Both the position numbers and the translations under genes were made by a program. From a virus, in the IMG/VR virus record IMGVR_UViG_3300027659_000015, positions 32,001 through 96,000 of that record: a stretch of 64,000 bases of DNA; one strand, given 5' to 3'. Every line of letters begins with the position of its first letter. Position 1 is the stretch's first letter. The notes beneath the pieces are model-generated. The model saw nothing but the letters and a program-made list of their open reading frames with translations. It was not told the DNA's origin and did no database searches. Positions 1-64,000 of this stretch are shown here, piece by piece.

Positions 1-2631
1 GAGGAAGAAGGTAAAGTAACAAATAGAACAAAGAATCTTTTAAGTTATAAAGATGTCGATACAACGACTAATGAGTTCTTGAGTTATTTCACGAATGATT
101 TTTTACCTTATTTTCCACAAGATGCCTTAGTTGATAAAAAAGAGGCAATAAAAATTGCCAGACAGTTATATCAAACAAAAGGCACACCAGCGTCTTTTCA
201 ATTCCTCTTTAAAATATTATTTGATTCCGACTTTGATTTGTTTTACACCAAAGAGGCTGTACTAAAAGCATCGGCCGGTACATGGTACGTAGCCAAAAGT
301 TTGAAGTTAGCTACATATGACACCAATTTTCAAAATATAGATAATTATAGATTATTTGGTGAAACAACAAAATCTATTGCTACAGTCGAAAAAGCGTTTA
401 CACTTGGCACAAAGACAGAAGTTTTTATTTCAAATATTGAACGTCTATTTCAATCAGGTGAATTTGTTAGGGTGGTTGACAATTCAAATCAAACTGTATT
501 GTTTAATGGTCAACCACTCAGAGCAAAAATTATAGGTCAAATCAGCCAAATCAAAATTGATCCTAAAAACAGAGGACTTTTATATGTTACAGGTGATCCT
601 GTCATTATATATGGTGGTTTGAATTCTGAAAATGGTTTAGGTGCTTCAGCTATAATTTCTGAAACGACCACTGGTTCTATCAGAAGTATTGGTGTGGTAA
701 CAAGTGGTTTTGGTTACTCGGCTGAGCCGAATACACGTATTAATATAACAAATGCTCCTGGTGCATATGCAATTGTTGGTTCTTTAAATCCAGATCCAAG
801 ATATACAATGAATGTTGCTTTTCTTGGTTCAGACACAATTGCATTAAAGAAAGATATTATTCTTGGTAATAGTAATTATTTTTTCGCCAATGTTGCAACA
901 TCAAATGCAAACACAACTTTAGCCAATGCTTTTTCGTTTGTATCGTTCACAACATATCCAATATCGTCAATTGTTGTAACTAACGGAGGCGGCGGTATTA
1001 GAGATATACCAGAAATCACCGCACAATCTGGTTACCAAACTGACTTATTCACAGATGCTAGTATACCTGGCCTTGGGATATTAAGTCCAATACAAATAAC
1101 AGATGGTGGACATGGTTATCGAGTAAATGATAAAATTGTATTTTCTGGTGGAACTGGCCGTGGCGCATACGCTAATGTAACATCTGTTGCAGCAAATGGT
1201 TATATCACCGGTATTACATATGTATTGAATACTATACCAGACTTCCCGTTAGGTGGTATGGGTTACACATCAACAACTTTACCGGTTCTAAGTGTAGCCT
1301 CAGCCAACAATCAAGCAGCAAATGCAAGTCTTTATATTCCTGGAATATTAGGTACAGGCGCAACTTTCTTACCTACTGTTGACCGTGCAGGTTCGATAAC
1401 ATCAATTGGTATAACGGATGGCGGTGAAGATTATATTAGTGCACCAGTCATTTCATTAAAAGTACAAGATATCACTGTTTCGAATGTATCAACTTCAAAT
1501 CTACCAGTAAAAGGTAATGTGATTTATCAAGGCGCAAATACAAATACTGCAACTTACTTGGCCATGGTCGACTCAATAGAACAGTTGGCATCAAACCAAG
1601 ATCCACTATTATCTGTTTGGAATCTGAGAGTATTCAACTATAATTCAAATCCTGATAAAACCAAAAAATTGAATATTGATAGACAAGCTGGCGCAAATGT
1701 ATTCTTAAATATGACAGGTACAAGATATGATAATTCATATACAATAGATGGTTACAAAAATTATGGTGACGGCACCGCAAAGGCTACATCCTCTTTCTTA
1801 AATGGACTTGTTATCAGTCAAGGACAATATCTAACAACACAAGGTCAACCTAGTGGTTTTGATTTGTTACAGGATGATGTTTATAACAATTACACATATA
1901 AGATTACGGTCGAAAAAGAAATTGAAAAATATAGAGATGTATTATTAAACTTATTACATCCAAGTGGTATTAATGTGATTGGTAGATATGCATTGAAATC
2001 AAATACAGCATTCAATACCCTAGCGCAAGAAGGTGTATCAGGCGCTCATACATTGAGATATTATACAAATAACACCGGAACAACCGTTTCAATGACAACA
2101 GATTTTACAAATAAGAGTAATAATATTGTTAAAATTAATAATCTTTCTGGTGCAAATCTTTACAATTTCATTACCGTTGGAAATTCACAAATCTCAATAG
2201 TTCCGTTACATGGTGCAAATATACACGCAATTGTTGCTTCAGTAAATACAACATCAAATACCATTACACTTTCTTCTAATGTATGGTTAACTTTTGCTAA
2301 TGTCGCAAGAATAACAGGAAATTCTGGTTCGAACACGATAAATATTACATCATTGACTGGTGAATATGATATTTTAAATAATGGAAATTATAGTAATACT
2401 GCATATCCATTGATGGATATTGTGTATTCTGGTGATAAGATTCTAGTTGCAAATAACACATCTATGACAGTAGATTATGTGGATTATTTTACTGGCCGAG
2501 GCAAAATTTATTTGACTTCCAACTTAGCTTCAACCGCAAATTCATATCTATCGGTAAACAGAACATTAACAGCCAACGGGGCTGATGTTAAAATTTACAC
2601 TCCAATTGGACAACAATACACAGAAATCTAA
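1..2631 (+). CDS. Baseplate wedge subunit (gp7-like initiator), 5'-truncated by the window
   Basis: Frame is open from base 1 (EEEGKVTNRTKNLLSYKDVD...), so the TTG at 79 is internal. Has LYQTKGTPASFQFLFKILF and C-terminal YNNYTYKI...LLHPSG motifs typical of gp7-like wedge proteins of aquatic T4-like phages; lies directly upstream of gp8. Confidence 0.7.
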   Translation, partial: EEEGKVTNRTKNLLSYKDVDTTTNEFLSYFTNDFLPYFPQDALVDKKEAIKIARQLYQTKGTPASFQFLFKILFDSDFDLFYTKEAVLKASAGTWYVAKSLKLATYDTNFQNIDNYRLFGETTKSIATVEKAFTLGTKTEVFISNIERLFQSGEFVRVVDNSNQTVLFNGQPLRAKIIGQISQIKIDPKNRGLLYVTGDPVIIYGGLNSENGLGASAIISETTTGSIRSIGVVTSGFGYSAEPNTRINITNAPGAYAIVGSLNPDPRYTMNVAFLGSDTIALKKDIILGNSNYFFANVATSNANTTLANAFSFVSFTTYPISSIVVTNGGGGIRDIPEITAQSGYQTDLFTDASIPGLGILSPIQITDGGHGYRVNDKIVFSGGTGRGAYANVTSVAANGYITGITYVLNTIPDFPLGGMGYTSTTLPVLSVASANNQAANASLYIPGILGTGATFLPTVDRAGSITSIGITDGGEDYISAPVISLKVQDITVSNVSTSNLPVKGNVIYQGANTNTATYLAMVDSIEQLASNQDPLLSVWNLRVFNYNSNPDKTKKLNIDRQAGANVFLNMTGTRYDNSYTIDGYKNYGDGTAKATSSFLNGLVISQGQYLTTQGQPSGFDLLQDDVYNNYTYKITVEKEIEKYRDVLLNLLHPSGINVIGRYALKSNTAFNTLAQEGVSGAHTLRYYTNNTGTTVSMTTDFTNKSNNIVKINNLSGANLYNFITVGNSQISIVPLHGANIHAIVASVNTTSNTITLSSNVWLTFANVARITGNSGSNTINITSLTGEYDILNNGNYSNTAYPLMDIVYSGDKILVANNTSMTVDYVDYFTGRGKIYLTSNLASTANSYLSVNRTLTANGADVKIYTPIGQQYTEI

Positions 2632-2643
2632 GATAAATAAATC

Positions 2644-4038
2644 ATGTCAAACAAAATTATTCTCACAACTGGCGCCAGAGTATCACAGGTTGAATTGAGT
2701 TACAATTCACCACAAGTTGTATTTACTGGTACTGAAATTGCTTTGGCTTCAACATATTGTTTCTTGTCTAAAGTAACTCCATGGGCAAATAACGAACCAG
2801 AATTACCTAGAGGTGACATTAAATACCAAAAACAAGTATTGAAAAATATGTTTGTGGCAAAATTGGTCACAGCAAGTGACATTTCACCTGTAATCAAACG
2901 GATTGACTGGACTTCAGGTGTCGTATATGAACATTATAGTGATGATGTAGACATGGTTGAAGTTGATACAAACGGAAATCTTTTACATAATTTCTATGTA
3001 AAAAACAAATATGACCAAGTGTTTAAATGTTTGTGGAATAATAACAACGGACCATCAACAGTACAACCTTACTTTGAACCAGGTACATATAACGCTTTCA
3101 AAATATTCACTGGTGCTGACGGATATAAATGGAAATTTATGTTTACGATTGATGCCGGTTACAAAGTTAAATTTATGGATAAAGTTTGGATGCCTATTCC
3201 ATTGGGAGCAAACACACCGAGTCCATTAATAACAACGGCTGGTGCTGGTAGTATTGAAGCTATAAACATACTTACTGGTGGTTCGGGATATGATGATGTA
3301 AACTATCCTATTAGTGTTAATATAATTGGTGACGGATATGGTGCTGCTGGTACCGCAAAGGTTGTAGGTGGATCCATCACGGATGTTATCATTACAAACC
3401 AAGGTTCGGATTATACAACTGCTAATGTTGTGATTACATCTGCTGTTGGTTCTAATGCAACGGCATTTGCATCTACATCTCCTGTCGGTGGCCACGGTTT
3501 TGATCCAATATCAGAATTAGGTTGTTCACATGTCATGTTTACAGCTGAATTTTCTGGTGGAGAAAATGGTGACATACCAACAGATATTACTTTTTATCAA
3601 TTAGGATTAGTAACAAATCCATCATCACGGACTTCACAATTATATGCCAAGTCGATAGGCCTAAACTCTACATTGCCAACTGATGGTTTGATTTATAGAA
3701 CAAGTACAGATTTTATTGTTGCACCTGGATTTGGTTCATATACATCAGGTGATACTGTATTCCAAGGTCCAGATAATAATATAAACAATGCAACGTTCCG
3801 TGCGACTATCTTGAGTTTTGATGTTGCAACCAATGTACTGAGGCTAATAAATACATCAGGAGTTCCACTTCCTAATGGTCCAGTAAGAAACGCAGATAGA
3901 ACCAATAGAACTTTGTTGACATATACTACACCAGATTATTCTATATTCTCTGGTTATTTGTCTTTTATTGAAAATAGGTCTGGTATACAAAGAAGTTCTG
4001 ATGGTGTAGAACAAGTTAGAATGGTAATAGGTTACTAA
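2644..4038 (+). CDS. gp8: Baseplate wedge subunit gp8
   Basis: RIDWTSG.VY, FYVKN..DQVFKCLWN, DGYKWKFMF, GGHGFDPISELG and C-terminal ENRSGIQRSSDGVEQV motifs of the T4 gp8 family. Confidence 0.88.
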   Translation: MSNKIILTTGARVSQVELSYNSPQVVFTGTEIALASTYCFLSKVTPWANNEPELPRGDIKYQKQVLKNMFVAKLVTASDISPVIKRIDWTSGVVYEHYSDDVDMVEVDTNGNLLHNFYVKNKYDQVFKCLWNNNNGPSTVQPYFEPGTYNAFKIFTGADGYKWKFMFTIDAGYKVKFMDKVWMPIPLGANTPSPLITTAGAGSIEAINILTGGSGYDDVNYPISVNIIGDGYGAAGTAKVVGGSITDVIITNQGSDYTTANVVITSAVGSNATAFASTSPVGGHGFDPISELGCSHVMFTAEFSGGENGDIPTDITFYQLGLVTNPSSRTSQLYAKSIGLNSTLPTDGLIYRTSTDFIVAPGFGSYTSGDTVFQGPDNNINNATFRATILSFDVATNVLRLINTSGVPLPNGPVRNADRTNRTLLTYTTPDYSIFSGYLSFIENRSGIQRSSDGVEQVRMVIGY

Positions 4039-4047
4039 AGGAAAAAA

Positions 4048-7000
4048 ATGGCGAAGAATTTTAACGTTGATCCGTGGTATGATGATTTTGACCAAACAAA
4101 AAACTTTCATCGTATTTTGTTCAAACCTGGCCGTGCGGTTCAAGCCAGAGAATTAACACAAGCACAAACAATCTTACAGGATCAAATAACTAAATTTGCG
4201 GATAACATCTTCAAACAAAACTCTCCTGTAACTGGTGGTGAAGTTACCACAAATTTTGGTTGTTATTATGTAAAATTACAACCAACATACAACAATGCTG
4301 CTATTGATATTACACAATTTGATGGTATTTTAGTTAGAAACACAACGGGTAATGTTGTTGCAAGGGTTATATCATATGTGGCTGCGACAGGAACAGATCC
4401 AGACACATTAATTCTTGCGTATACATCAGGTCAACAATTTCAAAATGGAGATGTTATATACGAAGCTGTAAATGGACTTTTGGCTGCTCAAGCAATTACA
4501 TCAGCAGCTACTGGCGAATCATCTGTAGCTTCAATTTCTCAAGGTGTTTTCTATGTCTTGGGTAATTTTGTACAAATTAGTCCGTCTACGGTAGTTTTAG
4601 ATCCATATGACAGTACACCAACAAAACGAGTTGGTTTAACAATCACAGAAACAACTTATGATTATGTAGATGATAACTCATTATTGGATCCTGCTGCGGG
4701 CGCTACAAACTATCAAGCTCCAGGTGCTGACCGTTATGTGATTGCTCTGAAATTAGATATACGAAATATCGCTTTAGGTGACGATAACGATTTTATTGAA
4801 TTGGTACGTGTCGAAGACGGCGTTGTATCGAAAATGGTAAATGGCTCTGTATATAATGTTATTGATGATTATTTTGCAAAACGTGATTATGAAACAAATG
4901 GTGATTATATTGTTGATGATTATAAATTAACACCAAGAACAAATACCGATTTGGACAAATATACTTTGACAGTTGGTAAAGGTTTGTCGTATGTTCATGG
5001 TTACCGAATGGAAAATCCAACTAATGTGGATTTAGTATCAAACCGTGCTAGAACAACCAAATTTCAAAACAACAATCCGGTTTATATAGACTATGGAACA
5101 TACTTCTATGTTGATACCGTGCGTGGAGGTGCGGCTGGATCATTCTTTGATGTAACAACCGCTCAGGCCGTTGACTTTCATTGTGTAACTTCATCAAATG
5201 TTAGAACCACAAATACAGCTACATACAGTTCTACTGTTGTGGCAACTGGTTACATCAGAAACTTTGCTTATGATTATAACACAAGTGATGCTGATGCGAA
5301 CACATATGTTTATAAAGCTTTTGTAAATGATATACAAAATGCTGTGGCAACAGCCAACGTAGTTTCAGCAACAGCCAATACAATTAAACTTCCTGGAACA
5401 TTCTCACAATCAAACACTTCATACGTTGGTGTAAACGTTACAATAACAAACGGAACAAGTTCCGGTGATTTCCGTACAATCACAAGTTATGATGGTGCCA
5501 CAAGAATTGCAACGGTCAATCAAAATTGGACAGTTATACCAGATACAACATCCGTGTTTGCTTTTAATTTTGATATTAAAGATATTGATACAATCGTATA
5601 TGCAGATAAAACATCTTATCCAGCTTCCATCAAATCTTATGCAAATATCAATAATGCTTCTGGTAGAATTGGTGGTGTTTCAACTGGTGCAACAATTCTA
5701 AAAAATCCAGGTGCACCGGAATTAATTTATAACATCGGTGCACCATATGTTGCATCAATGGTAGACGCTTCTTATAACACACAACATTTAAATCGTGGCG
5801 TTGTATTCAATGCTTCTGGTGGTGTAGTTGCTCAAGTACAAATTACATATTCAGATTCATATTCTGGTGTTATCCAGCATTTTGGTAGTGCGGGTGGTTA
5901 TTTAAGTGCGGATGTAATCAAACAAAACTTTTTGATTGTTGTTACCAATGCTGTCTCACCTTGTACATTATCTGTTGGCCAAGTAGTACCACTTTCATAT
6001 TTGGGTGGAACAATATTAATTAGTAATGATTTATCAACCGCAACTTTAAGTATTCCTGTTTCGGCAGTTGGTGGTACCTTTACGGCAGTTGTTTTAGAAA
6101 AAGTTTTTGTATCAAACGCTGATAACACAAGTCATTTCTTAAAATATAAGAATTTAATCACCGCTGACACATCCGTAATTAAAACCAACGGTACAAATAT
6201 TAATGGTCAATACTTTGTTGATGATGCATCACTAACCTCCACTGGCCAAATTTATATTCAAAATCCAGGTTTAGTTTCACCAGGTTTAAAACAAACTTTA
6301 TATTTGTCCGATGTAAAAAATATTGTTAAGATTATTGACACCAAAGGTGCTGGTTATATTCCAACATTAGGAATGTTAACTAATCCATCATATGATGTTA
6401 CAAAGAATTACTCATTTGATAACGGCCAGAGAGATAGTTATTATGACCATGCTTCAATAACATTAATTCCTGGTGCTCCACAACCAAAAGGAAATTTACT
6501 TGTATTTGTAAATTATTACCAACATGCTGGTGGCGATGGTTACTTTGCATTGAGTTCTTATTTGAATTCACAAAAACCAGAATCATATAAGAATATACTT
6601 TCGTATGTTAGTAAAAACGGAACAACTTATCCTTTGCGTGATTCTTTAGATTTTAGACCATCTAGAATAAATGCAACTACAACTTTCCAGTTTAATTATA
6701 ATTCAGTTGTCAACAGATATGGTATCTTTATACCAACAGACTTGTCAACTTTCAGAACAGATTATTCTTATTATCTTGGTAGAAAAGATAAATTAATATT
6801 AACCAAAGATAGAACATTTGAGATTATTGAAGGTGCACCTTCGGTTAATCCTTTAATACCATCTGAACCAGATGGTTCATTGGTTATAGCTAATATAACA
6901 CACGTACCATATACTGGTTATATTCCAACAGAATCACCAAATGGTACACTCTCTGACCTGTCCATTGAGAAAGTTAAACATAAGCGTTATACCATGCAAG

Positions 7001-10000
7001 ACATTGCTGGTTTGGAAAGCAGAATTAACAATATTCAATACTATGCATCTTTAAATTTGTTGGAACAGAAAGCAAGTTCATTACAAATCTCCGATGCATA
7101 TGGTTTAAACAGATTCAAGAACGGTATACTTGTTGACGATTTCTCAAGTTTTGCTACGGCAGATACTTTGAATGGTGACTACTATGCGACTATCAATCGC
7201 CGTGACCGCTTAATGACTGCTTCACAAAATGTTAAAAACTTTCAATTGAAATCTTTAGCTACAGCATATAACATGAATCAAATGGATTCTTCCATTTCTT
7301 TGGGTTATAATATTAGTACAGATGGTAATGTTAATTACTATACATTGCCATACACAACATCAAATGTAATTACACAAAAATTTGCTTCACGGACAGTTAA
7401 TGTAAATCCATTCTCTTTTTCAGTAATTGATGGTACAATTTCGTTGTCACCAAATATTGATAATTGGGTTGATACAACTTATTCTCCATCATTGTTAATT
7501 ACTGATCCAAATTTACAGGTGTTCCAAGCAGGTTCAACAAACAACATATTACAATACGGAGATTGGAAAGCAATTACTGGTGTACCAAGTGTTGTGAATA
7601 CTCAATTGACGGATCGTGGAAGAAATTGGGAAACATATACACAAACAACTTCCGTTTACATGAACCAAACAAATGTGATGGGTTCATATGATAAGATTGG
7701 TAACACATATTCATTGAATAACGGATATATTCAAGATATTTCTGTTTTGCCATATATCAGACCACAACAGATTGTTTCACGTGCAAAAGGTATGTTGATT
7801 AATGCAGCAGTAAATTACTATTTTGATGGTACAAATGTAAATAATTATATTCGTAAAGGAAACATTATCGAATTGATAGGTGTTTCTGGTACTTTCAAAG
7901 AAGGTGATATTATTGGTTATTACACAAGTGGTACATTTACACCAACAGCTAGGATTTTAGGTTTATTTAATAAAACTGCAACGACAACAAGATTGTATGT
8001 TGCTGCTGATCCATATACACAAAATTACACAACAAATGGTGTGATACAAAACGGATTCTTTAATGCTTCTGGTGTGTACACATCAACGACAGCAACTGGT
8101 ACTGTTTCAAGTCAATCACATTTTGGTGGTAGAATTAATGGCAGTTCCAATTCAACAACTATCACATTAAGCAATTTAGCTTCAACTTCCGATAATTATT
8201 ATAACGGAAATACAATTTACATTTGTGATGGAACTGGTGTCGGTTCTTCTGCTACTATTACAGGTTATCAAGGTTCAACAAGAGTTGCTACTTTAGCAAC
8301 AGGCATCACATTATCGGTTGATGATATCTATTCTATTGGTGGATTCAGTACTGATGAAACTGGTTCAACTTATGGTGTATTCAACTTACCAGAAAACACT
8401 TTCCACAATGGTCAAAGAACACTACGAATTGATAATAGGGTCAATGGTAATTTAGGTACAGAAACAACTTTTGCTGAAGGTGTTTATTATGCCGAAGGTT
8501 TGCAAACTAAGGCGCAGCAGATAGACTTTGGTGCTTCTCCGGCTGGTGCAAAGAACACCTTCTATAAAACTGGTGATCCAAAATTAGTACAAACGAATGT
8601 TACATCTTGGACAAATAGATGGGATCCTGTTGCACAAACGTTTATTGTTGATAAGGATAACTTTCCTAATGGATTGTTCTTAGACTCAGCAACATTCTTC
8701 TTCTCTAATAAACCAACTGGCGACAATTCACCAATTACATTATCAATTGTTGGAACACAAAATGGATATCCAAATGGTGATACACTCGACCATTCTGTTG
8801 TAACTTTGACACCAATATCGGTAAAAACATCATCATCTCCACAATATTTGGATAGTACCGCTGCAACAAAATTCAAATTCTCTGCACCAGTTTATATTCA
8901 ACCAGGTGTATTATATGCATTCATGTTGAAATCTAATTCAAATCAATATGAGTTGTGGTCAACTTCTAATGGAGATAAAGCATTATCATCTTCAGTTAAA
9001 AACTTGCCAACCGATCCAGCACCGTCAATCATTACTAAGATTGGTTCGGCACCATACGTTGGTGGTCTATTCATTTCACAAAATGCACAGACATGGACAG
9101 CAGATCAAAATCAAAGTTTAATGTTTGTTGTAGACCGTTGTGTGTTTAATACAACTGCTACACCAACAATTCAACACATTGTACCAAACAAATTGCCACA
9201 AAGAACTTTGATTGACCAAAGTATTAGATACTATCAAAATGCTAATGGTGTTTCCGGTACAACAGAAACAATCAGTTCAACTGATGTATTGGTAGACGCA
9301 TTTAATGTTACAACCACAGACTTTACTCCGTCTTCCACTTCAATCACTTATTCATATAATGCCACTTTACTTAATGGTACGGCAGCTGGAACAACATACA
9401 TAAATCCAGGTAAATATGGCACACCAACAAATGATGACATTTATTTGACTGATGGTAAAGGTGAGCGAATTTTGGTTGCAAACTCCAATACATCATTCTC
9501 ATTGTATACAGTATTGAATACAACATCTGACCATGTTAGTCCTGTAATTTCTGATGCTGGTTTATCAGTATTTGCAATTCAATGGAATATTAATAATGCA
9601 GAATTGTCTAATTCTGTTATAACATTAGCCAACACCGGTACAGGTTATAACGCATACACAACTACTGTAACAATTTCACCACCGAAAGATCCTAATGGTT
9701 CACAAGCTTATGCATCAGCAAATGTTGTTTCAGGTAATATTCAATCTGTTTACATAACAACTGCTGGTTCTGGTTATATTACGACACCTACAATTACAAT
9801 TACGGATGCTAATAATATTCCTGGTACAGGCGCAACAGCAATCATTACAGGTGAAACATCTAAGAATGGTGGCAATGTACTCGCTAAATATGTCACCAAG
9901 AAAGTTGTTTTGGATCCAACATTTGACTCCGGTGACCTGAATGTTTATCTAACTGCATATCGTCCAGTAAATACAGATATTCATGTGTATTACAAGGTTC

Positions 10001-10302
10001 TAAACAGAAATGATACACAGAAGTTTGATGACAGTTCATGGCAATTAATGACCAAAATTAATAACTCTGGTTCATTATTTTCTCAAGCAAGAAGTGATAC
10101 TTATGAATATGTGTTTGCTCCAGGAAATGCTGGTGTCGACCAAGGTTATGTAACTTATACAAGTACAACAGGACAAATATACACCTCATTTAGTCAATTT
10201 GCTGTCAAAGTTGTTTTGACTAGTTCCGACCATACGTATTCACCATTTGTAAATGATTTACGTGTGATTGCTTTACCTGCGAACGTTAATACTTCAGTAT
10301 AA
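4048..10302 (+). CDS. Large virion structural protein, VrlC/DUF4815 type
   Basis: Starts NFNVDPWYDDFDQTKNFHRILFKPGRAVQARELTQAQTILQDQI; contains APGADRY, KRYTMQDI, RFKNGILVDDF and WDPVAQTF motifs; position after gp8 matches aquatic T4-like phages. Confidence 0.85.
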   Translation: MAKNFNVDPWYDDFDQTKNFHRILFKPGRAVQARELTQAQTILQDQITKFADNIFKQNSPVTGGEVTTNFGCYYVKLQPTYNNAAIDITQFDGILVRNTTGNVVARVISYVAATGTDPDTLILAYTSGQQFQNGDVIYEAVNGLLAAQAITSAATGESSVASISQGVFYVLGNFVQISPSTVVLDPYDSTPTKRVGLTITETTYDYVDDNSLLDPAAGATNYQAPGADRYVIALKLDIRNIALGDDNDFIELVRVEDGVVSKMVNGSVYNVIDDYFAKRDYETNGDYIVDDYKLTPRTNTDLDKYTLTVGKGLSYVHGYRMENPTNVDLVSNRARTTKFQNNNPVYIDYGTYFYVDTVRGGAAGSFFDVTTAQAVDFHCVTSSNVRTTNTATYSSTVVATGYIRNFAYDYNTSDADANTYVYKAFVNDIQNAVATANVVSATANTIKLPGTFSQSNTSYVGVNVTITNGTSSGDFRTITSYDGATRIATVNQNWTVIPDTTSVFAFNFDIKDIDTIVYADKTSYPASIKSYANINNASGRIGGVSTGATILKNPGAPELIYNIGAPYVASMVDASYNTQHLNRGVVFNASGGVVAQVQITYSDSYSGVIQHFGSAGGYLSADVIKQNFLIVVTNAVSPCTLSVGQVVPLSYLGGTILISNDLSTATLSIPVSAVGGTFTAVVLEKVFVSNADNTSHFLKYKNLITADTSVIKTNGTNINGQYFVDDASLTSTGQIYIQNPGLVSPGLKQTLYLSDVKNIVKIIDTKGAGYIPTLGMLTNPSYDVTKNYSFDNGQRDSYYDHASITLIPGAPQPKGNLLVFVNYYQHAGGDGYFALSSYLNSQKPESYKNILSYVSKNGTTYPLRDSLDFRPSRINATTTFQFNYNSVVNRYGIFIPTDLSTFRTDYSYYLGRKDKLILTKDRTFEIIEGAPSVNPLIPSEPDGSLVIANITHVPYTGYIPTESPNGTLSDLSIEKVKHKRYTMQDIAGLESRINNIQYYASLNLLEQKASSLQISDAYGLNRFKNGILVDDFSSFATADTLNGDYYATINRRDRLMTASQNVKNFQLKSLATAYNMNQMDSSISLGYNISTDGNVNYYTLPYTTSNVITQKFASRTVNVNPFSFSVIDGTISLSPNIDNWVDTTYSPSLLITDPNLQVFQAGSTNNILQYGDWKAITGVPSVVNTQLTDRGRNWETYTQTTSVYMNQTNVMGSYDKIGNTYSLNNGYIQDISVLPYIRPQQIVSRAKGMLINAAVNYYFDGTNVNNYIRKGNIIELIGVSGTFKEGDIIGYYTSGTFTPTARILGLFNKTATTTRLYVAADPYTQNYTTNGVIQNGFFNASGVYTSTTATGTVSSQSHFGGRINGSSNSTTITLSNLASTSDNYYNGNTIYICDGTGVGSSATITGYQGSTRVATLATGITLSVDDIYSIGGFSTDETGSTYGVFNLPENTFHNGQRTLRIDNRVNGNLGTETTFAEGVYYAEGLQTKAQQIDFGASPAGAKNTFYKTGDPKLVQTNVTSWTNRWDPVAQTFIVDKDNFPNGLFLDSATFFFSNKPTGDNSPITLSIVGTQNGYPNGDTLDHSVVTLTPISVKTSSSPQYLDSTAATKFKFSAPVYIQPGVLYAFMLKSNSNQYELWSTSNGDKALSSSVKNLPTDPAPSIITKIGSAPYVGGLFISQNAQTWTADQNQSLMFVVDRCVFNTTATPTIQHIVPNKLPQRTLIDQSIRYYQNANGVSGTTETISSTDVLVDAFNVTTTDFTPSSTSITYSYNATLLNGTAAGTTYINPGKYGTPTNDDIYLTDGKGERILVANSNTSFSLYTVLNTTSDHVSPVISDAGLSVFAIQWNINNAELSNSVITLANTGTGYNAYTTTVTISPPKDPNGSQAYASANVVSGNIQSVYITTAGSGYITTPTITITDANNIPGTGATAIITGETSKNGGNVLAKYVTKKVVLDPTFDSGDLNVYLTAYRPVNTDIHVYYKVLNRNDTQKFDDSSWQLMTKINNSGSLFSQARSDTYEYVFAPGNAGVDQGYVTYTSTTGQIYTSFSQFAVKVVLTSSDHTYSPFVNDLRVIALPANVNTSV

Positions 10303-10304
10303 TT

Positions 10305-10523
10305 ATGTTAATACCAATTACAGGAACAAGTTTAGTTCGTGATACGGAAAGTATGGCTTTGATTAATCGAGACATTTCTGGTTTACAAGATTATAAAACC
10401 AAACGAAAATTTGCTGAGTCTCAAAAAGAGCAAATAAATAAGGTTGAATCAGAAATTAATAATATTAAAAACGACATATCAGATATTAAAAAACTGATGG
10501 TAAAACTATTAGAAAAAGGTTAA
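10305..10523 (+). CDS. Small hypothetical protein with C-terminal coiled coil
   Basis: 72 aa, LVRDTESMALIN motif, tightly packed between neighbours (2-nt and 1-nt gaps). Confidence 0.75.
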   Translation: MLIPITGTSLVRDTESMALINRDISGLQDYKTKRKFAESQKEQINKVESEINNIKNDISDIKKLMVKLLEKG

Positions 10524-10524
10524 A

Positions 10525-13500
10525 ATGGCAAATACAGTAACGATTATAAGTTATGCCAATACATTTGGTCAATGGATGGTTGCGACAGATGCTCTTATTG
10601 CAGAAAACAATACATTAGCAACAGGTGATTACACCAAAAATTCTGGTACAATTTTCCTCAGCGAAACAACAAAAAACGCACTGCAGTCAAACGGTAATAT
10701 CATCGTACAAAAACAACTCAGAGTACAAGGCTCAGGTTCATCCGCTTCTATTGATAATAATTTATCGGTTGATGGCCAAGTTTATTTTGGTAATACAACA
10801 TTAGGTTTAACTAATTCTGGCCAAGCCAACATCAATGGTCTTTTAATTGCTCAAGGACCAGGTACTGGGTTATATGTTTCCAATAGTGTATATATTGGTG
10901 GTAATACAACAATACAATATAATATATTAACAAATTCAATCCAATCCAATACATCAGTAAATACAAGAACAATTAGTGTCACAGGTAATACATATTCAAA
11001 TAATTTTATTGCAAATTCTTCTGCACAAATAAACAATTTAACTGTCGGTGGTTTAAGTAATTTAATTGGTACGACAAATGTTGGTGACATATATGTTTCC
11101 GGCACAGGTAATTTTAATACAACAATTAACGTTGATGATGGTATAATTGTTGCTGGTATTAATGTGGCACCACAGCTTACGGCAGCTTTTGTTAAAGCGA
11201 ATTCTGCTTATGAAGCACAAAATACTACAGGTTCATATGCAAACGGTGCTTACGGCCAAGCAAACTCAGCGGCTACATATGCCAATGGTGCTTTCCTTCA
11301 TGCTAATTCATCATTCAATTCTCAAAATACAACCGGTTCATATGCAAACGGTGCTTACGGCCAAGCAAATTCAGCAGCCTCATATGCTAACTCGGCCTTC
11401 ACAAATTCAAATTCTTCTTATTCACTCGCAAACAATATAGTCACAGGTACACAAAAATTAGATTGGGTGAGTGTAGGTAACACAACATTCACTTCTTCAT
11501 TACAGGCTAATACAACTGTTAATACTTCTAGTGTCTCTGTCACAAATAGAATAACAACAAAAGATATTACAGCAAATAATTCAATCACCTCACAAGGTTC
11601 TGTTGTATCCAATACCTTCACAGCGAATATTAGTGCTTCGATACCAACACTTACAATATCAACGAAACTTGATGGTAATGATGCAGCATTTTTTGCAAAC
11701 AGTTTATCTGTAGGTTCTGGTGGTTTAAGTATTAGTGGTAACTTTACTTTGACTGGTAGTACAATCTACGCTGCTAATACTTTCCAATTGAGTACTGGCG
11801 TTTCTGCTGGTATTTCTAGTTATATTTCAGTTGCTCGTGGTTCTTCTGGTCCAAATGCTGCATTCCGTTGGAATGAACCTTTGTTGTATTGGGAAACACT
11901 AGATGTAACAGGTAACATCTATTCACGTGTCATTACAGAAAACTATTTGGCTAATCAAACGGGTTCATATGCTAACTCAGCATTTGACAAAGCCAACTCT
12001 GCCTATGAATCACAGAATACGACAGGCACTTATGCCAACTCAGCATATACACAAGCAAATACCGCATTTAATAATGCAGCTGGTGCTTCTCTGTATGCTA
12101 ACGGTGCTTTCATTCAATCAAATGCAGCGTTCATTAAATCCAACTCTGCCTATGAATCACAGAATACGACAGGCACTTATGCCAACTCAGCATATACTCA
12201 GGCAAATACAGCAGTTAATAATGCAGTTGGTGCTTCTCTGTATGCTAACGGTGCATTTACACAATCTAATGCTGCTTTCATCAAAGCAAACTCAGCATAT
12301 GATTTAGCAAATACATTTGCCAATACTTTTGTTGGTACACAAGGTTCTGTTACACATTCTGGTGGTGTAATATCATTCTCAAGTAATAATGGTATAAAAA
12401 TTGTAGCTACAAGTGCAAACAATTTTGCTATTAGTTCACCACAAGACTTACAGACAGCAAATACACCAACATTTAATGGTTTAATCTTAACTAATGCTTT
12501 ACCGTTAAATCAAGGTGGTACAGGTGCAACATCATCTTCTGGAGCATTAACCAATATTTTACCAACGGGTGCAACAGCAGGTTATGTATTAACTACAGGT
12601 GGTCCAGGTAACTTTTATTGGTCCGCAAGTTCTGGTGGCGGCGGCGGTGGTGGTGTAACACCAGGTACTACAATCAACTCAACTCGTTTGTCATACACAG
12701 CTAATGGACAATCGGGTTATACAGGAAATTCTTTTGTTATACCAACCGCAACAACCGGTACACAAGTTCGTGCTTATATTAACGGTGTTAGACAATTTGA
12801 ATCTGAATATGCTTTAGATTTAAGTGCCAACACAATTGCATTTACAACAACACCACCAAGTGGTGATTCGATTCTTGTTGAAGTTGATGGATATTATGTA
12901 AATCCATATTACGCAAATAATATTACATTTACTGCACCCCAAGGTGACATTCCATCTTCTGCTAATACAATTCAATTAGCAATCAACGATCTTGAGAGTA
13001 GAAAAGCTGCATTGACTGGAGGTTCATTTACTGGCCGAGTCTTTGGTCTTACACCAAGTGTGGGTAATAATGACACAACTTTTGCTACAACAGCATTTGT
13101 TAAATCTTTATTGAATAATAGTAATACATTTACCTTAAATGCTGCAACCGTGACTAACGGTGTATACACTACATCAACTGGTGTTGTTACAAGTGCAATG
13201 ATGACAACAACTGGTATTTCTGCAGGTCAATATGGTACTACAACAGCTATACCACAATTTACAGTAGATACGGCCGGTAGAATTACTGCAATCGGTACAG
13301 TTGGTATTAGTATTCCTGCAGGAACGTCAATTTATGCTAACACAAATCAATTAGTCGCTAATGTCGCAACAGGAACAGTACAGATTGGTTTAGCAAATAC
13401 CAATACAAATATAGGAACTTTTGGTGGTGCAAGTACAGCAACAACTTTTGCTGTTGACGGTTACGGTAGGATTACAAGTGTGGCCAACGTAGCAATAGCA

Positions 13501-14016
13501 ATTGCTTCTAGTGCTGTTTCTGGTTTAGCATCATCAGCTACGACAGATACAACAAATGCTGGTAACATTGGTTCTGGTACTTTGGCTGCAGCAAGGCTTG
13601 GTACAACAATGCAACCACAACTTGGTACACTTGGTGTTGGTACTGCAGCACCAACGACAACTGGTCAAATCCGTGCTTCTGACAACATTACTGCTTTTTA
13701 CAGTTCAGATAAGAGATTGAAAGAGAACATACAAGATATTCCGGATGCATTATCTAAAGTTGGCTGTATTGGTGGTAAATTATTTGATTGGACAGATGAT
13801 TACGTATCAAAACATGGTGGCGCAGATGGTTACTTTGTACAAAAATCAGATTTTGGTGTTATTGCTCAGGATGTTCAACAAGTATTCCCTGTTGCTGTTC
13901 GCCAGAAACCAGATGGAACATTAGCAGTTGATTATGAAAAATTATGTGCTTTAGCATTTGCTGCTATTAAAGAACTCAAAGCTGAAGTTGATGCTCTAAA
14001 AGGAAATAATAAATGA
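10525..14016 (+). CDS. Tail fibre protein with ANxAF heptad repeats and C-terminal intramolecular chaperone (Peptidase S74-like)
   Basis: N-terminal ANTFGQWMVAT, heptad repeats, VDxxGR repeats, C-terminal SSDKRLKENI...GVIAQDVQQVFPVAV...VDYEKL...AIKELKAEVDALK autocleavage chaperone signature. Confidence 0.85.
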   Translation: MANTVTIISYANTFGQWMVATDALIAENNTLATGDYTKNSGTIFLSETTKNALQSNGNIIVQKQLRVQGSGSSASIDNNLSVDGQVYFGNTTLGLTNSGQANINGLLIAQGPGTGLYVSNSVYIGGNTTIQYNILTNSIQSNTSVNTRTISVTGNTYSNNFIANSSAQINNLTVGGLSNLIGTTNVGDIYVSGTGNFNTTINVDDGIIVAGINVAPQLTAAFVKANSAYEAQNTTGSYANGAYGQANSAATYANGAFLHANSSFNSQNTTGSYANGAYGQANSAASYANSAFTNSNSSYSLANNIVTGTQKLDWVSVGNTTFTSSLQANTTVNTSSVSVTNRITTKDITANNSITSQGSVVSNTFTANISASIPTLTISTKLDGNDAAFFANSLSVGSGGLSISGNFTLTGSTIYAANTFQLSTGVSAGISSYISVARGSSGPNAAFRWNEPLLYWETLDVTGNIYSRVITENYLANQTGSYANSAFDKANSAYESQNTTGTYANSAYTQANTAFNNAAGASLYANGAFIQSNAAFIKSNSAYESQNTTGTYANSAYTQANTAVNNAVGASLYANGAFTQSNAAFIKANSAYDLANTFANTFVGTQGSVTHSGGVISFSSNNGIKIVATSANNFAISSPQDLQTANTPTFNGLILTNALPLNQGGTGATSSSGALTNILPTGATAGYVLTTGGPGNFYWSASSGGGGGGGVTPGTTINSTRLSYTANGQSGYTGNSFVIPTATTGTQVRAYINGVRQFESEYALDLSANTIAFTTTPPSGDSILVEVDGYYVNPYYANNITFTAPQGDIPSSANTIQLAINDLESRKAALTGGSFTGRVFGLTPSVGNNDTTFATTAFVKSLLNNSNTFTLNAATVTNGVYTTSTGVVTSAMMTTTGISAGQYGTTTAIPQFTVDTAGRITAIGTVGISIPAGTSIYANTNQLVANVATGTVQIGLANTNTNIGTFGGASTATTFAVDGYGRITSVANVAIAIASSAVSGLASSATTDTTNAGNIGSGTLAAARLGTTMQPQLGTLGVGTAAPTTTGQIRASDNITAFYSSDKRLKENIQDIPDALSKVGCIGGKLFDWTDDYVSKHGGADGYFVQKSDFGVIAQDVQQVFPVAVRQKPDGTLAVDYEKLCALAFAAIKELKAEVDALKGNNK

Positions 14017-14909
14017 CAACAAAAGTTAGTTCATCCACGTTAGCTAATACGGCGGTTACGGCCGGCACATATGGTGGTTCAATTCAGGTTCCTGTTATTA
14101 CCGTTGATCCACAAGGTAGATTAACTTCTGCAGCCAATCTTATCATCACACAAACTGCTGTATATGCAAACTCAGGTCAAATCAACGCAAATACCGCAAC
14201 AGGTGTTGTACAAATTGGTTTACCAACACAATCTGTTAATCCAGCAATATCTTATGGTTCAGGTACACAGACACCAATCATTCAAGTTGACCAATATGGT
14301 AGAATTGTTGGTATTTCAACCACATTGATTACTGGTGGTTCAGCAGGTATTGGTGCTACATCTTTTGTGAGAACAACATTTACCGCAACTTCGACACAAA
14401 CAGTTTTTTCTGCAAATTACACAGTAGGTTATTTACAAGTCTTTGTCAATGGTGTTTTACTTGGAACTTCTGATTATACTGCATCAAACGGAACATCTAT
14501 TACTTTAGGTGTGGCATGTATCGGAGGTGAAATAGTTGAAGTTATTGCTTATACCGTTACATTAGTTAATAATCTTTCTCCATCATATACTGGTGGACAA
14601 GGTGGTTCGGCTGGTCAAATATTATATCAGTCAGCAGCAAATACTACATCAAATACAGACGTTGGTACAACTGGTTATTTGTTAACAAGTGCTGGTTCAG
14701 GTAAACCAACATGGACAGCTCCATCCGCTTTAACAGTTAGTGCAGCTACTTCAGCCACTTCTGCTGGATCACTTTCAACTGGACTATGGTCTGTGGCAAA
14801 CACATCTAATAAATTGGTTTTCTCATATAATAGTGTGGCCGTTTTCTCAGTTGATTCATCTGGTAACATGATTGCCAAAGGTGATATAACTGGCTTTGGC
14901 ACTCCTTAA
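14013..14909 (+). CDS. Tail fibre subunit (VDxxGR repeats plus small beta-sandwich domain)
   Basis: ATGA overlap with upstream gene; VDPQGR/VDQYGR repeats; TFTATSTQTVF...VFVNGVLL...VEVIAY domain; Thr/Ser/Gly-rich. Confidence 0.7.
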   Translation: MTTKVSSSTLANTAVTAGTYGGSIQVPVITVDPQGRLTSAANLIITQTAVYANSGQINANTATGVVQIGLPTQSVNPAISYGSGTQTPIIQVDQYGRIVGISTTLITGGSAGIGATSFVRTTFTATSTQTVFSANYTVGYLQVFVNGVLLGTSDYTASNGTSITLGVACIGGEIVEVIAYTVTLVNNLSPSYTGGQGGSAGQILYQSAANTTSNTDVGTTGYLLTSAGSGKPTWTAPSALTVSAATSATSAGSLSTGLWSVANTSNKLVFSYNSVAVFSVDSSGNMIAKGDITGFGTP

Positions 14910-14919
14910 GGATAATTAA

Positions 14920-15327
14920 ATGACTATCGCACGTACTTTAGGCAACTTCGCAAACGTAGTTTTAGCGAATACTGCTATTGTTTCATCAAATCCAATCACA
15001 GCGTCATCACTCACAGATTCTAAAGGTGGTGTAAGAGCTTTACCAGTAAACACACAAAGTGGTGTTTACACATTAACTTCAGCTGATGTTGGTAAAATGG
15101 TAAGCACAACAGCAGGTGTTACTGTTCCAGTATCAACATTCGTTGCTGGTGATAATATCACTATTTACAACAATTCTGCATCTTCCATAACAATTACTTG
15201 TTCGGCAATTACAGTATATCGTGCTGGTATAACAACAGCATCTACATCTTTGGCACTTGGCGGTAGAGGTGTTTGTACATTCTTATTCTACGCAAGTGAT
15301 GCAGCGGTTGTGACAGGAACAGTCTAA
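14920..15327 (+). CDS. Small tail fibre connector protein
   Basis: 135 aa, AGGA SD upstream; YTLTSADVGK...GDNITIYN domain commonly seen in phage fibre collars. Confidence 0.6.
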   Translation: MTIARTLGNFANVVLANTAIVSSNPITASSLTDSKGGVRALPVNTQSGVYTLTSADVGKMVSTTAGVTVPVSTFVAGDNITIYNNSASSITITCSAITVYRAGITTASTSLALGGRGVCTFLFYASDAAVVTGTV

Positions 15328-16844
15328 TGTCATCAACAGCGGTTATGAGCAATCAAAGCTCAGCAGCTTTGATAAAATCAACATTCTGGCAAACAGGTAA
15401 TGTTAATAGATTAAACGACTGTTGTATTGATTCCGCAGGTAATGTTTACACACTTTATGAATGTAGAGAAATTCAAACCGATAATTCTTTTTGGAAATAT
15501 TCTTTACAAAAAACAAAATCTGATGGTACTGTCGCCTGGACAAAAATTTTGTATCAGGGTACTCAAAGTAATCAAATACAAAATAGTTATGTATTCATCA
15601 AAGCCATTGATAATGATTATTTGATTTTTGGTGGATCTTCATCGGCAGATGCATCATCAAAAGGTTATATTTCTAAAATAAATTCTTCTGATGGATCGGT
15701 TGCTCTGGCTAGAAATTTCACAAATACTGATGGTCGTGGGTACGGATTTCGAGGATGTCATATTGATTCATCAAAAGCTATATATTTAACTAGATATGAT
15801 TTGTATGGTTCTCCAATCATTTATAAACTCGATTATAATTGTAATTTAATATGGGCAAAATCATTACCGGTGGGTTTTTTTGATAGTGATGGTGCATCCA
15901 ATGAATATATTCCGATTGGTTTTTTTGGAAATTCTTTAGGCCAAACAGTGTGGTGTGGTAATTTTTATGGATATTTGGCGAGGAATGGATCTCCAGGAAA
16001 TAAGTACTGGAAACAATCAACTATGCTTTTTTCATTGGACAGTAATGGTAATCTTGTTTATTTGAAATTTGTAAAACCAATGCAGTTTTATTCTGGTTTT
16101 TTAGATGAATCTGGTGTTTCATACTACACCGGTTTGATGGGATATAATTATTATTCTAATGATAGCACCACTAGCAGTTATAATACCCTTAATAATAGAT
16201 ATAAAGGATTTTTAAAATTAGATGCGGCAGGAAACGTATCTTTTTATAAAACATCAATAAGCAACGATACTTCAGCGCAAAACACTTATGACGTAAGTTT
16301 GATTAACGACAAACAAGGTAATATTTACAGAATTAGTATTACACCTGATGGTTATGCAAAACCATATCTATGGATTAACAAATTTGATAGTTCCGGAAAT
16401 CTTATTTGGGGCAATTATTTAAAATTTAGTACAACTTGGCCAAACACAACAGGTGTTGGTATATGGGATAATAATGATGGCGGAACCACAACAAAAAGCG
16501 GCTTGACGCCGTGTTGGATAGAAAATAATAAATTAATCATTCCACTTACTGTTTATGCAACTGCTGCAACAACTGATACTTCCAGAAAATGGATGATACA
16601 CGTTAAACTACCAACAGATGGTTCAAAGTTGGGTTCGTATATACCAGCAACATATTTGACGATGGATTACTTAGCTCAAGATGTATCAAATAAGACTTGG
16701 GATTATTATGCAAACTCATCACCTGTAATGTCAGCAAATACACCAGGCTTGGTTACACTCTCAGATACAATAAGTGCATCACCTACAACTTATACTGTGG
16801 CAGATACAACTATATCAATTACAAATTATAAGGTGCCATTTTAA
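15327..16844 (+). CDS. Putative beta-propeller receptor-binding tip protein
   Basis: TAATG coupling; repeated (K)xDSxGNxxW/Y blades (IDSAGNVY, LDSNGNLVY, LDAAGNVSF, FDSSGNLIW); aromatic-rich. Confidence 0.6.
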   Translation: MSSTAVMSNQSSAALIKSTFWQTGNVNRLNDCCIDSAGNVYTLYECREIQTDNSFWKYSLQKTKSDGTVAWTKILYQGTQSNQIQNSYVFIKAIDNDYLIFGGSSSADASSKGYISKINSSDGSVALARNFTNTDGRGYGFRGCHIDSSKAIYLTRYDLYGSPIIYKLDYNCNLIWAKSLPVGFFDSDGASNEYIPIGFFGNSLGQTVWCGNFYGYLARNGSPGNKYWKQSTMLFSLDSNGNLVYLKFVKPMQFYSGFLDESGVSYYTGLMGYNYYSNDSTTSSYNTLNNRYKGFLKLDAAGNVSFYKTSISNDTSAQNTYDVSLINDKQGNIYRISITPDGYAKPYLWINKFDSSGNLIWGNYLKFSTTWPNTTGVGIWDNNDGGTTTKSGLTPCWIENNKLIIPLTVYATAATTDTSRKWMIHVKLPTDGSKLGSYIPATYLTMDYLAQDVSNKTWDYYANSSPVMSANTPGLVTLSDTISASPTTYTVADTTISITNYKVPF

Positions 16845-16922
16845 AATTTCGAATTTTTGCGTTCCGGCTCAAGAATTTTCTCCGACAGTTTCGGGATTCC
16901 AAAAAGTGAATCCACTCCTAGA

Positions 16923-16929
16923 CTAAATA
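16923..16929 (+). promoter_or_regulatory. Late promoter CTAAATA for the second fibre operon
   Basis: TAAATA core 25 nt upstream of ORF 16955. Similar cores at 2634, 18040, 21237, 21855, 30993, 36291, 40435, 50940, 55955 and 57407. Confidence 0.7.
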
Positions 16930-16954
16930 TAAGTATAATAATAAGAAGACTACT

Positions 16955-17296
16955 ATGCCAGCAGGTTACCAAGAATTATTTTTAGAACAAGGTTCGGAGT
17001 TCAACACATCCGTGACACTTGACAACGCCGATGGTTCACCTTATAGCTTGGTGAATTGTCAGGTTAAGTCATCTATGAAGAAGTCTTATTATTCAACTAA
17101 TTCCACGACAGAACTCACAGTTGACCTTAATAATCCATCACAAGGTATAATAATTTTAAGTTTAACATATAAACAAACAGCAAATATTGCTGCGGGTAGA
17201 TATGTATATGATGTTGCTGTTAAGGATTCTTCGAATACAGTATCCAGAGTTTTGGAAGGTATTGTAAACGTATCACCTAGAGTTACCGTATTTTAA
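16955..17296 (+). CDS. Conserved virion protein (Ig/BppU-like fibre anchor)
   Basis: LEQGSEF...GRYVYDV...RVLEGIVNVSPRVT pattern recurrent in T4-like aquatic phages; TAAATA late promoter upstream. Confidence 0.65.
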   Translation: MPAGYQELFLEQGSEFNTSVTLDNADGSPYSLVNCQVKSSMKKSYYSTNSTTELTVDLNNPSQGIIILSLTYKQTANIAAGRYVYDVAVKDSSNTVSRVLEGIVNVSPRVTVF

Positions 17297-17304
17297 GGTA
17301 GAAC

Positions 17305-17844
17305 ATGCCAACAGTAACAGTCAGACAACCAGCATCTGTCCGAGTAAAAATAGGTACATCTGCAAGACCAGAAACAGTACAAACAATTTCTTATGGTACA
17401 AAGACTTTAAGGAGTCTGAACGACCTAGGAATAACGGGTGCAAATACTGGTGATGTAATTGTGTATAATGCACAAACTGAAACTTTTAATGTCAGGCCTC
17501 TTGGTACTTCAACTCCAGTAACAGGTAATTTGTTACCATCACAACATCTAGAATATGATTTAGGATCACCAACACAGAGGTTCCGAAGTTTATATATTGG
17601 TTCAAACACAATTGATTTGGGTGGAACTATACTTAAAACTGATGCCAACACAGGTTCATTGGCCATTGCTGCTGCACCTACAGATAGATATCCAAATCCT
17701 GTAGCAATTTTGATAACACCACAAGGTGGATTTTCACCTGTACAAACGGTAGGTGGTGAAATTCCTGTTGGAGCATTAGACGCAACTGTATCAAGGTCTA
17801 TTACCTATTTGGCTTTCACAGGTGCTGATTCCGGATTCTTTTAA
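17305..17844 (+). CDS. Fibre-associated structural protein ending in DSGFF
   Basis: LRSLNDL, GDVIVYN and GNLLP...YDLGSPTQRFRSLYI...TIDLGG fibre motifs; domain shared with ORF 36320. Confidence 0.65.
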   Translation: MPTVTVRQPASVRVKIGTSARPETVQTISYGTKTLRSLNDLGITGANTGDVIVYNAQTETFNVRPLGTSTPVTGNLLPSQHLEYDLGSPTQRFRSLYIGSNTIDLGGTILKTDANTGSLAIAAAPTDRYPNPVAILITPQGGFSPVQTVGGEIPVGALDATVSRSITYLAFTGADSGFF

Positions 17845-18042
17845 ATGGCTAATACACACATACAAATATTAAGGTCGTATGCAAATACAGCACCAGAAAC
17901 TTTATTAGATGGTGAATTAGCGTATTCTTTTGTTTCACAAACATTGTTTATTGGTAATGTTTCCAATAATGTTGTGGGAATTGCTGGTCCGGGTTACTTA
18001 GCGAACTCAATTAGCACAATTGACGGTGGCAGTTTTTCATAA
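17845..18042 (+). CDS. Minimal Mtd_N/hyaluronidase-N-like connector protein
   Basis: 65 aa: IQILRS...LLDGELAYSF...LFIG, ending IDGGSFS. Confidence 0.65.
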   Translation: MANTHIQILRSYANTAPETLLDGELAYSFVSQTLFIGNVSNNVVGIAGPGYLANSISTIDGGSFS

Positions 18043-18087
18043 ATAGATAATAGGATTAAATCCAAACCAATAACAAGGATAATAATA

Positions 18088-20013
18088 ATGGCAAATACCT
18101 CAATCTTAATCAAACGTTCCACTACGTTAGGCAGACCAGTAAGCCTACAAGCTGGTGAGTTAGCGTACTCATACGCATCGAATACTATTTTTATTGGTTC
18201 ACCTGACGGTAATGGTGTTGTCAATGTTGGTGGTCAATACTACACCTCACAAATTGATGCAGCTACCAGTTCAAATACCGTAAGCACCATAGTTAAACGT
18301 GACGCAGCTGGTAACGTTTTCTTAGGCCACGCAAACGTCAGAAGTATTAGTTTCTCTGATGGTGGTGTATTAAGTAATACTTCTTTCTCAGGCAACGCAA
18401 ACTCAGCAACGCAATTCCAAACAGATAGATATATTAATGTTACTGGTGGTGACATTACTGCTTCTGCACAGTTGTTTAATGGTACTGCAAATGCAACATT
18501 AAGTGCTTCACTTAATACGATTGACGGTCTAACTGCTGGTGTCTATGGTGGTACAACAGTAATACCTATCATCCAAGTGTCTGCAAACGGTCGTGTTATG
18601 ACCATTGCCAACTCGGCAACTATCTCAACATCTTTGGGTATTGCTGGTGACACTGGTACCGATACTGTTTCACTCGCTACCGATACATTGACAATCACTG
18701 GTGGTGCAGGTCTTACATCAACCGTAACAAACAATCAAGTTTCTATTGATGTAGACAATACAGTTGTTCGTGCAAATACTGCATCATTGAATCAAACGAT
18801 TGATGGTAATATTACCATCAGCGGTAATCTTTCTGTCTTGGGTGATGTTACAAAATATGATGTAACAACAATGACAGTTGAAGATTCATTGATTGGTCTT
18901 GCAGCAAACAATTCAGGTGATGCAGTCGATATTGGTTTCGTTGGTTCATATAATGATGGTACGGCTCGTTCTGCTGGTTTGATTCGTCATGCTGGTGATG
19001 GTGCATACTATCTGTTTGATAATTATACAGGCGATCCAACAAGTAACGTAATTAACGTTTCATCTGGAACCTTCCGTCAAGCAAACTTGAGGTCAAACTT
19101 AGTTGCTGCATGGGCAAACACAACAGTATTACAAGTTGGTACATTAACAGTTGCCGGTTCGACAAACATCAAATCATTGTCATTAACTGATGCATTAACT
19201 GTTCCTAGTGGCGGTACTGGTGCAACTACATTCACCTCTGGTTCTATACTTGTTGGTGATGGTACAAGCTCATTAAAATTACTTGCAAATACAAACTTTG
19301 TTAAAACGGAAAGTGGTCCAACAACAGGCACACAAAATAATACTATCACATCTGTAACAGTAGATGCGTATGGTAGATTCACTGCTGCTACGTTCAATCA
19401 AATTTCTGGTCTAACAGTTGGCCAAGGCGGTACAGGTAAATCTACTTTTGCTGCTGGAAAAGTTGTTATTGGTAATGGCACAGGTGCTCTAGTAGAACTT
19501 GCAAATGTTACTTATGGATTGACTGGTACATTAGGTCAAGCTAAAACAATCACATCGTTAACAGTTGATGATTATGGCCGTGTAAGTGCAGCAACAGCAG
19601 AAGACATTTCTGGATTGACTGTTACACAAGGCGGTACTGGTGTAAACACATTCTCTTCTGGTAGAATGTTGATTGGTAATGGTTCTGGTGCAATTCAAAC
19701 AATTGCTAATGTTACTTACGCATTAACTGGTACACTAGGTGCTTCTAAGACAATCACAGCATTGACGGTTGATGCATACGGTCGTGTAAGTGCAGCTACT
19801 GCTTCAGATATTTCTGGATTGACTGTTACACAAGGCGGTACTGGTGCTTCTACATTTACCTCAAAAGGTATCGTATACGGTGATGGTACAAATGCTATGG
19901 CAGTTACTGCTGCAGCAGGTACGGCTGACCAAGCATGGTCTAACCAGATTCTTACAACAACTAATGCAGGTGTTCCTGTATGGACATCCTCTTTGGATGG
20001 AGGTCAATTCTAA
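18088..20013 (+). CDS. Tail fibre protein with Mtd_N-like N-terminus and ~68-aa VDxYGR/GGTG repeats
   Basis: ILIKRS...GELAYSY N-terminus; three ITSxTVDxYGR...SGLTVxQGGTG repeats; ends LDGGQF; AAGGA SD. Confidence 0.75.
   Translation: MANTSILIKRSTTLGRPVSLQAGELAYSYASNTIFIGSPDGNGVVNVGGQYYTSQIDAATSSNTVSTIVKRDAAGNVFLGHANVRSISFSDGGVLSNTSFSGNANSATQFQTDRYINVTGGDITASAQLFNGTANATLSASLNTIDGLTAGVYGGTTVIPIIQVSANGRVMTIANSATISTSLGIAGDTGTDTVSLATDTLTITGGAGLTSTVTNNQVSIDVDNTVVRANTASLNQTIDGNITISGNLSVLGDVTKYDVTTMTVEDSLIGLAANNSGDAVDIGFVGSYNDGTARSAGLIRHAGDGAYYLFDNYTGDPTSNVINVSSGTFRQANLRSNLVAAWANTTVLQVGTLTVAGSTNIKSLSLTDALTVPSGGTGATTFTSGSILVGDGTSSLKLLANTNFVKTESGPTTGTQNNTITSVTVDAYGRFTAATFNQISGLTVGQGGTGKSTFAAGKVVIGNGTGALVELANVTYGLTGTLGQAKTITSLTVDDYGRVSAATAEDISGLTVTQGGTGVNTFSSGRMLIGNGSGAIQTIANVTYALTGTLGASKTITALTVDAYGRVSAATASDISGLTVTQGGTGASTFTSKGIVYGDGTNAMAVTAAAGTADQAWSNQILTTTNAGVPVWTSSLDGGQF
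19606..19846 (+). repeat. 204-bp-period intragenic direct repeat (37-bp identical core)
   Basis: ATTTCTGGATTGACTGTTACACAAGGCGGTACTGGTG at 19606-19642 and 19810-19846. Confidence 0.85.
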
Positions 20014-20060
20014 GCTGACTATATAATGTAAATGTATTTTCTATATAATAGGAGTTTGAA

Positions 20061-20753
20061 ATGGGAAATGATAAGTATTTAAATCATTATGTTGAGATAT
20101 TGACCAGTACAATGACTGATTGTGTTGTTCGAAATGTCTCAATGCAAGCGAATGCTAAAATAACTGATGAGGTTGTAAAAGAACAGACTGAACAGATTGT
20201 TGAGTTGGTAAAGTTAAATGATGAACTAAAAGAAACAGTTCAACAATTAAAACAAACCAATTCTACAAATGAAAATAATGTCATAGAAGAGTTAAGGAAT
20301 AAGTTGGTTGAATCTGAAAGTCTTGTTACAAAACATAGACAAGAATATGAAGAATTGAACAACAAGTTTCGTGATTATGATAGTGTTAAGAATCAAGCAA
20401 TACACGTTGAAACTTTTAAAGGTGAATTGATTAGAGCCAGAGAAGAAACTAACCGAGTTCGAGTAGAACTTGAGAATGTAATCAACTCTACCAAGGCCGA
20501 AAATAATGGAAAAATTAATGGTATTACTGAACAGAATGAAAATTATGTTAAACAACTAATACAGTCACATGAAACCGAGAAAAGCAATCTAAACAATAAG
20601 ATTGCAGAATTGGTTGAAAAAATTGAATACTTACAACTACCTCCTGCCAAACGCAGAAAAATTGAAGAACAGCTTAATAAAGAAGTAGTATCAACGAACA
20701 TAATAAGTTTAGTTGATACTGAAAGTGTACTCAAGGATGGTGGAACGTTTTAA
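20061..20753 (+). CDS. Charged coiled-coil protein ending in DGGTF
   Basis: Glu/Lys/Asn-rich heptad sequence, AGGAG SD, composition unlike the flanking Thr/Ala/Gly-rich fibre genes. Confidence 0.75.
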   Translation: MGNDKYLNHYVEILTSTMTDCVVRNVSMQANAKITDEVVKEQTEQIVELVKLNDELKETVQQLKQTNSTNENNVIEELRNKLVESESLVTKHRQEYEELNNKFRDYDSVKNQAIHVETFKGELIRAREETNRVRVELENVINSTKAENNGKINGITEQNENYVKQLIQSHETEKSNLNNKIAELVEKIEYLQLPPAKRRKIEEQLNKEVVSTNIISLVDTESVLKDGGTF

Positions 20754-20757
20754 GTAA

Positions 20758-21231
20758 ATGTCAAACACAGCAATACAGTTAAAAAAATCAGGCGTAACAG
20801 GAAACACACCATCAGGTCTTGCATTTGGTGAGGTTGCTCTCAACTACGCCGATGGAAAACTGTATTATAAAAACAGTCTTGGTGGTAGTTCATATATTAG
20901 TAACCAATTCTCGTTTGATACAATCAACTCAAACAACTCCCTAATACTTGCGGGAGGCATTTCAGACACTCTGTCTATTGCTGCTGGTAATAATATAACC
21001 ATCAGTACTAATACCACCACAAAAACAATCACAATCAATGCTGTTGATTCTGTTACAGATGCGAGAGCATATGCACATGCCAATGCTGCGTATGCGTCTC
21101 AAAATACAACACTATCCTTTGCTACCGCAGCGTTTATTCAGGCTAATGCAGCCTTTGCCAAAGCAAATACGGGAACAACAGCTCTCGATGTGAACTCCGA
21201 TATTGTTGCATTTACTATCGCATTTAGTTGA
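20758..21231 (+). CDS. Mtd_N-like connector protein with hydrophobic C-terminal tail
   Basis: IQLKKS...GEVALNYADGKLYY N-terminus, ANAAF heptads, ends DIVAFTIAFS. Confidence 0.7.
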   Translation: MSNTAIQLKKSGVTGNTPSGLAFGEVALNYADGKLYYKNSLGGSSYISNQFSFDTINSNNSLILAGGISDTLSIAAGNNITISTNTTTKTITINAVDSVTDARAYAHANAAYASQNTTLSFATAAFIQANAAFAKANTGTTALDVNSDIVAFTIAFS

Positions 21232-21262
21232 TGTAATAAATAGAAGATAATAGGAAATTCAA

Positions 21263-21589
21263 ATGGCAAATACATTTAAAAATCAAGTAAAGGCGGCAGT
21301 AGGAACATCACCACAGACCATCTATACTACTGCTGTTGGTGTATCAACTACAATCATTGGTATGACGATTGCTAATCTACTGAACACAACAATAACGGCA
21401 AATGTAATTCTAAACTCTGGTGGTACAGACTATTACATGGTTAAAATGGCACCAATTGATCCAGGTAATTCTTTGATTACTATTGGTGGTGAACAAAAAT
21501 TAGTAATGACAGCCAACGATGTACTTAAAGTTTCAACAAGTAATGCTTCATCAGCTGATGTTATTTTAAGTTTATTGGAATTAACATAG
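21263..21589 (+). CDS. Small fibre adaptor protein (paralogue of 39069..39425)
   Basis: MANTFKN...TIIGMTIAN...KLVMTANDVLKV...ILSLLELT; late promoter and AGGA SD upstream. Confidence 0.7.
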   Translation: MANTFKNQVKAAVGTSPQTIYTTAVGVSTTIIGMTIANLLNTTITANVILNSGGTDYYMVKMAPIDPGNSLITIGGEQKLVMTANDVLKVSTSNASSADVILSLLELT

Positions 21590-21590
21590 T

Positions 21591-21857
21591 ATGAAATTCG
21601 CATACATTGGTGACCAAGGAAATAAAGAAATACGGATAGTTGGAACTACCGCCAACAGTTCTTTCCAAAAAGCCAATTCAGCAGCAGTTGCCGCACAAGC
21701 GGCCTTCAATCAGGCCAATGCTGCATATGCCTATGCAAATACCGGTGGTGCTGGTGGAACCACAATTAATAATTATCTTGGTTTTCCTTTCCTTGATTTA
21801 GGTTTCATTAGTGAACCTATAGAGAATCGAACAGTTGATTGTGGAACACTAGCATAA
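21591..21857 (+). CDS. Short linker fibre protein (YIG start, DCG end)
   Basis: 88 aa, MKFAYIG..., ANxAF heptads, ends VDCGTLA. Confidence 0.65.
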   Translation: MKFAYIGDQGNKEIRIVGTTANSSFQKANSAAVAAQAAFNQANAAYAYANTGGAGGTTINNYLGFPFLDLGFISEPIENRTVDCGTLA

Positions 21858-21886
21858 ATATTAAATAATATACGGATTAACCATTC

Positions 21887-24800
21887 ATGTCTACACAGTT
21901 ACAATTTAGAAGAGGTAATACGACACAGACAAGTGCCTTCACGGGTGCTGTGGCCGAAATTACCGTCAACACGGACAATTATAGCATTGTTGTACATGAT
22001 GGAAATACTCCTGGTGGTTTCCAGGTATCAACGGCAGCACAAGGTGCAGCTACTTTAAGTATCGCTACTGGTGCTTTCACCAAAGCCAATGCGGCTTTTG
22101 AAGCAGCCAATAATGTGGCACCACAAATTGCACCGGCTTTTAATACTGCCAATTCGGCAGGTATCTATGCTAACGGTGCCTTTACACAAGCAAATGCTTC
22201 TTATGGTCAATCAAATTCTGCTGCATCATATGCCAACTCAGCATTCACGGCAGCCAATACTGCTGATAGTAAAGCAGTTACTTCTGGTTCATATGCTAAT
22301 TCCGCTTTAACGGCAGCCAATACGGCAGAGTCAAAAGCGATAACAGCAGGATTATATGCCAACTCAGCTTTCACAGCAGCCAATACTGCTGATAGTAAAG
22401 CAGTAACAGCCGGCAGTTATGCCAACTCAGCGTTCAATACGGCTAATTCAGCATTTGATGTAGCTAATTCAGCAAGTATCTATGCTAACGGTTCTTTCAA
22501 TCAAGCCAATGCTTCATATGGCCAAGCAAACTCTGCTTCGTCATATGCTAATGCTGCTTTCTCTACGGCAAATTCTAAATTTAATTCATCTGGCGGTACA
22601 ATATCAGGTGACACACTCGTTGCTGGTAATCTAACTGTTACAGGTACAACATTCTATGCTAATACAGTAAACTTATTAGTAAAAGATAATATCATTACAT
22701 TAAATTCTAATGTAACTGGTACACCAACACAAGATTCTGGTATTGAAGTTAATCGTGGCAATCAAACAAACACAGCTTTGATATGGAGTGAATCTAAGAA
22801 ATACTGGCAGTTCACTAATGATGGTACGAACTATAGTAATATAGCTGCTTCATCAGCAGAATCATACGCTAACTCAGCATTCATTAAATCTAATTCATCA
22901 TATGGTCAGGCCAATTCAGCATCATTATATGCTAATGGAGCCTTTGAACAGGCTAATGCAGCATTTGCATCAGCTAATAATGTAGCACCACAAGTTGCAC
23001 CAGCATTTAGTACTGCAAATTCGGCTGCCTTGTATGCTAATAGTGCATTTGTCCAGGCCAATGCTTCATATGAAAAGGCAAACTCAGCTGGCATTTATGC
23101 TAATGGTTCTTTCATACAATCAAATTCTTCTTTTGGTACTGCCAATTCTGCGGCAAGTTACGCTAACTCAGCCTTCTTAGCAGCCAACACAGCAGATAGT
23201 AAAGCAGTAACAGCTGGTAGTTATGCTAATTCATCTTTCTTGGCCGCAAATACTGCTGATTCCAAGGCAGTAACAGCAGGTTCGTATGCTAACTCATCTT
23301 TCTTAGCAGCAAATACGGCAGATAGTAAAGCAATAAGTGCTGGCAGTTATGCTAACTCAGCATTTATAGCAGCCAATATAGCTGACAATAAGGCGGTAAC
23401 GACAGGTATATACGCCAACTCAGCCTTCTTAGCAGCCAATACGGCAGATTCAAAGGCAGTAAATGCCGGATCATATGCTAACTCAGCCTTTACATCAGCT
23501 AATACAGCAGACAGCAAGGCAGTAACAGCAGGATTATATGCTAACTCAGCATTCACGGCAGCCAATACGGCAGATTCAAAGGCAGTAACAGCAGGTTCTT
23601 ATGCTAACTCAGCCTTTACAGCAGCTAATACGGCAGATTCAAAGGCAGTAACAGCAGGTTCTTATGCTAACTCAGCATACACTCAGGCAAATACTGCCAC
23701 CACTAATGCAGCAACTGCTGATTCTAAAGCAGTAACATCAGGTAGTTATGCTAATTCAGCATTCACAGCAGCTAATACGGCAGATTCAAAGGCAGTAACA
23801 GCAGGTTCTTATGCTAACTCAGCCTTTACAGCAGCTAATACGGCTGATTCTAAAGCTGTTTCTGCTGGTACATATGCTAACTCTGCATATGCTCGTGCTA
23901 ATAATAGTATCAATGCAAATACTGGTGGTACAATTACCGCAGATTTGATTATTACTGGTAACTTAACAGTTCAAGGTAATACGACTTATGTTAATACACA
24001 AACAATCGCCACACAAGACTCGTTAATTCGTCTTGCTAATAATAATACTATTGGTGATACAGTTGATATTGGTATTTACGGTGCATATAATCCTGGTGGT
24101 GGTGTAAAGTATACCGGTCTTGTTAGACAAGCTGGTGCAAATTATTTCTTATTTCAAAATTTAACTACTGACCCAACCGCAAACGTATTATCTCCGGGGT
24201 CATTGACTGCTGCTAACACAGGCACATTGACTGCCAATTTAACATCGTATGCTGTTTCAATTAATGGTATTGATGTTGAAACAAATCAAACTAGAATTTT
24301 TACACAAGCAAATTCAGCATTTGCAACTGCTAATTCTGCTGGTGTTTATGCCAACTCTGCCTTTACTGCAGCTAATATATCAGACTCTAAGGCAGTTACG
24401 GCTGGCAATTATGCCAACTCGGCATTCACGGCAGCCAATACTGCTGATAGTAAAGCAGTTTCTGCTGGTTCATATGCCAACTCAGGATATATTCAAGCAA
24501 ATACGGCTACTACCAATGCAGCAACGGCTGATAGCAAAGCAGTAACAGCTGGTTCATATGCCAATTCAGCATTTGGTGTTGCTAATACTGCTGTAAGCAA
24601 TGCAGCTGGTGCTTCTCTGTATGCTAATGGCGCTTTCAGTCAAGCAAATGCCGCTTACGCAGCAGCTAATGCAGCAGGATCTAGTGCAACAGTTGTTGCT
24701 GCCTTCATACAAGCAAACTCGGCATTTGGTACGGCAAACTCAGCAGCACTCTATGCTAATGCTGCGTTCTTAGCAGCCAACAATTCTTCAGATTCTTGGG

Positions 24801-25867
24801 TTAGAGGTCAAGCAAATGCGGCCTTCATACAAGCCAATGCAGCATTCGCAGTAGCCAATTCTGGTTCAGGATCAGCATCATCTGGTGTGTATGCTAACGG
24901 TGCTTTTGCTCAAGCCAATGCAGCATTCAATAAGGCAAATACACTTACAACTACCGGTTATGTTGATGCGTTTACCGCTGATGGTGCCAACAGTAGTTTC
25001 GTATTGTCAACGATACCGGCTAATAAGAATGTAACCTTTGTTGCTGTACAAGGTGTCTTACAACCTAAATCAACATACAGTTTAACTGGTTCTACATTAA
25101 CATTTGATTCGATTCCACCCAATACTGCTATTATTGAAGTTACAACTCTAGTAACAACTGGTGGTAGTAATGCTGGTGGTGCAGGAAATATAACATACAG
25201 AAGTTATACAGGTAATAATACAACATCAAGTTTTACCGTAACTTCTGGTATGACCGCCAACACAATATTCGTGGCAGAAAACGGTATTCTACAAAGACCA
25301 GGTACAGATTATACAGTATCAGGTACAACTCTAACATTCAATACAACTCCAGCTACTGATGTTGATATTCAAGTCCGTGAATTGTCATTAGGTGGTGATC
25401 CAAGTTTTGCTTTTGATGCAGCTAACTCAGCAGGATTATATGCTAACGCTGCCTTCTTAGCAGCCAATAATGCTTCCGATTCATGGGTCAGAAATCAGGC
25501 GAATGCTGCATTTGGTACGGCTAACTCAGCAGCATCGTATGCTAACTCAGCATTTGCAGCAGCTAATACATCTTCAATTACATGGTCTATTGTAAATACA
25601 AACAGTACAATGGCAGCGAGACAAGGTTATTTTGTTGATACAACAACTGCTCCTATAACAATGACACTACCAACAAGTGCAACACTAGGTGATACTATTC
25701 GTATCAATGATTTGGCGGGAACATTTAGTGCAAATAATTTAACAGTAGCAAGAAATGGTCATAAGATTCAAGGTATTGCTAACGATTTATTAGTGAACGT
25801 AAACCAAAGTAGTTTTGGTTTGGTATACAGTAACAGTACATACGGCTGGAAGGTAATAGAACTATAA
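21887..25867 (+). CDS. Long fibre shaft protein with major-tropism-determinant N-terminal (Mtd_N-like) domain and extensive heptad repeats
   Basis: MSTQLQFRRGNT...FTGAVAEITVNTD...VVHDG.TPGG; ANSAFTAANTADSKAVTAGSY repeats; two beta-sandwich domains; C-terminal GYFVDTT...LTVARNG..IQG...YGW domain. Confidence 0.85.
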   Translation: MSTQLQFRRGNTTQTSAFTGAVAEITVNTDNYSIVVHDGNTPGGFQVSTAAQGAATLSIATGAFTKANAAFEAANNVAPQIAPAFNTANSAGIYANGAFTQANASYGQSNSAASYANSAFTAANTADSKAVTSGSYANSALTAANTAESKAITAGLYANSAFTAANTADSKAVTAGSYANSAFNTANSAFDVANSASIYANGSFNQANASYGQANSASSYANAAFSTANSKFNSSGGTISGDTLVAGNLTVTGTTFYANTVNLLVKDNIITLNSNVTGTPTQDSGIEVNRGNQTNTALIWSESKKYWQFTNDGTNYSNIAASSAESYANSAFIKSNSSYGQANSASLYANGAFEQANAAFASANNVAPQVAPAFSTANSAALYANSAFVQANASYEKANSAGIYANGSFIQSNSSFGTANSAASYANSAFLAANTADSKAVTAGSYANSSFLAANTADSKAVTAGSYANSSFLAANTADSKAISAGSYANSAFIAANIADNKAVTTGIYANSAFLAANTADSKAVNAGSYANSAFTSANTADSKAVTAGLYANSAFTAANTADSKAVTAGSYANSAFTAANTADSKAVTAGSYANSAYTQANTATTNAATADSKAVTSGSYANSAFTAANTADSKAVTAGSYANSAFTAANTADSKAVSAGTYANSAYARANNSINANTGGTITADLIITGNLTVQGNTTYVNTQTIATQDSLIRLANNNTIGDTVDIGIYGAYNPGGGVKYTGLVRQAGANYFLFQNLTTDPTANVLSPGSLTAANTGTLTANLTSYAVSINGIDVETNQTRIFTQANSAFATANSAGVYANSAFTAANISDSKAVTAGNYANSAFTAANTADSKAVSAGSYANSGYIQANTATTNAATADSKAVTAGSYANSAFGVANTAVSNAAGASLYANGAFSQANAAYAAANAAGSSATVVAAFIQANSAFGTANSAALYANAAFLAANNSSDSWVRGQANAAFIQANAAFAVANSGSGSASSGVYANGAFAQANAAFNKANTLTTTGYVDAFTADGANSSFVLSTIPANKNVTFVAVQGVLQPKSTYSLTGSTLTFDSIPPNTAIIEVTTLVTTGGSNAGGAGNITYRSYTGNNTTSSFTVTSGMTANTIFVAENGILQRPGTDYTVSGTTLTFNTTPATDVDIQVRELSLGGDPSFAFDAANSAGLYANAAFLAANNASDSWVRNQANAAFGTANSAASYANSAFAAANTSSITWSIVNTNSTMAARQGYFVDTTTAPITMTLPTSATLGDTIRINDLAGTFSANNLTVARNGHKIQGIANDLLVNVNQSSFGLVYSNSTYGWKVIEL
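23162..23875 (+). repeat. 63-bp (21-aa) tandem repeat array: 10 units plus one 84-bp unit
   Basis: Units encode ANSAFxAANTADSKAVxAGxY; 714 bp = 10x63 + 84; e.g. TACGGCAGATTCAAAGGCAGTAACAGCAGGTTCTTATGCTAACTCAGC at 23566, 23629 and 23776. Confidence 0.9.
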
Positions 25868-28800
25868 TGGCAACGACAAATTTAACGAATTTAAAAGCAA
25901 ATGCTTTTACTGATGTTGTAAGTACAATTGTAAATACAACTAGTATTATATCTACAACTCCAAAAGTTACAAGTATAACTTATCCAGGAAATGATACTGC
26001 GGCTAATACAGGTGGTGGACAAACAATTACATTAACTGGAACAGGATTTAGTTCAGGTGCTTCGATTCTTATCAATGCTACATATGCTGGTGTTGTAACA
26101 GTAGTCAGTAATACAACTATAACATTCACTTCACCAGCACAAAATGCTGGTACTTACACACTATATGTTATTAATTCTGATGGTGGTACAGCCATTTCTA
26201 TTCCTGGTATTAGTTATAGTGGAACACCAACATGGACAACTGCGGCTGGTACTTTAGGAACAAGTTACGAAACTGCTGCAATCAGTAACAGTTTGACTGC
26301 AACTGGTGATCCAACAATCAGTTATAGTTTATATTCAGGTACATTACCACCAGGAAGTTCATTGAATTCTTCAACTGGTTTATTATCTGGAACATCACAA
26401 GCAACAGCTAGTTCCACAACTTATAACTTCACAATTCGTGCTACTGATGGACAGAATCAGGACACAGATAGAGCATTTAGTATTACCATAAGTCCAGATG
26501 TTGTAAGTTGGAGTTCTCCTGCGGATAATTCCAGCACTTCTGTGTATGAATATGCTACAATAACACCAGTCACACTAGCCGCTTCTAGTGCAGCAGGTAA
26601 ATCTATTACATATACAGCGAATACTTTACCAACAGGTTTGACGATAAGTGGTAATACAATTTCTGGAACACCGACTGTAGTTGCTAATACGTTTACACAA
26701 GTTACTGCTAATTCAGCAAACACTTTCAGAACAGCCACTAAAAATATTAGTTTCATTGTTAATCCGGATGTAGTCACTTGGAGTTCACCTGCTGACGGTA
26801 CAAGTACCTCTTTGTTTGCAGATACAGCAATGTCAAATGTTACATTGAGTGCAGCTTCTGCGGCAGGTAAATCAATCACATATAGTGCGAATACTTTACC
26901 AACCGGAGTTACTATTACTGGTGCGGTAGTTAATGGAACACCAACTGTTCCTGGAACAACTAATAGTTTGATTACAGCAACAGCTGCAACGACAAATAGA
27001 ACTGCTACAAGAAACTTTACATGGGTAGTTAGTGTTGCTAACGATACTTACTTTAAATATACCACCTTGTTATTGAACGGTGAAACAACTTCTAATTCAT
27101 TCATTGCTGATGCAAGTACAAATAGTTTTGGATCAAATATTAATGGTGATACAAAACCTGTGTTGTTTAATCCATATCAAGGCGATGGGTATTATAGTAA
27201 TTACTTTGATGGTACCGGGGATTATCTATCGCTATCGTCTGCTATAGTGCCGGCTACTGGTAATTTCACTATTGAATTTTGGATTTATAGCTTGACCAAT
27301 GCAGGCTCAGCCCAACGTGCAGTTTATGCTCAGTATTCAGGTGGCACGAGCGGACGATTTATGTTTGGTCTAGACCAAAGTTCCTCTTCTAGAATTTGGC
27401 TACATTATAATGGTACCGACTACGTTGGAACGACCAATGGCATACTTCCTAATACTTGGACGCATCTTGCTTTAGTAAGAAACGGAGATGTATTCAATAT
27501 GTATGTGAATGGTGCACTGAACGCTACTAACACTTTTGCAGGCGCATCATTACAACAAATTGCTGGCAACATTGGTGGTATGGGTGGCAGTTTTAATGTT
27601 AATGCACAAGTTAGCAACTTACGAATTGTAGTCGGCACCGCAGTCTACACCGCTGCATTCACTCCAAGCACAACACCATTAACAGCGATAGCAAACACAA
27701 GTTTATTAACATGCCAAAGTAATAGATTTATTGATAACTCAACTAACAATTTTGCAATCACTAAAGTAGGTGATACAACAATATCACCCAACATACCATT
27801 CACTGCAAACGCTAGTTACAGCACTTATGGTAGCACATACTTTGATGGTACTGGGGATTATTTAAGTATAGCAAGCAATAGTGCATTTGCTTTTGGAACA
27901 GGTGATTTTACTGTTGAAGGATGGTATTATTCAACTGCCGGAAATGGAAGATTTACTTTATATGATTCTGGTTCAGGTGGCGGAAACGGACAATTTTCTA
28001 TATTCCAAGATAGTGCTTCTGGTTTTTATGTACGCATGGGAGGTGATATAACGTATGCATCTCCTCCAGGAAATAATCAATGGGTTCATTTTGCTGTAAC
28101 AAGATCCGGTACAACTGTAAGATTATTTTTTAATGGAATATTGGCTGTTAGCGGAACTCAATCTACTAATATAACAAACAATACACCGTACATTGGTTTA
28201 TTAAATGGATATGGTTATCCAATGAATGGTTATATTTCTGATTTGAGAGTAGTTAAAGGTACCGCAGTATACACAACAACCTTTACACCACCTACATCAC
28301 CACTAACAGCAATAGCAAACACAAGTTTACTAACACTACAATACAACGGTGGCGCAACTAATCAAGGTATTATAGACAACAGTAATTTCAACAATATTAT
28401 CACACGTAATGGTAACACAAGTCAAGGCACATTTAGTCCTTATAGTGTGACAGGTTGGAGTAATTACTTTGATGGTACAGGCGACTATATTAATGCAGGT
28501 TCGGGTGCATCGGTAAATATGACTGGTGATTTCACAGTTGAAATGTGGATATATGGTACTAATACAAGTTGGACTGGCGGAGATGTAATTGGCGCCACTT
28601 GTTTGGTGGACACAAGAGACCAATCAAACGCTACAGAAAATAATCGACTTGCACTTTCCATGAACAGTACTGGATCATATCCTAGTTTCTATAATGCGGG
28701 AACAAATGTATCAACCGCTTCAACTATTCCAGCTAATGTTGGTGTGTGGAATCATATTGCTTATTCACGCAGTGGTTCTACTATAAAGATTTTTGTAAAT

Positions 28801-30981
28801 GGTGTTCAAGGCGCTAGTTTTACGGATAGTACAGCATTCACGGCTGTAAGATGGGTTATTGGTATGTATGCATCTCAATCAGGTGGTACTAATAATAGAG
28901 GTGGATTTATAGGTTATATTTCCAACCATCGTATAATTAATGGTACTGCACTTTATACAACAGCATTTACCCCACCCACATCACCGTTAACTGCAATATC
29001 TGGTACAAGTTTATTAACTTGCCAATCAAATAGATTTATTGATAAATCAACTAATAATCTTACACTTACTAAAGCAGGTGATGTTTCAGTTCAAGCCTTT
29101 GGTCCATTCGGTGGTATAAGTGAAGCAGTGCCAATAAGTTATAGTAACTACTTTGATGGTACTGGGGATTATTTAACTGTACCGGACAATGTTGTCTTAC
29201 AATTAGGATCTGGTGATTTCACTGTCGAATTTTGGATTAATTATAATTCTATTACGGGATATCAGTCACCTTTCACTAAAGGTTACACCGCCGCAGGTGA
29301 TATCTTGCTTCAAACAGGTAACGGTAACGGAGCACTCATAGTTTATCTGAGTGGATCAGTAGTCATCACAGAATCTACCGGAGCAAGTATCGGGACGTGG
29401 TATCACTATGCATTGGTACGAAGCGGAACAACAGTAACATTATATCGTGATGGAGTGTCACGTGGGACTGCAACCAGTTCAGTCAACTTTAACACTACAA
29501 ATCAATTAGGCATAGGTGCAACAGGCAAAGCACCAGGTGGCGGAGCAATTGGTGATTTCACAATCAACGGATACATGAGTAATTTTCGTGTAGTCAAAGG
29601 TACCGCAGTATACACAACGGCATTCACACCAAGTACAACTCCATTAACAGCGATAGCAAATACAAGTTTATTAACCTGTCAATCAACTAGAATGATTGAT
29701 AATAGTACTAATGCATTTACAATAACTGCTGCCGGCAATGTTGTGCCAAGAATATTCAACCCATTCGGATACACCGCACAGAGTGCAACAAGTTATACCC
29801 CAAGTTTGCATGGTGGTAGTGCATACTTTGATGGTACTGGGGATTATTTAAATATACCATACTCACCATCATTTAATTTTGGGACAGGAAACTTTACTGT
29901 TGAAGGATGGATTTATTTAAACTCACTGGCTTCTAGTTATTATGTAATGGCCGGTACATACACTACAGGAACTACAGACGAATGGCTAATTCAAATTTCT
30001 AACGGAAACACGATTAGATTTTTGACTTCTGTGGGAACTTCTTTTTATTCCGCAACAATAACAACTAGCACTTGGTATCACATTGCCGCTGTTCGAAATG
30101 GGTCAACAATAACTTTATATGTAAATGGTACGAGCGTTGGTAGTTATACCAACTCCAATTCAATTGGTTCTGTATCTAAAGTTTTATACATTGGTGTTCA
30201 AAACATCAGCACTTGGCCAATGAATGGTTACATAGACGACCTAAGAATAACTAATGGTACGGCAATATACACCAGTAACTTTGTACCACCTACAACACCA
30301 TTGACAAACTACTCTACAGCTTATCCTGCAAGTCTATTGTTGAATTTCAATAACGGTGGTATAATAGACCAACATTCTACAAATGTATTAGAGACGGTGA
30401 GTAATGCACAGTTAAGCACTGCGGTTAAGAAGTATGGTAACGCTAGTATGTATTTTGATGGTACCGGGGATTACCTTTATGGGTCTCCAAACCAGACTTT
30501 TAATTTATCAGTAGGTGATTTTACAGTAGAACTTTGGGTATATTTTACCGGCTCTAATAACAGTAGAGGAATATGGGCAGTTGGTAATGCAAGTAGAAGT
30601 GGTGTATGTCTTAATATAAGCGCTACCGGTCGCATTCAAAGTGTGTATGGTGACGGTGTGAACTGTACTTACACAGACGGCACGACTGTTGTACAATTGA
30701 ATACATGGAATCATATTGCTCTTTCTAGAGCTGGGTCTACTAATAGGATGTATCTTAATGGTGTTTTGGAAAATACATTTACATCATCTAATTTTGGAGC
30801 CGGATCATATTCGGGTTATGTTGGAGATGGTTGGGGAATAAGTTCTGGTAATTTAGTCTTTATGTCTGCTGCGGCCTCAGGACCAATTTTAGGATATATA
30901 GATGACTTCAGAATCACTAAAGGATACGCCCGTTACACAAGTAACTTCACCGCCCCAACAAGTGCGTTGATAACCAAGTAA
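25867..30981 (+). CDS. Adhesin A: IPT/TIG and Ig-like domains followed by six LamG/concanavalin-A-like modules
   Basis: GGQTITLTGTGF (IPT), LPPGSSLN/LPTGLTI (putative Ig), six YFDGTGDY...FTxExW...WxHxAxxR...Y/FxNG...RxxxG modules. Confidence 0.85.
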   Translation: MATTNLTNLKANAFTDVVSTIVNTTSIISTTPKVTSITYPGNDTAANTGGGQTITLTGTGFSSGASILINATYAGVVTVVSNTTITFTSPAQNAGTYTLYVINSDGGTAISIPGISYSGTPTWTTAAGTLGTSYETAAISNSLTATGDPTISYSLYSGTLPPGSSLNSSTGLLSGTSQATASSTTYNFTIRATDGQNQDTDRAFSITISPDVVSWSSPADNSSTSVYEYATITPVTLAASSAAGKSITYTANTLPTGLTISGNTISGTPTVVANTFTQVTANSANTFRTATKNISFIVNPDVVTWSSPADGTSTSLFADTAMSNVTLSAASAAGKSITYSANTLPTGVTITGAVVNGTPTVPGTTNSLITATAATTNRTATRNFTWVVSVANDTYFKYTTLLLNGETTSNSFIADASTNSFGSNINGDTKPVLFNPYQGDGYYSNYFDGTGDYLSLSSAIVPATGNFTIEFWIYSLTNAGSAQRAVYAQYSGGTSGRFMFGLDQSSSSRIWLHYNGTDYVGTTNGILPNTWTHLALVRNGDVFNMYVNGALNATNTFAGASLQQIAGNIGGMGGSFNVNAQVSNLRIVVGTAVYTAAFTPSTTPLTAIANTSLLTCQSNRFIDNSTNNFAITKVGDTTISPNIPFTANASYSTYGSTYFDGTGDYLSIASNSAFAFGTGDFTVEGWYYSTAGNGRFTLYDSGSGGGNGQFSIFQDSASGFYVRMGGDITYASPPGNNQWVHFAVTRSGTTVRLFFNGILAVSGTQSTNITNNTPYIGLLNGYGYPMNGYISDLRVVKGTAVYTTTFTPPTSPLTAIANTSLLTLQYNGGATNQGIIDNSNFNNIITRNGNTSQGTFSPYSVTGWSNYFDGTGDYINAGSGASVNMTGDFTVEMWIYGTNTSWTGGDVIGATCLVDTRDQSNATENNRLALSMNSTGSYPSFYNAGTNVSTASTIPANVGVWNHIAYSRSGSTIKIFVNGVQGASFTDSTAFTAVRWVIGMYASQSGGTNNRGGFIGYISNHRIINGTALYTTAFTPPTSPLTAISGTSLLTCQSNRFIDKSTNNLTLTKAGDVSVQAFGPFGGISEAVPISYSNYFDGTGDYLTVPDNVVLQLGSGDFTVEFWINYNSITGYQSPFTKGYTAAGDILLQTGNGNGALIVYLSGSVVITESTGASIGTWYHYALVRSGTTVTLYRDGVSRGTATSSVNFNTTNQLGIGATGKAPGGGAIGDFTINGYMSNFRVVKGTAVYTTAFTPSTTPLTAIANTSLLTCQSTRMIDNSTNAFTITAAGNVVPRIFNPFGYTAQSATSYTPSLHGGSAYFDGTGDYLNIPYSPSFNFGTGNFTVEGWIYLNSLASSYYVMAGTYTTGTTDEWLIQISNGNTIRFLTSVGTSFYSATITTSTWYHIAAVRNGSTITLYVNGTSVGSYTNSNSIGSVSKVLYIGVQNISTWPMNGYIDDLRITNGTAIYTSNFVPPTTPLTNYSTAYPASLLLNFNNGGIIDQHSTNVLETVSNAQLSTAVKKYGNASMYFDGTGDYLYGSPNQTFNLSVGDFTVELWVYFTGSNNSRGIWAVGNASRSGVCLNISATGRIQSVYGDGVNCTYTDGTTVVQLNTWNHIALSRAGSTNRMYLNGVLENTFTSSNFGAGSYSGYVGDGWGISSGNLVFMSAAASGPILGYIDDFRITKGYARYTSNFTAPTSALITK
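27730..27821 (+). repeat. 92-bp exact repeat, copy 1 (copy 2 at 32995-33086), inter-module scaffold
   Basis: ATTGATAACTCAACTAACAATTTTGCAATC...GCTAGTTACAG identical in both adhesin genes. Confidence 0.9.
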
Positions 30982-30999
30982 TACATCTATCATAAATAT
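30910..30999 (+). repeat. 90-bp exact repeat, copy 1 (copy 2 at 36208-36297), covering gene 3' end, stop codon and next late promoter
   Basis: AGAATCACTAAAGGATACGCCCG...ACCAAGTAATACATCTATCATAAATAT identical at both loci. Confidence 0.92.
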
Positions 31000-31029
31000 C
31001 CAGTATCAAACTAAAAAGAAAAATGTGAT

Positions 31030-34000
31030 ATGACTTTAAAAATTTCATCGACTAATATACAAGGTTCAACATTAGATGTACTGACGGCACCTGCAGCTAT
31101 TGCTAATGCTGCCTTTGCAGCTGCTAATGTGGCATCCGCAGCAGCTAATACGGCTGCAGCTGCAGCAAATGTGGCAACCGCAACGGCAACATCAGCATTA
31201 ACAGCAGCAAATACAGCAGTTGCTGCTGCTGCAAATAGTGCACCTAGAGTTTCCTTGATATCATATCCAGGAGATGATACTGCTGCTAATACAGGTGGTG
31301 GACAAACAATCACATTAACAGGAACAGGTTTCGCTTCTGGTGCCACAGTTCTTATCAACGGCACATATGCTGGGGTTGTATCGGTAGCAAACAGTACAAG
31401 TATGTCCTTTGCGGCTCCTACTCAAAGTGCTGGTACATATACGTTGTATGTTATTAATACTGATGGAGGTACTGCTATCTCCATTCCAGGTATCAGTTAT
31501 AGTGGTACACCAAATTGGACAACTGCGGCTGGTAGTTTAGGAACAAGTTACGAAACTGCTGCCATTAGTAGTACACTAACAGCAACTGGTGATGCACCAA
31601 TTACATATAGTTTATACTCAGGTACATTACCACCTGGAAGTTCATTGAATACATCTAGTGGTTTGTTATCAGGAACATCACAAGGTGTTGCAAGTTCAAC
31701 CACTTATAATTTTACCATTCGTGCTACTGATGCACAAAATCAGGACACAGATAGAGCATTCAGTATAACACTCAGTCCAGATGTGGTTACATGGAGTTCT
31801 CCTTCAGACAACTCAACCACGACTGCATATGAATATGCACCTATATCAAATGTAACAATGTCTGCCACATCGGCTGCTGGCAAATCAATTACATATACAG
31901 CGAATACTTTACCGACTGGTGTAACCATAACAGGTAATACAATTTCTGGAACACCTACAGTTGTTGCAAACACAAATACAAGATTAACAGCTAATGCAGC
32001 AACTACACTCAAAACAGCCACAAAAGATATTAACTTTGTGGTTAATCCAGATGTAGTTACTTGGAGTTCACCTGCTGATGGAACTAGCACTGCGTTGTTC
32101 CAAGACCAAGCAATGTCAAATGTAACATTGTCAGCAACATCAGCGGCTGGTAAAAGTATTACATATAGTGCGAATACTTTACCAACCGGAGTTACTATTA
32201 CTGGTGCGGTAGTTAATGGAACACCAACTACTGTGGGTACCACCAACAGTTTGATTACAGCAACAGCAACCACCACCAATCGTACTGCTACCAGAAACTT
32301 TACATGGGTAGTAAGTCTTGCTAATGATATATATTTTAAGAATACAACACTGTTATTAAACGGTGAAACAAGTGTAACACCATTCATTAGTGATATAAGC
32401 ACAAATAGCTTTGGCTTAACTATTCAGGGTGATACAAAACCTACATTGTTTAATCCATATCAAGGTGATGGGTATTATAGTAATTTCTTTGATGGTACTG
32501 GAGATTATTTAAGTGCTGGTTCTAATTCATCATTTGCCGTTGGCACAGGAGACTTTACTTTCCAAGCATGGGTTTATCCAACAGCATATACAAGCCCTGT
32601 ATCGGCAATTTTTGATACTGGTAGCGCCGTAGCATCCGGTAGATTTTCTGTTGTTCTTTATTCGAGTGGGCTAGTCTATGTTGACAGCAATGCAAATCTA
32701 CTTATATCAAGTTCAACGTTACCGTTAAACAAATGGACACTTATTTCTATCATTAGAAGTAGCGGAACAATGACCATGTATTTTAATGGCACTAGTGTGG
32801 CTAGTGGAAGTATTGCAACCAACTTTACTGAGACACAAAGCTATATTGGAAGAACAGTGGACGGCTACTATTTCAACGGTTACATTTCAAATTTGCGCTT
32901 GGTTAAAGGCACTGCACTTGCAAACACCGTACCAACCTCTCCGCTAACAGCAATAGCAAACACAAGTTTATTGACCTGTCAGAGTAATAGGTTAATTGAT
33001 AACTCAACTAACAATTTTGCAATCACTAAAGTAGGTGATACAACAATATCACCCAACATACCATTCACTGCAAACGCTAGTTACAGTACTTATGGTAGTA
33101 CATACTTTGATGGTAGCGGGGATTATTTAACTACTCCTATTACATCAAGCGGGCCGTTAGATTTTGGTAGTGGTAATTGGACAGTAGAAGCATGGGTAAT
33201 GTACACTGGTGCCAGTTTAACAGGAGGATATAGAAACTTTTTAACTTTCTGTAATGACTCTGGCTTACCCTATATACAAATTGGAACAAAAACAAGTAGT
33301 GGTTATGTTTTCGTACAAGAAGGAACACCAGCAACAGTACCTTGGAATGCTGAAGGAACTACGTTATTAACTTCAAACGTTTGGCATCATATTGCCGCAG
33401 TAAGAAACAGCAACAATATTTACTTGTACTTGGATGGAGTATTACAGGGTTCGGTTGCATATAGTGGAACACATCAAACTTTTGCAAAAGTTCAAATCGG
33501 TTCGTTAAAGTATAGCGGATCTATTATACAAGATTGGACCGGGTATATTGCGGATGTTCGTATAGTTAAAGGTACAGCAGTCTATACATCAGCATTTACT
33601 CCACCTACAACACCATTAACCTCAATAGCAAACACAAGTTTACTAACACTACAATACAACGGTGGTGCTACTAATTCAGGTATTATAGATAATAGTAATT
33701 TCAACAACATTATCACAAGATTTGGTAATACTAGTCAAGGCACATTTAGTCCATATAGTCCTACAGGTTGGAGTAATTACTTTGATGGTACTGGGGATTA
33801 TCTAACCATTGCCGGAACAAGCACAGCCTGTGCGTTACCTGGTGATTTCACAATTGAATGTTGGTATTATCAAAATACTTCCTCAGCTTTATTTTACGGA
33901 ACTATTTTTAGTACTACGGCTACATATGCAACAACAAATAGTTTACGCATTTCAACCGGACAAAATAATAATACTATTCAAGTTGCTTCTGGCGGCAGCG

Positions 34001-36279
34001 CAGTTCTTAACGCCAGTGTAACTTTTACTCCCTACACTTGGGTTCACCTTGCACTAGTAAGAAGTGGAACTACATTAACACTATACCAAAATGGAGTTTC
34101 TGTTGGTTCAGCTACAAATTCACAATCATTTGTATCCGACACTTTTATTATTGGAGACACACAGGGGTCCGGAGCACCATATTGTTTTAACGGATATATG
34201 TCTAATTTCCGTGTAGTCAAAGGTACCGCAGTCTACACAACCGCATTCACCCCACCTACATCACCACTAACAGCAATAACAAACACGCAACTATTAACTT
34301 CTCAAAGTAATAGATTAATTGATAATAGTCCGAACAATTTTACATTGGTAAAAGGCGGCGATGTTTCAGTTCAAGCCTTTAGTCCATTCGGTAGCGTAAG
34401 TGAAGCAACACCGTTGAGTTATAGTAATTACTTTGCTGGTGGCGCATCAGATTATCTAACAGTAACTACTGGATCTAGTCAACTTAATTTACCTAGCGAC
34501 TTTACAGTTGAATTGTGGTTTTATGAAACTAATACTACTCCAACAATACCTCGTTTTGCAGGATCAACGTCCGGTGGGTTTGCTTGTGGTATAAATGCGT
34601 ATGATGGTAATGCAACTAGAAAACTAGACTGGCGAGCAACCGGTTCTGCACCAGTATATGGTGTAACTGCAATAACAACAAATGTTTGGCACCATGCCGC
34701 ATATGTTAAATCTGGCTCTACATTTAGAATATTTTTAGATGGAGTATTAGAATATTATAATGGAAGTTATAGTACCACATTTACTAGTAGTGCAACATAT
34801 ATCGGCAGTGCAAATAGCGCAGATGCAGCTTATTCGTTTAGAGGTTACATTTCTAATTTCCGTGTTGTTAAAGGTACGGCTGTTTATACCACCGCCAGTA
34901 CTACTGTAGGTGCAACAATATTTACACCAGGTACCTCACCATTGACCGCTATAGCAAATACTGCATTATTAACTTGTCAATCTACTAGAATAATTGATAA
35001 TAGTACCAATGCATTGACTATGACAGGTACGGGAACCTACACAGTTAACCAGGTCAATCCATTCGGATACACTGCACAGAGTGCAACAAGTTATACCCCA
35101 AGTTTACATGGTGGTAGTGCATACTTTGATGGTACTGGGGATTATATGCAAGCCCCGCTGACACCGTACAATTTTGCTCCTGCTGGTGATTTTACCATTG
35201 AGGCATGGGTATACTTGACCGGTGCGCTGGCCAGCGGCAATTATACAATTGCATCAAACTGGCCATCAGGATCAGTACCCGCCCAGACATTTCAATTTCA
35301 AGTAAACACATCAGGACGCCTGCTATTTTATGCCGGCATTGGAGACACACAAGTGCAAGTAGTAGGAACTTCAACACTTGTGTCAGTAAATGCATGGAAT
35401 CATGTGGCAGTTTCTCGGTCAGGCGCAACCATTAGATTATTTGTAAATGGAACACAAGATTCAACCACTGTCAGCAATGCAGGTGCGCTAAACGTACAAT
35501 CAACATCATATAAACTTGCAATCGGTTGTCGCAATGATTCAGGTGGTTATGCATTTGGATGGAAAGGGTACATAACCGATTTCCGTTTTGTCGGCGGAAC
35601 CGCAGTCTACACTTCAAACTTTTTACCACCAACACAAACATTAACAAACTACTCTACAAGTTATCCATCACAATTATTATTAAACTTTACTAACGGTGGT
35701 ATAATAGATCAACATTCTACAAATGTACTAGAGACTGTGGGTAATGCACAATTAAGTACTGCGGTTAAGAAATATGGTAATGCTAGTATGTACTTTGATG
35801 GTTCTAGTAGAATAACAATACCGGCGTCTCCGCAGTGGATATTTGAAACAGGGGACTTTACCGTTGAGTTTTGGATGAATACTGCGGACACTGGCGCAGG
35901 TTTAATAACTCCTGCAACTACTGGCGCCGGATATTGGGCTTTGTTGATTTATGCAAGCACATTATATTGGCAAAATGCGTATAATTCTTCTAACTTAAAG
36001 ACTGCATCATTATCTGGTTATTTGAACAATACCTGGGCTCATATTGCTATTGTTAGATATTCTGGTAATTTGTATTTTTATTTTAACGGCACTGCACAAG
36101 GTAGTGCTACGGCAGATTCAACCAATTATAGCGGCGCTGTAAATACATTAACTATTGGATACGATCCACAGGGTAATGGATACTATGCTGGTTATATAGA
36201 CGACCTAAGAATCACTAAAGGATACGCCCGTTACACAAGTAACTTCACCGCCCCAACAAGTGCGTTGATAACCAAGTAA
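31030..36279 (+). CDS. Adhesin B: paralogue of adhesin A with six different LamG-like modules
   Basis: Same domain order as 25867..30981 with near-identical linkers; different Ala-rich N-terminus; own TAAATA promoter. Confidence 0.85.
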   Translation: MTLKISSTNIQGSTLDVLTAPAAIANAAFAAANVASAAANTAAAAANVATATATSALTAANTAVAAAANSAPRVSLISYPGDDTAANTGGGQTITLTGTGFASGATVLINGTYAGVVSVANSTSMSFAAPTQSAGTYTLYVINTDGGTAISIPGISYSGTPNWTTAAGSLGTSYETAAISSTLTATGDAPITYSLYSGTLPPGSSLNTSSGLLSGTSQGVASSTTYNFTIRATDAQNQDTDRAFSITLSPDVVTWSSPSDNSTTTAYEYAPISNVTMSATSAAGKSITYTANTLPTGVTITGNTISGTPTVVANTNTRLTANAATTLKTATKDINFVVNPDVVTWSSPADGTSTALFQDQAMSNVTLSATSAAGKSITYSANTLPTGVTITGAVVNGTPTTVGTTNSLITATATTTNRTATRNFTWVVSLANDIYFKNTTLLLNGETSVTPFISDISTNSFGLTIQGDTKPTLFNPYQGDGYYSNFFDGTGDYLSAGSNSSFAVGTGDFTFQAWVYPTAYTSPVSAIFDTGSAVASGRFSVVLYSSGLVYVDSNANLLISSSTLPLNKWTLISIIRSSGTMTMYFNGTSVASGSIATNFTETQSYIGRTVDGYYFNGYISNLRLVKGTALANTVPTSPLTAIANTSLLTCQSNRLIDNSTNNFAITKVGDTTISPNIPFTANASYSTYGSTYFDGSGDYLTTPITSSGPLDFGSGNWTVEAWVMYTGASLTGGYRNFLTFCNDSGLPYIQIGTKTSSGYVFVQEGTPATVPWNAEGTTLLTSNVWHHIAAVRNSNNIYLYLDGVLQGSVAYSGTHQTFAKVQIGSLKYSGSIIQDWTGYIADVRIVKGTAVYTSAFTPPTTPLTSIANTSLLTLQYNGGATNSGIIDNSNFNNIITRFGNTSQGTFSPYSPTGWSNYFDGTGDYLTIAGTSTACALPGDFTIECWYYQNTSSALFYGTIFSTTATYATTNSLRISTGQNNNTIQVASGGSAVLNASVTFTPYTWVHLALVRSGTTLTLYQNGVSVGSATNSQSFVSDTFIIGDTQGSGAPYCFNGYMSNFRVVKGTAVYTTAFTPPTSPLTAITNTQLLTSQSNRLIDNSPNNFTLVKGGDVSVQAFSPFGSVSEATPLSYSNYFAGGASDYLTVTTGSSQLNLPSDFTVELWFYETNTTPTIPRFAGSTSGGFACGINAYDGNATRKLDWRATGSAPVYGVTAITTNVWHHAAYVKSGSTFRIFLDGVLEYYNGSYSTTFTSSATYIGSANSADAAYSFRGYISNFRVVKGTAVYTTASTTVGATIFTPGTSPLTAIANTALLTCQSTRIIDNSTNALTMTGTGTYTVNQVNPFGYTAQSATSYTPSLHGGSAYFDGTGDYMQAPLTPYNFAPAGDFTIEAWVYLTGALASGNYTIASNWPSGSVPAQTFQFQVNTSGRLLFYAGIGDTQVQVVGTSTLVSVNAWNHVAVSRSGATIRLFVNGTQDSTTVSNAGALNVQSTSYKLAIGCRNDSGGYAFGWKGYITDFRFVGGTAVYTSNFLPPTQTLTNYSTSYPSQLLLNFTNGGIIDQHSTNVLETVGNAQLSTAVKKYGNASMYFDGSSRITIPASPQWIFETGDFTVEFWMNTADTGAGLITPATTGAGYWALLIYASTLYWQNAYNSSNLKTASLSGYLNNTWAHIAIVRYSGNLYFYFNGTAQGSATADSTNYSGAVNTLTIGYDPQGNGYYAGYIDDLRITKGYARYTSNFTAPTSALITK

Positions 36280-36319
36280 TACATCTATCATAAATATGGA
36301 ATAATAACCAAAAAGAAAC

Positions 36320-39067
36320 ATGTCATTATTAAAGATAAAACCATTTGTTATAGATGATACAACAGCAAGTGATGCTTTTGTAAAAGCTAATGGTGCGTTT
36401 GGCACGGCCAACTCAGCTGCCTTATATGCTAACGCTGCCTTCACAGCAGCCAATAATGCTTCTGATTCATGGGTTCGTAATCAAGCGAATGGTGCCTTCA
36501 TACAAGCTAACGCTGCCTTTACAGCAGCCAATAATGCTTCTGATTCATGGGTTCGTAATCAAGCCAACTTGGCATTTGGTACTGCAAACTCCGGTTCATC
36601 TTACGCCAATTCAGCATTCACAGCAGCCAATACTGCTGATGGTAAAGCAGTCACGGCTGGTTCATATGCTAACTCAGCATTTGGTACGGCTAACTCAGCA
36701 GCTCTATATGCTAACGCTGCCTTCTTGGCAGCAAACAATGCTCTAGATTCGTGGGTCAGAGGTCAAGCTAATGCTGCTTTTGGTACAGCCAATTCTGGTG
36801 CTTCATATGCCAATTCAGCATTCACAGCAGCTAACACAGCAGATGGTAAGGCAGTCACGGCTGGTTCATATGCCAATTCAGCATTCACAGCAGCTAACAC
36901 AGCAGATGGCAAGGCAGTAACATCCGGTAGTTATGCCAATTCAGCATTTGGTACGGCCAATTCTGCTGCGTCATATGCTAACGCTGCGTTTACAGCAGCT
37001 AACTCAAAATTCAATTCATCTGGTGGTACAATCTCAGGTGATACAGTTGTTACAGGTAACTTAACAGTAACAGGTACAAGATTCTACGCCAATACAATCA
37101 ATTCAACTGTTCAAGATAACATCATTACATTAAATTCTAATGTAACAGGTGTACCAACACAAGATGCTGGTATAGAAATCAACCGTGGCAGTTCAACAAA
37201 CACATCCATTGTATGGAAAGAGTCGGTAAAATCGTGGCAGTTCACTAATGATGGCACAAACTATAGTAACATAGCAGCTTCATCAGCGGAGTCATATGCT
37301 AACTCAGCATTTACAGCAGCCAATACGGCTGATGGTAAAGCAACAAGTTCTGGTAGTTATGCCAACTCAGCATTTGGTACGGCCAACTCAGCAGCTCTGT
37401 ATGCTAATGCGGCCTTTACTGCCGCTAATACGGCTGATGGTAAGGCAGTAACGGCAGGTACATATGCCAATGGTGCCTTCATACAAGCTAATGCGGCCTT
37501 TACAGCAGCCAATAATGCTTCGGATTCTTGGGTAAGAAACCAAGCCAATGCATCGTTTGGTACTGCCAATTCGGCTGCTCTATATGCTAATGCAGCCTTT
37601 ATTCAGGCTAACGCAGCATATAATACAGCCAATTCCGGTTCTTTATATGCTAATGGTGCCTTCTTACAAGCTAATGCAGCATTCACTGCAGCCAATAATG
37701 CTTCAGATTCTTGGGTTAGAAATCAGGCCAATGCAGCATTCTTACAAGCTAACGCAGCATACACTATAGCCACTCTAGGATCCGCAGCAATTGTAACAAG
37801 AACATATACGGGGAATGGCGCAACAACAAATTATACTATTACTACCGGATCAACCGTAGATAATGTTTTGGTAACAGAAAATGGTGTGTTACAAACACCA
37901 ACAATAGATTATACAATATCTGGTACAACACTCGCATTTGTTGTTGCACCAATAAATAATGTGAAGATTCAAATCAGAGAACTTCTAATACCTAGTGGTA
38001 GCCAATCTAGTAATACAGCCAATATTGCTTTTGATACGGCCAATGCAGCATTTATAAGAGCAAATAATTCTTTAAATGTACAATCTGGTGGTACAATTAC
38101 AGGCAATCTTACGATTGCTGGTAACTTCCTTCCTTCGGCAAACATAACATACAATTTAGGTTCAAGCACAGCCAGATGGAAAGACTTATATCTTTCAGGT
38201 AATACAATTGACCTTGGTGGTGCACAGATTAAAAATGATGCTAACACAGGTAGTTTTGTGTTCGTTCCAATTGCATCAGCGAATACACCAAATCCAACAG
38301 CATTATTCATTAGTTCTACTGGTTCTATAACAACAGTACAAACTACTGGTGGTGTAATTAGTGATGCCAATTTGACTCTAGCGGCAGCAAATACAGCTAA
38401 TACAGTACCAACCGATGTATCTATAAATTTGGCATTTATTCAAGCTAATGCAGCATTCTTACAAGCTAATGCAGCATACACGGCAGCAAATAGTGCTAGT
38501 AGTGCCGGCAATCAACTTTATTATAATTCATTTACTGGTGATGGTACAACAACAGGATTTACATTAACAGCTGCTCCATTGGATAGTACTTACACAATTG
38601 TTAATATTGATGGTGTATTTCAATTAAAATCTGCTTATACGCTTTCTGGAAATACTATTACATTTACTGCTGCACCAACCAACAGTTCAAAAATAGATGT
38701 AACATCTTTTGCAAACATAACACTAAATACAACGATTGATACGGTCGCTAGACAAACAGGTGCTTCGGCATTCCTAGCAGCCAATACACCACAAGAGATT
38801 GCTAATTCGGCAGCATTGTATGCTAACGCAGCATTCATTCAAGCCAATGCAGCATTCACGGCAGCCAACAATGCTTCTGATTCTTGGGTTCGCAATCAAG
38901 CTAATGCTTCCTTTATACAAGCAAACGCTGTATTCACACAATCAAATACTTATGTTTGGCCAGCTGCTAACTCAGCAGGTGTATATGCTAATGCGGCCTT
39001 CGCAAAAGCAAATACTGCGTTAACATTGGGTAAATCTATAGCAATGGCAATAATATTCGGAGGATAA
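36320..39067 (+). CDS. Fibre shaft protein with ANxAF/SDSWVRNQ repeats, two beta-sandwich domains and IAMAIIFGG tail
   Basis: Repeats and a ~100-aa domain shared with ORF 21887; another domain shared with ORF 17305. Confidence 0.8.
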   Translation: MSLLKIKPFVIDDTTASDAFVKANGAFGTANSAALYANAAFTAANNASDSWVRNQANGAFIQANAAFTAANNASDSWVRNQANLAFGTANSGSSYANSAFTAANTADGKAVTAGSYANSAFGTANSAALYANAAFLAANNALDSWVRGQANAAFGTANSGASYANSAFTAANTADGKAVTAGSYANSAFTAANTADGKAVTSGSYANSAFGTANSAASYANAAFTAANSKFNSSGGTISGDTVVTGNLTVTGTRFYANTINSTVQDNIITLNSNVTGVPTQDAGIEINRGSSTNTSIVWKESVKSWQFTNDGTNYSNIAASSAESYANSAFTAANTADGKATSSGSYANSAFGTANSAALYANAAFTAANTADGKAVTAGTYANGAFIQANAAFTAANNASDSWVRNQANASFGTANSAALYANAAFIQANAAYNTANSGSLYANGAFLQANAAFTAANNASDSWVRNQANAAFLQANAAYTIATLGSAAIVTRTYTGNGATTNYTITTGSTVDNVLVTENGVLQTPTIDYTISGTTLAFVVAPINNVKIQIRELLIPSGSQSSNTANIAFDTANAAFIRANNSLNVQSGGTITGNLTIAGNFLPSANITYNLGSSTARWKDLYLSGNTIDLGGAQIKNDANTGSFVFVPIASANTPNPTALFISSTGSITTVQTTGGVISDANLTLAAANTANTVPTDVSINLAFIQANAAFLQANAAYTAANSASSAGNQLYYNSFTGDGTTTGFTLTAAPLDSTYTIVNIDGVFQLKSAYTLSGNTITFTAAPTNSSKIDVTSFANITLNTTIDTVARQTGASAFLAANTPQEIANSAALYANAAFIQANAAFTAANNASDSWVRNQANASFIQANAVFTQSNTYVWPAANSAGVYANAAFAKANTALTLGKSIAMAIIFGG

Positions 39068-39068
39068 A

Positions 39069-39425
39069 ATGGCAGCACCAAATATGGTAAACATAACATC
39101 AGTAACAGGAAAAACGGCAGTGGCCGGTTTGACTACAATAACGAGTAATGTTATTACAAATAGTTCAGGTAGCAGTACAGTCAACAAACTTAATAATGTA
39201 ATTTTAAGTAATTATACCACATCAACTGTTACAGCGAATGTAATAATTAATCGTACTTCTGTTCTTTATTATCTAGCTGGTACCGTAAGTATACCTTCAA
39301 ATTCAACATTGGTATTATTAGGCAAAGATACAAGTGTATACTTAGAAGAAGGTGATGTAATACAAGCAAATGCATCAGCAAATTCTTCTGTTAATTTTAC
39401 TGCAAGTTATGAGTTGATAAGTTAA
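39069..39425 (+). CDS. Small fibre adaptor protein (paralogue of 21263..21589)
   Basis: MAAPNMVN.TS.TGKT...IPSNSTLVLLGK..SVYLEEGDVI...SYELIS; GGAGG SD. Confidence 0.72.
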   Translation: MAAPNMVNITSVTGKTAVAGLTTITSNVITNSSGSSTVNKLNNVILSNYTTSTVTANVIINRTSVLYYLAGTVSIPSNSTLVLLGKDTSVYLEEGDVIQANASANSSVNFTASYELIS

Positions 39426-39426
39426 A

Positions 39427-40437
39427 ATGAGAACAAGAAGCAATTACGGTGTCATTGGTCAAACTCAATCTTTGACCATAAATTCTACGGGCGGTGTTTA
39501 TTCGGCCGATGACCAAAGAGTTGCTAAATCTGGTATTAATTGGCCAGGAGTTATCGGGTGGATAAATTATTATACACCAGGTACATATACATTTACGGTA
39601 CCTTCAGCAGTGACTACAATTTCTGGAATGGCAGTTGGTGGTGGAGGTGCTGGTGATGACGGTGTGAACGGTGACGGCGGCGGTGGCGGCGGGTCAGGCG
39701 GATCATCCGGTTATTTTAGTAATCTTACAGTAACTCCCGGATCAACTATTACTATAGTTGTTGGAAACGGTGGACCAGCAACTACTTTAAAGAGTACTAA
39801 TGCACCTGCTGGTAATTCAAGTTCAATCACATATGGTACATTTTATTTAACTGCTTATGGTGGTCCAGGTGGAATATGTTATTCTGGTGGAGCTGCTGCG
39901 GCACCACCTGCGCCGCTGTTTGGGAATATTCCAGTAGGAGTAACTACTGGCGGTTATGCGGGTGGTAGTGGAGGCGCTGCATATAACGGCGGCGGTGCCG
40001 GCGGTGGCGCAGGTGGATTAGCTGGTGTTGGTGGAAATGGCGGTGGTCAAGTAGGTGGTGCAGGCGGTGCTGGAACAGGTGGAGGAGGTGGCGGCGGATC
40101 AACTGCCACCGGAGGAAGTGGTGGTGCTGGTAGCACTAATAATGGTTTTACTTCTGGCGCAGGCGGCGCTGGAACATCCGATGTAACTGGTGGCGGAGGA
40201 GGAGGATGCGTTACATATAGTAATACCTATACAACTACTTCTGGTGCAGCTGGAAATGGTTTGACAGTTTTAGGTTCAAAAGGCGGCGATGGTGGATTTC
40301 CTGGCGGTGGCGGCGGTGGGTCTTTTGATAATAATACTGGTTTAGCCAGTGCCGGCGGGAATGGTTTTGTGCGTTTGATATGGGGATCAAATGGTAATGG
40401 AGCTAGAATATTCCCAACAAATGCTGGAGATGTTTAA
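39427..40437 (+). CDS. Glycine-rich adhesin/tip protein
   Basis: TPGTYTFTVPSAVTTI...VGGGGAG...GGNGFVRLIW glycine-rich domain; locally GC-rich. Confidence 0.7.
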   Translation: MRTRSNYGVIGQTQSLTINSTGGVYSADDQRVAKSGINWPGVIGWINYYTPGTYTFTVPSAVTTISGMAVGGGGAGDDGVNGDGGGGGGSGGSSGYFSNLTVTPGSTITIVVGNGGPATTLKSTNAPAGNSSSITYGTFYLTAYGGPGGICYSGGAAAAPPAPLFGNIPVGVTTGGYAGGSGGAAYNGGGAGGGAGGLAGVGGNGGGQVGGAGGAGTGGGGGGGSTATGGSGGAGSTNNGFTSGAGGAGTSDVTGGGGGGCVTYSNTYTTTSGAAGNGLTVLGSKGGDGGFPGGGGGGSFDNNTGLASAGGNGFVRLIWGSNGNGARIFPTNAGDV

Positions 40438-40465
40438 ATACAAACAATGATAACAAAAGTAACAA

Positions 40466-41266
40466 ATGGCATTAACTAAAATTCTTCCATCAGGTTTAGA
40501 TTCTACACAGAACTATACCGTAAATACAATTACAGCCAACACGGTGGTGTCTAATGGTATAAACTTATTTACATTTGCTAATGCAGCATTCACCGCAGCC
40601 AATAGCGCTTCAGATTCTTGGGTAAGAAATCAAGCTAATGCTTCCTTTATACAAGCAAATGCTGCCTTTACAGCAGCCAATAACGCTTCAGATTCTTGGG
40701 TAAGAAATCAAGCTAATGCTTCCTTTATACAAGCAAATGCTGCCTTTACAGCAGCCAATAACGCTTCTGATTCTTGGGTAAGAAATCAAGCTAATGCTTC
40801 CTTTATACAAGCGAATGCAGCATTCACGGCAGCCAATAACGCTTCAGATTCTTGGGTAAGAAATCAAGCTAATGCTGCGTTTGTTCAAGCAAATGCTGCC
40901 TTTACAGCAGCCAATAATGCTGGCGGTGGTTTAAGTACACCCACAGTTACTGGTGTAACACAAGCTAATGAAGTAACAACACAAACATTTATAATCACTA
41001 ATTATAATGCAGCTTACGCATACATAATTAGTACAACTGGTGGTTCAATATCTCGAACAGCAAATACCATATATTGGACGATGCCGTCTGTTACAACAAA
41101 TACAGTACATTATATGACAACACAAAGTGTTTACACGGGCGTAACTTCTTTAGTTGGTACAAATACCGTTTTGGTTGTTAATCTAAATATAACTGACACA
41201 GCTATTGTTGTGACAGATTTCACCACCTCTTATGCAAATACGGTTTATGGATGGGTAGTACCATGA
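40466..41266 (+). CDS. Short fibre protein with four 26-aa repeats
   Basis: MALTKILPSGLD start; ANNASDSWVRNQANASFIQANAAFTA x4. Confidence 0.75.
   Translation: MALTKILPSGLDSTQNYTVNTITANTVVSNGINLFTFANAAFTAANSASDSWVRNQANASFIQANAAFTAANNASDSWVRNQANASFIQANAAFTAANNASDSWVRNQANASFIQANAAFTAANNASDSWVRNQANAAFVQANAAFTAANNAGGGLSTPTVTGVTQANEVTTQTFIITNYNAAYAYIISTTGGSISRTANTIYWTMPSVTTNTVHYMTTQSVYTGVTSLVGTNTVLVVNLNITDTAIVVTDFTTSYANTVYGWVVP
40606..40917 (+). repeat. 78-bp tandem repeat x4, near identical
   Basis: CGCTTC(A/T)GATTCTTGGGTAAGAAATCAAGCTAATGCT... starts at 40606, 40684, 40762 and 40840. Confidence 0.92.
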
Positions 41267-43887
41267 AAGCAAAAGCTAATGCAATTTTTATCAGTAGCAT
41301 TTATAATCAAGAGGTGGGTGATACCAATTGGAATGAATACCAAACAATTATTACTGCAAATAGTGTAAATGAATTAACCATAAGAACGAGTGATACAACA
41401 GCAAATAATTTATCTGTGACAAGTAATTATTCCAGTTTAGTTCCAGGTTCAAAGATTTATGTTAGTAACAATGGTACCACTTTGATTGGTGGAACTATTG
41501 GTACTATAACTACTGGAACAGTTAAATCAAACACATCAACTAAGGCAGTAGATACGACAAGAAGTGCAGTTTCAGGTAATACAATTTATAATACTGCTGC
41601 GTCAACTTATGCATCTGCAAATTTTATAAAACCTGATGGAAAATTATTCTGGATTTGTGGTGGTGATGGTGTTATAAGAGAATATAAATTAAATGTTCCT
41701 TGGAATCTTGCTTCAGGTGCATCAACTGGTAAAACAATCGGTGCATACAACGGAAATATAGGAACATCAGCTTTCTGTTTTAGTTATGATGGAAAATATT
41801 TTTTTAGAAGTACTTCGCAAGACAATAATGTAGCATCACCAGCGGCTGAATGTATAGCTAGATTTACTTTAATTACACCATGGGATATTTCAACATTAGG
41901 TACCAACGTTCAATCTAGAGTAATGATGTCTGGTAGTGGCGGCAATGGTTACCAATACAGTAGAAGTATGAGAATTTCTAGAGATGGAAAAACAATATTG
42001 ACATGGTCTTATGATGGAACCACTGCCGGTTCTAAGAACGTACTAGCTGTACCATTTGATATAACGAGTTATGTATCAGCTTCAAGTTATACATACTCTC
42101 CTACCGGTGTTTCTGGTCCTGCGAGTTACGAGGTTTCAGAAGATGGAAAAATTTGGTATAGTTGGACAGGTGTTAATGGTGCCTATGCAGCCATTCTGTA
42201 TCAAGGATCTTTTTCGTCTCCTTGGGAACTCAACACAATGGCGGTTGCTAAAACAATTTCTTTAAGTTTCCCATCCGGAGCCTATGGCGATCTGAAAAGT
42301 ACTTACGGGCCAGTAGGTATTATGAGTGCAGACGGAAAAACAACTGGTGTGATTCTACCAACAGCGACACCCAGTTCAGTTGGAATCGTAACATTTAACC
42401 TAGACACTCAAGGCGGTGACGCTGCACAAAGTTACAATATTGATGTTACTAGTTTTGGTATGACTGCTGCAGCAAATAGAGCATGGTTATCAGAACCAAG
42501 TGTTTATGTTGCAGCAACAAGAAGTGCAAATACCGCAAGAACTTGGTCATATCAAATAGAATTAGATACAGATACAGCAGCAAACACCACAACAGCAGTT
42601 GTAGGTATAGATGGAACAGGTGTGTTGGCTGCCAATGACACTGTTTTATTAAATGGATCAACTTCAGTAACATTGACTTCTGTTGTTGAAACAGCAAATG
42701 GTTTACCTTGGAAAGATCCAGCTGGATCGACCGATTACATTAAATATTTCGGAAAAAATTATCAAACATTAAATTCCACCTCTATTACAGATTACACTCT
42801 TGTGGCAAACATGCACATGAGATTTTCCAATAATGGTAGTTATTTTTACATTATTGGAGATTCTACTGCTGTTTATGGAACAGGTGTTTATCAGTATGTG
42901 ATGACAAGTCCGTGGGATGTTAGTACAGCAAAATTTTTAAATTTTTGTCCAATAGGAAAATGGAATGCTGGATCTTCTAATGGGTATTATAATGGTAGTT
43001 ACCCTTTGATTACTGGATTTGATATTGATCCTAATGGCAATAGATTTTTTATTTTCTGGGGCACAGCGTATGCAAACACTCGGGCATATCAATATAATTT
43101 ATCGAAACCACATGATTTAAATTCTATATCATCAGTTAATGGTCCTTATACATATGTACCTGCAGATGTTGGTGTGTCAACCAGGAGAATTGCGGGAACC
43201 AGGTTTAATAAAACAGGTACACAAATTCTCGCAATAAACACTGCATCCTCAGGTGGACCGAGTTACAGTCAGGTTTTAACATTAGGTACTCCATGGGATA
43301 TTTCATCAGTAACAAATTGGACTCCAGTAACCACATTGACAGGCACGGCAACTGGAATGCCATGGATTGATAGTTGTTTCACACCGAACGGAGATAATTT
43401 GTTATGTTTGGGACAAAGTTATACAGATTCATATTTAACTATGCAACCAACCACAACAGCAAACAATTCTTGGACTGGTTGGATTTGGAATACAAAATCT
43501 ACATCTGCAGCCAACGTTGCGGCTTATCCAGCCGGTTCTATTAGTGCAACAGGTCAATCCAGAAGTATAGATATATCTCCAGATGGAACAAATTTGTATA
43601 TTTTATTAGCCAGTGGTGCAATATACCAATTTGGTACAAGATTAAAACCATTAACTAAATATGTTATAACATATCCAACTCAAGCATCAGCACCGACAAG
43701 TGTTTATTTGCCTGATCCTAGTGTGTTACAAACATTTACTCCATCATTAGATAGTGCAAATAGCACATTAAATTTCAGTAGTTCATTTGTTTCTGCCAAC
43801 TCTCGAGCAATACAATTTAAAATTAATAATGCTCCAGTAGATACTGAAGTTACTCAAGTAAGAATTAACCTAAACAAGTCACAATAA
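41263..43887 (+). CDS. Putative receptor-binding protein with two beta-propeller-like regions (PWD(I/L/V)S repeats)
   Basis: Start at 41263 preferred over 41251 because of the ATGA overlap with the upstream stop; repeats PWNLAS, PWDIST, PFDITS, PWELNT, PWDVST, PHDLNS, PWDISS with xSxDG/PDG turns. Confidence 0.7.
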   Translation: MKAKANAIFISSIYNQEVGDTNWNEYQTIITANSVNELTIRTSDTTANNLSVTSNYSSLVPGSKIYVSNNGTTLIGGTIGTITTGTVKSNTSTKAVDTTRSAVSGNTIYNTAASTYASANFIKPDGKLFWICGGDGVIREYKLNVPWNLASGASTGKTIGAYNGNIGTSAFCFSYDGKYFFRSTSQDNNVASPAAECIARFTLITPWDISTLGTNVQSRVMMSGSGGNGYQYSRSMRISRDGKTILTWSYDGTTAGSKNVLAVPFDITSYVSASSYTYSPTGVSGPASYEVSEDGKIWYSWTGVNGAYAAILYQGSFSSPWELNTMAVAKTISLSFPSGAYGDLKSTYGPVGIMSADGKTTGVILPTATPSSVGIVTFNLDTQGGDAAQSYNIDVTSFGMTAAANRAWLSEPSVYVAATRSANTARTWSYQIELDTDTAANTTTAVVGIDGTGVLAANDTVLLNGSTSVTLTSVVETANGLPWKDPAGSTDYIKYFGKNYQTLNSTSITDYTLVANMHMRFSNNGSYFYIIGDSTAVYGTGVYQYVMTSPWDVSTAKFLNFCPIGKWNAGSSNGYYNGSYPLITGFDIDPNGNRFFIFWGTAYANTRAYQYNLSKPHDLNSISSVNGPYTYVPADVGVSTRRIAGTRFNKTGTQILAINTASSGGPSYSQVLTLGTPWDISSVTNWTPVTTLTGTATGMPWIDSCFTPNGDNLLCLGQSYTDSYLTMQPTTTANNSWTGWIWNTKSTSAANVAAYPAGSISATGQSRSIDISPDGTNLYILLASGAIYQFGTRLKPLTKYVITYPTQASAPTSVYLPDPSVLQTFTPSLDSANSTLNFSSSFVSANSRAIQFKINNAPVDTEVTQVRINLNKSQ

Positions 43888-44267
43888 TGTTAACAAGTAA
43901 AACTGTTGAAATACAACCTCAGATGTTTAAGAAGGTTTATACTTTCTATGATGATATCATTCAAGGTTATAAAGCTCAAAAAACCGAAACGATAAACAAT
44001 TCTACCATAGAATTTAATGGTTGGGTATTTGATTCTGATGAAAAAAGTATAGGTAGAATGTCTAGATATCTACAGATATCCACTATCACAATGTTGAAAG
44101 ACCAATCAAATGGTATGACAACAAGTGATGCTTGGCAAAAAAATTACGTTGATAACAAAATTCAATGGAAATTAAATGACAATAACATACAAGAAATTAG
44201 TGTTGAACAATTATTTGAAGTTTATACTATGTGTGTTCATAACATGTCCAACAACTGGTTAAAATAA
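43887..44267 (+). CDS. Putative tail-fibre assembly chaperone (DUF4376-like)
   Basis: TAATG coupling; IEFNGWVFDSDEKSIGRM...IQWKLNDNN...ISVEQL pattern; follows a fibre tip gene. Confidence 0.6.
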   Translation: MLTSKTVEIQPQMFKKVYTFYDDIIQGYKAQKTETINNSTIEFNGWVFDSDEKSIGRMSRYLQISTITMLKDQSNGMTTSDAWQKNYVDNKIQWKLNDNNIQEISVEQLFEVYTMCVHNMSNNWLK

Positions 44268-44280
44268 TAGGTAACAAAAC

Positions 44281-44385
44281 ATGGCTTTTCCATCAAGTCC
44301 AGTAGACGGACAAACGTATTCACAATTTGAAAGAAACTATACCTATCCAATAATATTGTACCACACAACACTAAATACCTGGTAA
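44281..44385 (+). pseudogene. Truncated remnant of a fibre gene (34 codons)
   Basis: Not in the ORF track. Translates MAFPSSPVDGQTYSQFERNYTY then runs into the gp13 promoter/RBS region and stops; AGGT SD upstream; FPSSPxxGQxY is a common phage fibre N-terminus. Confidence 0.6.
44371..44377 (+). promoter_or_regulatory. Late promoter CTAAATA for gp13
   Basis: TAAATA core 23 nt upstream of the ATG, followed by AAGGAG SD. Confidence 0.7.
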
Positions 44386-44400
44386 TAAGGAGATTTAGTA

Positions 44401-45174
44401 ATGGCAGTAACAACAACTAGAGCCAGTTTCAAAGATTATTGTCTCAGACGTTTAGGTTTTCCCGTAATAGAAATTAACGTTGATGATGACCAAATAGAGG
44501 ATCGTATTGACGATGCTTTATTGTATTATCAAGATTACCATTTTGATGGCCTACAAAAAATCTATTACATCAAGGCAATAGACCAAACAGACATTAACAA
44601 CAAGTATCTTAGCCTATCTCAGGCCAGAGATTCAGCTAACAATATATTAGATATTGCTGGTATAACTCGTATCTTTCCAGTTAGTGATTCACAATCATCA
44701 GTCAATATGTTTGACCTAAGATACCAATTACGTTTGAATGAGTTGTATGACTTCACATCAGCATCCTACATCAACTACACCTTAACACAACAACACCTAC
44801 GTTCACTTGAATTGATGTTCACAGGTGAAGTTCCAATTCGTTTCCAACGACATATGCAAAGGCTCTACATTGATTGGGCATGGGGTGCATCACAAGCACC
44901 AGTTGGTACTAAAGTAATTGCCGAATGTTATGCCGTTATTAATCCAGAAGTTTATGGTCGTGTATATAATGACCGATGGTTAAAAGAATATGCAACGACA
45001 TTAATCAAAATTCAATGGGGCGCCAATCTTAAAAAGTTTGCTGGTATTCAATTGCCAGGTGGTGTATCACTAAATGGTAATGTAATCTTTGATGAAGCCA
45101 TGAAAGAGAAAGACCGTTTAGAACAAGACATGATTACAAACTATGGTGGCCCACTAGAAATGTTTATGAACTAA
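44401..45174 (+). CDS. gp13: Neck protein gp13
   Basis: YCLRRLGFPVIEINVDDDQIEDRIDDAL...YHFDG, WLKEYAT.LIK.QWG.NL.KF.G.QLPGGV.LNG. Confidence 0.93.
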   Translation: MAVTTTRASFKDYCLRRLGFPVIEINVDDDQIEDRIDDALLYYQDYHFDGLQKIYYIKAIDQTDINNKYLSLSQARDSANNILDIAGITRIFPVSDSQSSVNMFDLRYQLRLNELYDFTSASYINYTLTQQHLRSLELMFTGEVPIRFQRHMQRLYIDWAWGASQAPVGTKVIAECYAVINPEVYGRVYNDRWLKEYATTLIKIQWGANLKKFAGIQLPGGVSLNGNVIFDEAMKEKDRLEQDMITNYGGPLEMFMN

Positions 45175-45175
45175 C

Positions 45176-46051
45176 ATGGCAACATCAGTCTATTTTAATA
45201 ACTACAACTCACATGCTGAGCAAAGAGTTGTAGAAGACCTCATCGTTGAATCTATAAAGATTATGGGTTTCGATGCATACTATTGTCCTATCTTTAATCC
45301 GGATGATAGAGACATTCTATACGGTGAGGATCCTGTTAAGAAGTTTAAGTCTGCATTTCCGATTGAATTCTATCTTTCTGATGCCATGGATTATTCTGGT
45401 GAAAGAGAATTCTTTTCTAAGTTTGGCCTTGAGATTAAAAACAACGCTAATGTTATTCTATCCAAGCGTTCATTCTCACAACGAGTACCACAAGATTTAT
45501 TTACCAGGCCACGTGAAGGTGATTTGGTCTATGTACCATTCTTAAATGGTAGAGGTGAACTTTTTGAAATTAAGTTTGTGAATCAAAATAAAGATTTCTT
45601 TACTTTAGGCCGTAAGATTCCATTCTTCTATGAATTGGAACTTGAGAAATTCAAATACTCACAAGAAGTTATTGATACGGGTATCGCTGATATTGATGAT
45701 GCAGCCACACAATCTAGTTACACATTAGATTTGAATATGTCTGGTGGTACAGGAGTTTATCAATCAAAAGAAATTGTATATCAATCACCAGACACCACAA
45801 AAGCCAATGCTACTGTTGTTGCTATTGCACAATCTTGGTCAGCAAATACATTAAGTGTTACAAATATTGCTGGTGAATTTATTACTGGTCAAAGAATAAT
45901 TGGTGCCACAAGTAATGCTCGATTTACGCTATCGACATTCAATACATTAAAAGATTCTACGAGAAACGAAACATACGACAATATGTATATTGAAAATCAA
46001 GCAAACAATATTGTTGATTTTGCTGAAAATAATCCTTTTGGAAAAATATAA
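45176..46051 (+). CDS. gp14: Neck protein gp14
   Basis: EDLIVESIKIMG, FFSKFGLEIK, RPREGDLVY, DFAENNPFG. Confidence 0.92.
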   Translation: MATSVYFNNYNSHAEQRVVEDLIVESIKIMGFDAYYCPIFNPDDRDILYGEDPVKKFKSAFPIEFYLSDAMDYSGEREFFSKFGLEIKNNANVILSKRSFSQRVPQDLFTRPREGDLVYVPFLNGRGELFEIKFVNQNKDFFTLGRKIPFFYELELEKFKYSQEVIDTGIADIDDAATQSSYTLDLNMSGGTGVYQSKEIVYQSPDTTKANATVVAIAQSWSANTLSVTNIAGEFITGQRIIGATSNARFTLSTFNTLKDSTRNETYDNMYIENQANNIVDFAENNPFGKI

Positions 46052-47037
46052 TGGCTACACCACAATACAATCGTGTCATTCGTAAAATAGTTGTTGGATT
46101 TGGTAATCTATTTAATGAGATTACTTTAGTTAGATTTAATCCAGATTCAACTGAAGCCGAACGTTTTATTATACCAATTGCTTATTCATCCAAAGAACGT
46201 TATGTTATGAGGTTAGAGGATGATTTAAGTTTAGATAAAAAAGTTCAAGTTACTTTGCCACGTTTGTCATTTGAGATGACCGGATTATCTTATGATGCAT
46301 CCAGAAAACAAAATACAAACATTAAAAACTTTGCGCAAACTTCAGCTGGCGTTGTGGCTCAATACAATCCTGTACCTTACAATTTTGATTTTTCTTTATA
46401 CTTGTATGTGAGGAATATTGAAGATGCAACACAAGTAATAGAACATATATTACCGTATTTTACACCAGATTATACCATCAAACTCAATTTAATTCCTGAA
46501 ATGGGAATCACCAAAGAAATTCCTGTAATATTAAATTCAACACAACAAGAAATTGTTTATGAAGGTAACAGAGACCAAGAAACAAGAATGATTATTTGGA
46601 CTCTTAACTTTACAGTCAAAGGTTTTATATTTGGTAAATCTTCTACATCTGGTATAATTAAAACTTCTATCACTAATATATTGAATGATATTGGACCAGA
46701 TGATATTGTTGAATTTAATATGGCTAATCCAGGTATTGGAACATATCAAATAGGTGAAATTGTATACCAAGGATATACACCTACAAATGCTATTGCAACA
46801 GGAAAAGTTCTTTCTTGGAAAAATAATATATTAAAGCTAACAAATGTTAACGGTAACTTTGTTTCTTCACAACCAATTTATGGTGTAAATAACAACGCTA
46901 GTTATACATTCAATACATACAATAGAGGTGGTGTTATATCAAATACTATGGTTACAATTACAACAACACCATCACCTAATACAGCTAATGCTAATAGTTT
47001 GTATACATATGCAACCACTATAGTTGAAAAAGTTTAA
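46051..47037 (+). CDS. gp15: Tail sheath stabiliser/terminator gp15 with C-terminal extension
   Basis: IRKIVVGFGNLFN, LPRLSFEMTGLSYD..RK, PVPYNFDF.L, QVIEHILPYFTP, IWTLNFTVKG. Confidence 0.92.
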   Translation: MATPQYNRVIRKIVVGFGNLFNEITLVRFNPDSTEAERFIIPIAYSSKERYVMRLEDDLSLDKKVQVTLPRLSFEMTGLSYDASRKQNTNIKNFAQTSAGVVAQYNPVPYNFDFSLYLYVRNIEDATQVIEHILPYFTPDYTIKLNLIPEMGITKEIPVILNSTQQEIVYEGNRDQETRMIIWTLNFTVKGFIFGKSSTSGIIKTSITNILNDIGPDDIVEFNMANPGIGTYQIGEIVYQGYTPTNAIATGKVLSWKNNILKLTNVNGNFVSSQPIYGVNNNASYTFNTYNRGGVISNTMVTITTTPSPNTANANSLYTYATTIVEKV

Positions 47038-47049
47038 AGCAAAGAAATT

Positions 47050-47463
47050 ATGAATACATTTGATAAGAACATGGAAAAAATCTTTGATGTAACTCCCGTA
47101 GAGGAAGAAAAGAAATCTTTAGTACCAGTTACAAAAGAACCAATTGATAGTATCGACCTTAAAACAGATTTGGTCGATGCTTACGAACAATCTAAAAGTA
47201 ATCTACAAGATTTAATTGACAACGGCAAAGATGCAATGGAAGAATTGCGTCAGATTGCCAGCGCAGGACAACACCCACGAGCATTTGAAGTATACGCCAC
47301 ATTATTAAAAAATGTAGTAGAAGCAAATGACCGGTTATTAAAAACACAAAAAGAAATGCGTGAAATGGATGGTAAAAAAAGAGAAGCTGATACAAAAATC
47401 AATAATGCTCTCTTTGTTGGATCAACGGCTGAGTTGAATAGGTTCCTCAAAGGTAAAGAATGA
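47050..47463 (+). CDS. gp16: Terminase small subunit gp16
   Basis: HPRAFEVYATL and NNALFVGSTAEL motifs; directly upstream of gp17. Confidence 0.92.
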   Translation: MNTFDKNMEKIFDVTPVEEEKKSLVPVTKEPIDSIDLKTDLVDAYEQSKSNLQDLIDNGKDAMEELRQIASAGQHPRAFEVYATLLKNVVEANDRLLKTQKEMREMDGKKREADTKINNALFVGSTAELNRFLKGKE

Positions 47464-49151
47464 ATGTTGATTTAAAATTTGGTGAAGCCTACAGAGACAA
47501 TCCTTTACTTAAAAAGGCAGGCGTTAAGGTAGAGTATACACAAGAACAAGTTGACGAATATATTAAGTGTTCTAAAGACCCAATCTATTTTGCCAAGAAC
47601 TACATTAAGATTGTGAACGTAGATGAAGGTTTAATCAACTTTAATATGTGGCCATTTCAAGAAAAAATGCTTGAATTGTTTGTCAGAGACAGATTTGTTA
47701 TCACCAAATGTCCTCGACAGGTAGGTAAAACAACTACAACTGTGGCATATATGTTGTGGGCAACCATCTTTACTGACACACAGAATTGTGCTGTACTTGC
47801 CAATAAAGGTTCATTAGCAAGAGATATTTTATCCAAGTATCAACTTGCTTATGAAAACTTACCAATGTGGTTACAACAAGGCGTTCTTACATGGAACAAA
47901 GGTAACGTAGAACTTGAAAATGGTTCTAAGATTATTGCTGCTTCTACATCATCATCTGCCATTCGAGGCGGTTCATTTAACATTGTGTTCTTAGACGAAT
48001 TCGCTTTCGTTCCAAACAATATTGCTGAAGAATTCTTTAACTCTGTTTACCCTGTAATTTCATCAGGTAAAAAGACCAAGATTATTATTGTGTCTACACC
48101 GAACGGCATGAATCTATTCTACAAGTTGTGGATGGATTCATTAAACAAGAAAAATAACTATACCAATTTTGAAATTCATTGGTCAATGGTACCAGGTCGT
48201 GACGAGAAGTGGAAAGAAGAAACAATACGTAACACTTCTGAAAGGCAATTTAGTCAAGAGTTTGAAACTGAGTTCTTAGGTTCAACCAACACCTTGATTT
48301 CTGGTTACAAATTACAACAGATAGCTTATAAAGATCCTATTGCCAACCACGACCTACTGAAAATCTATGAACATCCAGTCAAAGAAGGTGTCGATGAATC
48401 TAAATCTGACCACCTATATTGTATCTGTGTAGACGTATCAGAAGGTAAGAATCTAGATAGTTCAGCGTTCTCGGTAATTGATATATCTCAGACACCATAT
48501 AGACAAGTGGCAACTTATAAGAGTTCATCAATCACACCCATATTATTTCCAACAGTTATCTACAATACAGCCAGATACTACAACGATGCCTATGTATTAG
48601 TGGAGATTAACAATAATCCACAAGTGGCAGACTCATTACACCAAGATTTTGAATATGAAAATCTGTGGAAAATATTTACAGGTAACAAGAAACCACAACA
48701 ACTATCTGCTGGTTTCGCACGTGGTATTCAAATGGGACTGAAGATGTCAGTTCAGGTCAAGGCAATTGGTTGTTCCAACCTTAAAACTTTGATTGAAGGT
48801 GATAAATTATTGATTAATGATTTTGATACTTACTCAGAATTGACCACCTTTGTTCAGCAAAAGAATACATTCAAGGCTGAAGAAGGTGCTAATGATGATA
48901 CAGTTATGCCTTTAGTTATGTTTTCATGGTTAACAACTCAACAATATTTTAAAGAGATTGTTAACCACGACATCCGAAAACAAATTCAGTTGGAAAATAT
49001 GAATCAAATAGACGATGATGTATTACCAGCACCCATAATTGAAGATGGATTAGAACATGACTTTGAAATATGGGGTGGTGATTTATGGGAAAAACCAGAA
49101 GGTGGTGATACTTATGCAAACTTTACAAAAAAGATGCTTTCAAGGATGTAA
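47460..49151 (+). CDS. gp17: Terminase large subunit gp17
   Basis: Walker A PRQVGKTT, Walker B IVFLDEFAF, STPNG coupling motif, QEFETEFLG, nuclease DVSEG...D; no intein seen. Confidence 0.97.
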   Translation: MNVDLKFGEAYRDNPLLKKAGVKVEYTQEQVDEYIKCSKDPIYFAKNYIKIVNVDEGLINFNMWPFQEKMLELFVRDRFVITKCPRQVGKTTTTVAYMLWATIFTDTQNCAVLANKGSLARDILSKYQLAYENLPMWLQQGVLTWNKGNVELENGSKIIAASTSSSAIRGGSFNIVFLDEFAFVPNNIAEEFFNSVYPVISSGKKTKIIIVSTPNGMNLFYKLWMDSLNKKNNYTNFEIHWSMVPGRDEKWKEETIRNTSERQFSQEFETEFLGSTNTLISGYKLQQIAYKDPIANHDLLKIYEHPVKEGVDESKSDHLYCICVDVSEGKNLDSSAFSVIDISQTPYRQVATYKSSSITPILFPTVIYNTARYYNDAYVLVEINNNPQVADSLHQDFEYENLWKIFTGNKKPQQLSAGFARGIQMGLKMSVQVKAIGCSNLKTLIEGDKLLINDFDTYSELTTFVQQKNTFKAEEGANDDTVMPLVMFSWLTTQQYFKEIVNHDIRKQIQLENMNQIDDDVLPAPIIEDGLEHDFEIWGGDLWEKPEGGDTYANFTKKMLSRM

Positions 49152-49162
49152 ATCCGGCGTTT

Positions 49163-49170
49163 CATAAATA
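49163..49170 (+). promoter_or_regulatory. Late promoter CATAAATA for gp18
   Basis: Intergenic TAAATA core, followed by AAGGAG SD. Confidence 0.75.
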
Positions 49171-49220
49171 TCCAATATGGTATAACTGCCAAACAAACAT
49201 AATAATTCAAGGAGAATAAA

Positions 49221-50939
49221 ATGGCATTTCAAATCTCTCCAGGTGTAAATGTATCCGAAGTAGACTTAACAACAGTCGTACCTTCCGTACTTACAACTGC
49301 TGGTGCATTTGCTGGAAATTTTGCATGGGGTCCAGCAAATCAAATTAAATTAATCGATAGTGAAATCACTTTAGTAAAAACGTTTGGTAAACCAAATTCA
49401 AATACAGCAGTACCATTCTTTACTGCTGCAAGCTTTTTGGCATATGGTGACAATTTAAGTATTGTTCGTGCTGTTGGTTCTGGTGCATTAAATGCTGACG
49501 CAAACACAGCAAATGCAAACATTCAAATTACCAATGAAGAAGCTTATGAAGCATCGTATTTAAATGTTAATTCTTCAAATCTTTCTGGTCCTTTTGCAGC
49601 ACGTTATGCTGGATCTTTAGGAAATTCAATTAAAGTTGAAGTTTTTGATTCAGCAAATTCCACACTATTCAATGCTTGGTCGTATAAATCATATTTTACA
49701 TCTACACCAGGAACATCATCACAGGTGGCTGCTGCTGGCGGCACTAATGATGAGATTCACATTATAGTTACAGATGCTAATGGTTTATTTACTGGTACTC
49801 CAGGAACAGTATTAGAAACTTATCCATTTGTTTCTAAACTATCTACTAGTACATTGAATGGTGCAAGTACTTATTATAAACAGGTAATCTTTAACGATTC
49901 AAATTACATTTATTCAATGGATCCTGTTGATTATAGTAATACAAATAGTACATGGGGTTCATCTAATGCCGCAACATCATTCGCCAGAATTAGTTCAGCA
50001 ACATATGCAAATGGTTATTACTCTGTTACTTTGGCTGGTGGTGTAGATTCAGCACCGGCTGACGGAAACACGCAGTCTGCTTACAGTTTGTTCTCAAATA
50101 AAGAAACAGTTGATATTGCTTTGGTATTGACTGGTGATTCAAGCGTAACTGTTCAACAACATGTAATTGATAATTTAACTACAAGTCGTGCTGATTGTGT
50201 GGCATTTGTTTCACCACGTTATGTCGATGTTGTTAATAAGTCAGGAAACGAAACAACTAATATTCAAAGTTGGTTAACAAGTCTAGGTAGAAGTTCATCT
50301 TATGTTATGGCAGATTCTGGTTGGAAATATCAATACGACAAATACAACAATGTATATCGTTGGATTCCATTGAACGGTGACATTGCTGGTCTATGTGTAT
50401 ACACAGATACAATTAAAGATCCATGGTTCTCACCGGCTGGTTTCAACCGTGGTGCTATCAAGAACTGTATCAAGTTAGCATGGAACCCAACTAAGACATT
50501 CCGTGATGTATTGTATGCAGCAGGTGTCAATCCTGTTGTATCTTTCCCTGGTCAAGGTACCGTATTGTTTGGTGACAAAACATTACAATCTAAACCATCA
50601 GCGTTTGACCGAATCAATGTTCGCAGACTATTCATCACATTAGAGAAATCTATTGCTAAAGCTGCTCAATATTCATTGTTTGAATTGAACGATGAATTCA
50701 CACGTGCTCAGTTTAATAATTTGGTAACTCCATTCTTACGTGACATCCAAGGTCGCCGTGGTATTACAGACTTTAAAGTGATATGTGATTCAACCAATAA
50801 CACTCCACAAGTTATTGATTCTAACCAATTTGTTGGTGATATCTATATTAAGCCTGCTCGTTCTGTCAACTTTATTCAGTTGAACTTTGTGGCCGTTGGA
50901 ACTGGTGTTGACTTCAACACTACCGTTGGTGTGGCTTAA
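49221..50939 (+). CDS. gp18: Tail sheath protein gp18
   Basis: MAFQISPGVNVSEVDLT, WFSPAGFNRG, GDKTL..KPSAFDRINVRRLF, IKPARSVNFIQLNFVA. Confidence 0.97.
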   Translation: MAFQISPGVNVSEVDLTTVVPSVLTTAGAFAGNFAWGPANQIKLIDSEITLVKTFGKPNSNTAVPFFTAASFLAYGDNLSIVRAVGSGALNADANTANANIQITNEEAYEASYLNVNSSNLSGPFAARYAGSLGNSIKVEVFDSANSTLFNAWSYKSYFTSTPGTSSQVAAAGGTNDEIHIIVTDANGLFTGTPGTVLETYPFVSKLSTSTLNGASTYYKQVIFNDSNYIYSMDPVDYSNTNSTWGSSNAATSFARISSATYANGYYSVTLAGGVDSAPADGNTQSAYSLFSNKETVDIALVLTGDSSVTVQQHVIDNLTTSRADCVAFVSPRYVDVVNKSGNETTNIQSWLTSLGRSSSYVMADSGWKYQYDKYNNVYRWIPLNGDIAGLCVYTDTIKDPWFSPAGFNRGAIKNCIKLAWNPTKTFRDVLYAAGVNPVVSFPGQGTVLFGDKTLQSKPSAFDRINVRRLFITLEKSIAKAAQYSLFELNDEFTRAQFNNLVTPFLRDIQGRRGITDFKVICDSTNNTPQVIDSNQFVGDIYIKPARSVNFIQLNFVAVGTGVDFNTTVGVA

Positions 50940-50965
50940 TAAATAAACAATAACAGGAGAAAAGA

Positions 50966-51511
50966 ATGGCATTCAATGTAGCAGAATTTAGAGCGAATAT
51001 GATTGGAGACGGTGCACGTCCTAATCTATTTTCGGTCACTTTAACTTTTCCAACTATTGCTTCAAACAGTACTGCATCTGGTCAAAAATTAACATTTATG
51101 GCCAAGACAGCACAATTACCAGGTTCAACCATTGGAACTGTACCAGTATATTATTTCGGTCGTGAAATGAAATTTGCTGGTAACAGAACTTTTGCTGACT
51201 GGACATTAACAATTATCAATGATGAAGATTTCACAATTAGAAATAGTCTTGAATCATGGATGAATGCTATTAATAGTCACGCAGGTAATATTCGTAGCAG
51301 TGCTGCTAAAAACGCAGTCAACTACACAGTTGACGCAATAGTAACACAATACGGAAAAACAGGTAACGAACTTAAAAAATATAAATTTGTTGGAGTATTT
51401 CCAGTAGATTTGGCACCAATTGATTTAGATTGGGGTTCAAATGATACCATCGAAGAGTATGCAGCAACATTTGCATATCAATTCTGGGAATCAGAGAACA
51501 CAACAACTTGA
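50966..51511 (+). CDS. gp19: Tail tube protein gp19
   Basis: GARPNLF, AQLPGS, GREMKFAGNRTFADWTLTIINDEDF, IEEY..TFAYQFW. Confidence 0.96.
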   Translation: MAFNVAEFRANMIGDGARPNLFSVTLTFPTIASNSTASGQKLTFMAKTAQLPGSTIGTVPVYYFGREMKFAGNRTFADWTLTIINDEDFTIRNSLESWMNAINSHAGNIRSSAAKNAVNYTVDAIVTQYGKTGNELKKYKFVGVFPVDLAPIDLDWGSNDTIEEYAATFAYQFWESENTTT

Positions 51512-51517
51512 TTTTAC

Positions 51518-51550
51518 GGAGGGATTAATTTTCCTCCTTTATGTTTTTTT
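51518..51550 (+). terminator. Rho-independent terminator after gp19
   Basis: GGAGGGA-ttaatt-TTCCTCC stem (one G-U pair) followed by TTTATGTTTTTTT. Confidence 0.7.
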
Positions 51551-51573
51551 GACTTTATAATTAATTTAAAAAT

Positions 51574-53247
51574 ATGGCTAATACAAATAAATTTTCACTT
51601 TTTGGTTTTACAATATCCCGTGAAAAAGATGAGCTTGAGAAATCAGCTCAACAGTCGTTTTCGCCTCCAACTACGGATGATGGCGCATTAACTATTACAT
51701 CTGCTGCTTATTACGGTACATACGTTGACCTTGACGGTACAGCCAAGAATGAGGTAGAACTTATCTCTCGTTACCGTGAAATGGCAATGCAACCAGAAAT
51801 TGAATCTGCGATAGATGATATAATTAATGAAGCCATTGTACAAGATGATGATGGTACAATTACAAACATCATTTTAGATAATCTAAAACAACCAGATAAG
51901 ATTAAGAAAGCCATCAAAGATGAATTTCAAACCATCTTACGTCTGTTTAATTATAAAAACATGGCACAAGATGTTTTTCGTAGATATTATATCGATGGTA
52001 GATTGTTTTATCATGTAATTATTGATAGAGAAAAACCTACTGAAGGCATTAAAGAACTAAGATACATTGATCCACGTAAACTACGTAAGGTACGTGAGAT
52101 TAAGAAACAGAAAGACGAAAGAACCGGTGCAGATATTATGCAAACGGTTAATGAATATTACATCTACAACGATAAGGTTGTGGCTGGTTCATCATCGAAT
52201 TATGGTCCAGTTGGTGTTCGTATTACAACAGACTCAATCGTTTCGGTTGTTTCTGGATTAATGGATTCACGTAGAGCAGTCGTTCTGAGTTATCTACATA
52301 AAGCTATCAAACCTCTCAATCAACTTCGGATGATTGAAGATGCAACGGTGATTTACCGAATTTCGAGAGCTCCAGAACGCCGCATCTTTTATATTGACGT
52401 AGGTAATCTACCAAAATTAAAAGCAGAGCAGTATCTCCGTGATATTATGGTGAAATACAAGAACAAACTTGTATATGATTCTAACACAGGTGAGGTACGT
52501 GATGACCGCAAACACATGTCTATGTTGGAAGATTTTTGGTTACCTCGCCGTGAAGGTGGTAAAGGTACAGAAATTACCACATTGCCAGGTGGCCAGAACC
52601 TAGGTGAGTTAGAAGATGTTAAGTATTTTCAAAAGAAATTATATGGTGCATTGTCTGTACCAATTTCTAGATTAGAACCAAATCAAGGTTTCTCATTAGG
52701 TCGTACCTCTGAGATTACCCGTGACGAATTAAAGTTTTCTAAATTTGTTGACCGTTTACGTAACAAGTTTACAGAAGTGTTTGACCAAGCACTAAGAATA
52801 CAATGTGTTCTCAAAGGTATTTGTACAGCTCAAGAGTGGGATTTATTTAAAGAACACATCTATTATGATTTCATTAAAGATAATAACTTTGCTGAACTTA
52901 AAGAAGCAGAACTGATGAACCAACGATTAAGTTTGTTGGGTGCCGTTGATGCCTACACAGGTCGTTATTTTTCACAAGCATGGATTCAACGTCATGTTTT
53001 ACGTTTGACAGATGATGAAATTGAAGAAATGCAAAAAGAAATCGATACCGAGAAAGAAGAAGGATTAGGTTTACCAGTTGGTGTTATGAATGACGTTGCT
53101 CAACAGCAAATGATGAGTAATGTACCAGCACAAGCAACTCATCCAGAAGATTTGAAGGCACAAGCTGAATTACAATCGCAATCACAAAAACAGCAGGCCA
53201 AAAAAGAAGAAGTGAATACTTTCACAAAACTGAAACGTATATTATAA
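51574..53247 (+). CDS. gp20: Portal protein gp20
   Basis: YREMAMQPE, SYLHKAIKPLNQLRMIEDA.VIYRISRAPERRIFYIDVGNLPK.KAEQYL, EDFWLPRREGGKGTEITTLPGG. Confidence 0.97.
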   Translation: MANTNKFSLFGFTISREKDELEKSAQQSFSPPTTDDGALTITSAAYYGTYVDLDGTAKNEVELISRYREMAMQPEIESAIDDIINEAIVQDDDGTITNIILDNLKQPDKIKKAIKDEFQTILRLFNYKNMAQDVFRRYYIDGRLFYHVIIDREKPTEGIKELRYIDPRKLRKVREIKKQKDERTGADIMQTVNEYYIYNDKVVAGSSSNYGPVGVRITTDSIVSVVSGLMDSRRAVVLSYLHKAIKPLNQLRMIEDATVIYRISRAPERRIFYIDVGNLPKLKAEQYLRDIMVKYKNKLVYDSNTGEVRDDRKHMSMLEDFWLPRREGGKGTEITTLPGGQNLGELEDVKYFQKKLYGALSVPISRLEPNQGFSLGRTSEITRDELKFSKFVDRLRNKFTEVFDQALRIQCVLKGICTAQEWDLFKEHIYYDFIKDNNFAELKEAELMNQRLSLLGAVDAYTGRYFSQAWIQRHVLRLTDDEIEEMQKEIDTEKEEGLGLPVGVMNDVAQQQMMSNVPAQATHPEDLKAQAELQSQSQKQQAKKEEVNTFTKLKRIL

Positions 53248-53250
53248 ATA
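53243..53250 (+). promoter_or_regulatory. T4-type late promoter TATAAATA overlapping the gp20 stop codon
   Basis: Exact T4 gp55 consensus. Confidence 0.8.
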
Positions 53251-53269
53251 GTTTAATTGGGAGAACAAT

Positions 53270-53461
53270 ATGTCAGAAACAACAAGAGCAATTATAGATT
53301 ATGCAGAAGATGGTAACGCAACAGAGATGCGTGATGCTTTGTATTCTGCTATTCAAGATAGAGTTATGGCTCATATCGAAAACCATAAAGAACAGTTAGC
53401 AAAGAACCTTTTTTCACAGCCACCAGAAGTAGAAGCTGAAACAGAAGATTCATCCGTTTAA
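53270..53461 (+). CDS. Small acidic protein, putative prohead core component (gp67-like position)
   Basis: 63 aa, acidic C-terminus, TATAAATA promoter and GGAG SD, immediately after the portal gene. Confidence 0.55.
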   Translation: MSETTRAIIDYAEDGNATEMRDALYSAIQDRVMAHIENHKEQLAKNLFSQPPEVEAETEDSSV

Positions 53462-53473
53462 TAGGAAATAAAA

Positions 53474-53995
53474 ATGGCAAATTCATTCACATATCAAGTG
53501 ATAAAAGATACCACAGAACATACTGTTATTAAATTAACAGGATCTTTTGATGGTACCGGTCAAGAATCTAATGCAGTTCGTATTCAAGCAAATACACTAT
53601 ATGGCGCATTAGATAGTTCCAAAGCTAATTTGTTATCGTCTGCAGCAAACACAGGATCTCTTTCATATTATGGACTGGCATTAAATCGTTTGTGGTATGA
53701 TTGTCCTTCTGGTGGTGATGTACAACTATTTTGGAATGCATCAACACCATTAACATTGATTGCTATGAACGGCAACGGAGAATATGATGGTATGGGCAAT
53801 TGGACAACAATTCCAAATAATACAGCTGGTGCGGCAGGCAGTAAAGGTGACCTTGGTGTTGTGACCCGTGGCATGCTTGCAAACGACTCATATACCATGA
53901 TTATTGAACTACGTAAAGATAATGCTCAATATCAACGTGGTCAATTTAATGATCCTGCAGCGTTTAACTACGGATCTTACGGCGTAAGGCCATAA
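53474..53995 (+). CDS. Hypothetical head-associated protein
   Basis: 173 aa, AGGA SD, between portal and prohead protease; beta-rich composition; function not recognised. Confidence 0.7.
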   Translation: MANSFTYQVIKDTTEHTVIKLTGSFDGTGQESNAVRIQANTLYGALDSSKANLLSSAANTGSLSYYGLALNRLWYDCPSGGDVQLFWNASTPLTLIAMNGNGEYDGMGNWTTIPNNTAGAAGSKGDLGVVTRGMLANDSYTMIIELRKDNAQYQRGQFNDPAAFNYGSYGVRP

Positions 53996-54008
53996 AAGAA
54001 AGTCTATA

Positions 54009-54653
54009 ATGAAACTCATTAAAGAAATTACCGAATCGGTAAACTACTTAGTAGAAGAAAAAAATGGCAAGAAAGAACTCTATATTGAAGGTCCTTTTCT
54101 TGTTGCTGAGTCGGTTAACAAAAACAAACGCATGTACAAAGAAGAAACTATGCGTAATGAAGTTAATCGTTATACAGAAGAATACATTAATAAAAACCGT
54201 GCCTTTGGTGAATTGGGTCATCCAGACACCCCATCCATTAATCTTGACCGTGTATCTCACTTAATTGTGGGTTTACATCAAGAGGGAAATGCTTGGATAG
54301 GCAAAGCTAAAATCCTTGAAACCCCTATGGGTAACATTGCAAGAAGCCTTATTGAAAGTGGTGCACAATTAGGTGTGTCATCTAGAGGTATGGGTTCTCT
54401 TAAAATGGAAAACGGTATCAACGTTGTTCAAGGTGATTTTTGTCTAGCCACAGCGGCAGATATAGTAGCAGACCCTTCTGCGCCTGGTGCTTTTGTACAA
54501 GGTATCATGGAAGGTAAAGAGTGGATGATGGTAAACGGATCATGGACTGAAGTTCAATTGGAGGAAGCAAAACAAGAAATTCGTCAAGCTTCTAAAAAAC
54601 AGATTGAACAAGTCAGTTTAAAAATATTCGAAAATTTCATCAAAAAACTTTAA
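54009..54653 (+). CDS. gp21: Prohead protease gp21
   Basis: MKLIKE, RAFGELGHPD, NLDRVSH, LGVSSRGMGSL, ADIVADPSAPGAFV. Confidence 0.96.
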   Translation: MKLIKEITESVNYLVEEKNGKKELYIEGPFLVAESVNKNKRMYKEETMRNEVNRYTEEYINKNRAFGELGHPDTPSINLDRVSHLIVGLHQEGNAWIGKAKILETPMGNIARSLIESGAQLGVSSRGMGSLKMENGINVVQGDFCLATAADIVADPSAPGAFVQGIMEGKEWMMVNGSWTEVQLEEAKQEIRQASKKQIEQVSLKIFENFIKKL

Positions 54654-54654
54654 T

Positions 54655-54662
54655 TATAAATA
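54655..54662 (+). promoter_or_regulatory. T4-type late promoter TATAAATA for gp22
   Basis: Exact consensus 27 nt upstream of the ATG, followed by AAGGAG SD. Confidence 0.85.
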
Positions 54663-54689
54663 TCCATTATATACAAGGAGATTCTCAAA

Positions 54690-55961
54690 ATGGGAAATTT
54701 TAATCTAGCAGACGCCGCTAAAGCAATCTTAGTCGAAGGTGCAAAAGAATCTTTCGATTCTAACATTTCGTCTAAGCAAGGCGGTAAAGACAAACCATCT
54801 AAATTACCTACATCAGTTGCTTACGGTAACAAAGATGTTGGTAAAGTCGGTGATGCACCAGAAGAAATGGATGATACTAATCCAGATTACACAAAAGGCA
54901 CACCATCAGCAACACCTCCAGGTGCTACACCACCAGTTGGTTCACAACCTATGGCTAAACTAAAAGGTCAACCAGGAGAAGATTCAGCTGCCGGTACAAC
55001 ACCAGTACAAGAACCAGCCACAGATTATTCATCTATTCGTGACCGTGTGAAGGCTAAATTGGCCAAGCAAACTATGCAGCCTAATCCAGGTGCTACATTC
55101 CAATCTTACGGTGAAGAAACCGAAGAAGAAGGTGAAGTAGTTGCTGAAGAAAAAGAAGAAGGTCATGAGGACGCTAAGCAAGACAAAGCCATGATTAAGA
55201 AGATGATGAAGAAAGAAAAGATGAAAGAGCAAATGGAACAAGACGTTGATGCTCTATTGTCTGGTGAAAACCTTTCTGAAGAATTCAAAGACAAGGCTAC
55301 CACAATTTTCGAAGCTGCCGTTATTGCTCGTACACAAGCTGTAATGGAAGATATTGAACAGGCACTATTCGAAGAATTCGAAGTTGCCGTTGAAGAAATC
55401 AAAGAAGACTTGGCTACCAAGTTAGATGATTATATCAATTACATGGCCGAAGAATGGTTGAAAGAAAACCAATTGGCAGTTGAAAAAGGTCTACGTGCTG
55501 AAATCGTGGAATCTTTCATCAATGGTATGAAAGACCTATTCGAATCACATTACATCGACATTCCAGAAGAAAAAGTGGATGTTGTTGAAGGTCTAACAAG
55601 CAAAGTCGAAGAACTTGAATCTTCATTGAACGAACAGATTCAATCTGCCGTTGACTTGAAGAAAGAACTTAACGAACACAAAAAAACAGAGGCTATACAT
55701 GCAGTATGTGAAGGCCTAACGCAGACTCAAGTAGAGAAAATGAAATCACTCGCAGAGGGTGTTGAGTTTACTACTGACGAAGAATTCGCAGATAAACTGG
55801 TAACGTTGAGGGAATCTTATTTCAATCAACCAATCAATACATCTGGTAGTTCTGCATTGAACGAAGAAGTCGATATCGAAGAAGACAAAAAGCCTACAGG
55901 CCGTGTCGATGCAGAAATCGCACAGTATGCACAAACAATCTCTAAAACATTGGTTAAATAA
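54690..55961 (+). CDS. gp22: Prohead core scaffold gp22 with long low-complexity N-terminus
   Basis: LSEEFKDKATTIFEAAV, LDDYINY.AEEWL.EN..AVE.GLR.EI, LFESHYIDIPEEKVDVV, LRESYF. Confidence 0.92.
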   Translation: MGNFNLADAAKAILVEGAKESFDSNISSKQGGKDKPSKLPTSVAYGNKDVGKVGDAPEEMDDTNPDYTKGTPSATPPGATPPVGSQPMAKLKGQPGEDSAAGTTPVQEPATDYSSIRDRVKAKLAKQTMQPNPGATFQSYGEETEEEGEVVAEEKEEGHEDAKQDKAMIKKMMKKEKMKEQMEQDVDALLSGENLSEEFKDKATTIFEAAVIARTQAVMEDIEQALFEEFEVAVEEIKEDLATKLDDYINYMAEEWLKENQLAVEKGLRAEIVESFINGMKDLFESHYIDIPEEKVDVVEGLTSKVEELESSLNEQIQSAVDLKKELNEHKKTEAIHAVCEGLTQTQVEKMKSLAEGVEFTTDEEFADKLVTLRESYFNQPINTSGSSALNEEVDIEEDKKPTGRVDAEIAQYAQTISKTLVK

Positions 55962-56002
55962 ATAAAATTTACCAACACATAAAACTATAAGGATAACATA
56001 AA

Positions 56003-57343
56003 ATGTTTCTAACAGAAGAATTACAACAAAAGTGGTCACCAGTTCTGAATCATCCAGAACTCGAAGCCATTAAAGACCCATACAAGAAAGCAGTTACTGC
56101 TCTTGTTTTGGAAAACCAACAACAAGCTATGGCTCAAGACCGTCAGTCTTTGAACGAAACTACATCTGCTACACCAACTAACGTTGCCGGTGGTGTTTCG
56201 AACTATGACCCAATCTTGATTTCATTGGTTCGCCGTGCTTTGCCTAATCTAATTGCTTATGACGTTGCTGGCGTTCAGCCAATGACTGGTCCTACCGGTT
56301 TGATTTTTGCAATGCGTGCTCGTTACAACGCACAATCTGGTGGCCCATCTAACAGTAATGAAGCATTCTTCAATGAAGCAAATACCGAATTCTCTGGTAC
56401 TTCTTCTGTTGCTAATCCATACGGCTTCCGTGGTAACAATGCAACTGACGTTGTTACAAACGCTGGTGCTGACTTGACTGCTAACAGTTACACAACTGGT
56501 ATTCCTTTGCCAACAGCTACTGCTGAAGGTTTGGGTGCAGATTCTGGTGTTGCTTTCCAACAAATGGCATTCTCTATTGAGAAAGTTACTGTTACTGCTC
56601 AGTCACGTGCTTTGAAGGCCGAGTACTCACTTGAACTTGCTCAAGACTTGAAGGCAATCCATGGTTTGGATGCTGAAACAGAATTGTCAAACATTCTGTC
56701 TACAGAAATTTTGGCTGAAATCAACCGTGAAGTTATCCGTACCATTTATACTTGTGCCGTAGCCGGTGCTCAGTATGGTACTACTACTGCTGGTGCTTTC
56801 GACTTGGACACCGACTCTAACGGTCGTTGGTCTGTTGAGCGTTTTAAAGGTTTGATTTTCCAAATTGAACGTGATGCTAACGTAATTGCTAAGCAAACTC
56901 GTCGTGGTAAAGGTAACGTGATGATTGTATCATCTGACGTTGCTTCTGCTATGGCAATGGCTGGTGTGTTGTCTTACACTCCAAACCTGTCTGCTGACCT
57001 ACAAGTTGATGACACAGGCAATACATTTGCTGGTTTGTTACATGGTCGTATCAAGGTTTATATCGATCCTTATTTTGGTGGTTATACATCAAACCAAGAA
57101 TTGGTTACAATCGGTTATAAAGGTTCATCTCCTTATGACGCTGGTATCTTCTATTGCCCATACGTACCGTTGCAAATGGTTCGTGCAATTGACCAGGCTA
57201 CATTCCAACCAAAAATTGGTTTCAAGACTCGTTACGGCATGGTTGCAAACCCATTCGCTACAGGATTGACAAGTGGTAACGGCGCATTGAACGCACGTTC
57301 AAACGTTTACTATCGTATCTTTGCCGTCAAAAACTTGATGTAA
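56003..57343 (+). CDS. gp23: Major capsid protein gp23
   Basis: KWSPVL, DPILISLVRR..PNLIAYD..GVQPMTGPTGLIFAMR, SRALKAEYSLELAQDLKAIHGLDAE.EL, FQPKIGFKTRYG. Confidence 0.98.
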   Translation: MFLTEELQQKWSPVLNHPELEAIKDPYKKAVTALVLENQQQAMAQDRQSLNETTSATPTNVAGGVSNYDPILISLVRRALPNLIAYDVAGVQPMTGPTGLIFAMRARYNAQSGGPSNSNEAFFNEANTEFSGTSSVANPYGFRGNNATDVVTNAGADLTANSYTTGIPLPTATAEGLGADSGVAFQQMAFSIEKVTVTAQSRALKAEYSLELAQDLKAIHGLDAETELSNILSTEILAEINREVIRTIYTCAVAGAQYGTTTAGAFDLDTDSNGRWSVERFKGLIFQIERDANVIAKQTRRGKGNVMIVSSDVASAMAMAGVLSYTPNLSADLQVDDTGNTFAGLLHGRIKVYIDPYFGGYTSNQELVTIGYKGSSPYDAGIFYCPYVPLQMVRAIDQATFQPKIGFKTRYGMVANPFATGLTSGNGALNARSNVYYRIFAVKNLM

Positions 57344-57369
57344 AAAGAAGTCACCGTAGAGTGATATTT

Positions 57370-57400
57370 AAAAGACCACTTTCGAGTGGTCTTTTTTTTT
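57370..57400 (+). terminator. Rho-independent terminator after gp23
   Basis: AAAAGACCACT-TTCG-AGTGGTCTTTT perfect stem with UUCG loop followed by a U-tract. Confidence 0.92.
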
Positions 57401-57430
57401 GGCTCCTAAATAATAGATAAGGAGAAATGA

Positions 57431-57943
57431 ATGACTGTATTAAACAGAAGTCCACAAAATACCAATCCATTACAAGCTACAAAATTTTTACTAACGTTTG
57501 CACGTATTAAGGCTGTACAGTATTTTTGTCAAGAAGTTAATCTTCCTGGTGTATCATTAGGTGAAGTTAATCGAGCTACTCCATTTTTAGATATGTATTC
57601 TCCAGGTACTAAACTAACATATGAACCACTTGATGTAACATTTACTATTGATGAAGAATTACAATCATGGAAAAATATGTACGATTGGTTTTTAACTATT
57701 GCTAGTCCAGATGGTTTTGAAGGCCGTACTTATGTAAGAGAACTACAAAGAAGTGAACATTTATCTGATGCCACTTTGACAGTATTATCTGCATTGAATA
57801 ATCCAATATTAAGAATTGAATTTACCAATGTATTTCCATTATCATTGAGTGATATTCAATTCGATACCAAATCATCTGCAGATAATATTATTACAGCCAA
57901 GGCAACATTCAGATATCAATCATATAAACACTTGACAGTATAA
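57431..57943 (+). CDS. gp3: Tail tube terminator/completion protein gp3
   Basis: NPLQATKF, YFCQEVNLPGVSLG, PGTKLTYEPL...IDEEL, SDATL, FP.SLS.IQFD; follows gp23 as in aquatic T4-like phages. Confidence 0.88.
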   Translation: MTVLNRSPQNTNPLQATKFLLTFARIKAVQYFCQEVNLPGVSLGEVNRATPFLDMYSPGTKLTYEPLDVTFTIDEELQSWKNMYDWFLTIASPDGFEGRTYVRELQRSEHLSDATLTVLSALNNPILRIEFTNVFPLSLSDIQFDTKSSADNIITAKATFRYQSYKHLTV

Positions 57944-57960
57944 TACTTTTGTGATATAAT
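57932..57960 (+). promoter_or_regulatory. Consensus sigma70 promoter for uvsY-uvsW
   Basis: TTGACA (57932-37), 17 nt, TATAAT (57955-60), with extended -10 TGn; the -35 lies inside the last codons of gp3. Confidence 0.88.
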
Positions 57961-58003
57961 GTTTTTATTATGTAAGCTATTGACCTAATTGATTATTTTA
58001 AAT

Positions 58004-58438
58004 ATGGAAACACTTGAACAGATATTAAAGATGTGGGAATCCGATGTAATTATCGACCAAACGGAACCCTCCAAAGAATTATTAAAGATACCAAGGTATC
58101 ATAGTAAGTATTTGTCCGTCTTAACTAAACATAGAATTGCCTCAAAGAAGGCTCATTTTGATTATTTACGTATGCGTAAAGTCAAATGGGAATACTTTAC
58201 TGGTAAAATGTCGCAAGATGAATTGGAACAATATGGTTGGGAGCCATTTCAGTTTGCTCTCAAGTCTGACATAACAACATACCTAGAAGCAGATTCAGAC
58301 CTTATCAAGTTGCTTGAGAAGAAGGTCTATCACGAAGAGGTCGTATCGGTATTAGAATCTATTATGAACGAATTGAAACAAAGAACATGGCAACTACGTG
58401 ACTTTATATCATGGGAGAAATTCATTGGTGGCCAGTGA
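58004..58438 (+). CDS. uvsY: Recombination mediator UvsY
   Basis: ATG at 58004 preferred over TTG at 57989; ELLKIP..HSKYL, KWEYFTGK, YLEADSDL, RTWQLRDFISWEKF. Confidence 0.9.
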   Translation: METLEQILKMWESDVIIDQTEPSKELLKIPRYHSKYLSVLTKHRIASKKAHFDYLRMRKVKWEYFTGKMSQDELEQYGWEPFQFALKSDITTYLEADSDLIKLLEKKVYHEEVVSVLESIMNELKQRTWQLRDFISWEKFIGGQ

Positions 58439-59918
58439 TTTAATTATTACTAAGAAAGATGAAGTCTTTGCCAAGGTGGCCTGTGAACGCCACATTGCAA
58501 TGGAACTGTCTGAGTTCTTCACCTTCTTTGTACCAGGCTATCAGTTCGTTCCAGCCTATCGGAATCGAATATGGGACGGTAAAATAAGATTGTTTGCTTT
58601 ACAATCTGGTCAAATCTATCTTGGTCTTGTGCCTTATCTCAAAGAATTCTGTACCGAGCGTGAATATACATACGAAATAGAAGAGTTAACAGATGAATAC
58701 TCTGTATATCTGGCAGAAAAGTTTATCAAAACGTTAAATCTTCATTCGAACGGACAACCAATTGAGGTCAGAGAACACCAATTAAATGCTTATGTTCACG
58801 CAATGCGCAATCGTAGAGCATTGTTATTGTCACCTACGGCATCAGGCAAATCATTAATCATTTATCTTATTTGCCGGCAGTTATTAGATTATCAAAAACT
58901 TAAAGGTCTTATTATTGTTCCGACTACATCTTTGGTAGAACAATTATACGCAGACTTTGGTGATTATGCAAGTGAAAGTGGTTTCAAAAACTTTATGCAT
59001 GTGCATAGAATTTACCAAGGTAAAGAAAAGACCACAGATAAAGCCATTACAATATCTACATGGCAATCATTGTATCAGATGGACAAATCTTATTTTGAAC
59101 AGTTTGATTACATTATAGGTGACGAAGCACATCTATTCAAGGCACAGTCTTTGACAACCATTATGACTTCTGCCAACAAAACAAAATACCGTATTGGTCT
59201 AACTGGTACTTTGGATGGAACCAAAACACACAAATTGGTATTGGAAGGTTTATTTGGTCCTGTAGAAAAAGTTATTACAACTAAAGAATTAATTGATAAG
59301 AAACAACTATCAGATTTTGTTATTAAATGTTTGGTACTTAAACACTCGGATGAGATATGTGCTGAGATGAAAGGTGCAACTTATGTGGATGAGATTCAGT
59401 ATCTAATTGCCAATGAGGCAAGAAATAAATTCATTCGTAATCTAACCATATCATTAAAGACCAATACTTTGGTATTGTATCAAATGGTAGAGAAACACGG
59501 TAAGATTCTTTTTGATATGATTAAAGAACGAGCTGGTGAAAGAAAGGTATTCTTTGTACATGGGGGTACAGAAACCGAAACAAGAGAAGAGATTCGTGGA
59601 ATTATGGAGAAAGAAAATGATGCAATTGTTGTTGCTTCTTTTGGCACCTTTAGTACTGGGATTAATATACGTAATTTGCACAATATTATATTTGCGTCGC
59701 CGTCAAAGTCCAGAGTTAGGAACTTGCAATCAATTGGTCGAGGTCTCAGGCAGTCTGAGGGTAAAACCATTGCAACACTCTACGACATTGCAGATGACCT
59801 CAGACACAAAAAACATATGAACTTTACACTACAACATTTCGTGGAAAGAGTGAAGATATATAATGAAGAGAAGTTCTCATTTAAAATTTACAACATAGGA
59901 CTCAAAGATGGAAAATAA
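58428..59918 (+). CDS. uvsW: DNA helicase UvsW
   Basis: GTG start at 58428 with GGGAG SD; WDGKIRLF, SPTASGKSL, DEAH, GLTGT, LQSIGRGLR, LYDIADDL. Confidence 0.95.
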   Translation: MASDLIITKKDEVFAKVACERHIAMELSEFFTFFVPGYQFVPAYRNRIWDGKIRLFALQSGQIYLGLVPYLKEFCTEREYTYEIEELTDEYSVYLAEKFIKTLNLHSNGQPIEVREHQLNAYVHAMRNRRALLLSPTASGKSLIIYLICRQLLDYQKLKGLIIVPTTSLVEQLYADFGDYASESGFKNFMHVHRIYQGKEKTTDKAITISTWQSLYQMDKSYFEQFDYIIGDEAHLFKAQSLTTIMTSANKTKYRIGLTGTLDGTKTHKLVLEGLFGPVEKVITTKELIDKKQLSDFVIKCLVLKHSDEICAEMKGATYVDEIQYLIANEARNKFIRNLTISLKTNTLVLYQMVEKHGKILFDMIKERAGERKVFFVHGGTETETREEIRGIMEKENDAIVVASFGTFSTGINIRNLHNIIFASPSKSRVRNLQSIGRGLRQSEGKTIATLYDIADDLRHKKHMNFTLQHFVERVKIYNEEKFSFKIYNIGLKDGK

Positions 59919-60273
59919 TATAAAAATTGTTCGTTTTAAAGATGGATTGGATGTTGTTTGTCATTTTAATTATACATCAGAAGATGAAACCATGATGGAA
60001 CTTGAAACACCAATGATGTTTGAGGTAAGAAATACCAATTTGATAATGCAGAATTGGTTGCCTTTATCTTTAATGAAAGTGAATACTGTTAAGATTAAAA
60101 CAGAAGAGGTTCTTTGTTTGATTGAACCTTCCGATGAATTCGCTGAGTATTACCATGAAACGGTAACTAAGATGAATAGGTTTGAGGGTAACAAACAAAC
60201 AGGAGAAGAAACTCATCAGCTATTGGAAGCATTAGCTGAATTGAAGAGTATGGATGAATCGGACATCCATTAA
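59908..60273 (+). CDS. Hypothetical protein between uvsW and gp55
   Basis: 121 aa, AGGA SD, overlaps the uvsW end; IKIVRFKDG.DVV and NWLP motifs. Confidence 0.7.
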   Translation: MENNIKIVRFKDGLDVVCHFNYTSEDETMMELETPMMFEVRNTNLIMQNWLPLSLMKVNTVKIKTEEVLCLIEPSDEFAEYYHETVTKMNRFEGNKQTGEETHQLLEALAELKSMDESDIH

Positions 60274-60298
60274 TATATATCATAGGGGAACACCGAGG

Positions 60299-60327
60299 AC
60301 TATAACACATGTCAAGCCCCTTGTCAA
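60299..60327 (-). promoter_or_regulatory. Antisense sigma70-type promoter upstream of gp55
   Basis: Minus strand reads TTGACA (60327-60322), 17 nt, TATAGT (60304-60299), with extended -10 TGn. Confidence 0.6.
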
Positions 60328-60349
60328 CAACTTTTTATGGTACATTTGA

Positions 60350-60889
60350 ATGAGTAAACAAAAACATTATATTAATAACGGAGATTTTCTAACAGCTTTG
60401 GTCGAATACAAGACAAAGAAAAAAGAAGCAATTGAAAAAGGTTTACCTGAACCTCGTATACCGAATTACATAGGTGAATGCTTTATGAAGATTGCCGAAG
60501 GTCTGTCACATAAGCCAAACTTTATTAATTACACTTACCGAGATGAAATGATTTCGGACGGTATTGAGAACTGTTTGATGTACTTTGCCAACTTTGATGA
60601 AACCAAATCAAAGAATCCATTTGCCTATTTTACTCAAATCATTTACTATGCCTTTCTTAGACGAATACAGAAAGAAAAGAAACAACTGTATGTGAAGTAC
60701 AAAGCTACGGAACAAATGGGTATTCTGGATGAATTTGAAATGATGGAATTTGAAGATGGTACATCAAAACAATTTGAATTGTATGACAATATATCCGAAT
60801 TCATTGAAACATATGAAGATGCCAAACAGGCAAAGAAAGACTCCAAATCGGCAAAGAAGCCTAAAGGGATTGAAAAATTTATAGAATAG
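60350..60889 (+). CDS. gp55: Late-transcription sigma factor gp55
   Basis: HYINN.DFL.AL, YIGECFMKIAEGLSHKPNFINYTYRDEMISDGIENCL.Y..NFD..KSKNPFAYFTQIIYYAFLRRIQKEKKQ. Confidence 0.97.
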   Translation: MSKQKHYINNGDFLTALVEYKTKKKEAIEKGLPEPRIPNYIGECFMKIAEGLSHKPNFINYTYRDEMISDGIENCLMYFANFDETKSKNPFAYFTQIIYYAFLRRIQKEKKQLYVKYKATEQMGILDEFEMMEFEDGTSKQFELYDNISEFIETYEDAKQAKKDSKSAKKPKGIEKFIE

Positions 60890-60898
60890 TGTTATAAT
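60870..60898 (+). promoter_or_regulatory. sigma70-type promoter for gp47-gp46-def
   Basis: TTGAAA (60870-75), 17 nt, TATAAT (60893-98), with extended -10 TGn; overlaps the gp55 3' end. Confidence 0.75.
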
Positions 60899-60904
60899 CT
60901 TGTT

Positions 60905-61978
60905 ATGAATATGAAAATTGCTGTAATTACTGACCAACATTTTGGAGCTAGAAACGACTCCGTTCACTTCTTGGATTTCTATGAGAAGTTCTACCGTGAA
61001 ACATTTTTTCCTAAGATTAAGGAAGAACAGATTAAGTTCGTACTGATTTTAGGTGATACCTTTGACCGTAGAAAGTATGTGAATTTCTATTCTCTCAAGC
61101 GTACCAAAGAGATGTTCTTTGATCCGTTACAAGAGATGGGATGTGAAGTCTTTATGTTGGCTGGTAATCACGACACATACTTTAAAAATACGAATGATGT
61201 AAACTCTGTTGACCTATTGTTAGCAGAGTATGGTAACATACATGTTATCACAGAGCCAGAAACTATCTACATTGGACCTAAACCGATTGCAATGGTACCA
61301 TGGATATGTGCCGATAACTATGAACAAACATTACAGTTTATCAAAGAGACTGATGCCACAATCTGTATGGGTCACTTTGAAATTGCTGGATTTGCTATGC
61401 ATCGTGGTATGCCATCACAAGAAGGCTTAGACCGTTCCTTATTCAACAAGTTTGATTATACATTCTCTGGTCACTATCACCACAAATCAAATGCTGATGG
61501 CATCTATTATCTTGGTAATCCATATGAATTAACATGGCAAGATTACAATGATACCAGAGGATTTCACCTGATGGACTTTTGGAAAGATGAAATACAATTC
61601 ATACCAAATCCAAATCGTATGTTCCACAAAATCCTATATGACGATAAGGTAGATACCATTAAAGAGATTGATGGTAAAAACTTATCTGAATACAAGAATA
61701 CCTATGTCAAAGTGGTTGTGGTCAATAAAACCAATCCGTACCTATTTGACAAGTTCATGAATAACCTGTATAATGTCAATCCAATCGACATTACTATAGC
61801 TGAAGATTTTACTGAATTATCATTTGATGATGAAGAATTAGTAAATGAGGCAGAGGATACAATTACAATTCTAAACAAATATGTTGATGGTATCTCTGAA
61901 GATAACATTGATAACACCAAATTAAAAAACATTCTCAAAGAACTTTACGTTGAAGCTTTGAATACTGAACAAGCATGA
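60905..61978 (+). CDS. gp47: Recombination endonuclease subunit gp47 (Mre11/SbcD-like)
   Basis: ITDQHFG, LGDTFDRRK, GNHD, GHFE, SGHYH phosphoesterase motifs. Confidence 0.96.
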   Translation: MNMKIAVITDQHFGARNDSVHFLDFYEKFYRETFFPKIKEEQIKFVLILGDTFDRRKYVNFYSLKRTKEMFFDPLQEMGCEVFMLAGNHDTYFKNTNDVNSVDLLLAEYGNIHVITEPETIYIGPKPIAMVPWICADNYEQTLQFIKETDATICMGHFEIAGFAMHRGMPSQEGLDRSLFNKFDYTFSGHYHHKSNADGIYYLGNPYELTWQDYNDTRGFHLMDFWKDEIQFIPNPNRMFHKILYDDKVDTIKEIDGKNLSEYKNTYVKVVVVNKTNPYLFDKFMNNLYNVNPIDITIAEDFTELSFDDEELVNEAEDTITILNKYVDGISEDNIDNTKLKNILKELYVEALNTEQA

Positions 61979-63693
61979 TATTATTCCAAAAAGTTAGGTG
62001 GAAGAATTTTCTTTCTACTGGTGCTCATTATACAGAAATTAATTTTACCAAATCACAGAACACTTTGATTATTGGTCAGAATGGTGCTGGTAAGTCCACT
62101 ATACTGGATGCACTTTGTTTTGGCCTGTTTGGTAAACCGTTTCGTAAAATAAATAAACCACAACTGGTAAACTCTATCAATACAAAAGATTGTGTTGTGG
62201 AAGTATTCTTTAATATCGGTCAGAAACAATATAAGATTGTTCGTGGTATTAAACCGAATACATTTGAAATTTATATCAATGATGTTTTGCTGAACCAAGA
62301 TGCCGCTGCAAAAGACTATCAAGAGGTACTAGAGAAACAAATTCTCAAATTAAACTACAAGTCCTTTACGCAGGTGGTCATCCTTGGTTCAGCATCTTTT
62401 GTTCCGTTCATGCAGTTATCTGCCAATGACCGTAGAACTATTATCGAAGACCTACTCGACATTCAAATCTTTTCATCAATGAATGGTGTGGTCAAAGATA
62501 AACTATCCGAATTCAAAGAAGATATTACCAAAGCAAAGTATGGTATCTCTCTGACGGAAGAAAAGATTAAACTTCAATTACAGAACATTGAAGAACACAA
62601 GAAACATAATGATGATGAGATTGCCAAGATACTGGCTGAAATAGGTAAATCAAAAGAGCAACACAACAAATTACGAAATGATATTGAGTTGATTAACAAA
62701 CATGTTAAAGTATTGAACTCAAAGATTGGTGATAAGAAAGAAAAACTGGAAAAGAAATCTAAAGGTTTGTTTCAGGTTAAAGGTAAGATTGAGAACAATA
62801 TCAAGAAGAATGAAAAAGATATTGAATTCTACCAACATAATGATAACTGTCCTACTTGTAAACAATCTATTGAACCAGACTTCAAAGAACACCAAGTTGA
62901 AGAACGTACTAATAAATTAGGTACACAGAAAATTGGTCTTACTGAGGTAGAAACCGAACTTCAAAATATTACTAATGAAATGTCGGATATCACCAAGATT
63001 ATCCAGCATATTATTGAACACCAAAATCAAGTAACAGAACATAATGCTACGGTGAGAGCTATCAGTACATACATTGATAAGTTAAATAAACAATATGATG
63101 AACTGTCTATCAAGGTTAATAGTCCACAAGCTGATAACCAAAAGTTACTTGAGTTGAAATCTGAGATGTTTGAATTCAACACGGCATATGAAGAACTGAT
63201 GAACGAAAAACATTATTTTGAATTTGCAGGTTCTTTGTTAAAAGATACTGGTATCAAAACCAAAATCATTAAACAATATTTGCCAATTATGAATAAGTTG
63301 ATTAACAAGTACCTAACTGCCATGGACTTCTTTGTTAACTTTAACATTAACGAAAACTTTGAAGAAACAATTAAGAGTAGGCACCGTGATGAATTCTCTT
63401 ATGCCAATTTCTCTGAAGGCGAGAAGATGCGTATCGACTTAGCACTCCTTTTTACATGGAGACAGATTGCTAAGATGAAAAACTCTACCAATACAAACCT
63501 ATTGATACTAGATGAGGTATTTGATTCTAGTCTCGATACAGTCGGTACAGAAGAATTTTTAAAGTTGATACATGAGATGGGACAAGACACAAATGTGTTT
63601 GTTATTTCCCACAAAGGAGACCAACTGTTCGATAAGTTCCGTTCGGTCATTAAGTTTGAGAAAAAAGGAAACTTTTCAAGGATAGCAAAATGA
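61975..63693 (+). CDS. gp46: Recombination endonuclease subunit gp46 (Rad50/SbcC-like ATPase)
   Basis: WKNFLSTG, GQNGAGKST, CPTC zinc hook, FSEGEKMRIDLA signature, LILDEVFDSSLD, ISHK. Confidence 0.97.
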   Translation: MILFQKVRWKNFLSTGAHYTEINFTKSQNTLIIGQNGAGKSTILDALCFGLFGKPFRKINKPQLVNSINTKDCVVEVFFNIGQKQYKIVRGIKPNTFEIYINDVLLNQDAAAKDYQEVLEKQILKLNYKSFTQVVILGSASFVPFMQLSANDRRTIIEDLLDIQIFSSMNGVVKDKLSEFKEDITKAKYGISLTEEKIKLQLQNIEEHKKHNDDEIAKILAEIGKSKEQHNKLRNDIELINKHVKVLNSKIGDKKEKLEKKSKGLFQVKGKIENNIKKNEKDIEFYQHNDNCPTCKQSIEPDFKEHQVEERTNKLGTQKIGLTEVETELQNITNEMSDITKIIQHIIEHQNQVTEHNATVRAISTYIDKLNKQYDELSIKVNSPQADNQKLLELKSEMFEFNTAYEELMNEKHYFEFAGSLLKDTGIKTKIIKQYLPIMNKLINKYLTAMDFFVNFNINENFEETIKSRHRDEFSYANFSEGEKMRIDLALLFTWRQIAKMKNSTNTNLLILDEVFDSSLDTVGTEEFLKLIHEMGQDTNVFVISHKGDQLFDKFRSVIKFEKKGNFSRIAK

Positions 63694-64000
63694 GTACAGA
63701 TGATAATATAGTTTTATATAACACGGACGAAAAGGTAAAGATTCAACAACCACAAATTGAAACTTTCGATTTAGTTGACCCAACACATTCAGCATTACAC
63801 AAAGCATTACAAGAATTTGATTTTGATAATACGCCTATCAATCCGGATGATTTCGCTTCTTCACTTGTTGAAACTTGTAAGAAAAATAATGGATTAGGAT
63901 TATCTGCCAACCAATGTGGGTTTGAACATCGTGTTTTTGTGATGGGTGCCGAAGATGATTATATTGCCTGTTTCAATCCAAAAATTATTGAAATGGAAGG
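63690..64000 (+). CDS. def: Peptide deformylase, 3'-truncated by the window
   Basis: Not in the ORF track. ATGA overlap with gp46; translates MSTDDNIVLY...LVETCKKNNGLGLSANQCGFEHRVFVMG...FNPKII; GxGLSANQ is PDF motif 1. Confidence 0.85.
   Translation, partial: MSTDDNIVLYNTDEKVKIQQPQIETFDLVDPTHSALHKALQEFDFDNTPINPDDFASSLVETCKKNNGLGLSANQCGFEHRVFVMGAEDDYIACFNPKIIEME

What the first reader, a model, noticed from the sequence alone, without database searches (positions are those of the whole stretch)
17305..22050. Daisy chain of C-terminal D-G-G-x-F tails followed by Mtd_N-like N-terminal domains
Seen: five ORFs end in the same motif: DSGFF (17827-17844), DGGSFS (18022-18042), DGGQF (19996-20013), DGGTF (20736-20753) and DCGTLA (21837-21857). 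In four of the five cases the next gene starts with an (I/L)-(Q/L)-x-x-(R/K)-(S/G)...(G/A)E-hydrophobic domain: 17845 IQILRS..GELAY, 18088 ILIKRS..GELAY, 20758 IQLKKS..GEVAL and 21887 LQFRRG..AEITV. This resembles the N-terminal domain of Bordetella phage Mtd and of streptococcal phage hyaluronidases. ORF 17845 (65 aa) is essentially one socket plus one plug, like a pure extender. Inference: DGGxF is the ligand of the Mtd_N-like domain.
Basis: partly seen in the sequence, partly recalled or inferred. Interest (0 to 1): 0.82.

Follow-up and report, generated by a model that had tools for sequence, protein, structure and literature searches.

The report
Tail-to-head connectors chaining phage fibre proteins
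In this T4-like freshwater phage, consecutive tail-fibre genes end in a short conserved peptide and the next gene begins with a matching N-terminal domain. This is very likely the same joint that links gp36 to gp37 in phage T4, used here several times in a row, and it may give a sequence rule for how multi-protein fibres are assembled.

Summary
Genes A (17305-17844), B (17845-18042), C (18088-20013) and D (20061-20753) end in D-[G/S]-G-x-F. Gene G (21591-21857) ends in DCGTLA. B, C, E (20758-21231) and H (21887-25867) start with a small four-strand N-terminal domain.

- **Chance:** four terminal motifs occur where 0.009 are expected, and only one internal copy exists in the 105.7-kb record.
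- **Conservation:** the tails persist in relatives down to 42% identity, with free synonymous codon change.
- **Domain identity:** only H is a Pfam Mtd_N member. B, C and E are relatives of the T4 gp37 N-terminus (hhalign 96%, E 4e-9 for E) and only remotely of Mtd_N (90%, E 1.6e-6).
- **Known joint:** T4 gp36, known to bind the gp37 N-terminal region, ends DFGYY. BPP-1 Bbp9, just upstream of Mtd, ends DLGGIA.
- **Enrichment:** 35 of 62 Mtd_N genes have a D-x-G-x-[LIVM] tail upstream (background 5 of 526). 31 of 34 gp37N-type genes have x-G-G-x-[FY] upstream.
- **Co-fold:** 3xB with 3xC(1-120) scored ipSAE 0.77 against 0.02 for the best control. The interface is B residues 53 and 55-65 with C residues 1-14, 17, 21 and 26.

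Verdict: this is a real, widespread, non-covalent connector. It is a new variant and generalisation of the T4 gp36-gp37 joint. The C-to-D joint and the linear order of the chain remain inferred.

The parts
16955..17296 (+). Z, 113-aa Ig-like protein that opens the module. It is context and not itself a connector.
   Evidence: phrog_1084 at 4.9e-21 and phrog_3304 at 5.9e-18. A homologous small gene sits in the same position in Limnohabitans phage DC31 and Prochlorococcus phage MED4-213.
17305..17844 (+). A, 179-aa initiator protein with tail DSGFF (17827-17841).
   Evidence: In relatives the tail is D[ASM]G[FMT]F when B follows. It is DGG[NDT]F when B is absent and C follows directly (L037-L039, L051).
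17845..18042 (+). B, 65-aa mini-adaptor made of one N-terminal domain (about residues 1-48) plus one tail (residues 55-65, ending DGGSFS).
   Evidence: Alignment A5. In the co-fold, residues 53 and 55-65 form the whole interface with C.
18088..20013 (+). C, 641-aa fibre segment with an N-terminal domain at 18088 to about 18230 and tail DGGQF at 19996-20010.
   Evidence: Alignments A3 and A6. hhalign against the T4 gp37 N-terminus gives 61%, E 8e-5. The interface residues are 1-14, 17, 21 and 26. The AF2 monomer has strands at 8-11, 25-28, 33-37 and 44-46.
20061..20753 (+). D, 230-aa coiled-coil protein with a conserved N-terminal 40 aa, no gp37N/Mtd_N-type domain, and tail DGGTF (20736-20750).
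   Evidence: The family always sits between C-type and E-type genes. D-type proteins that lack a tail are not followed by a gene with the N-terminal domain in 9 of 13 contigs.
20758..21231 (+). E, 157-aa fibre segment with an N-terminal domain at 20758 to about 20900. It has a different, hydrophobic C-terminus.
   Evidence: hhalign of A4 against T4 gp37 residues 1-60 gives 96%, E 4.1e-9. The ESM Atlas places it near an Mtd_N cluster (0.89, 185 shared features, TM 0.68/0.70). The AF2 monomer has strands at 8-11, 26-29, 34-38 and 44-46.
21263..21589 (+). F, 108-aa protein between E and G. It may be an adaptor of a second joint type (context).
   Evidence: phrog_1276 at 3.1e-8. It is conserved in relatives.
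21591..21857 (+). G, 88-aa protein with tail DCGTLA (21837-21854).
   Evidence: In L022 and L002 the G N-terminus is fused directly to the repeat fibre, with no tail and no N-terminal domain inside. This tail class is D-x-G-x-[LIVM]-x, the one found upstream of canonical Mtd_N genes.
21887..25867 (+). H, 1326-aa fibre with a canonical Mtd_N domain at residues 6-41 (21902-22009).
   Evidence: Pfam PF18454 at 5.5e-10, 39.4 bits against a cut-off of 26.3, and 45 bits. It is 52% identical to BPP-1 Mtd over the first 54 aa.

Best explanation
These genes encode segments of a multi-protein tail fibre that are joined non-covalently, tail to head. The last ~10 residues of each chain of the upstream trimer end in D-x-G-x-aromatic (or D-x-G-x-aliphatic-x before canonical Mtd_N). 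They lie along the first beta-strand (residues 4-11) of the small N-terminal domain of the downstream trimer, in the groove between neighbouring subunits. The terminal aromatic packs against the conserved G-E-L-A strand.

This is the joint type of T4 gp36 to gp37, reused serially: A to B, B to C, D to E and G to H. B is a 65-aa adaptor that is little more than one acceptor domain plus one tail.

What is shown:
- the motifs and their conservation;
- enrichment in both directions;
- covariation between tail class and domain class;
- homology to the T4 gp37 N-terminus;
- a controlled co-fold of B with C.

What is inferred:
- actual binding;
- the beta-strand geometry;
- that partners follow gene order;
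- that the tail of C docks on the helical N-terminus of D.
For: - **Positional enrichment:** 4 terminal motifs against 0.009 expected in the record.
- **Conservation at peptide level:** seen in 69 loci down to 42% identity, with synonymous codon turnover.
- **Known archetype:** T4 gp36 ends DFGYY and gp37 starts with the same domain. In 21 T-even-like contigs the tail is always DFG[YT][YF]. [quoted passage not shown]
- **Homology:** the E class against T4 gp37N gives 96%, E 4e-9. The broad profile A8 against Mtd_N gives 90%, E 1.6e-6.
- **BPP-1:** Bbp9, immediately upstream of mtd, ends DLGGIA.
- **Enrichment upstream of Mtd_N genes:** 35 of 62 non-redundant upstream ORFs end D.G.[LIVM].{0,2}, against 5 of 526 other ORFs, p 5e-34.
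- **Enrichment from the tail side:** of 62 in-frame DGGxF tails found by a motif-only scan, 27-30 are followed by a gene with the N-terminal domain, against 34 of 971 ORFs overall. 31 of 34 gp37N-type genes have x-G-G-x-[FY] upstream.
- **Class covariation:** aromatic-ended tails go with gp37N-type domains (31 of 31) and aliphatic-ended tails with canonical Mtd_N (35 of 35), p 1.6e-19.
- **Covariation with gene content:** the tail of A changes type when B is missing. D-type proteins without a tail are not followed by a gene with the domain.
- **Rosetta-stone fusion:** G and H are one protein in L022, with neither tail nor domain inside.
- **Independent chains elsewhere:** L108 and the cultured phages MED4-213, DC31, AH02, HTVC008M, CRP-3 and Vibrio 1.021.A.
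- **Co-fold of 3xC(1-120) with 3xB:** ipSAE 0.77 against a best control of 0.02. That mark was reached by 58 of 80 solved complexes and 2 of 110 mismatched pairs. The runs agree in at least 95% of contacts and partner pLDDT is at least 83. The interface is B 53 and 55-65 with C 1-14, 17, 21 and 26.
- **Not a remembered structure:** no chain for gp36 or the gp37 N-terminus exists in the PDB copy, so a pass from memory is unlikely.
Against: - No binding has been measured. The co-fold used my own shallow alignments and six chains, outside the tool's calibration.
- 27 of 62 canonical Mtd_N genes have no such tail upstream, so the domain can attach by other means.
- The tail of C is followed by D, which lacks the domain. 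That link was not tested.
- The four DGGxF tails are nearly alike, so what fixes the order of assembly is unexplained.
- With narrow alignments the link to Mtd_N is not significant.
- The AF2 monomers are of low confidence (pLDDT 56 and 65), and Foldseek gave no significant match.
- Many loci are related lineages, so the counts are not fully independent.
- A DGGxF end also occurs on an unrelated ~340-aa protein upstream of UvsX-like genes.
Confidence: 0.78

Rival explanations
1. The tails do bind the N-terminal domains, but not in gene order. Any DGGxF tail can dock on any gp37N-type domain, which would give a branched or mixed fibre set rather than one linear A-B-C-D-E chain.
For: The four DGGxF tails differ little. 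There are five tails but only four N-terminal domains in the record. The tail of C has no adjacent domain of this type.
Against: Position -6 is tail-specific and conserved: L/I/M in C, K/E in D and I/F/A in B. The tail of A changes when B is absent. Gene order tracks assembly order in T4 gp36-gp37.
Confidence: 0.1
2. The tail is a C-terminal folding, trimerisation or chaperone-recognition signal for its own protein. On this view it lies next to genes with the N-terminal domain only because of conserved fibre-gene order.
For: Many fibres fold from the C-terminus and need chaperones encoded just downstream. D resembles a small coiled-coil protein placed after a fibre gene. In cyanophage-like contigs D is the last gene of the cluster.
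Against: This does not explain the covariation between tail class and domain class. It does not explain the loss of both elements in the G-H fusion. It does not explain a 65-aa protein consisting only of domain plus tail. It does not explain a co-fold interface made of the tail.
Confidence: 0.08
3. The conserved gene ends and gene starts are recombination or translation signals at module boundaries (shared DNA junctions, a Shine-Dalgarno-like GGNGG), with no protein-protein role.
For: The joints flank highly exchangeable distal modules. E varies from 136 to 1759 aa behind a constant N-terminus.
Against: Synonymous variation occurs at every tail codon, and the distance to the next start varies from 1 to 73 nt. 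The second tail class has no GGNGG. The motif is conserved across unrelated phage groups at the amino-acid level only.
Confidence: 0.02

Closest known systems
Phage T4 distal half-fibre joint, gp36 to gp37
   Same: The upstream trimer ends D-F-G-Y-Y. The downstream protein starts with the same four-strand N-terminal domain (hhalign 96% to the E class). The genes are adjacent with an 8-nt gap. gp36 is known to bind the gp37 N-terminal region (PMC3004832).
   Different: T4 uses the joint once, whereas this phage uses it four times or more in series. The tail-bearing proteins here are not gp36 homologues (no PF03903 hit). The papers I could search do not describe the tail motif as the binding element, and no atomic structure of the joint is in the PDB copy.
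Bordetella phage BPP-1 Mtd (Pfam Mtd_N, PDB 1YU0) with upstream Bbp9
   Same: The N-terminus of H is a bona fide Mtd_N domain (52% identical to Mtd over 54 aa). Bbp9 ends D-L-G-G-I-A, like the DCGTLA of G.
   Different: B, C and E fail the Pfam model and relate to Mtd_N only at profile level. Whether Bbp9 binds Mtd through its tail has not been shown. Mtd is a terminal receptor-binding tip, not a chain link.
Bead-chain neck fibre of cyanophage A-1(L), gp82-gp81(x14)-gp80 (PMC10966104)
   Same: Separate small trimers connect head to tail non-covalently, through N-terminal beta elements of the next trimer.
   Different: It is a neck fibre, not a tail fibre, and is a homopolymer of one bead. No sequence relation was found, and a C-terminal D-x-G-x-aromatic tail is not reported there.
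N-terminal adaptor/anchor domains of branched receptor-binding proteins (T4 gp10-like domains in CBA120 or G7C-type tailspikes)
   Same: A conserved N-terminal module anchors an exchangeable distal module to another virion protein.
   Different: The fold and logic differ. There the docking is domain to domain, not a terminal peptide docking on a beta-prism. This comparison rests on general knowledge and was not tested here.

Membership tests
Pfam PF18454 Mtd_N | Score above the curated gathering threshold (26.3 bits) | tested here: met
   This holds for H only: 39.4 bits, E 5.5e-10, and 45 bits in the genome search.
Pfam PF18454 Mtd_N | Same threshold applied to B, C and E | tested here: not met
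   No hit at E <= 0.1 for the proteins starting at 17845, 18088 and 20758. Narrow-profile hhalign against an Mtd_N alignment gives E 0.03-0.28.
Pfam PF18454 Mtd_N (superfamily level) | Profile-profile relationship of the gp37N-type domains to Mtd_N | tested here: met
   A8 (44 diverse sequences) against A2 (33 Mtd_N sequences) gives 90%, E 1.6e-6 over 39 columns. A local run gave 89%. The ESM Atlas lead points the same way.
Pfam PF18454 Mtd_N | Trimeric beta-prism fold as in PDB 1YU0 | tested here: inconclusive
   The AF2 monomers have the same strand order and spacing but pLDDT of only 56 and 65. Foldseek lists four Mtd entries only at E 1.6-2.8.
T4 gp37 N-terminal (gp36-binding) region | Sequence homology to T4 gp37 residues 1-48 | tested here: met
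   E class: 96%, E 4.1e-9, 36% identity. C class: 61%, E 8.1e-5. B aligns in the same family alignment but was not scored alone.
T4 gp37 N-terminal (gp36-binding) region | The immediately upstream gene product ends D-x-G-x-[FY] | tested here: met
   T4 gp36 ends DFGYY. In 21 T-even-like loci the tail is DFG[YT][YF]. In the window the tails are DSGFF, DGGSFS and DGGTF before B, C and E.
T4 gp37 N-terminal (gp36-binding) region | The upstream partner physically binds this region | not testable with these tools
   This is established for T4 (PMC3004832). Here there is only a model: ipSAE 0.77 against a best control of 0.02, a mark reached by 58 of 80 solved and 2 of 110 mismatched pairs.
Pfam PF03903 Phage_T4_gp36 | The tail-bearing partner is a gp36 homologue | tested here: not met
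   T4 gp36 hits PF03903 at 9.6e-53. A, B, C, D and G have no such hit.
Streptococcal phage hyaluronidase (HylP) N-terminal region | Sequence or fold similarity to the HylP N-terminus | not tested
   There are only non-significant Foldseek rows (6x3m, 2c3f, 2dp5 at E 1.7-3.0). No HylP sequence was compared.

The most novel reading that the evidence does not exclude
The C-terminal D-x-G-x-hydrophobic tail and the gp37N/Mtd_N-type N-terminal domain form a general connector code for phage fibres. It would have at least two non-interchangeable classes: aromatic-ended tails with gp37N-type domains, and aliphatic-ended tails with canonical Mtd_N. Mini-adaptors such as B (65 aa) or the 69-aa protein of L108 would extend the chain or convert between classes. 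If so, the assembly order of multi-protein fibres, including T4 gp36-gp37 and BPP-1 Bbp9-Mtd, could be read from sequence across the more than 26,000 protein clusters that carry the domain.
Probability: 0.5. Interest if true: 0.75.

Novelty: new variant of a known kind. Interest (0 to 1): 0.62.

Why it matters
Tail fibres decide which bacteria a phage can infect. Many environmental phages build them from several unannotated proteins whose order and contacts are unknown.

A simple rule could assign partners from sequence alone: the upstream protein ends D-x-G-x-aromatic or D-x-G-x-aliphatic, and the downstream protein starts with a gp37N/Mtd_N-type domain. That rule would link two textbook systems (the T4 long tail fibre and BPP-1 Mtd) through one mechanism. 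It would also mark natural break points where distal receptor-binding modules are exchanged.

The domain is very common. It occurs in 26,780 clusters at 50% identity with E <= 1e-3, and almost always at residue 1. All of the genes concerned are annotated 'hypothetical protein' in the cultured phages MED4-213 and DC31.

Tried and rejected
- **Nucleotide signal:** a Shine-Dalgarno-like signal in the DGG codons is rejected by synonymous variation and variable spacing.
- **Programmed read-through:** A and B are in frame and contiguous in the window, but lie in different frames with an 8-nt gap in L002 and relatives, so read-through is rejected.
- **Pfam and PHROGs on B, C, D and E:** no informative family.
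- **Narrow-profile hhalign against Mtd_N:** not significant. Only a diversified profile worked.
- **PDB sequence searches:** the three N-terminal-domain profiles, T4 gp36 and the T4 gp37 N-terminus gave nothing relevant.
- **AF2 monomers of E and C(1-120):** low confidence. Foldseek against the PDB gave no match at E <= 0.001.
- **tblastn of the first 60 aa of C against cultured phages:** no match. The whole protein found DC31, MED4-213 and P-HM1.
- **DNA search of the region against cultured phages:** only a 104-bp hit.
- **Short (<= 110 aa) hits of the representative search:** these look like truncated ORFs and none carries a tail, so mini-adaptors could not be counted this way.
- **Five literature searches** **and five papers read**: I found no description of the tail motif. 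This does not prove that none exists.
- **First complex-prediction run:** it failed because the machine was busy, and was repeated unchanged.
Full report
**What the window is.** All genes lie on the plus strand. The major capsid protein (56003-57343) is 64% identical to those of Methylophilales phage Melnitz and Pelagibacter myophages. Sheath, tube, portal and gp46/47-like genes follow. The window is part of a 105.7-kb IMG/VR record of a T4-like myovirus. The region 10.5-44 kb is a long run of fibre-like genes.

**The observation.** The ORF listing and direct translation confirm the following genes:

| Gene | Coordinates | Length | C-terminal end |
|---|---|---|---|
| A | 17305-17844 | 179 aa | DSGFF |
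| B | 17845-18042 | 65 aa | DGGSFS |
| C | 18088-20013 | 641 aa | DGGQF |
| D | 20061-20753 | 230 aa | DGGTF |
| G | 21591-21857 | 88 aa | DCGTLA |

- B, C, E (20758-21231) and H (21887-25867) begin with the pattern hydrophobic-x-hydrophobic-basic-basic-S/G, then 12-14 residues, then G/A-E-hydrophobic.
- In the complete record, D[GSA]G.F ends four proteins where 0.009 are expected, and occurs only once internally. All tails and all such N-terminal domains lie in this cluster.

**Conservation.**
- Sixty-nine IMG/VR loci with relatives of C or D (42-88% identity) keep the order A-B-C-D-E and keep every tail.
- Codons for D, G and F vary synonymously, and the intergenic gaps range from 1 to 73 nt. 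Selection is therefore on the peptide.
- Each tail has its own conserved residue before the aspartate: L/I/M in C, K/E in D and I/F/A in B.
- When B is absent (L037-L039, L051), A ends DGG[NDT]F instead of D[ASM]GFF and is followed directly by C.
- E keeps its first ~95 residues while the rest varies from 136 to 1759 aa.

**What the N-terminal domain is.**
- Only H passes Pfam Mtd_N.
- B, C and E do not pass, and narrow profile comparisons with Mtd_N fail.
- The T4 genome shows that gp37 begins with the same module. The E-class profile matches gp37 residues 5-48 at 96% probability, E 4e-9, and the C class matches at 61%, E 8e-5.
- A diversified profile of 44 such N-termini relates to Mtd_N at 90%, E 1.6e-6.
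- AF2 monomers of E and C show four short strands at the same positions as the Mtd_N pattern, but with low confidence. Foldseek lists Mtd and HylP entries only at non-significant E-values.
- The domain is abundant. It is found in 26,780 clusters at E <= 1e-3 and sits at residue 1 in 148 of the 150 best.

**The link to known biology.**
- T4 gp36 ends DFGYY, 8 nt before gene 37. In 21 T-even-like contigs the tail is always DFG[YT][YF].
- The T4 literature states that trimeric gp36 binds the N-terminal region of gp37 (PMC3004832).
- In BPP-1 the gene just upstream of mtd, bbp9, ends DLGGIA.
- The PDB copy holds no chain for gp36 or the gp37 N-terminus. A 2026 T4 preprint models the distal rod only at low resolution, with predicted models.

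- Starting from 80 IMG/VR loci chosen only for a canonical Mtd_N gene start, 35 of 62 non-redundant upstream ORFs end D.G.[LIVM].{0,2}. The commonest ends are DYGSLA and DYGTL. The background is 5 of 526 other ORFs, p 5e-34.
- Starting from a scan for the DNA of DGGxF plus a stop codon, there were 62 non-redundant in-frame tails. Of these, 27-30 are followed by a gene with the N-terminal domain and 12-14 by a D-type coiled coil. The domain's overall frequency is 34 of 971 ORFs.
- Of those 34 genes with the domain, 31 have x-G-G-x-[FY] upstream, including variants the scan could not have selected.
- Tail class and domain class covary perfectly in these sets, p 1.6e-19.

**Independent chains.**
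- L108 carries, in order: a 100-aa protein ending DGGNF; a 443-aa protein with the domain, ending DGGTF; a 69-aa protein with the domain, ending DYGSLV; and then a canonical Mtd_N gene.
- Cultured phages show the same arrangement under 'hypothetical protein' labels: MED4-213, Limnohabitans DC31, Pseudomonas AH02, HTVC008M, Roseobacter CRP-3 and Vibrio 1.021.A.

**Fusion evidence.** In L022 a 961-aa protein has the N-terminus of G, the repeat type of H and the C-terminus of H, with neither tail nor N-terminal domain inside. This is what is expected if tail plus domain substitute for a peptide bond.

**Structure prediction of the joint.**
- Three copies of C(1-120) with three copies of B gave ipSAE 0.77 (runs 0.79, 0.77, 0.77) against 0.00-0.02 for three controls.
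- That mark was reached by 58 of 80 solved complexes and 2 of 110 mismatched pairs.
- Contact agreement between runs was at least 95%, and partner pLDDT was at least 83.
- The confident interface is B 53 and 55-65 with C 1-14, 17, 21 and 26.
- Tail residues 58-64 run in register with residues 4-11 of C. F64 lies next to K9, S11 and A26.
- This is a model made with my own alignments, not a measurement.

**Open points.**
- D has no such domain, yet it always follows the tail of C, in cyanophage-like contigs too. There D is a 55-83-aa coiled coil. Where D lacks a tail, the next gene is a gp13-like neck gene, not a gene with the N-terminal domain.
- D may be a structural link, a distal cap or an assembly factor. 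Its binding to the tail of C is inferred only.
- Twenty-seven of 62 Mtd_N genes lack the upstream tail, so other attachment modes exist.
- What enforces the order among nearly identical DGGxF tails is unknown.

**Verdict.** The finding is real and the interpretation largely correct. The correct reference system is the T4 gp36-gp37 joint. I therefore rate it a new variant and generalisation of a known kind, of moderate to high interest.

The scan's other first-stage notes on this stretch (e1-5982969, e1-5982977) describe the same idea. None had been followed up.

Noticed in passing
window 21202-21228 (end of E); 39040-39064 (end of the 915-aa ORF 36320-39067): There may be a second joint type. 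E ends in a conserved hydrophobic peptide (IVAFTIAFS) whatever its length, from 136 to 542 aa. It is followed by a ~110-aa protein (F) and then a protein starting MKFAYIG (G). ORF 36320 ends AMAIIFGG and is followed by a 118-aa ORF and then an ORF starting ..NYGVIG. In unrelated contigs a similar AIAVALG end lies 4 nt upstream of canonical Mtd_N genes.
   Followed up: partly
L022:9703-12588 and L002:9795-12356 versus window 21591-25867: G and H are separate genes in the window but a single 961-aa or 853-aa protein in close relatives. This indicates recent fission, fusion or module replacement at this joint.
   Followed up: yes
L161-L220 (e.g. L217, L219); L153:5227-5433: A family of 55-83-aa coiled-coil proteins, related to the N-terminus of D, follows C-type fibre genes in cyanophage-like contigs. 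These usually lack a tail and are followed by a gp13-like neck gene. PHROGs gives only 'unknown function'.
   Followed up: partly
L183:2512-3558, also L188, L190, L228, L229: A ~340-aa non-fibre protein ending [LM]DGGxF lies directly upstream of UvsX-like genes in five contigs. The motif alone, without fibre context, is therefore not diagnostic.
   Followed up: partly
L278:1256-3772 (Aeromonas phage MQM1): A different C-terminal end (EGD[VI]FI[QS]L) occurs on two consecutive proteins, one of them upstream of an Mtd_N-like gene. It may be another tail variant.
   Followed up: no
window 25867-30981 and 31030-36279: Two tandem giant ORFs (1704 and 1749 aa) have identical C-terminal 15 residues. 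Other first-stage notes describe LamG cassettes and 90-bp repeats here.
   Followed up: no
window 10525-14016: This 1163-aa fibre has a C-terminal Peptidase_S74 intramolecular chaperone domain (E 1.9e-13). It is a separate fibre that does not use the tail and N-terminal-domain joint.
   Followed up: no
window 16955-17296; L152:4350-4706; L153:2968-3306: A 112-118-aa Ig-like protein (phrog_1084/3304) always opens the module, just before the first tail-bearing protein. This holds in the window, in DC31 and in MED4-213. It may be the link to the baseplate.
   Followed up: no

Follow-up and report, generated by a model that had tools for sequence, protein, structure and literature searches.

Diversification by recombination at conserved motifs is already established for the T-even gp37/gp38 proteins and for phage receptor-binding proteins. 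The part of Trojet et al. (2011, PMC3157838) that cites Tetart et al. (1996, 1998) describes gp38/gp37, whose hypervariable segments are set apart by conserved glycine-rich motifs or His boxes. On a broader scale, Smug et al. (2023, PMC10684548) found recent mosaicism to be concentrated in tail fibres and spikes, across taxonomic boundaries, and pointed out that domain-based methods miss homologous-domain swaps and sub-domain recombination. Concerning genome organization, Zaragoza-Solas et al. (2020, PMC7029224) described the host recognition cluster of pelagimyophages and cyanomyophages, i.e. a hypervariable island in the structural region, up to the gp14 neck gene, with tail fibres and unidentified structural proteins that carry concanavalin A and major-tropism-determinant domains.

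The stretch of viral DNA analysed here, 64,000 nucleotides long and referred to as the window, belongs to a 105.7-kb record that is 63% complete and shows the layout of that host recognition cluster. It is a T4-like structural module (the capsid protein is 62-64% identical to those of Melnitz, Mosig and HTVC008M), in which fibre genes flank two long genes, A and B, on both sides, the upstream one with an Mtd_N domain according to Pfam. We consider it probable that A and B lie in the host-recognition island of a T4-like myovirus, that they encode paralogous proteins of the virion surface, and that the domain interiors of these are exchanged by homologous recombination between conserved stretches.

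Gene A (25867..30981, + strand, 1704 aa) is an open reading frame in which Pfam recognises one TIG domain, three He_PIG Ig-like domains and six LamG/ConA-like units. Its PHROG families are virion structural and baseplate, which is also the basis for gene B (31030..36279, + strand, 1749 aa), a paralogue with the architecture of A plus an Ala-rich N-terminal extension, as judged from its reading frame, Pfam and PHROG. An initial annotation made from the sequence had proposed six LamG-like modules per protein, each starting at a conserved DNA anchor of 24 nt (YFDGTGDY) or a variant of it and ending at a short motif beginning with Arg. This organization is borne out: Pfam finds six Laminin_G_3 stretches in each protein (PF13385, 322.9 bits in A and 331.7 bits in B, gathering cut-off 27.6), all 12 anchors lie where they had been placed, and motifs of the form R-x-x-x-G-T/Y-A terminate 12 of the 12 modules. 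Searching for the anchor 24-mer with <=3 mismatches yields 10 sites, all on the + strand (27202, 27838, 28465, 29149, 29824, 30451, 32485, 33103, 33778 and 35122), where 0 are expected in 100 shuffles; the other two, at 34429 (YFAGGASDY) and 35791 (YFDGSSRI), are degenerate and in register. Upstream of anchor 1 runs the constant N-terminal frame of A (25867..27201, + strand). The constant segments between slots are exemplified by L1 (27622..27837, + strand), which starts with the R-x-x-x-GTA motif at the end of one slot and stops at the anchor of the following one; the other end-motif Arg codons are at 28246, 28930, 29587, 30244, 30910, 32896, 33559, 34210, 34861, 35584 and 36208, also on the + strand. 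The interiors are 122-141 aa long, and conserved stretches recur about every 650 bp. No family is matched by two antisense open reading frames (31740-32402 and 26457-26879), which are taken as chance.

Structure prediction changes the view of what a cassette is. With AF2, a so-called linker and the interior that follows it fold as a single compact all-beta jelly-roll (pLDDT 89.2, pTM 0.89), the residues of L1 falling in strands of the following jelly-roll, so that each domain takes its initial strands and its final one from the constant part. Hence the proposal that whole lectin domains are swapped has to be corrected, since the predicted cassette is the interior of a domain. Foldseek relates the model to phage LamG-like jelly-roll proteins with TMq 0.75-0.85, the closest viral models being phage LamG-like tail, baseplate and structural proteins, and to the lectin-like Hc-N domain of clostridial neurotoxin/NTNHA structures with TMq 0.60-0.73. 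Fold and gene neighbourhood thus point to A and B as putative adhesins; their units may bind carbohydrates or other ligands, and the interiors may well recognise host surface glycans and set adsorption specificity.

Comparing A with B in windows of 20 codons gives 65-97% nucleotide identity in frame segments and 30-55% in interiors. The linkers are positionally orthologous (amino acid identity 86% for L1, 89% for L2, 71% for L3, 83% for L4, 78% for L5 and 97% for L6), whereas equivalent interiors share little, as first noticed: every one of the 66 pairwise comparisons between interiors gives 24-40% identity, and those of equivalent position (A_i/B_i) do not exceed the rest. In the frame dS is 0.70 (segments 0.54-0.99; L6 0.17) and dN 0.13, while in the interiors synonymous sites are saturated (pS 0.62-0.78), dN is 0.88 and there are many indels, a difference in dS that agrees with the earlier view that uniform drift after duplication does not describe the pair. 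The linkers had also been called nearly identical in DNA, which holds for patches of exact identity but not for most of the frame, diverged at dS about 0.7. Exact A/B tracts in the frame measure 92, 90 and 69 bp. The first, which had been reported at 27730/32995, is real (27730..27821, + strand, equal to 32995-33086 in B) and looks like a recent gene-conversion patch inside L1. The second (30910..30999, + strand, equal to 36208-36297) takes in, for both genes, the final codons, the stop codon and a further 18 nt after it, which leaves gene B bracketed by direct repeats. Between non-equivalent slots the longest exact repeat is 27 nt. A foreign base composition of the interiors was considered and rejected, both overall (GC 39.5% vs 38.1% in linkers, Mann-Whitney p = 0.37) and at third positions (GC3 24.9 vs 27.4, p = 0.90); the highest-GC interior is B5, with 45%.

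Megablast of genes A and B against 50,697 phage records gave no match, and the sequences used for comparison are all metagenome assemblies or proteins predicted from such assemblies (for P0002, P0007 and P0009 the evidence is at the protein level). There, 11 of the 12 interiors have counterparts in other metagenomic phage proteins, at 83-98% amino acid identity but only 60-63% for A6, and frequently in a different slot or frame. Taking the slots, all on the + strand, in order, the interior of A1 (27202..27603; anchor 27202-27225, interior 27226-27603) recurs in slot 2 of L003, P0003, P0006 and P0007 (91% aa) and in P0024 (97%), and that of A2 (27838..28227, anchor 27838-27861) in slot 2 of P0002 (93%) and the fourth LamG unit of P0064 (76%). 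A3 (28465..28911, anchor 28465-28488) has twins in the third module of the 4-module proteins L008, L009, L010 and L013 (92-93% aa) and in slot 1 of P0009 (93%). For A4 (29149..29568, anchor 29149-29172) they sit in slot 4 of P0005 and P0002 (93-94%), with copies at 76-83% in other positions of P0008, P0011, P0036 and P0032. A5 (29824..30225, anchor 29824-29847) matches slot 6 of L003, P0002 and P0010 (98% aa); this type of interior is found in slot 5 only in the window and in slot 6 in the three other proteins. The relatives of A6 (30451..30891, anchor 30451-30474) occupy slot 3 of L003, P0005 and P0010.

Concerning gene B, twins of B1 (32485..32877, anchor 32485-32508) are slot 3 of P0009 (98%), slot 3 of P0073 (94%) and the 3-module protein L028 (83%). 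B2 (33103..33540, anchor 33103-33126) corresponds to the P0015 interior that follows an L2-type linker (94%), and L140 joins L1 to a B2-type interior at 96% nucleotide identity, a 2-nt length difference shifting the frame. B3 (33778..34191, anchor 33778-33801) is found in slot 2 of P0009 (98%) and of P0029 (94%), B4 (34429..34842, with the first degenerate anchor) in the sixth LamG unit of P0015 (86%) and slot 4 of P0024 (83%), and B6 (35791..36189, with the second) in slot 6 of P0005 and P0007 (98%). B5 (35122..35565, anchor 35122-35145) is the sole interior for which no twin was found among these sequences, the best reaching 45%. Read out slot by slot, P0009 is [A3,B3,B1,x,x,x], P0002 is [x,A2,x,A4,x,A5] and L003 is [x,A1,A6-like,x,x,A5], and the linker order L0-L6 is kept in these proteins at 75-94% identity. 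Relationships of interiors and of frame are incongruent, dS is non-uniform, and variants that break at the anchors exist in other metagenomic phages, so that none of the conditions under which the initial annotation would have been refuted holds.

Some of these exchanges are recent. The A5 interior differs from slot 6 of L003 by a dS of 0.00 over 126 codons and A3 from L008 by 0.06, while the flanking frame of A and L003 has dS 0.25-0.39; dN/dS of the twin interior pairs is 0.2-0.6, indicating purifying selection. The N-terminal frame of A is 90.6% identical to L003 in nucleotides and homology is lost at 27228, just past the anchor. The same is seen elsewhere: frame HSPs against L003 stop at 27228, 27864, 28493, 29851 and 33129, i.e. 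2-5 nt past the anchor, and resume at 27634 and 28258, the G of GTAVYT, and cassette HSPs begin at 28465, 29824 and 32487. When all loci are pooled, 7 of the 14 left breakpoints map at 0 to -7 nt relative to the start of the anchor, which represents at least 5 independent events, and 16 of the 21 right breakpoints map at +52 to +90 nt relative to the Arg codon. Since half of the mapped left breakpoints are off the anchor, it is not a strict site; it is a preferred left crossover point and not the sole one. P0003, P0006 and P0007 show 100% identity over everything from the N-terminus to the end of slot 4, followed by 29-47% in slots 5-6, and P0003 and P0010 show 100% identity in slot 3 and all that follows it but differ upstream; besides single interiors, whole units and multi-slot blocks are exchanged too.

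At the family scale, the 481 interiors of 131 related proteins fall into 348 types at 80% amino acid identity. Interior identities are bimodally distributed, the same type never occurs twice in one of the 131 proteins, and 28 of the 80 shared types occur in two or more slot types. A crude Chao1 estimate puts the pool at about 1000 types.

The anchor also stands out as DNA. GGG, which makes up 1% of Gly codons in the other genes of the window, is present in 9 of 12 anchors, and the first Tyr is TAC in 11 of 12, against the usual TAT (74%) of the window; the last Tyr position is TAT in most anchors. On codon evidence, then, the anchor appears to be conserved at the DNA level, against codon usage. 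A further step, which we regard as possible but doubtful, is that anchor and GTAVYT are more than constraints of the fold, their DNA being held identical in spite of codon preference because recombination uses it as docking homology, and that the six slots of the frame evolved as a combinatorial device that needs no recombinase. If so, the phage population would draw on a common library of a thousand or more lectin interiors, usable in any slot, to track host surface glycans as they change.

Exchange of interiors has to be weighed against the view that A and B are ancient paralogues whose linkers alone are homogenised by gene conversion, the interiors being immobile. The exact tracts of 92, 90 and 69 bp in a frame of dS 0.7, with segments ranging from 0.17 to 0.99, do speak for conversion, but it leaves unexplained the same interior in different slots and frames as well as isogenic proteins that differ only in slots 5-6, and, limited to linkers, it would not preserve the position-specific linker identity that is retained across about 45 six-slot proteins. 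As the whole explanation it is quite improbable, and it is better regarded as a second manifestation of that recombination than as a competing explanation.

It is very unlikely that short-read assemblers produced the mosaic by joining different phages or slots at repeated motifs. Anchors and end motifs are indeed repeated inside each gene, the 92- and 90-bp A/B tracts could mislead assembly at low k, and the collections that were searched hold no independent replicate of the window. No exact repeat shared by non-equivalent slots exceeds 27 nt, though, which is below the usual final k-mer sizes of assemblers, and slot order repeats across assemblies (L003, L135 and L136 agree, as do L004 with L007 and L008 with L009, and L013 shares the last two interiors of L008/L009). 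The P0003 cluster is found on 12 contigs from several sources, and individual junctions recur, i.e. L1|A2|L2 and L3|A4|L4 in P0002, L1|B2 in L140 and L5|B6|L6 in P0005/P0007. Twelve mutually unrelated interiors are, moreover, not a product of chimeras.

The high dN of the interiors (0.88 vs 0.13 in the frame) could suggest rapid divergence in place after duplication, by diversifying selection or DGR-like hypermutation around a constant frame, and the Mtd_N domain of the upstream fibre gene was first described in a DGR target. We find this extremely improbable: synonymous sites are saturated in the interiors and not in the frame, the interiors differ by many indels, near-identical copies, at dS 0-0.06, occupy other slots and frames, and the twin pairs are under purifying selection. 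Furthermore, the 105.7-kb record, 63% complete, has no RVT_1 match and no template copy, a profile search of it returning exactly 12 LamG units, all inside A and B, with a top pairwise identity of 40%. A programmed system that switches at high frequency, resembling a shufflon, an invertase or silent cassettes and run by its own site-specific recombinase, has next to no probability: a short DNA motif kept against codon usage does recur at every cassette border, but the anchors are all direct repeats on one strand and in frame, neither Resolvase nor Phage_integrase is matched in the 105.7-kb record, silent or orphan cassettes are absent from it, right breakpoints scatter over tens of nt with half of the left ones away from the anchor, and a homologous multi-LamG gene of S-RIM12/Syn33 cyanophage isolates is stable, at least 99.3% identical in 26 records. 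This identity implies infrequent exchange over the timescale that the collection spans; exchange of interiors is evolutionary-scale recombination and not fast switching.

Exchange of interiors as cassettes by recombination at conserved flanks, the core of the initial annotation, is what twins, breakpoints and dS agree on. So does its description as recombinase-free hold, neither a serine nor a tyrosine recombinase being found in the 105.7-kb record (63% complete), and the recombination genes it named are encoded in the window on the + strand: UvsY (57989-58438), UvsW (58398-59918), a gp47-like nuclease (60905-61978) and a gp46-like SMC ATPase (61975-63693). The phage's own UvsX/UvsY/UvsW/gp46-47 pathway would probably perform the recombination. 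In the proposed mechanism, a TIG/Ig stalk would bear, in each protein, a string of six jelly-roll units of the ConA/LamG type, every one of them made of slot-specific constant N-terminal strands, the 24-nt anchor, a variable interior and a conserved last strand with GTAVYT. Homologous recombination would trade DNA between the conserved stretches, with crossovers inside them, the partners being co-infecting relatives, different slots or the two paralogues. What is traded could be one interior, running from anchor to GTAVYT, an entire unit between one GTAVYT and the next, or a block of several slots. The outcome would be new combinations of interior types that are old and discrete and that form a very large pool in the environment, which frequency-dependent selection may maintain, in a frame that stays young and patchily homogenised by the same recombination.

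Slot-and-cassette adhesins would offer a tidy natural system for the reshuffling of likely host-recognition parts. If the interiors bind host glycans, they would provide a natural rule for cut-and-paste sites of lectin-type binding modules, cassette typing could read host-range potential from metagenomes, and there would be a clean system to ask whether selection for evolvability acts on short conserved DNA motifs.

Among known systems, A and B resemble T-even gp37/gp38 as likely host-recognition proteins from the T4 superfamily with alternating conserved motifs and hypervariable segments; as in gp38 with its glycine-rich motifs, motifs in fixed order separate these segments and exchanges occur at the motifs. 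Unlike gp38, they have a ConA/LamG jelly-roll fold, with no gp38 or adhesin family in Pfam and PHROG scans, their variable unit is most of a domain (122-141 aa) rather than a short loop, and there are six slots per gene, two genes, movement from slot to slot and a pool of hundreds of types; the likeness is in the way of working and not in family membership. With DGR targets they share hypervariation centred on the putative ligand-binding domain of a phage tail protein, but A and B are without a reverse transcriptase or template repeat in the record (63% complete), and their differences are whole-segment replacements and indels, not adenine mutagenesis. Some long DGR targets give weak Laminin_G_3 matches. 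Shufflons and invertases differ by their inverted crossover sites, the anchor matching on the + strand only, and pilE/pilS or vlsE systems by their silent cassettes, the 105.7-kb record (63% complete) containing no unexpressed donor units. As for the genomic surveys, variability in Zaragoza-Solas et al. (2020, PMC7029224) is that of an island at the gene level and not an intragenic slot-and-cassette structure, and the domain-architecture survey of Smug et al. (2023, PMC10684548) has 0 occurrences of LamG or lectin and no fixed multi-slot frame with in-domain breakpoints. New with respect to these systems are a frame of six fixed slots, specific to position, that dozens of uncultured T4-like phages have conserved, interiors that function irrespective of the slot, breakpoints inside a domain, which imply that natural chimeric jelly-rolls are viable, and a sampled pool in which 481 interiors represent 348 types.

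Gene A, of 1704 aa (25867-30981), and gene B, of 1749 aa (31030-36279), adjoin each other, flanked on both sides by fibre-like genes, in the structural region of a T4-like myovirus, which comprises neck gp13/14-like, gp15, terminase, sheath, tube, portal, scaffold and Gp23 capsid genes. The capsid protein shares 62-64% identity with those of Methylophilales phage Melnitz, Pelagibacter phages Mosig and HTVC008M, and cyanomyoviruses. UvsY, UvsW and gp47/gp46-like genes are present downstream, as the initial annotation had proposed. Pfam recognizes six Laminin_G_3 stretches in each protein, along with three He_PIG Ig-like domains and a single TIG domain. The location of the two genes agrees with the 'host recognition cluster' of pelagi- and cyanomyophages, which includes structural proteins bearing concanavalin A and Mtd domains (PMC7029224). 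A 2084-aa protein with a strong DUF4815 match (4048-10302, 200.6 bits), on the left of the fibre island, corresponds in position to the pelagimyophage baseplate protein VrlC (PMC7029224). Upstream of A, a 1326-aa fibre-like protein (21887-25867) carries an N-terminal Mtd_N domain (39.4 bits), which looks like a structural connector rather than a DGR mark; despite this domain, the source IMG/VR record (105.7 kb, judged 63% complete) holds no reverse transcriptase. The N-terminal extension of B (31030-31240, ~70 aa) is of low complexity and Ala/Thr/Asn-rich; ~40 of its residues are missing in A, and A and B share no relationship over their first ~30 residues.

Each gene contains six LamG/ConA-like slots (A1-A6, B1-B6), opened by a conserved 24-mer anchor (YFDGTGDY) that is followed by a variable interior; the constant parts form the frame, with its linkers L0-L6. 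A 24-mer search recovers 10 anchors at no more than 3 mismatches, every one on the + strand at its first annotated position, against none in 100 shuffles, with the two degenerate ones in B (34429-34452, YFAGGASDY; 35791-35814, YFDGSSRI) in register. An end motif, R-x-x-x-G-T/Y-A, closes all 12 modules. When A and B are codon-aligned, frame at 65-97% nucleotide identity alternates with interiors at 30-55%. The linkers are positionally orthologous (71-97% aa), while all 66 interior pairs show 24-40% identity, equivalent slots being no closer than the rest. Synonymous divergence is not uniform: frame dS is 0.70 (dN 0.13, Nei-Gojobori), varying little across the N-terminus and L0-L5 (0.54-0.99) but dropping to 0.17 in L6, whereas interiors are saturated (pS 0.62-0.78, dN 0.88). 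The observation behind the initial annotation is thus confirmed, except that its nearly identical linkers are exact patches (the 92-bp match it reported, and others of 90 and 69 bp) in a mostly diverged frame. The 90-bp match (30910-30999 and 36208-36297) spans the final codons, the stop and 18 nt past both genes, so that direct repeats bracket B. In L135, a syntenic 65-kb contig, one LamG gene lies between homologues of the 21887 fibre gene and the 36320 gene, hence copy number differs among relatives. A foreign base composition of the interiors is unsupported (GC 39.5 vs 38.1% in linkers, p = 0.37); the most GC-rich is B5 (35146-35565, 45%).

The interiors were compared with related loci from IMG/VR and JGI metagenomes (L handles) and with 120 metagenomic proteins (P handles) out of more than 5100 matches in a 5.8-billion-protein set. 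Among these, 11 of the 12 have twins at 83-98% aa identity, frequently in a different slot. A1 recurs in slot 2 of L003, P0003, P0006, P0007 and P0024, A5 in slot 6 of L003, P0002 and P0010, and A3 in P0009 slot 1 and as third module of four-module proteins in L008, L009, L010 and L013; B3 and B1 occupy P0009 slots 2 and 3, respectively. B6, although behind a degenerate anchor, is matched at 98% by twins in P0005 and P0007, likewise in slot 6. The linkers of twin-bearing proteins retain the L0-to-L6 order at 75-94% identity to the window's, and the canonical S1-S6 frame occurs in ~45 proteins. A5 and L003 slot 6 show no synonymous difference over 126 codons, and A3 vs L008 a dS of 0.06, lower than the A/L003 frame (0.25-0.39); this timing rules out differential selection. 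Twin pairs have dN/dS of 0.2-0.6, which marks the interiors as stable functional types rather than hypermutating ones. Gene conversion restricted to the frame does occur, as the exact 92-, 90- and 69-bp tracts attest, but is insufficient, being unable to carry interiors between slots.

Clustering at 80% aa sorts the 481 slot-assigned interiors of 131 non-redundant proteins into 348 types (268 singletons and 80 common to several proteins), and a crude Chao1 estimate gives ~1000. Pairwise identity is bimodal, most pairs lying under 50% and a minor mode above 80%. Cross-slot pairs make up 90 of 245 twin pairs, 28 of the 80 shared types are found in at least two slot types, and no type at all occurs twice in one of these proteins. 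Assembly chimerism could mimic shuffling, but is unlikely: slot orders repeat across assemblies (L003 = L135 = L136, L004 = L007, L008 = L009), L013 shares its last two interiors with L008/L009, the P0003 cluster is present on 12 contigs, several window junctions are seen again elsewhere, and exact repeats across slots reach at most 27 nt. In this window's own contig, however, the assembly may have swapped A and B at the 92- and 90-bp repeats.

Concerning crossover positions, frame homology to L003 stops 2-5 nt past the anchor (27228, 27864, 28493, 29851 and 33129) and restarts at the G of GTAVYT (27634, 28258), while cassette homology starts at the anchor (28465, 29824, 32487) and tapers off 40-90 nt past the R codon, within sequence common to all linkers. 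A survey of 401 units with DNA gave 49 twin pairs. Seven of 14 left breakpoints lie 0 to -7 nt from the anchor start, so variants breaking at anchors do exist; they derive from five or more independent events, some of them in pairs unrelated to the window. The remaining seven lie at -82 to -207 nt; several of these are close to the preceding GTAVYT, indicating whole-unit exchange. Right breakpoints fall at +52 to +90 nt from the R codon in 16/21. L182 (332-kb contig) shows an intragenic unit duplication, with two units in one ORF (3163 and 4612) 97% identical across 897 nt and a left boundary near the preceding GTAVYT. Larger blocks are exchanged as well: P0003, P0006 and P0007 are 100% identical through slot 4 with unrelated slots 5-6, and P0003 and P0010 differ before slot 3 but are 100% identical from there onward. 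Exchange at conserved flanks therefore stands, with the anchor a favoured but not exclusive crossover point. A recombinase-driven switch is unsupported, since anchors are all direct repeats, breakpoints are spread out, and the record yielded neither silent cassettes nor, in line with the recombinase-free system first proposed, any resolvase or integrase match.

The anchor is also conserved as DNA. GGG accounts for 1% of Gly codons in 16 other genes of the window and 7% across A and B, and encodes the second anchor Gly in 9/12; the first anchor Tyr is TAC in 11/12, while TAT, the window's usual Tyr codon (74%), mostly occupies the last. Codon bias was rejected as the cause of this pattern. Among 62 YFDGTGDY sites at 29 other loci, the window's 24-mer is the commonest form. 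This conservation would be accounted for by repeated conversion through the anchor or by selection acting on the DNA sequence.

An AF2 model of A residues 600-812 ('linker', anchor, interior and end motif; 97-sequence alignment) is one compact all-beta domain (pLDDT 89.2, pTM 0.89), in which the 'linker' forms three strands (block pLDDT 91-96), hence there is almost no true linker. The constant DNA is predicted to encode the first strands, anchor strand and last strand of each jelly-roll, and the variable DNA the ~ten strands between anchor strand and last strand. The cassette is thus not a whole lectin domain, as first proposed, but a domain interior in the model. Over all 213 aa, the model can be superposed on phage LamG-like jelly-roll proteins with TMq up to 0.85; its best solved-structure matches are the lectin-like Hc-N of botulinum/tetanus neurotoxins and NTNHA (TMq 0.60-0.73, 11-19% identity), which reflect generic ConA-like fold likeness only, and no other toxin resemblance was found in the A/B proteins.

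As for tempo, a cyanophage homologue, the giant multi-LamG structural gene of Syn33/S-RIM12, is at least 99.3% identical over 6.7 kb in 26 cultured-isolate records (24 S-RIM12, 2 Syn33) and shares with other cyanophage genera (S-M1, QB2, P-RSM1 and MbCM1) only single module-sized patches (~700-770 bp, 73-76%). The Syn33 segment (L212, NC_015285 64648-71373) is part of one 19-kb CDS annotated as virion structural protein. Cassette exchange thus proceeds on an evolutionary timescale rather than as a rapid switch. The twins elsewhere, the saturated dS and indels of the interiors, and the lack of any reverse transcriptase or template in the record exclude a DGR or hypermutation.

The initial interpretation is largely right, with corrections to linker identity, cassette extent, anchor exclusivity and tempo. 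Literature on LamG/Laminin_G_3 with phage recombination gave no account of such a system, and the six-slot LamG frame, in-domain breakpoints, slot-independence and pool size appear undescribed. The A/B pattern is consistent with the general fragment shuffling reported among phage receptor-binding proteins (PMC10684548). A and B are not gp38 family members, but they share the logic of T-even gp38/gp37 (PMC3157838), whose core is made of conserved motifs, with hypervariable segments in between and exchanges at the motifs.
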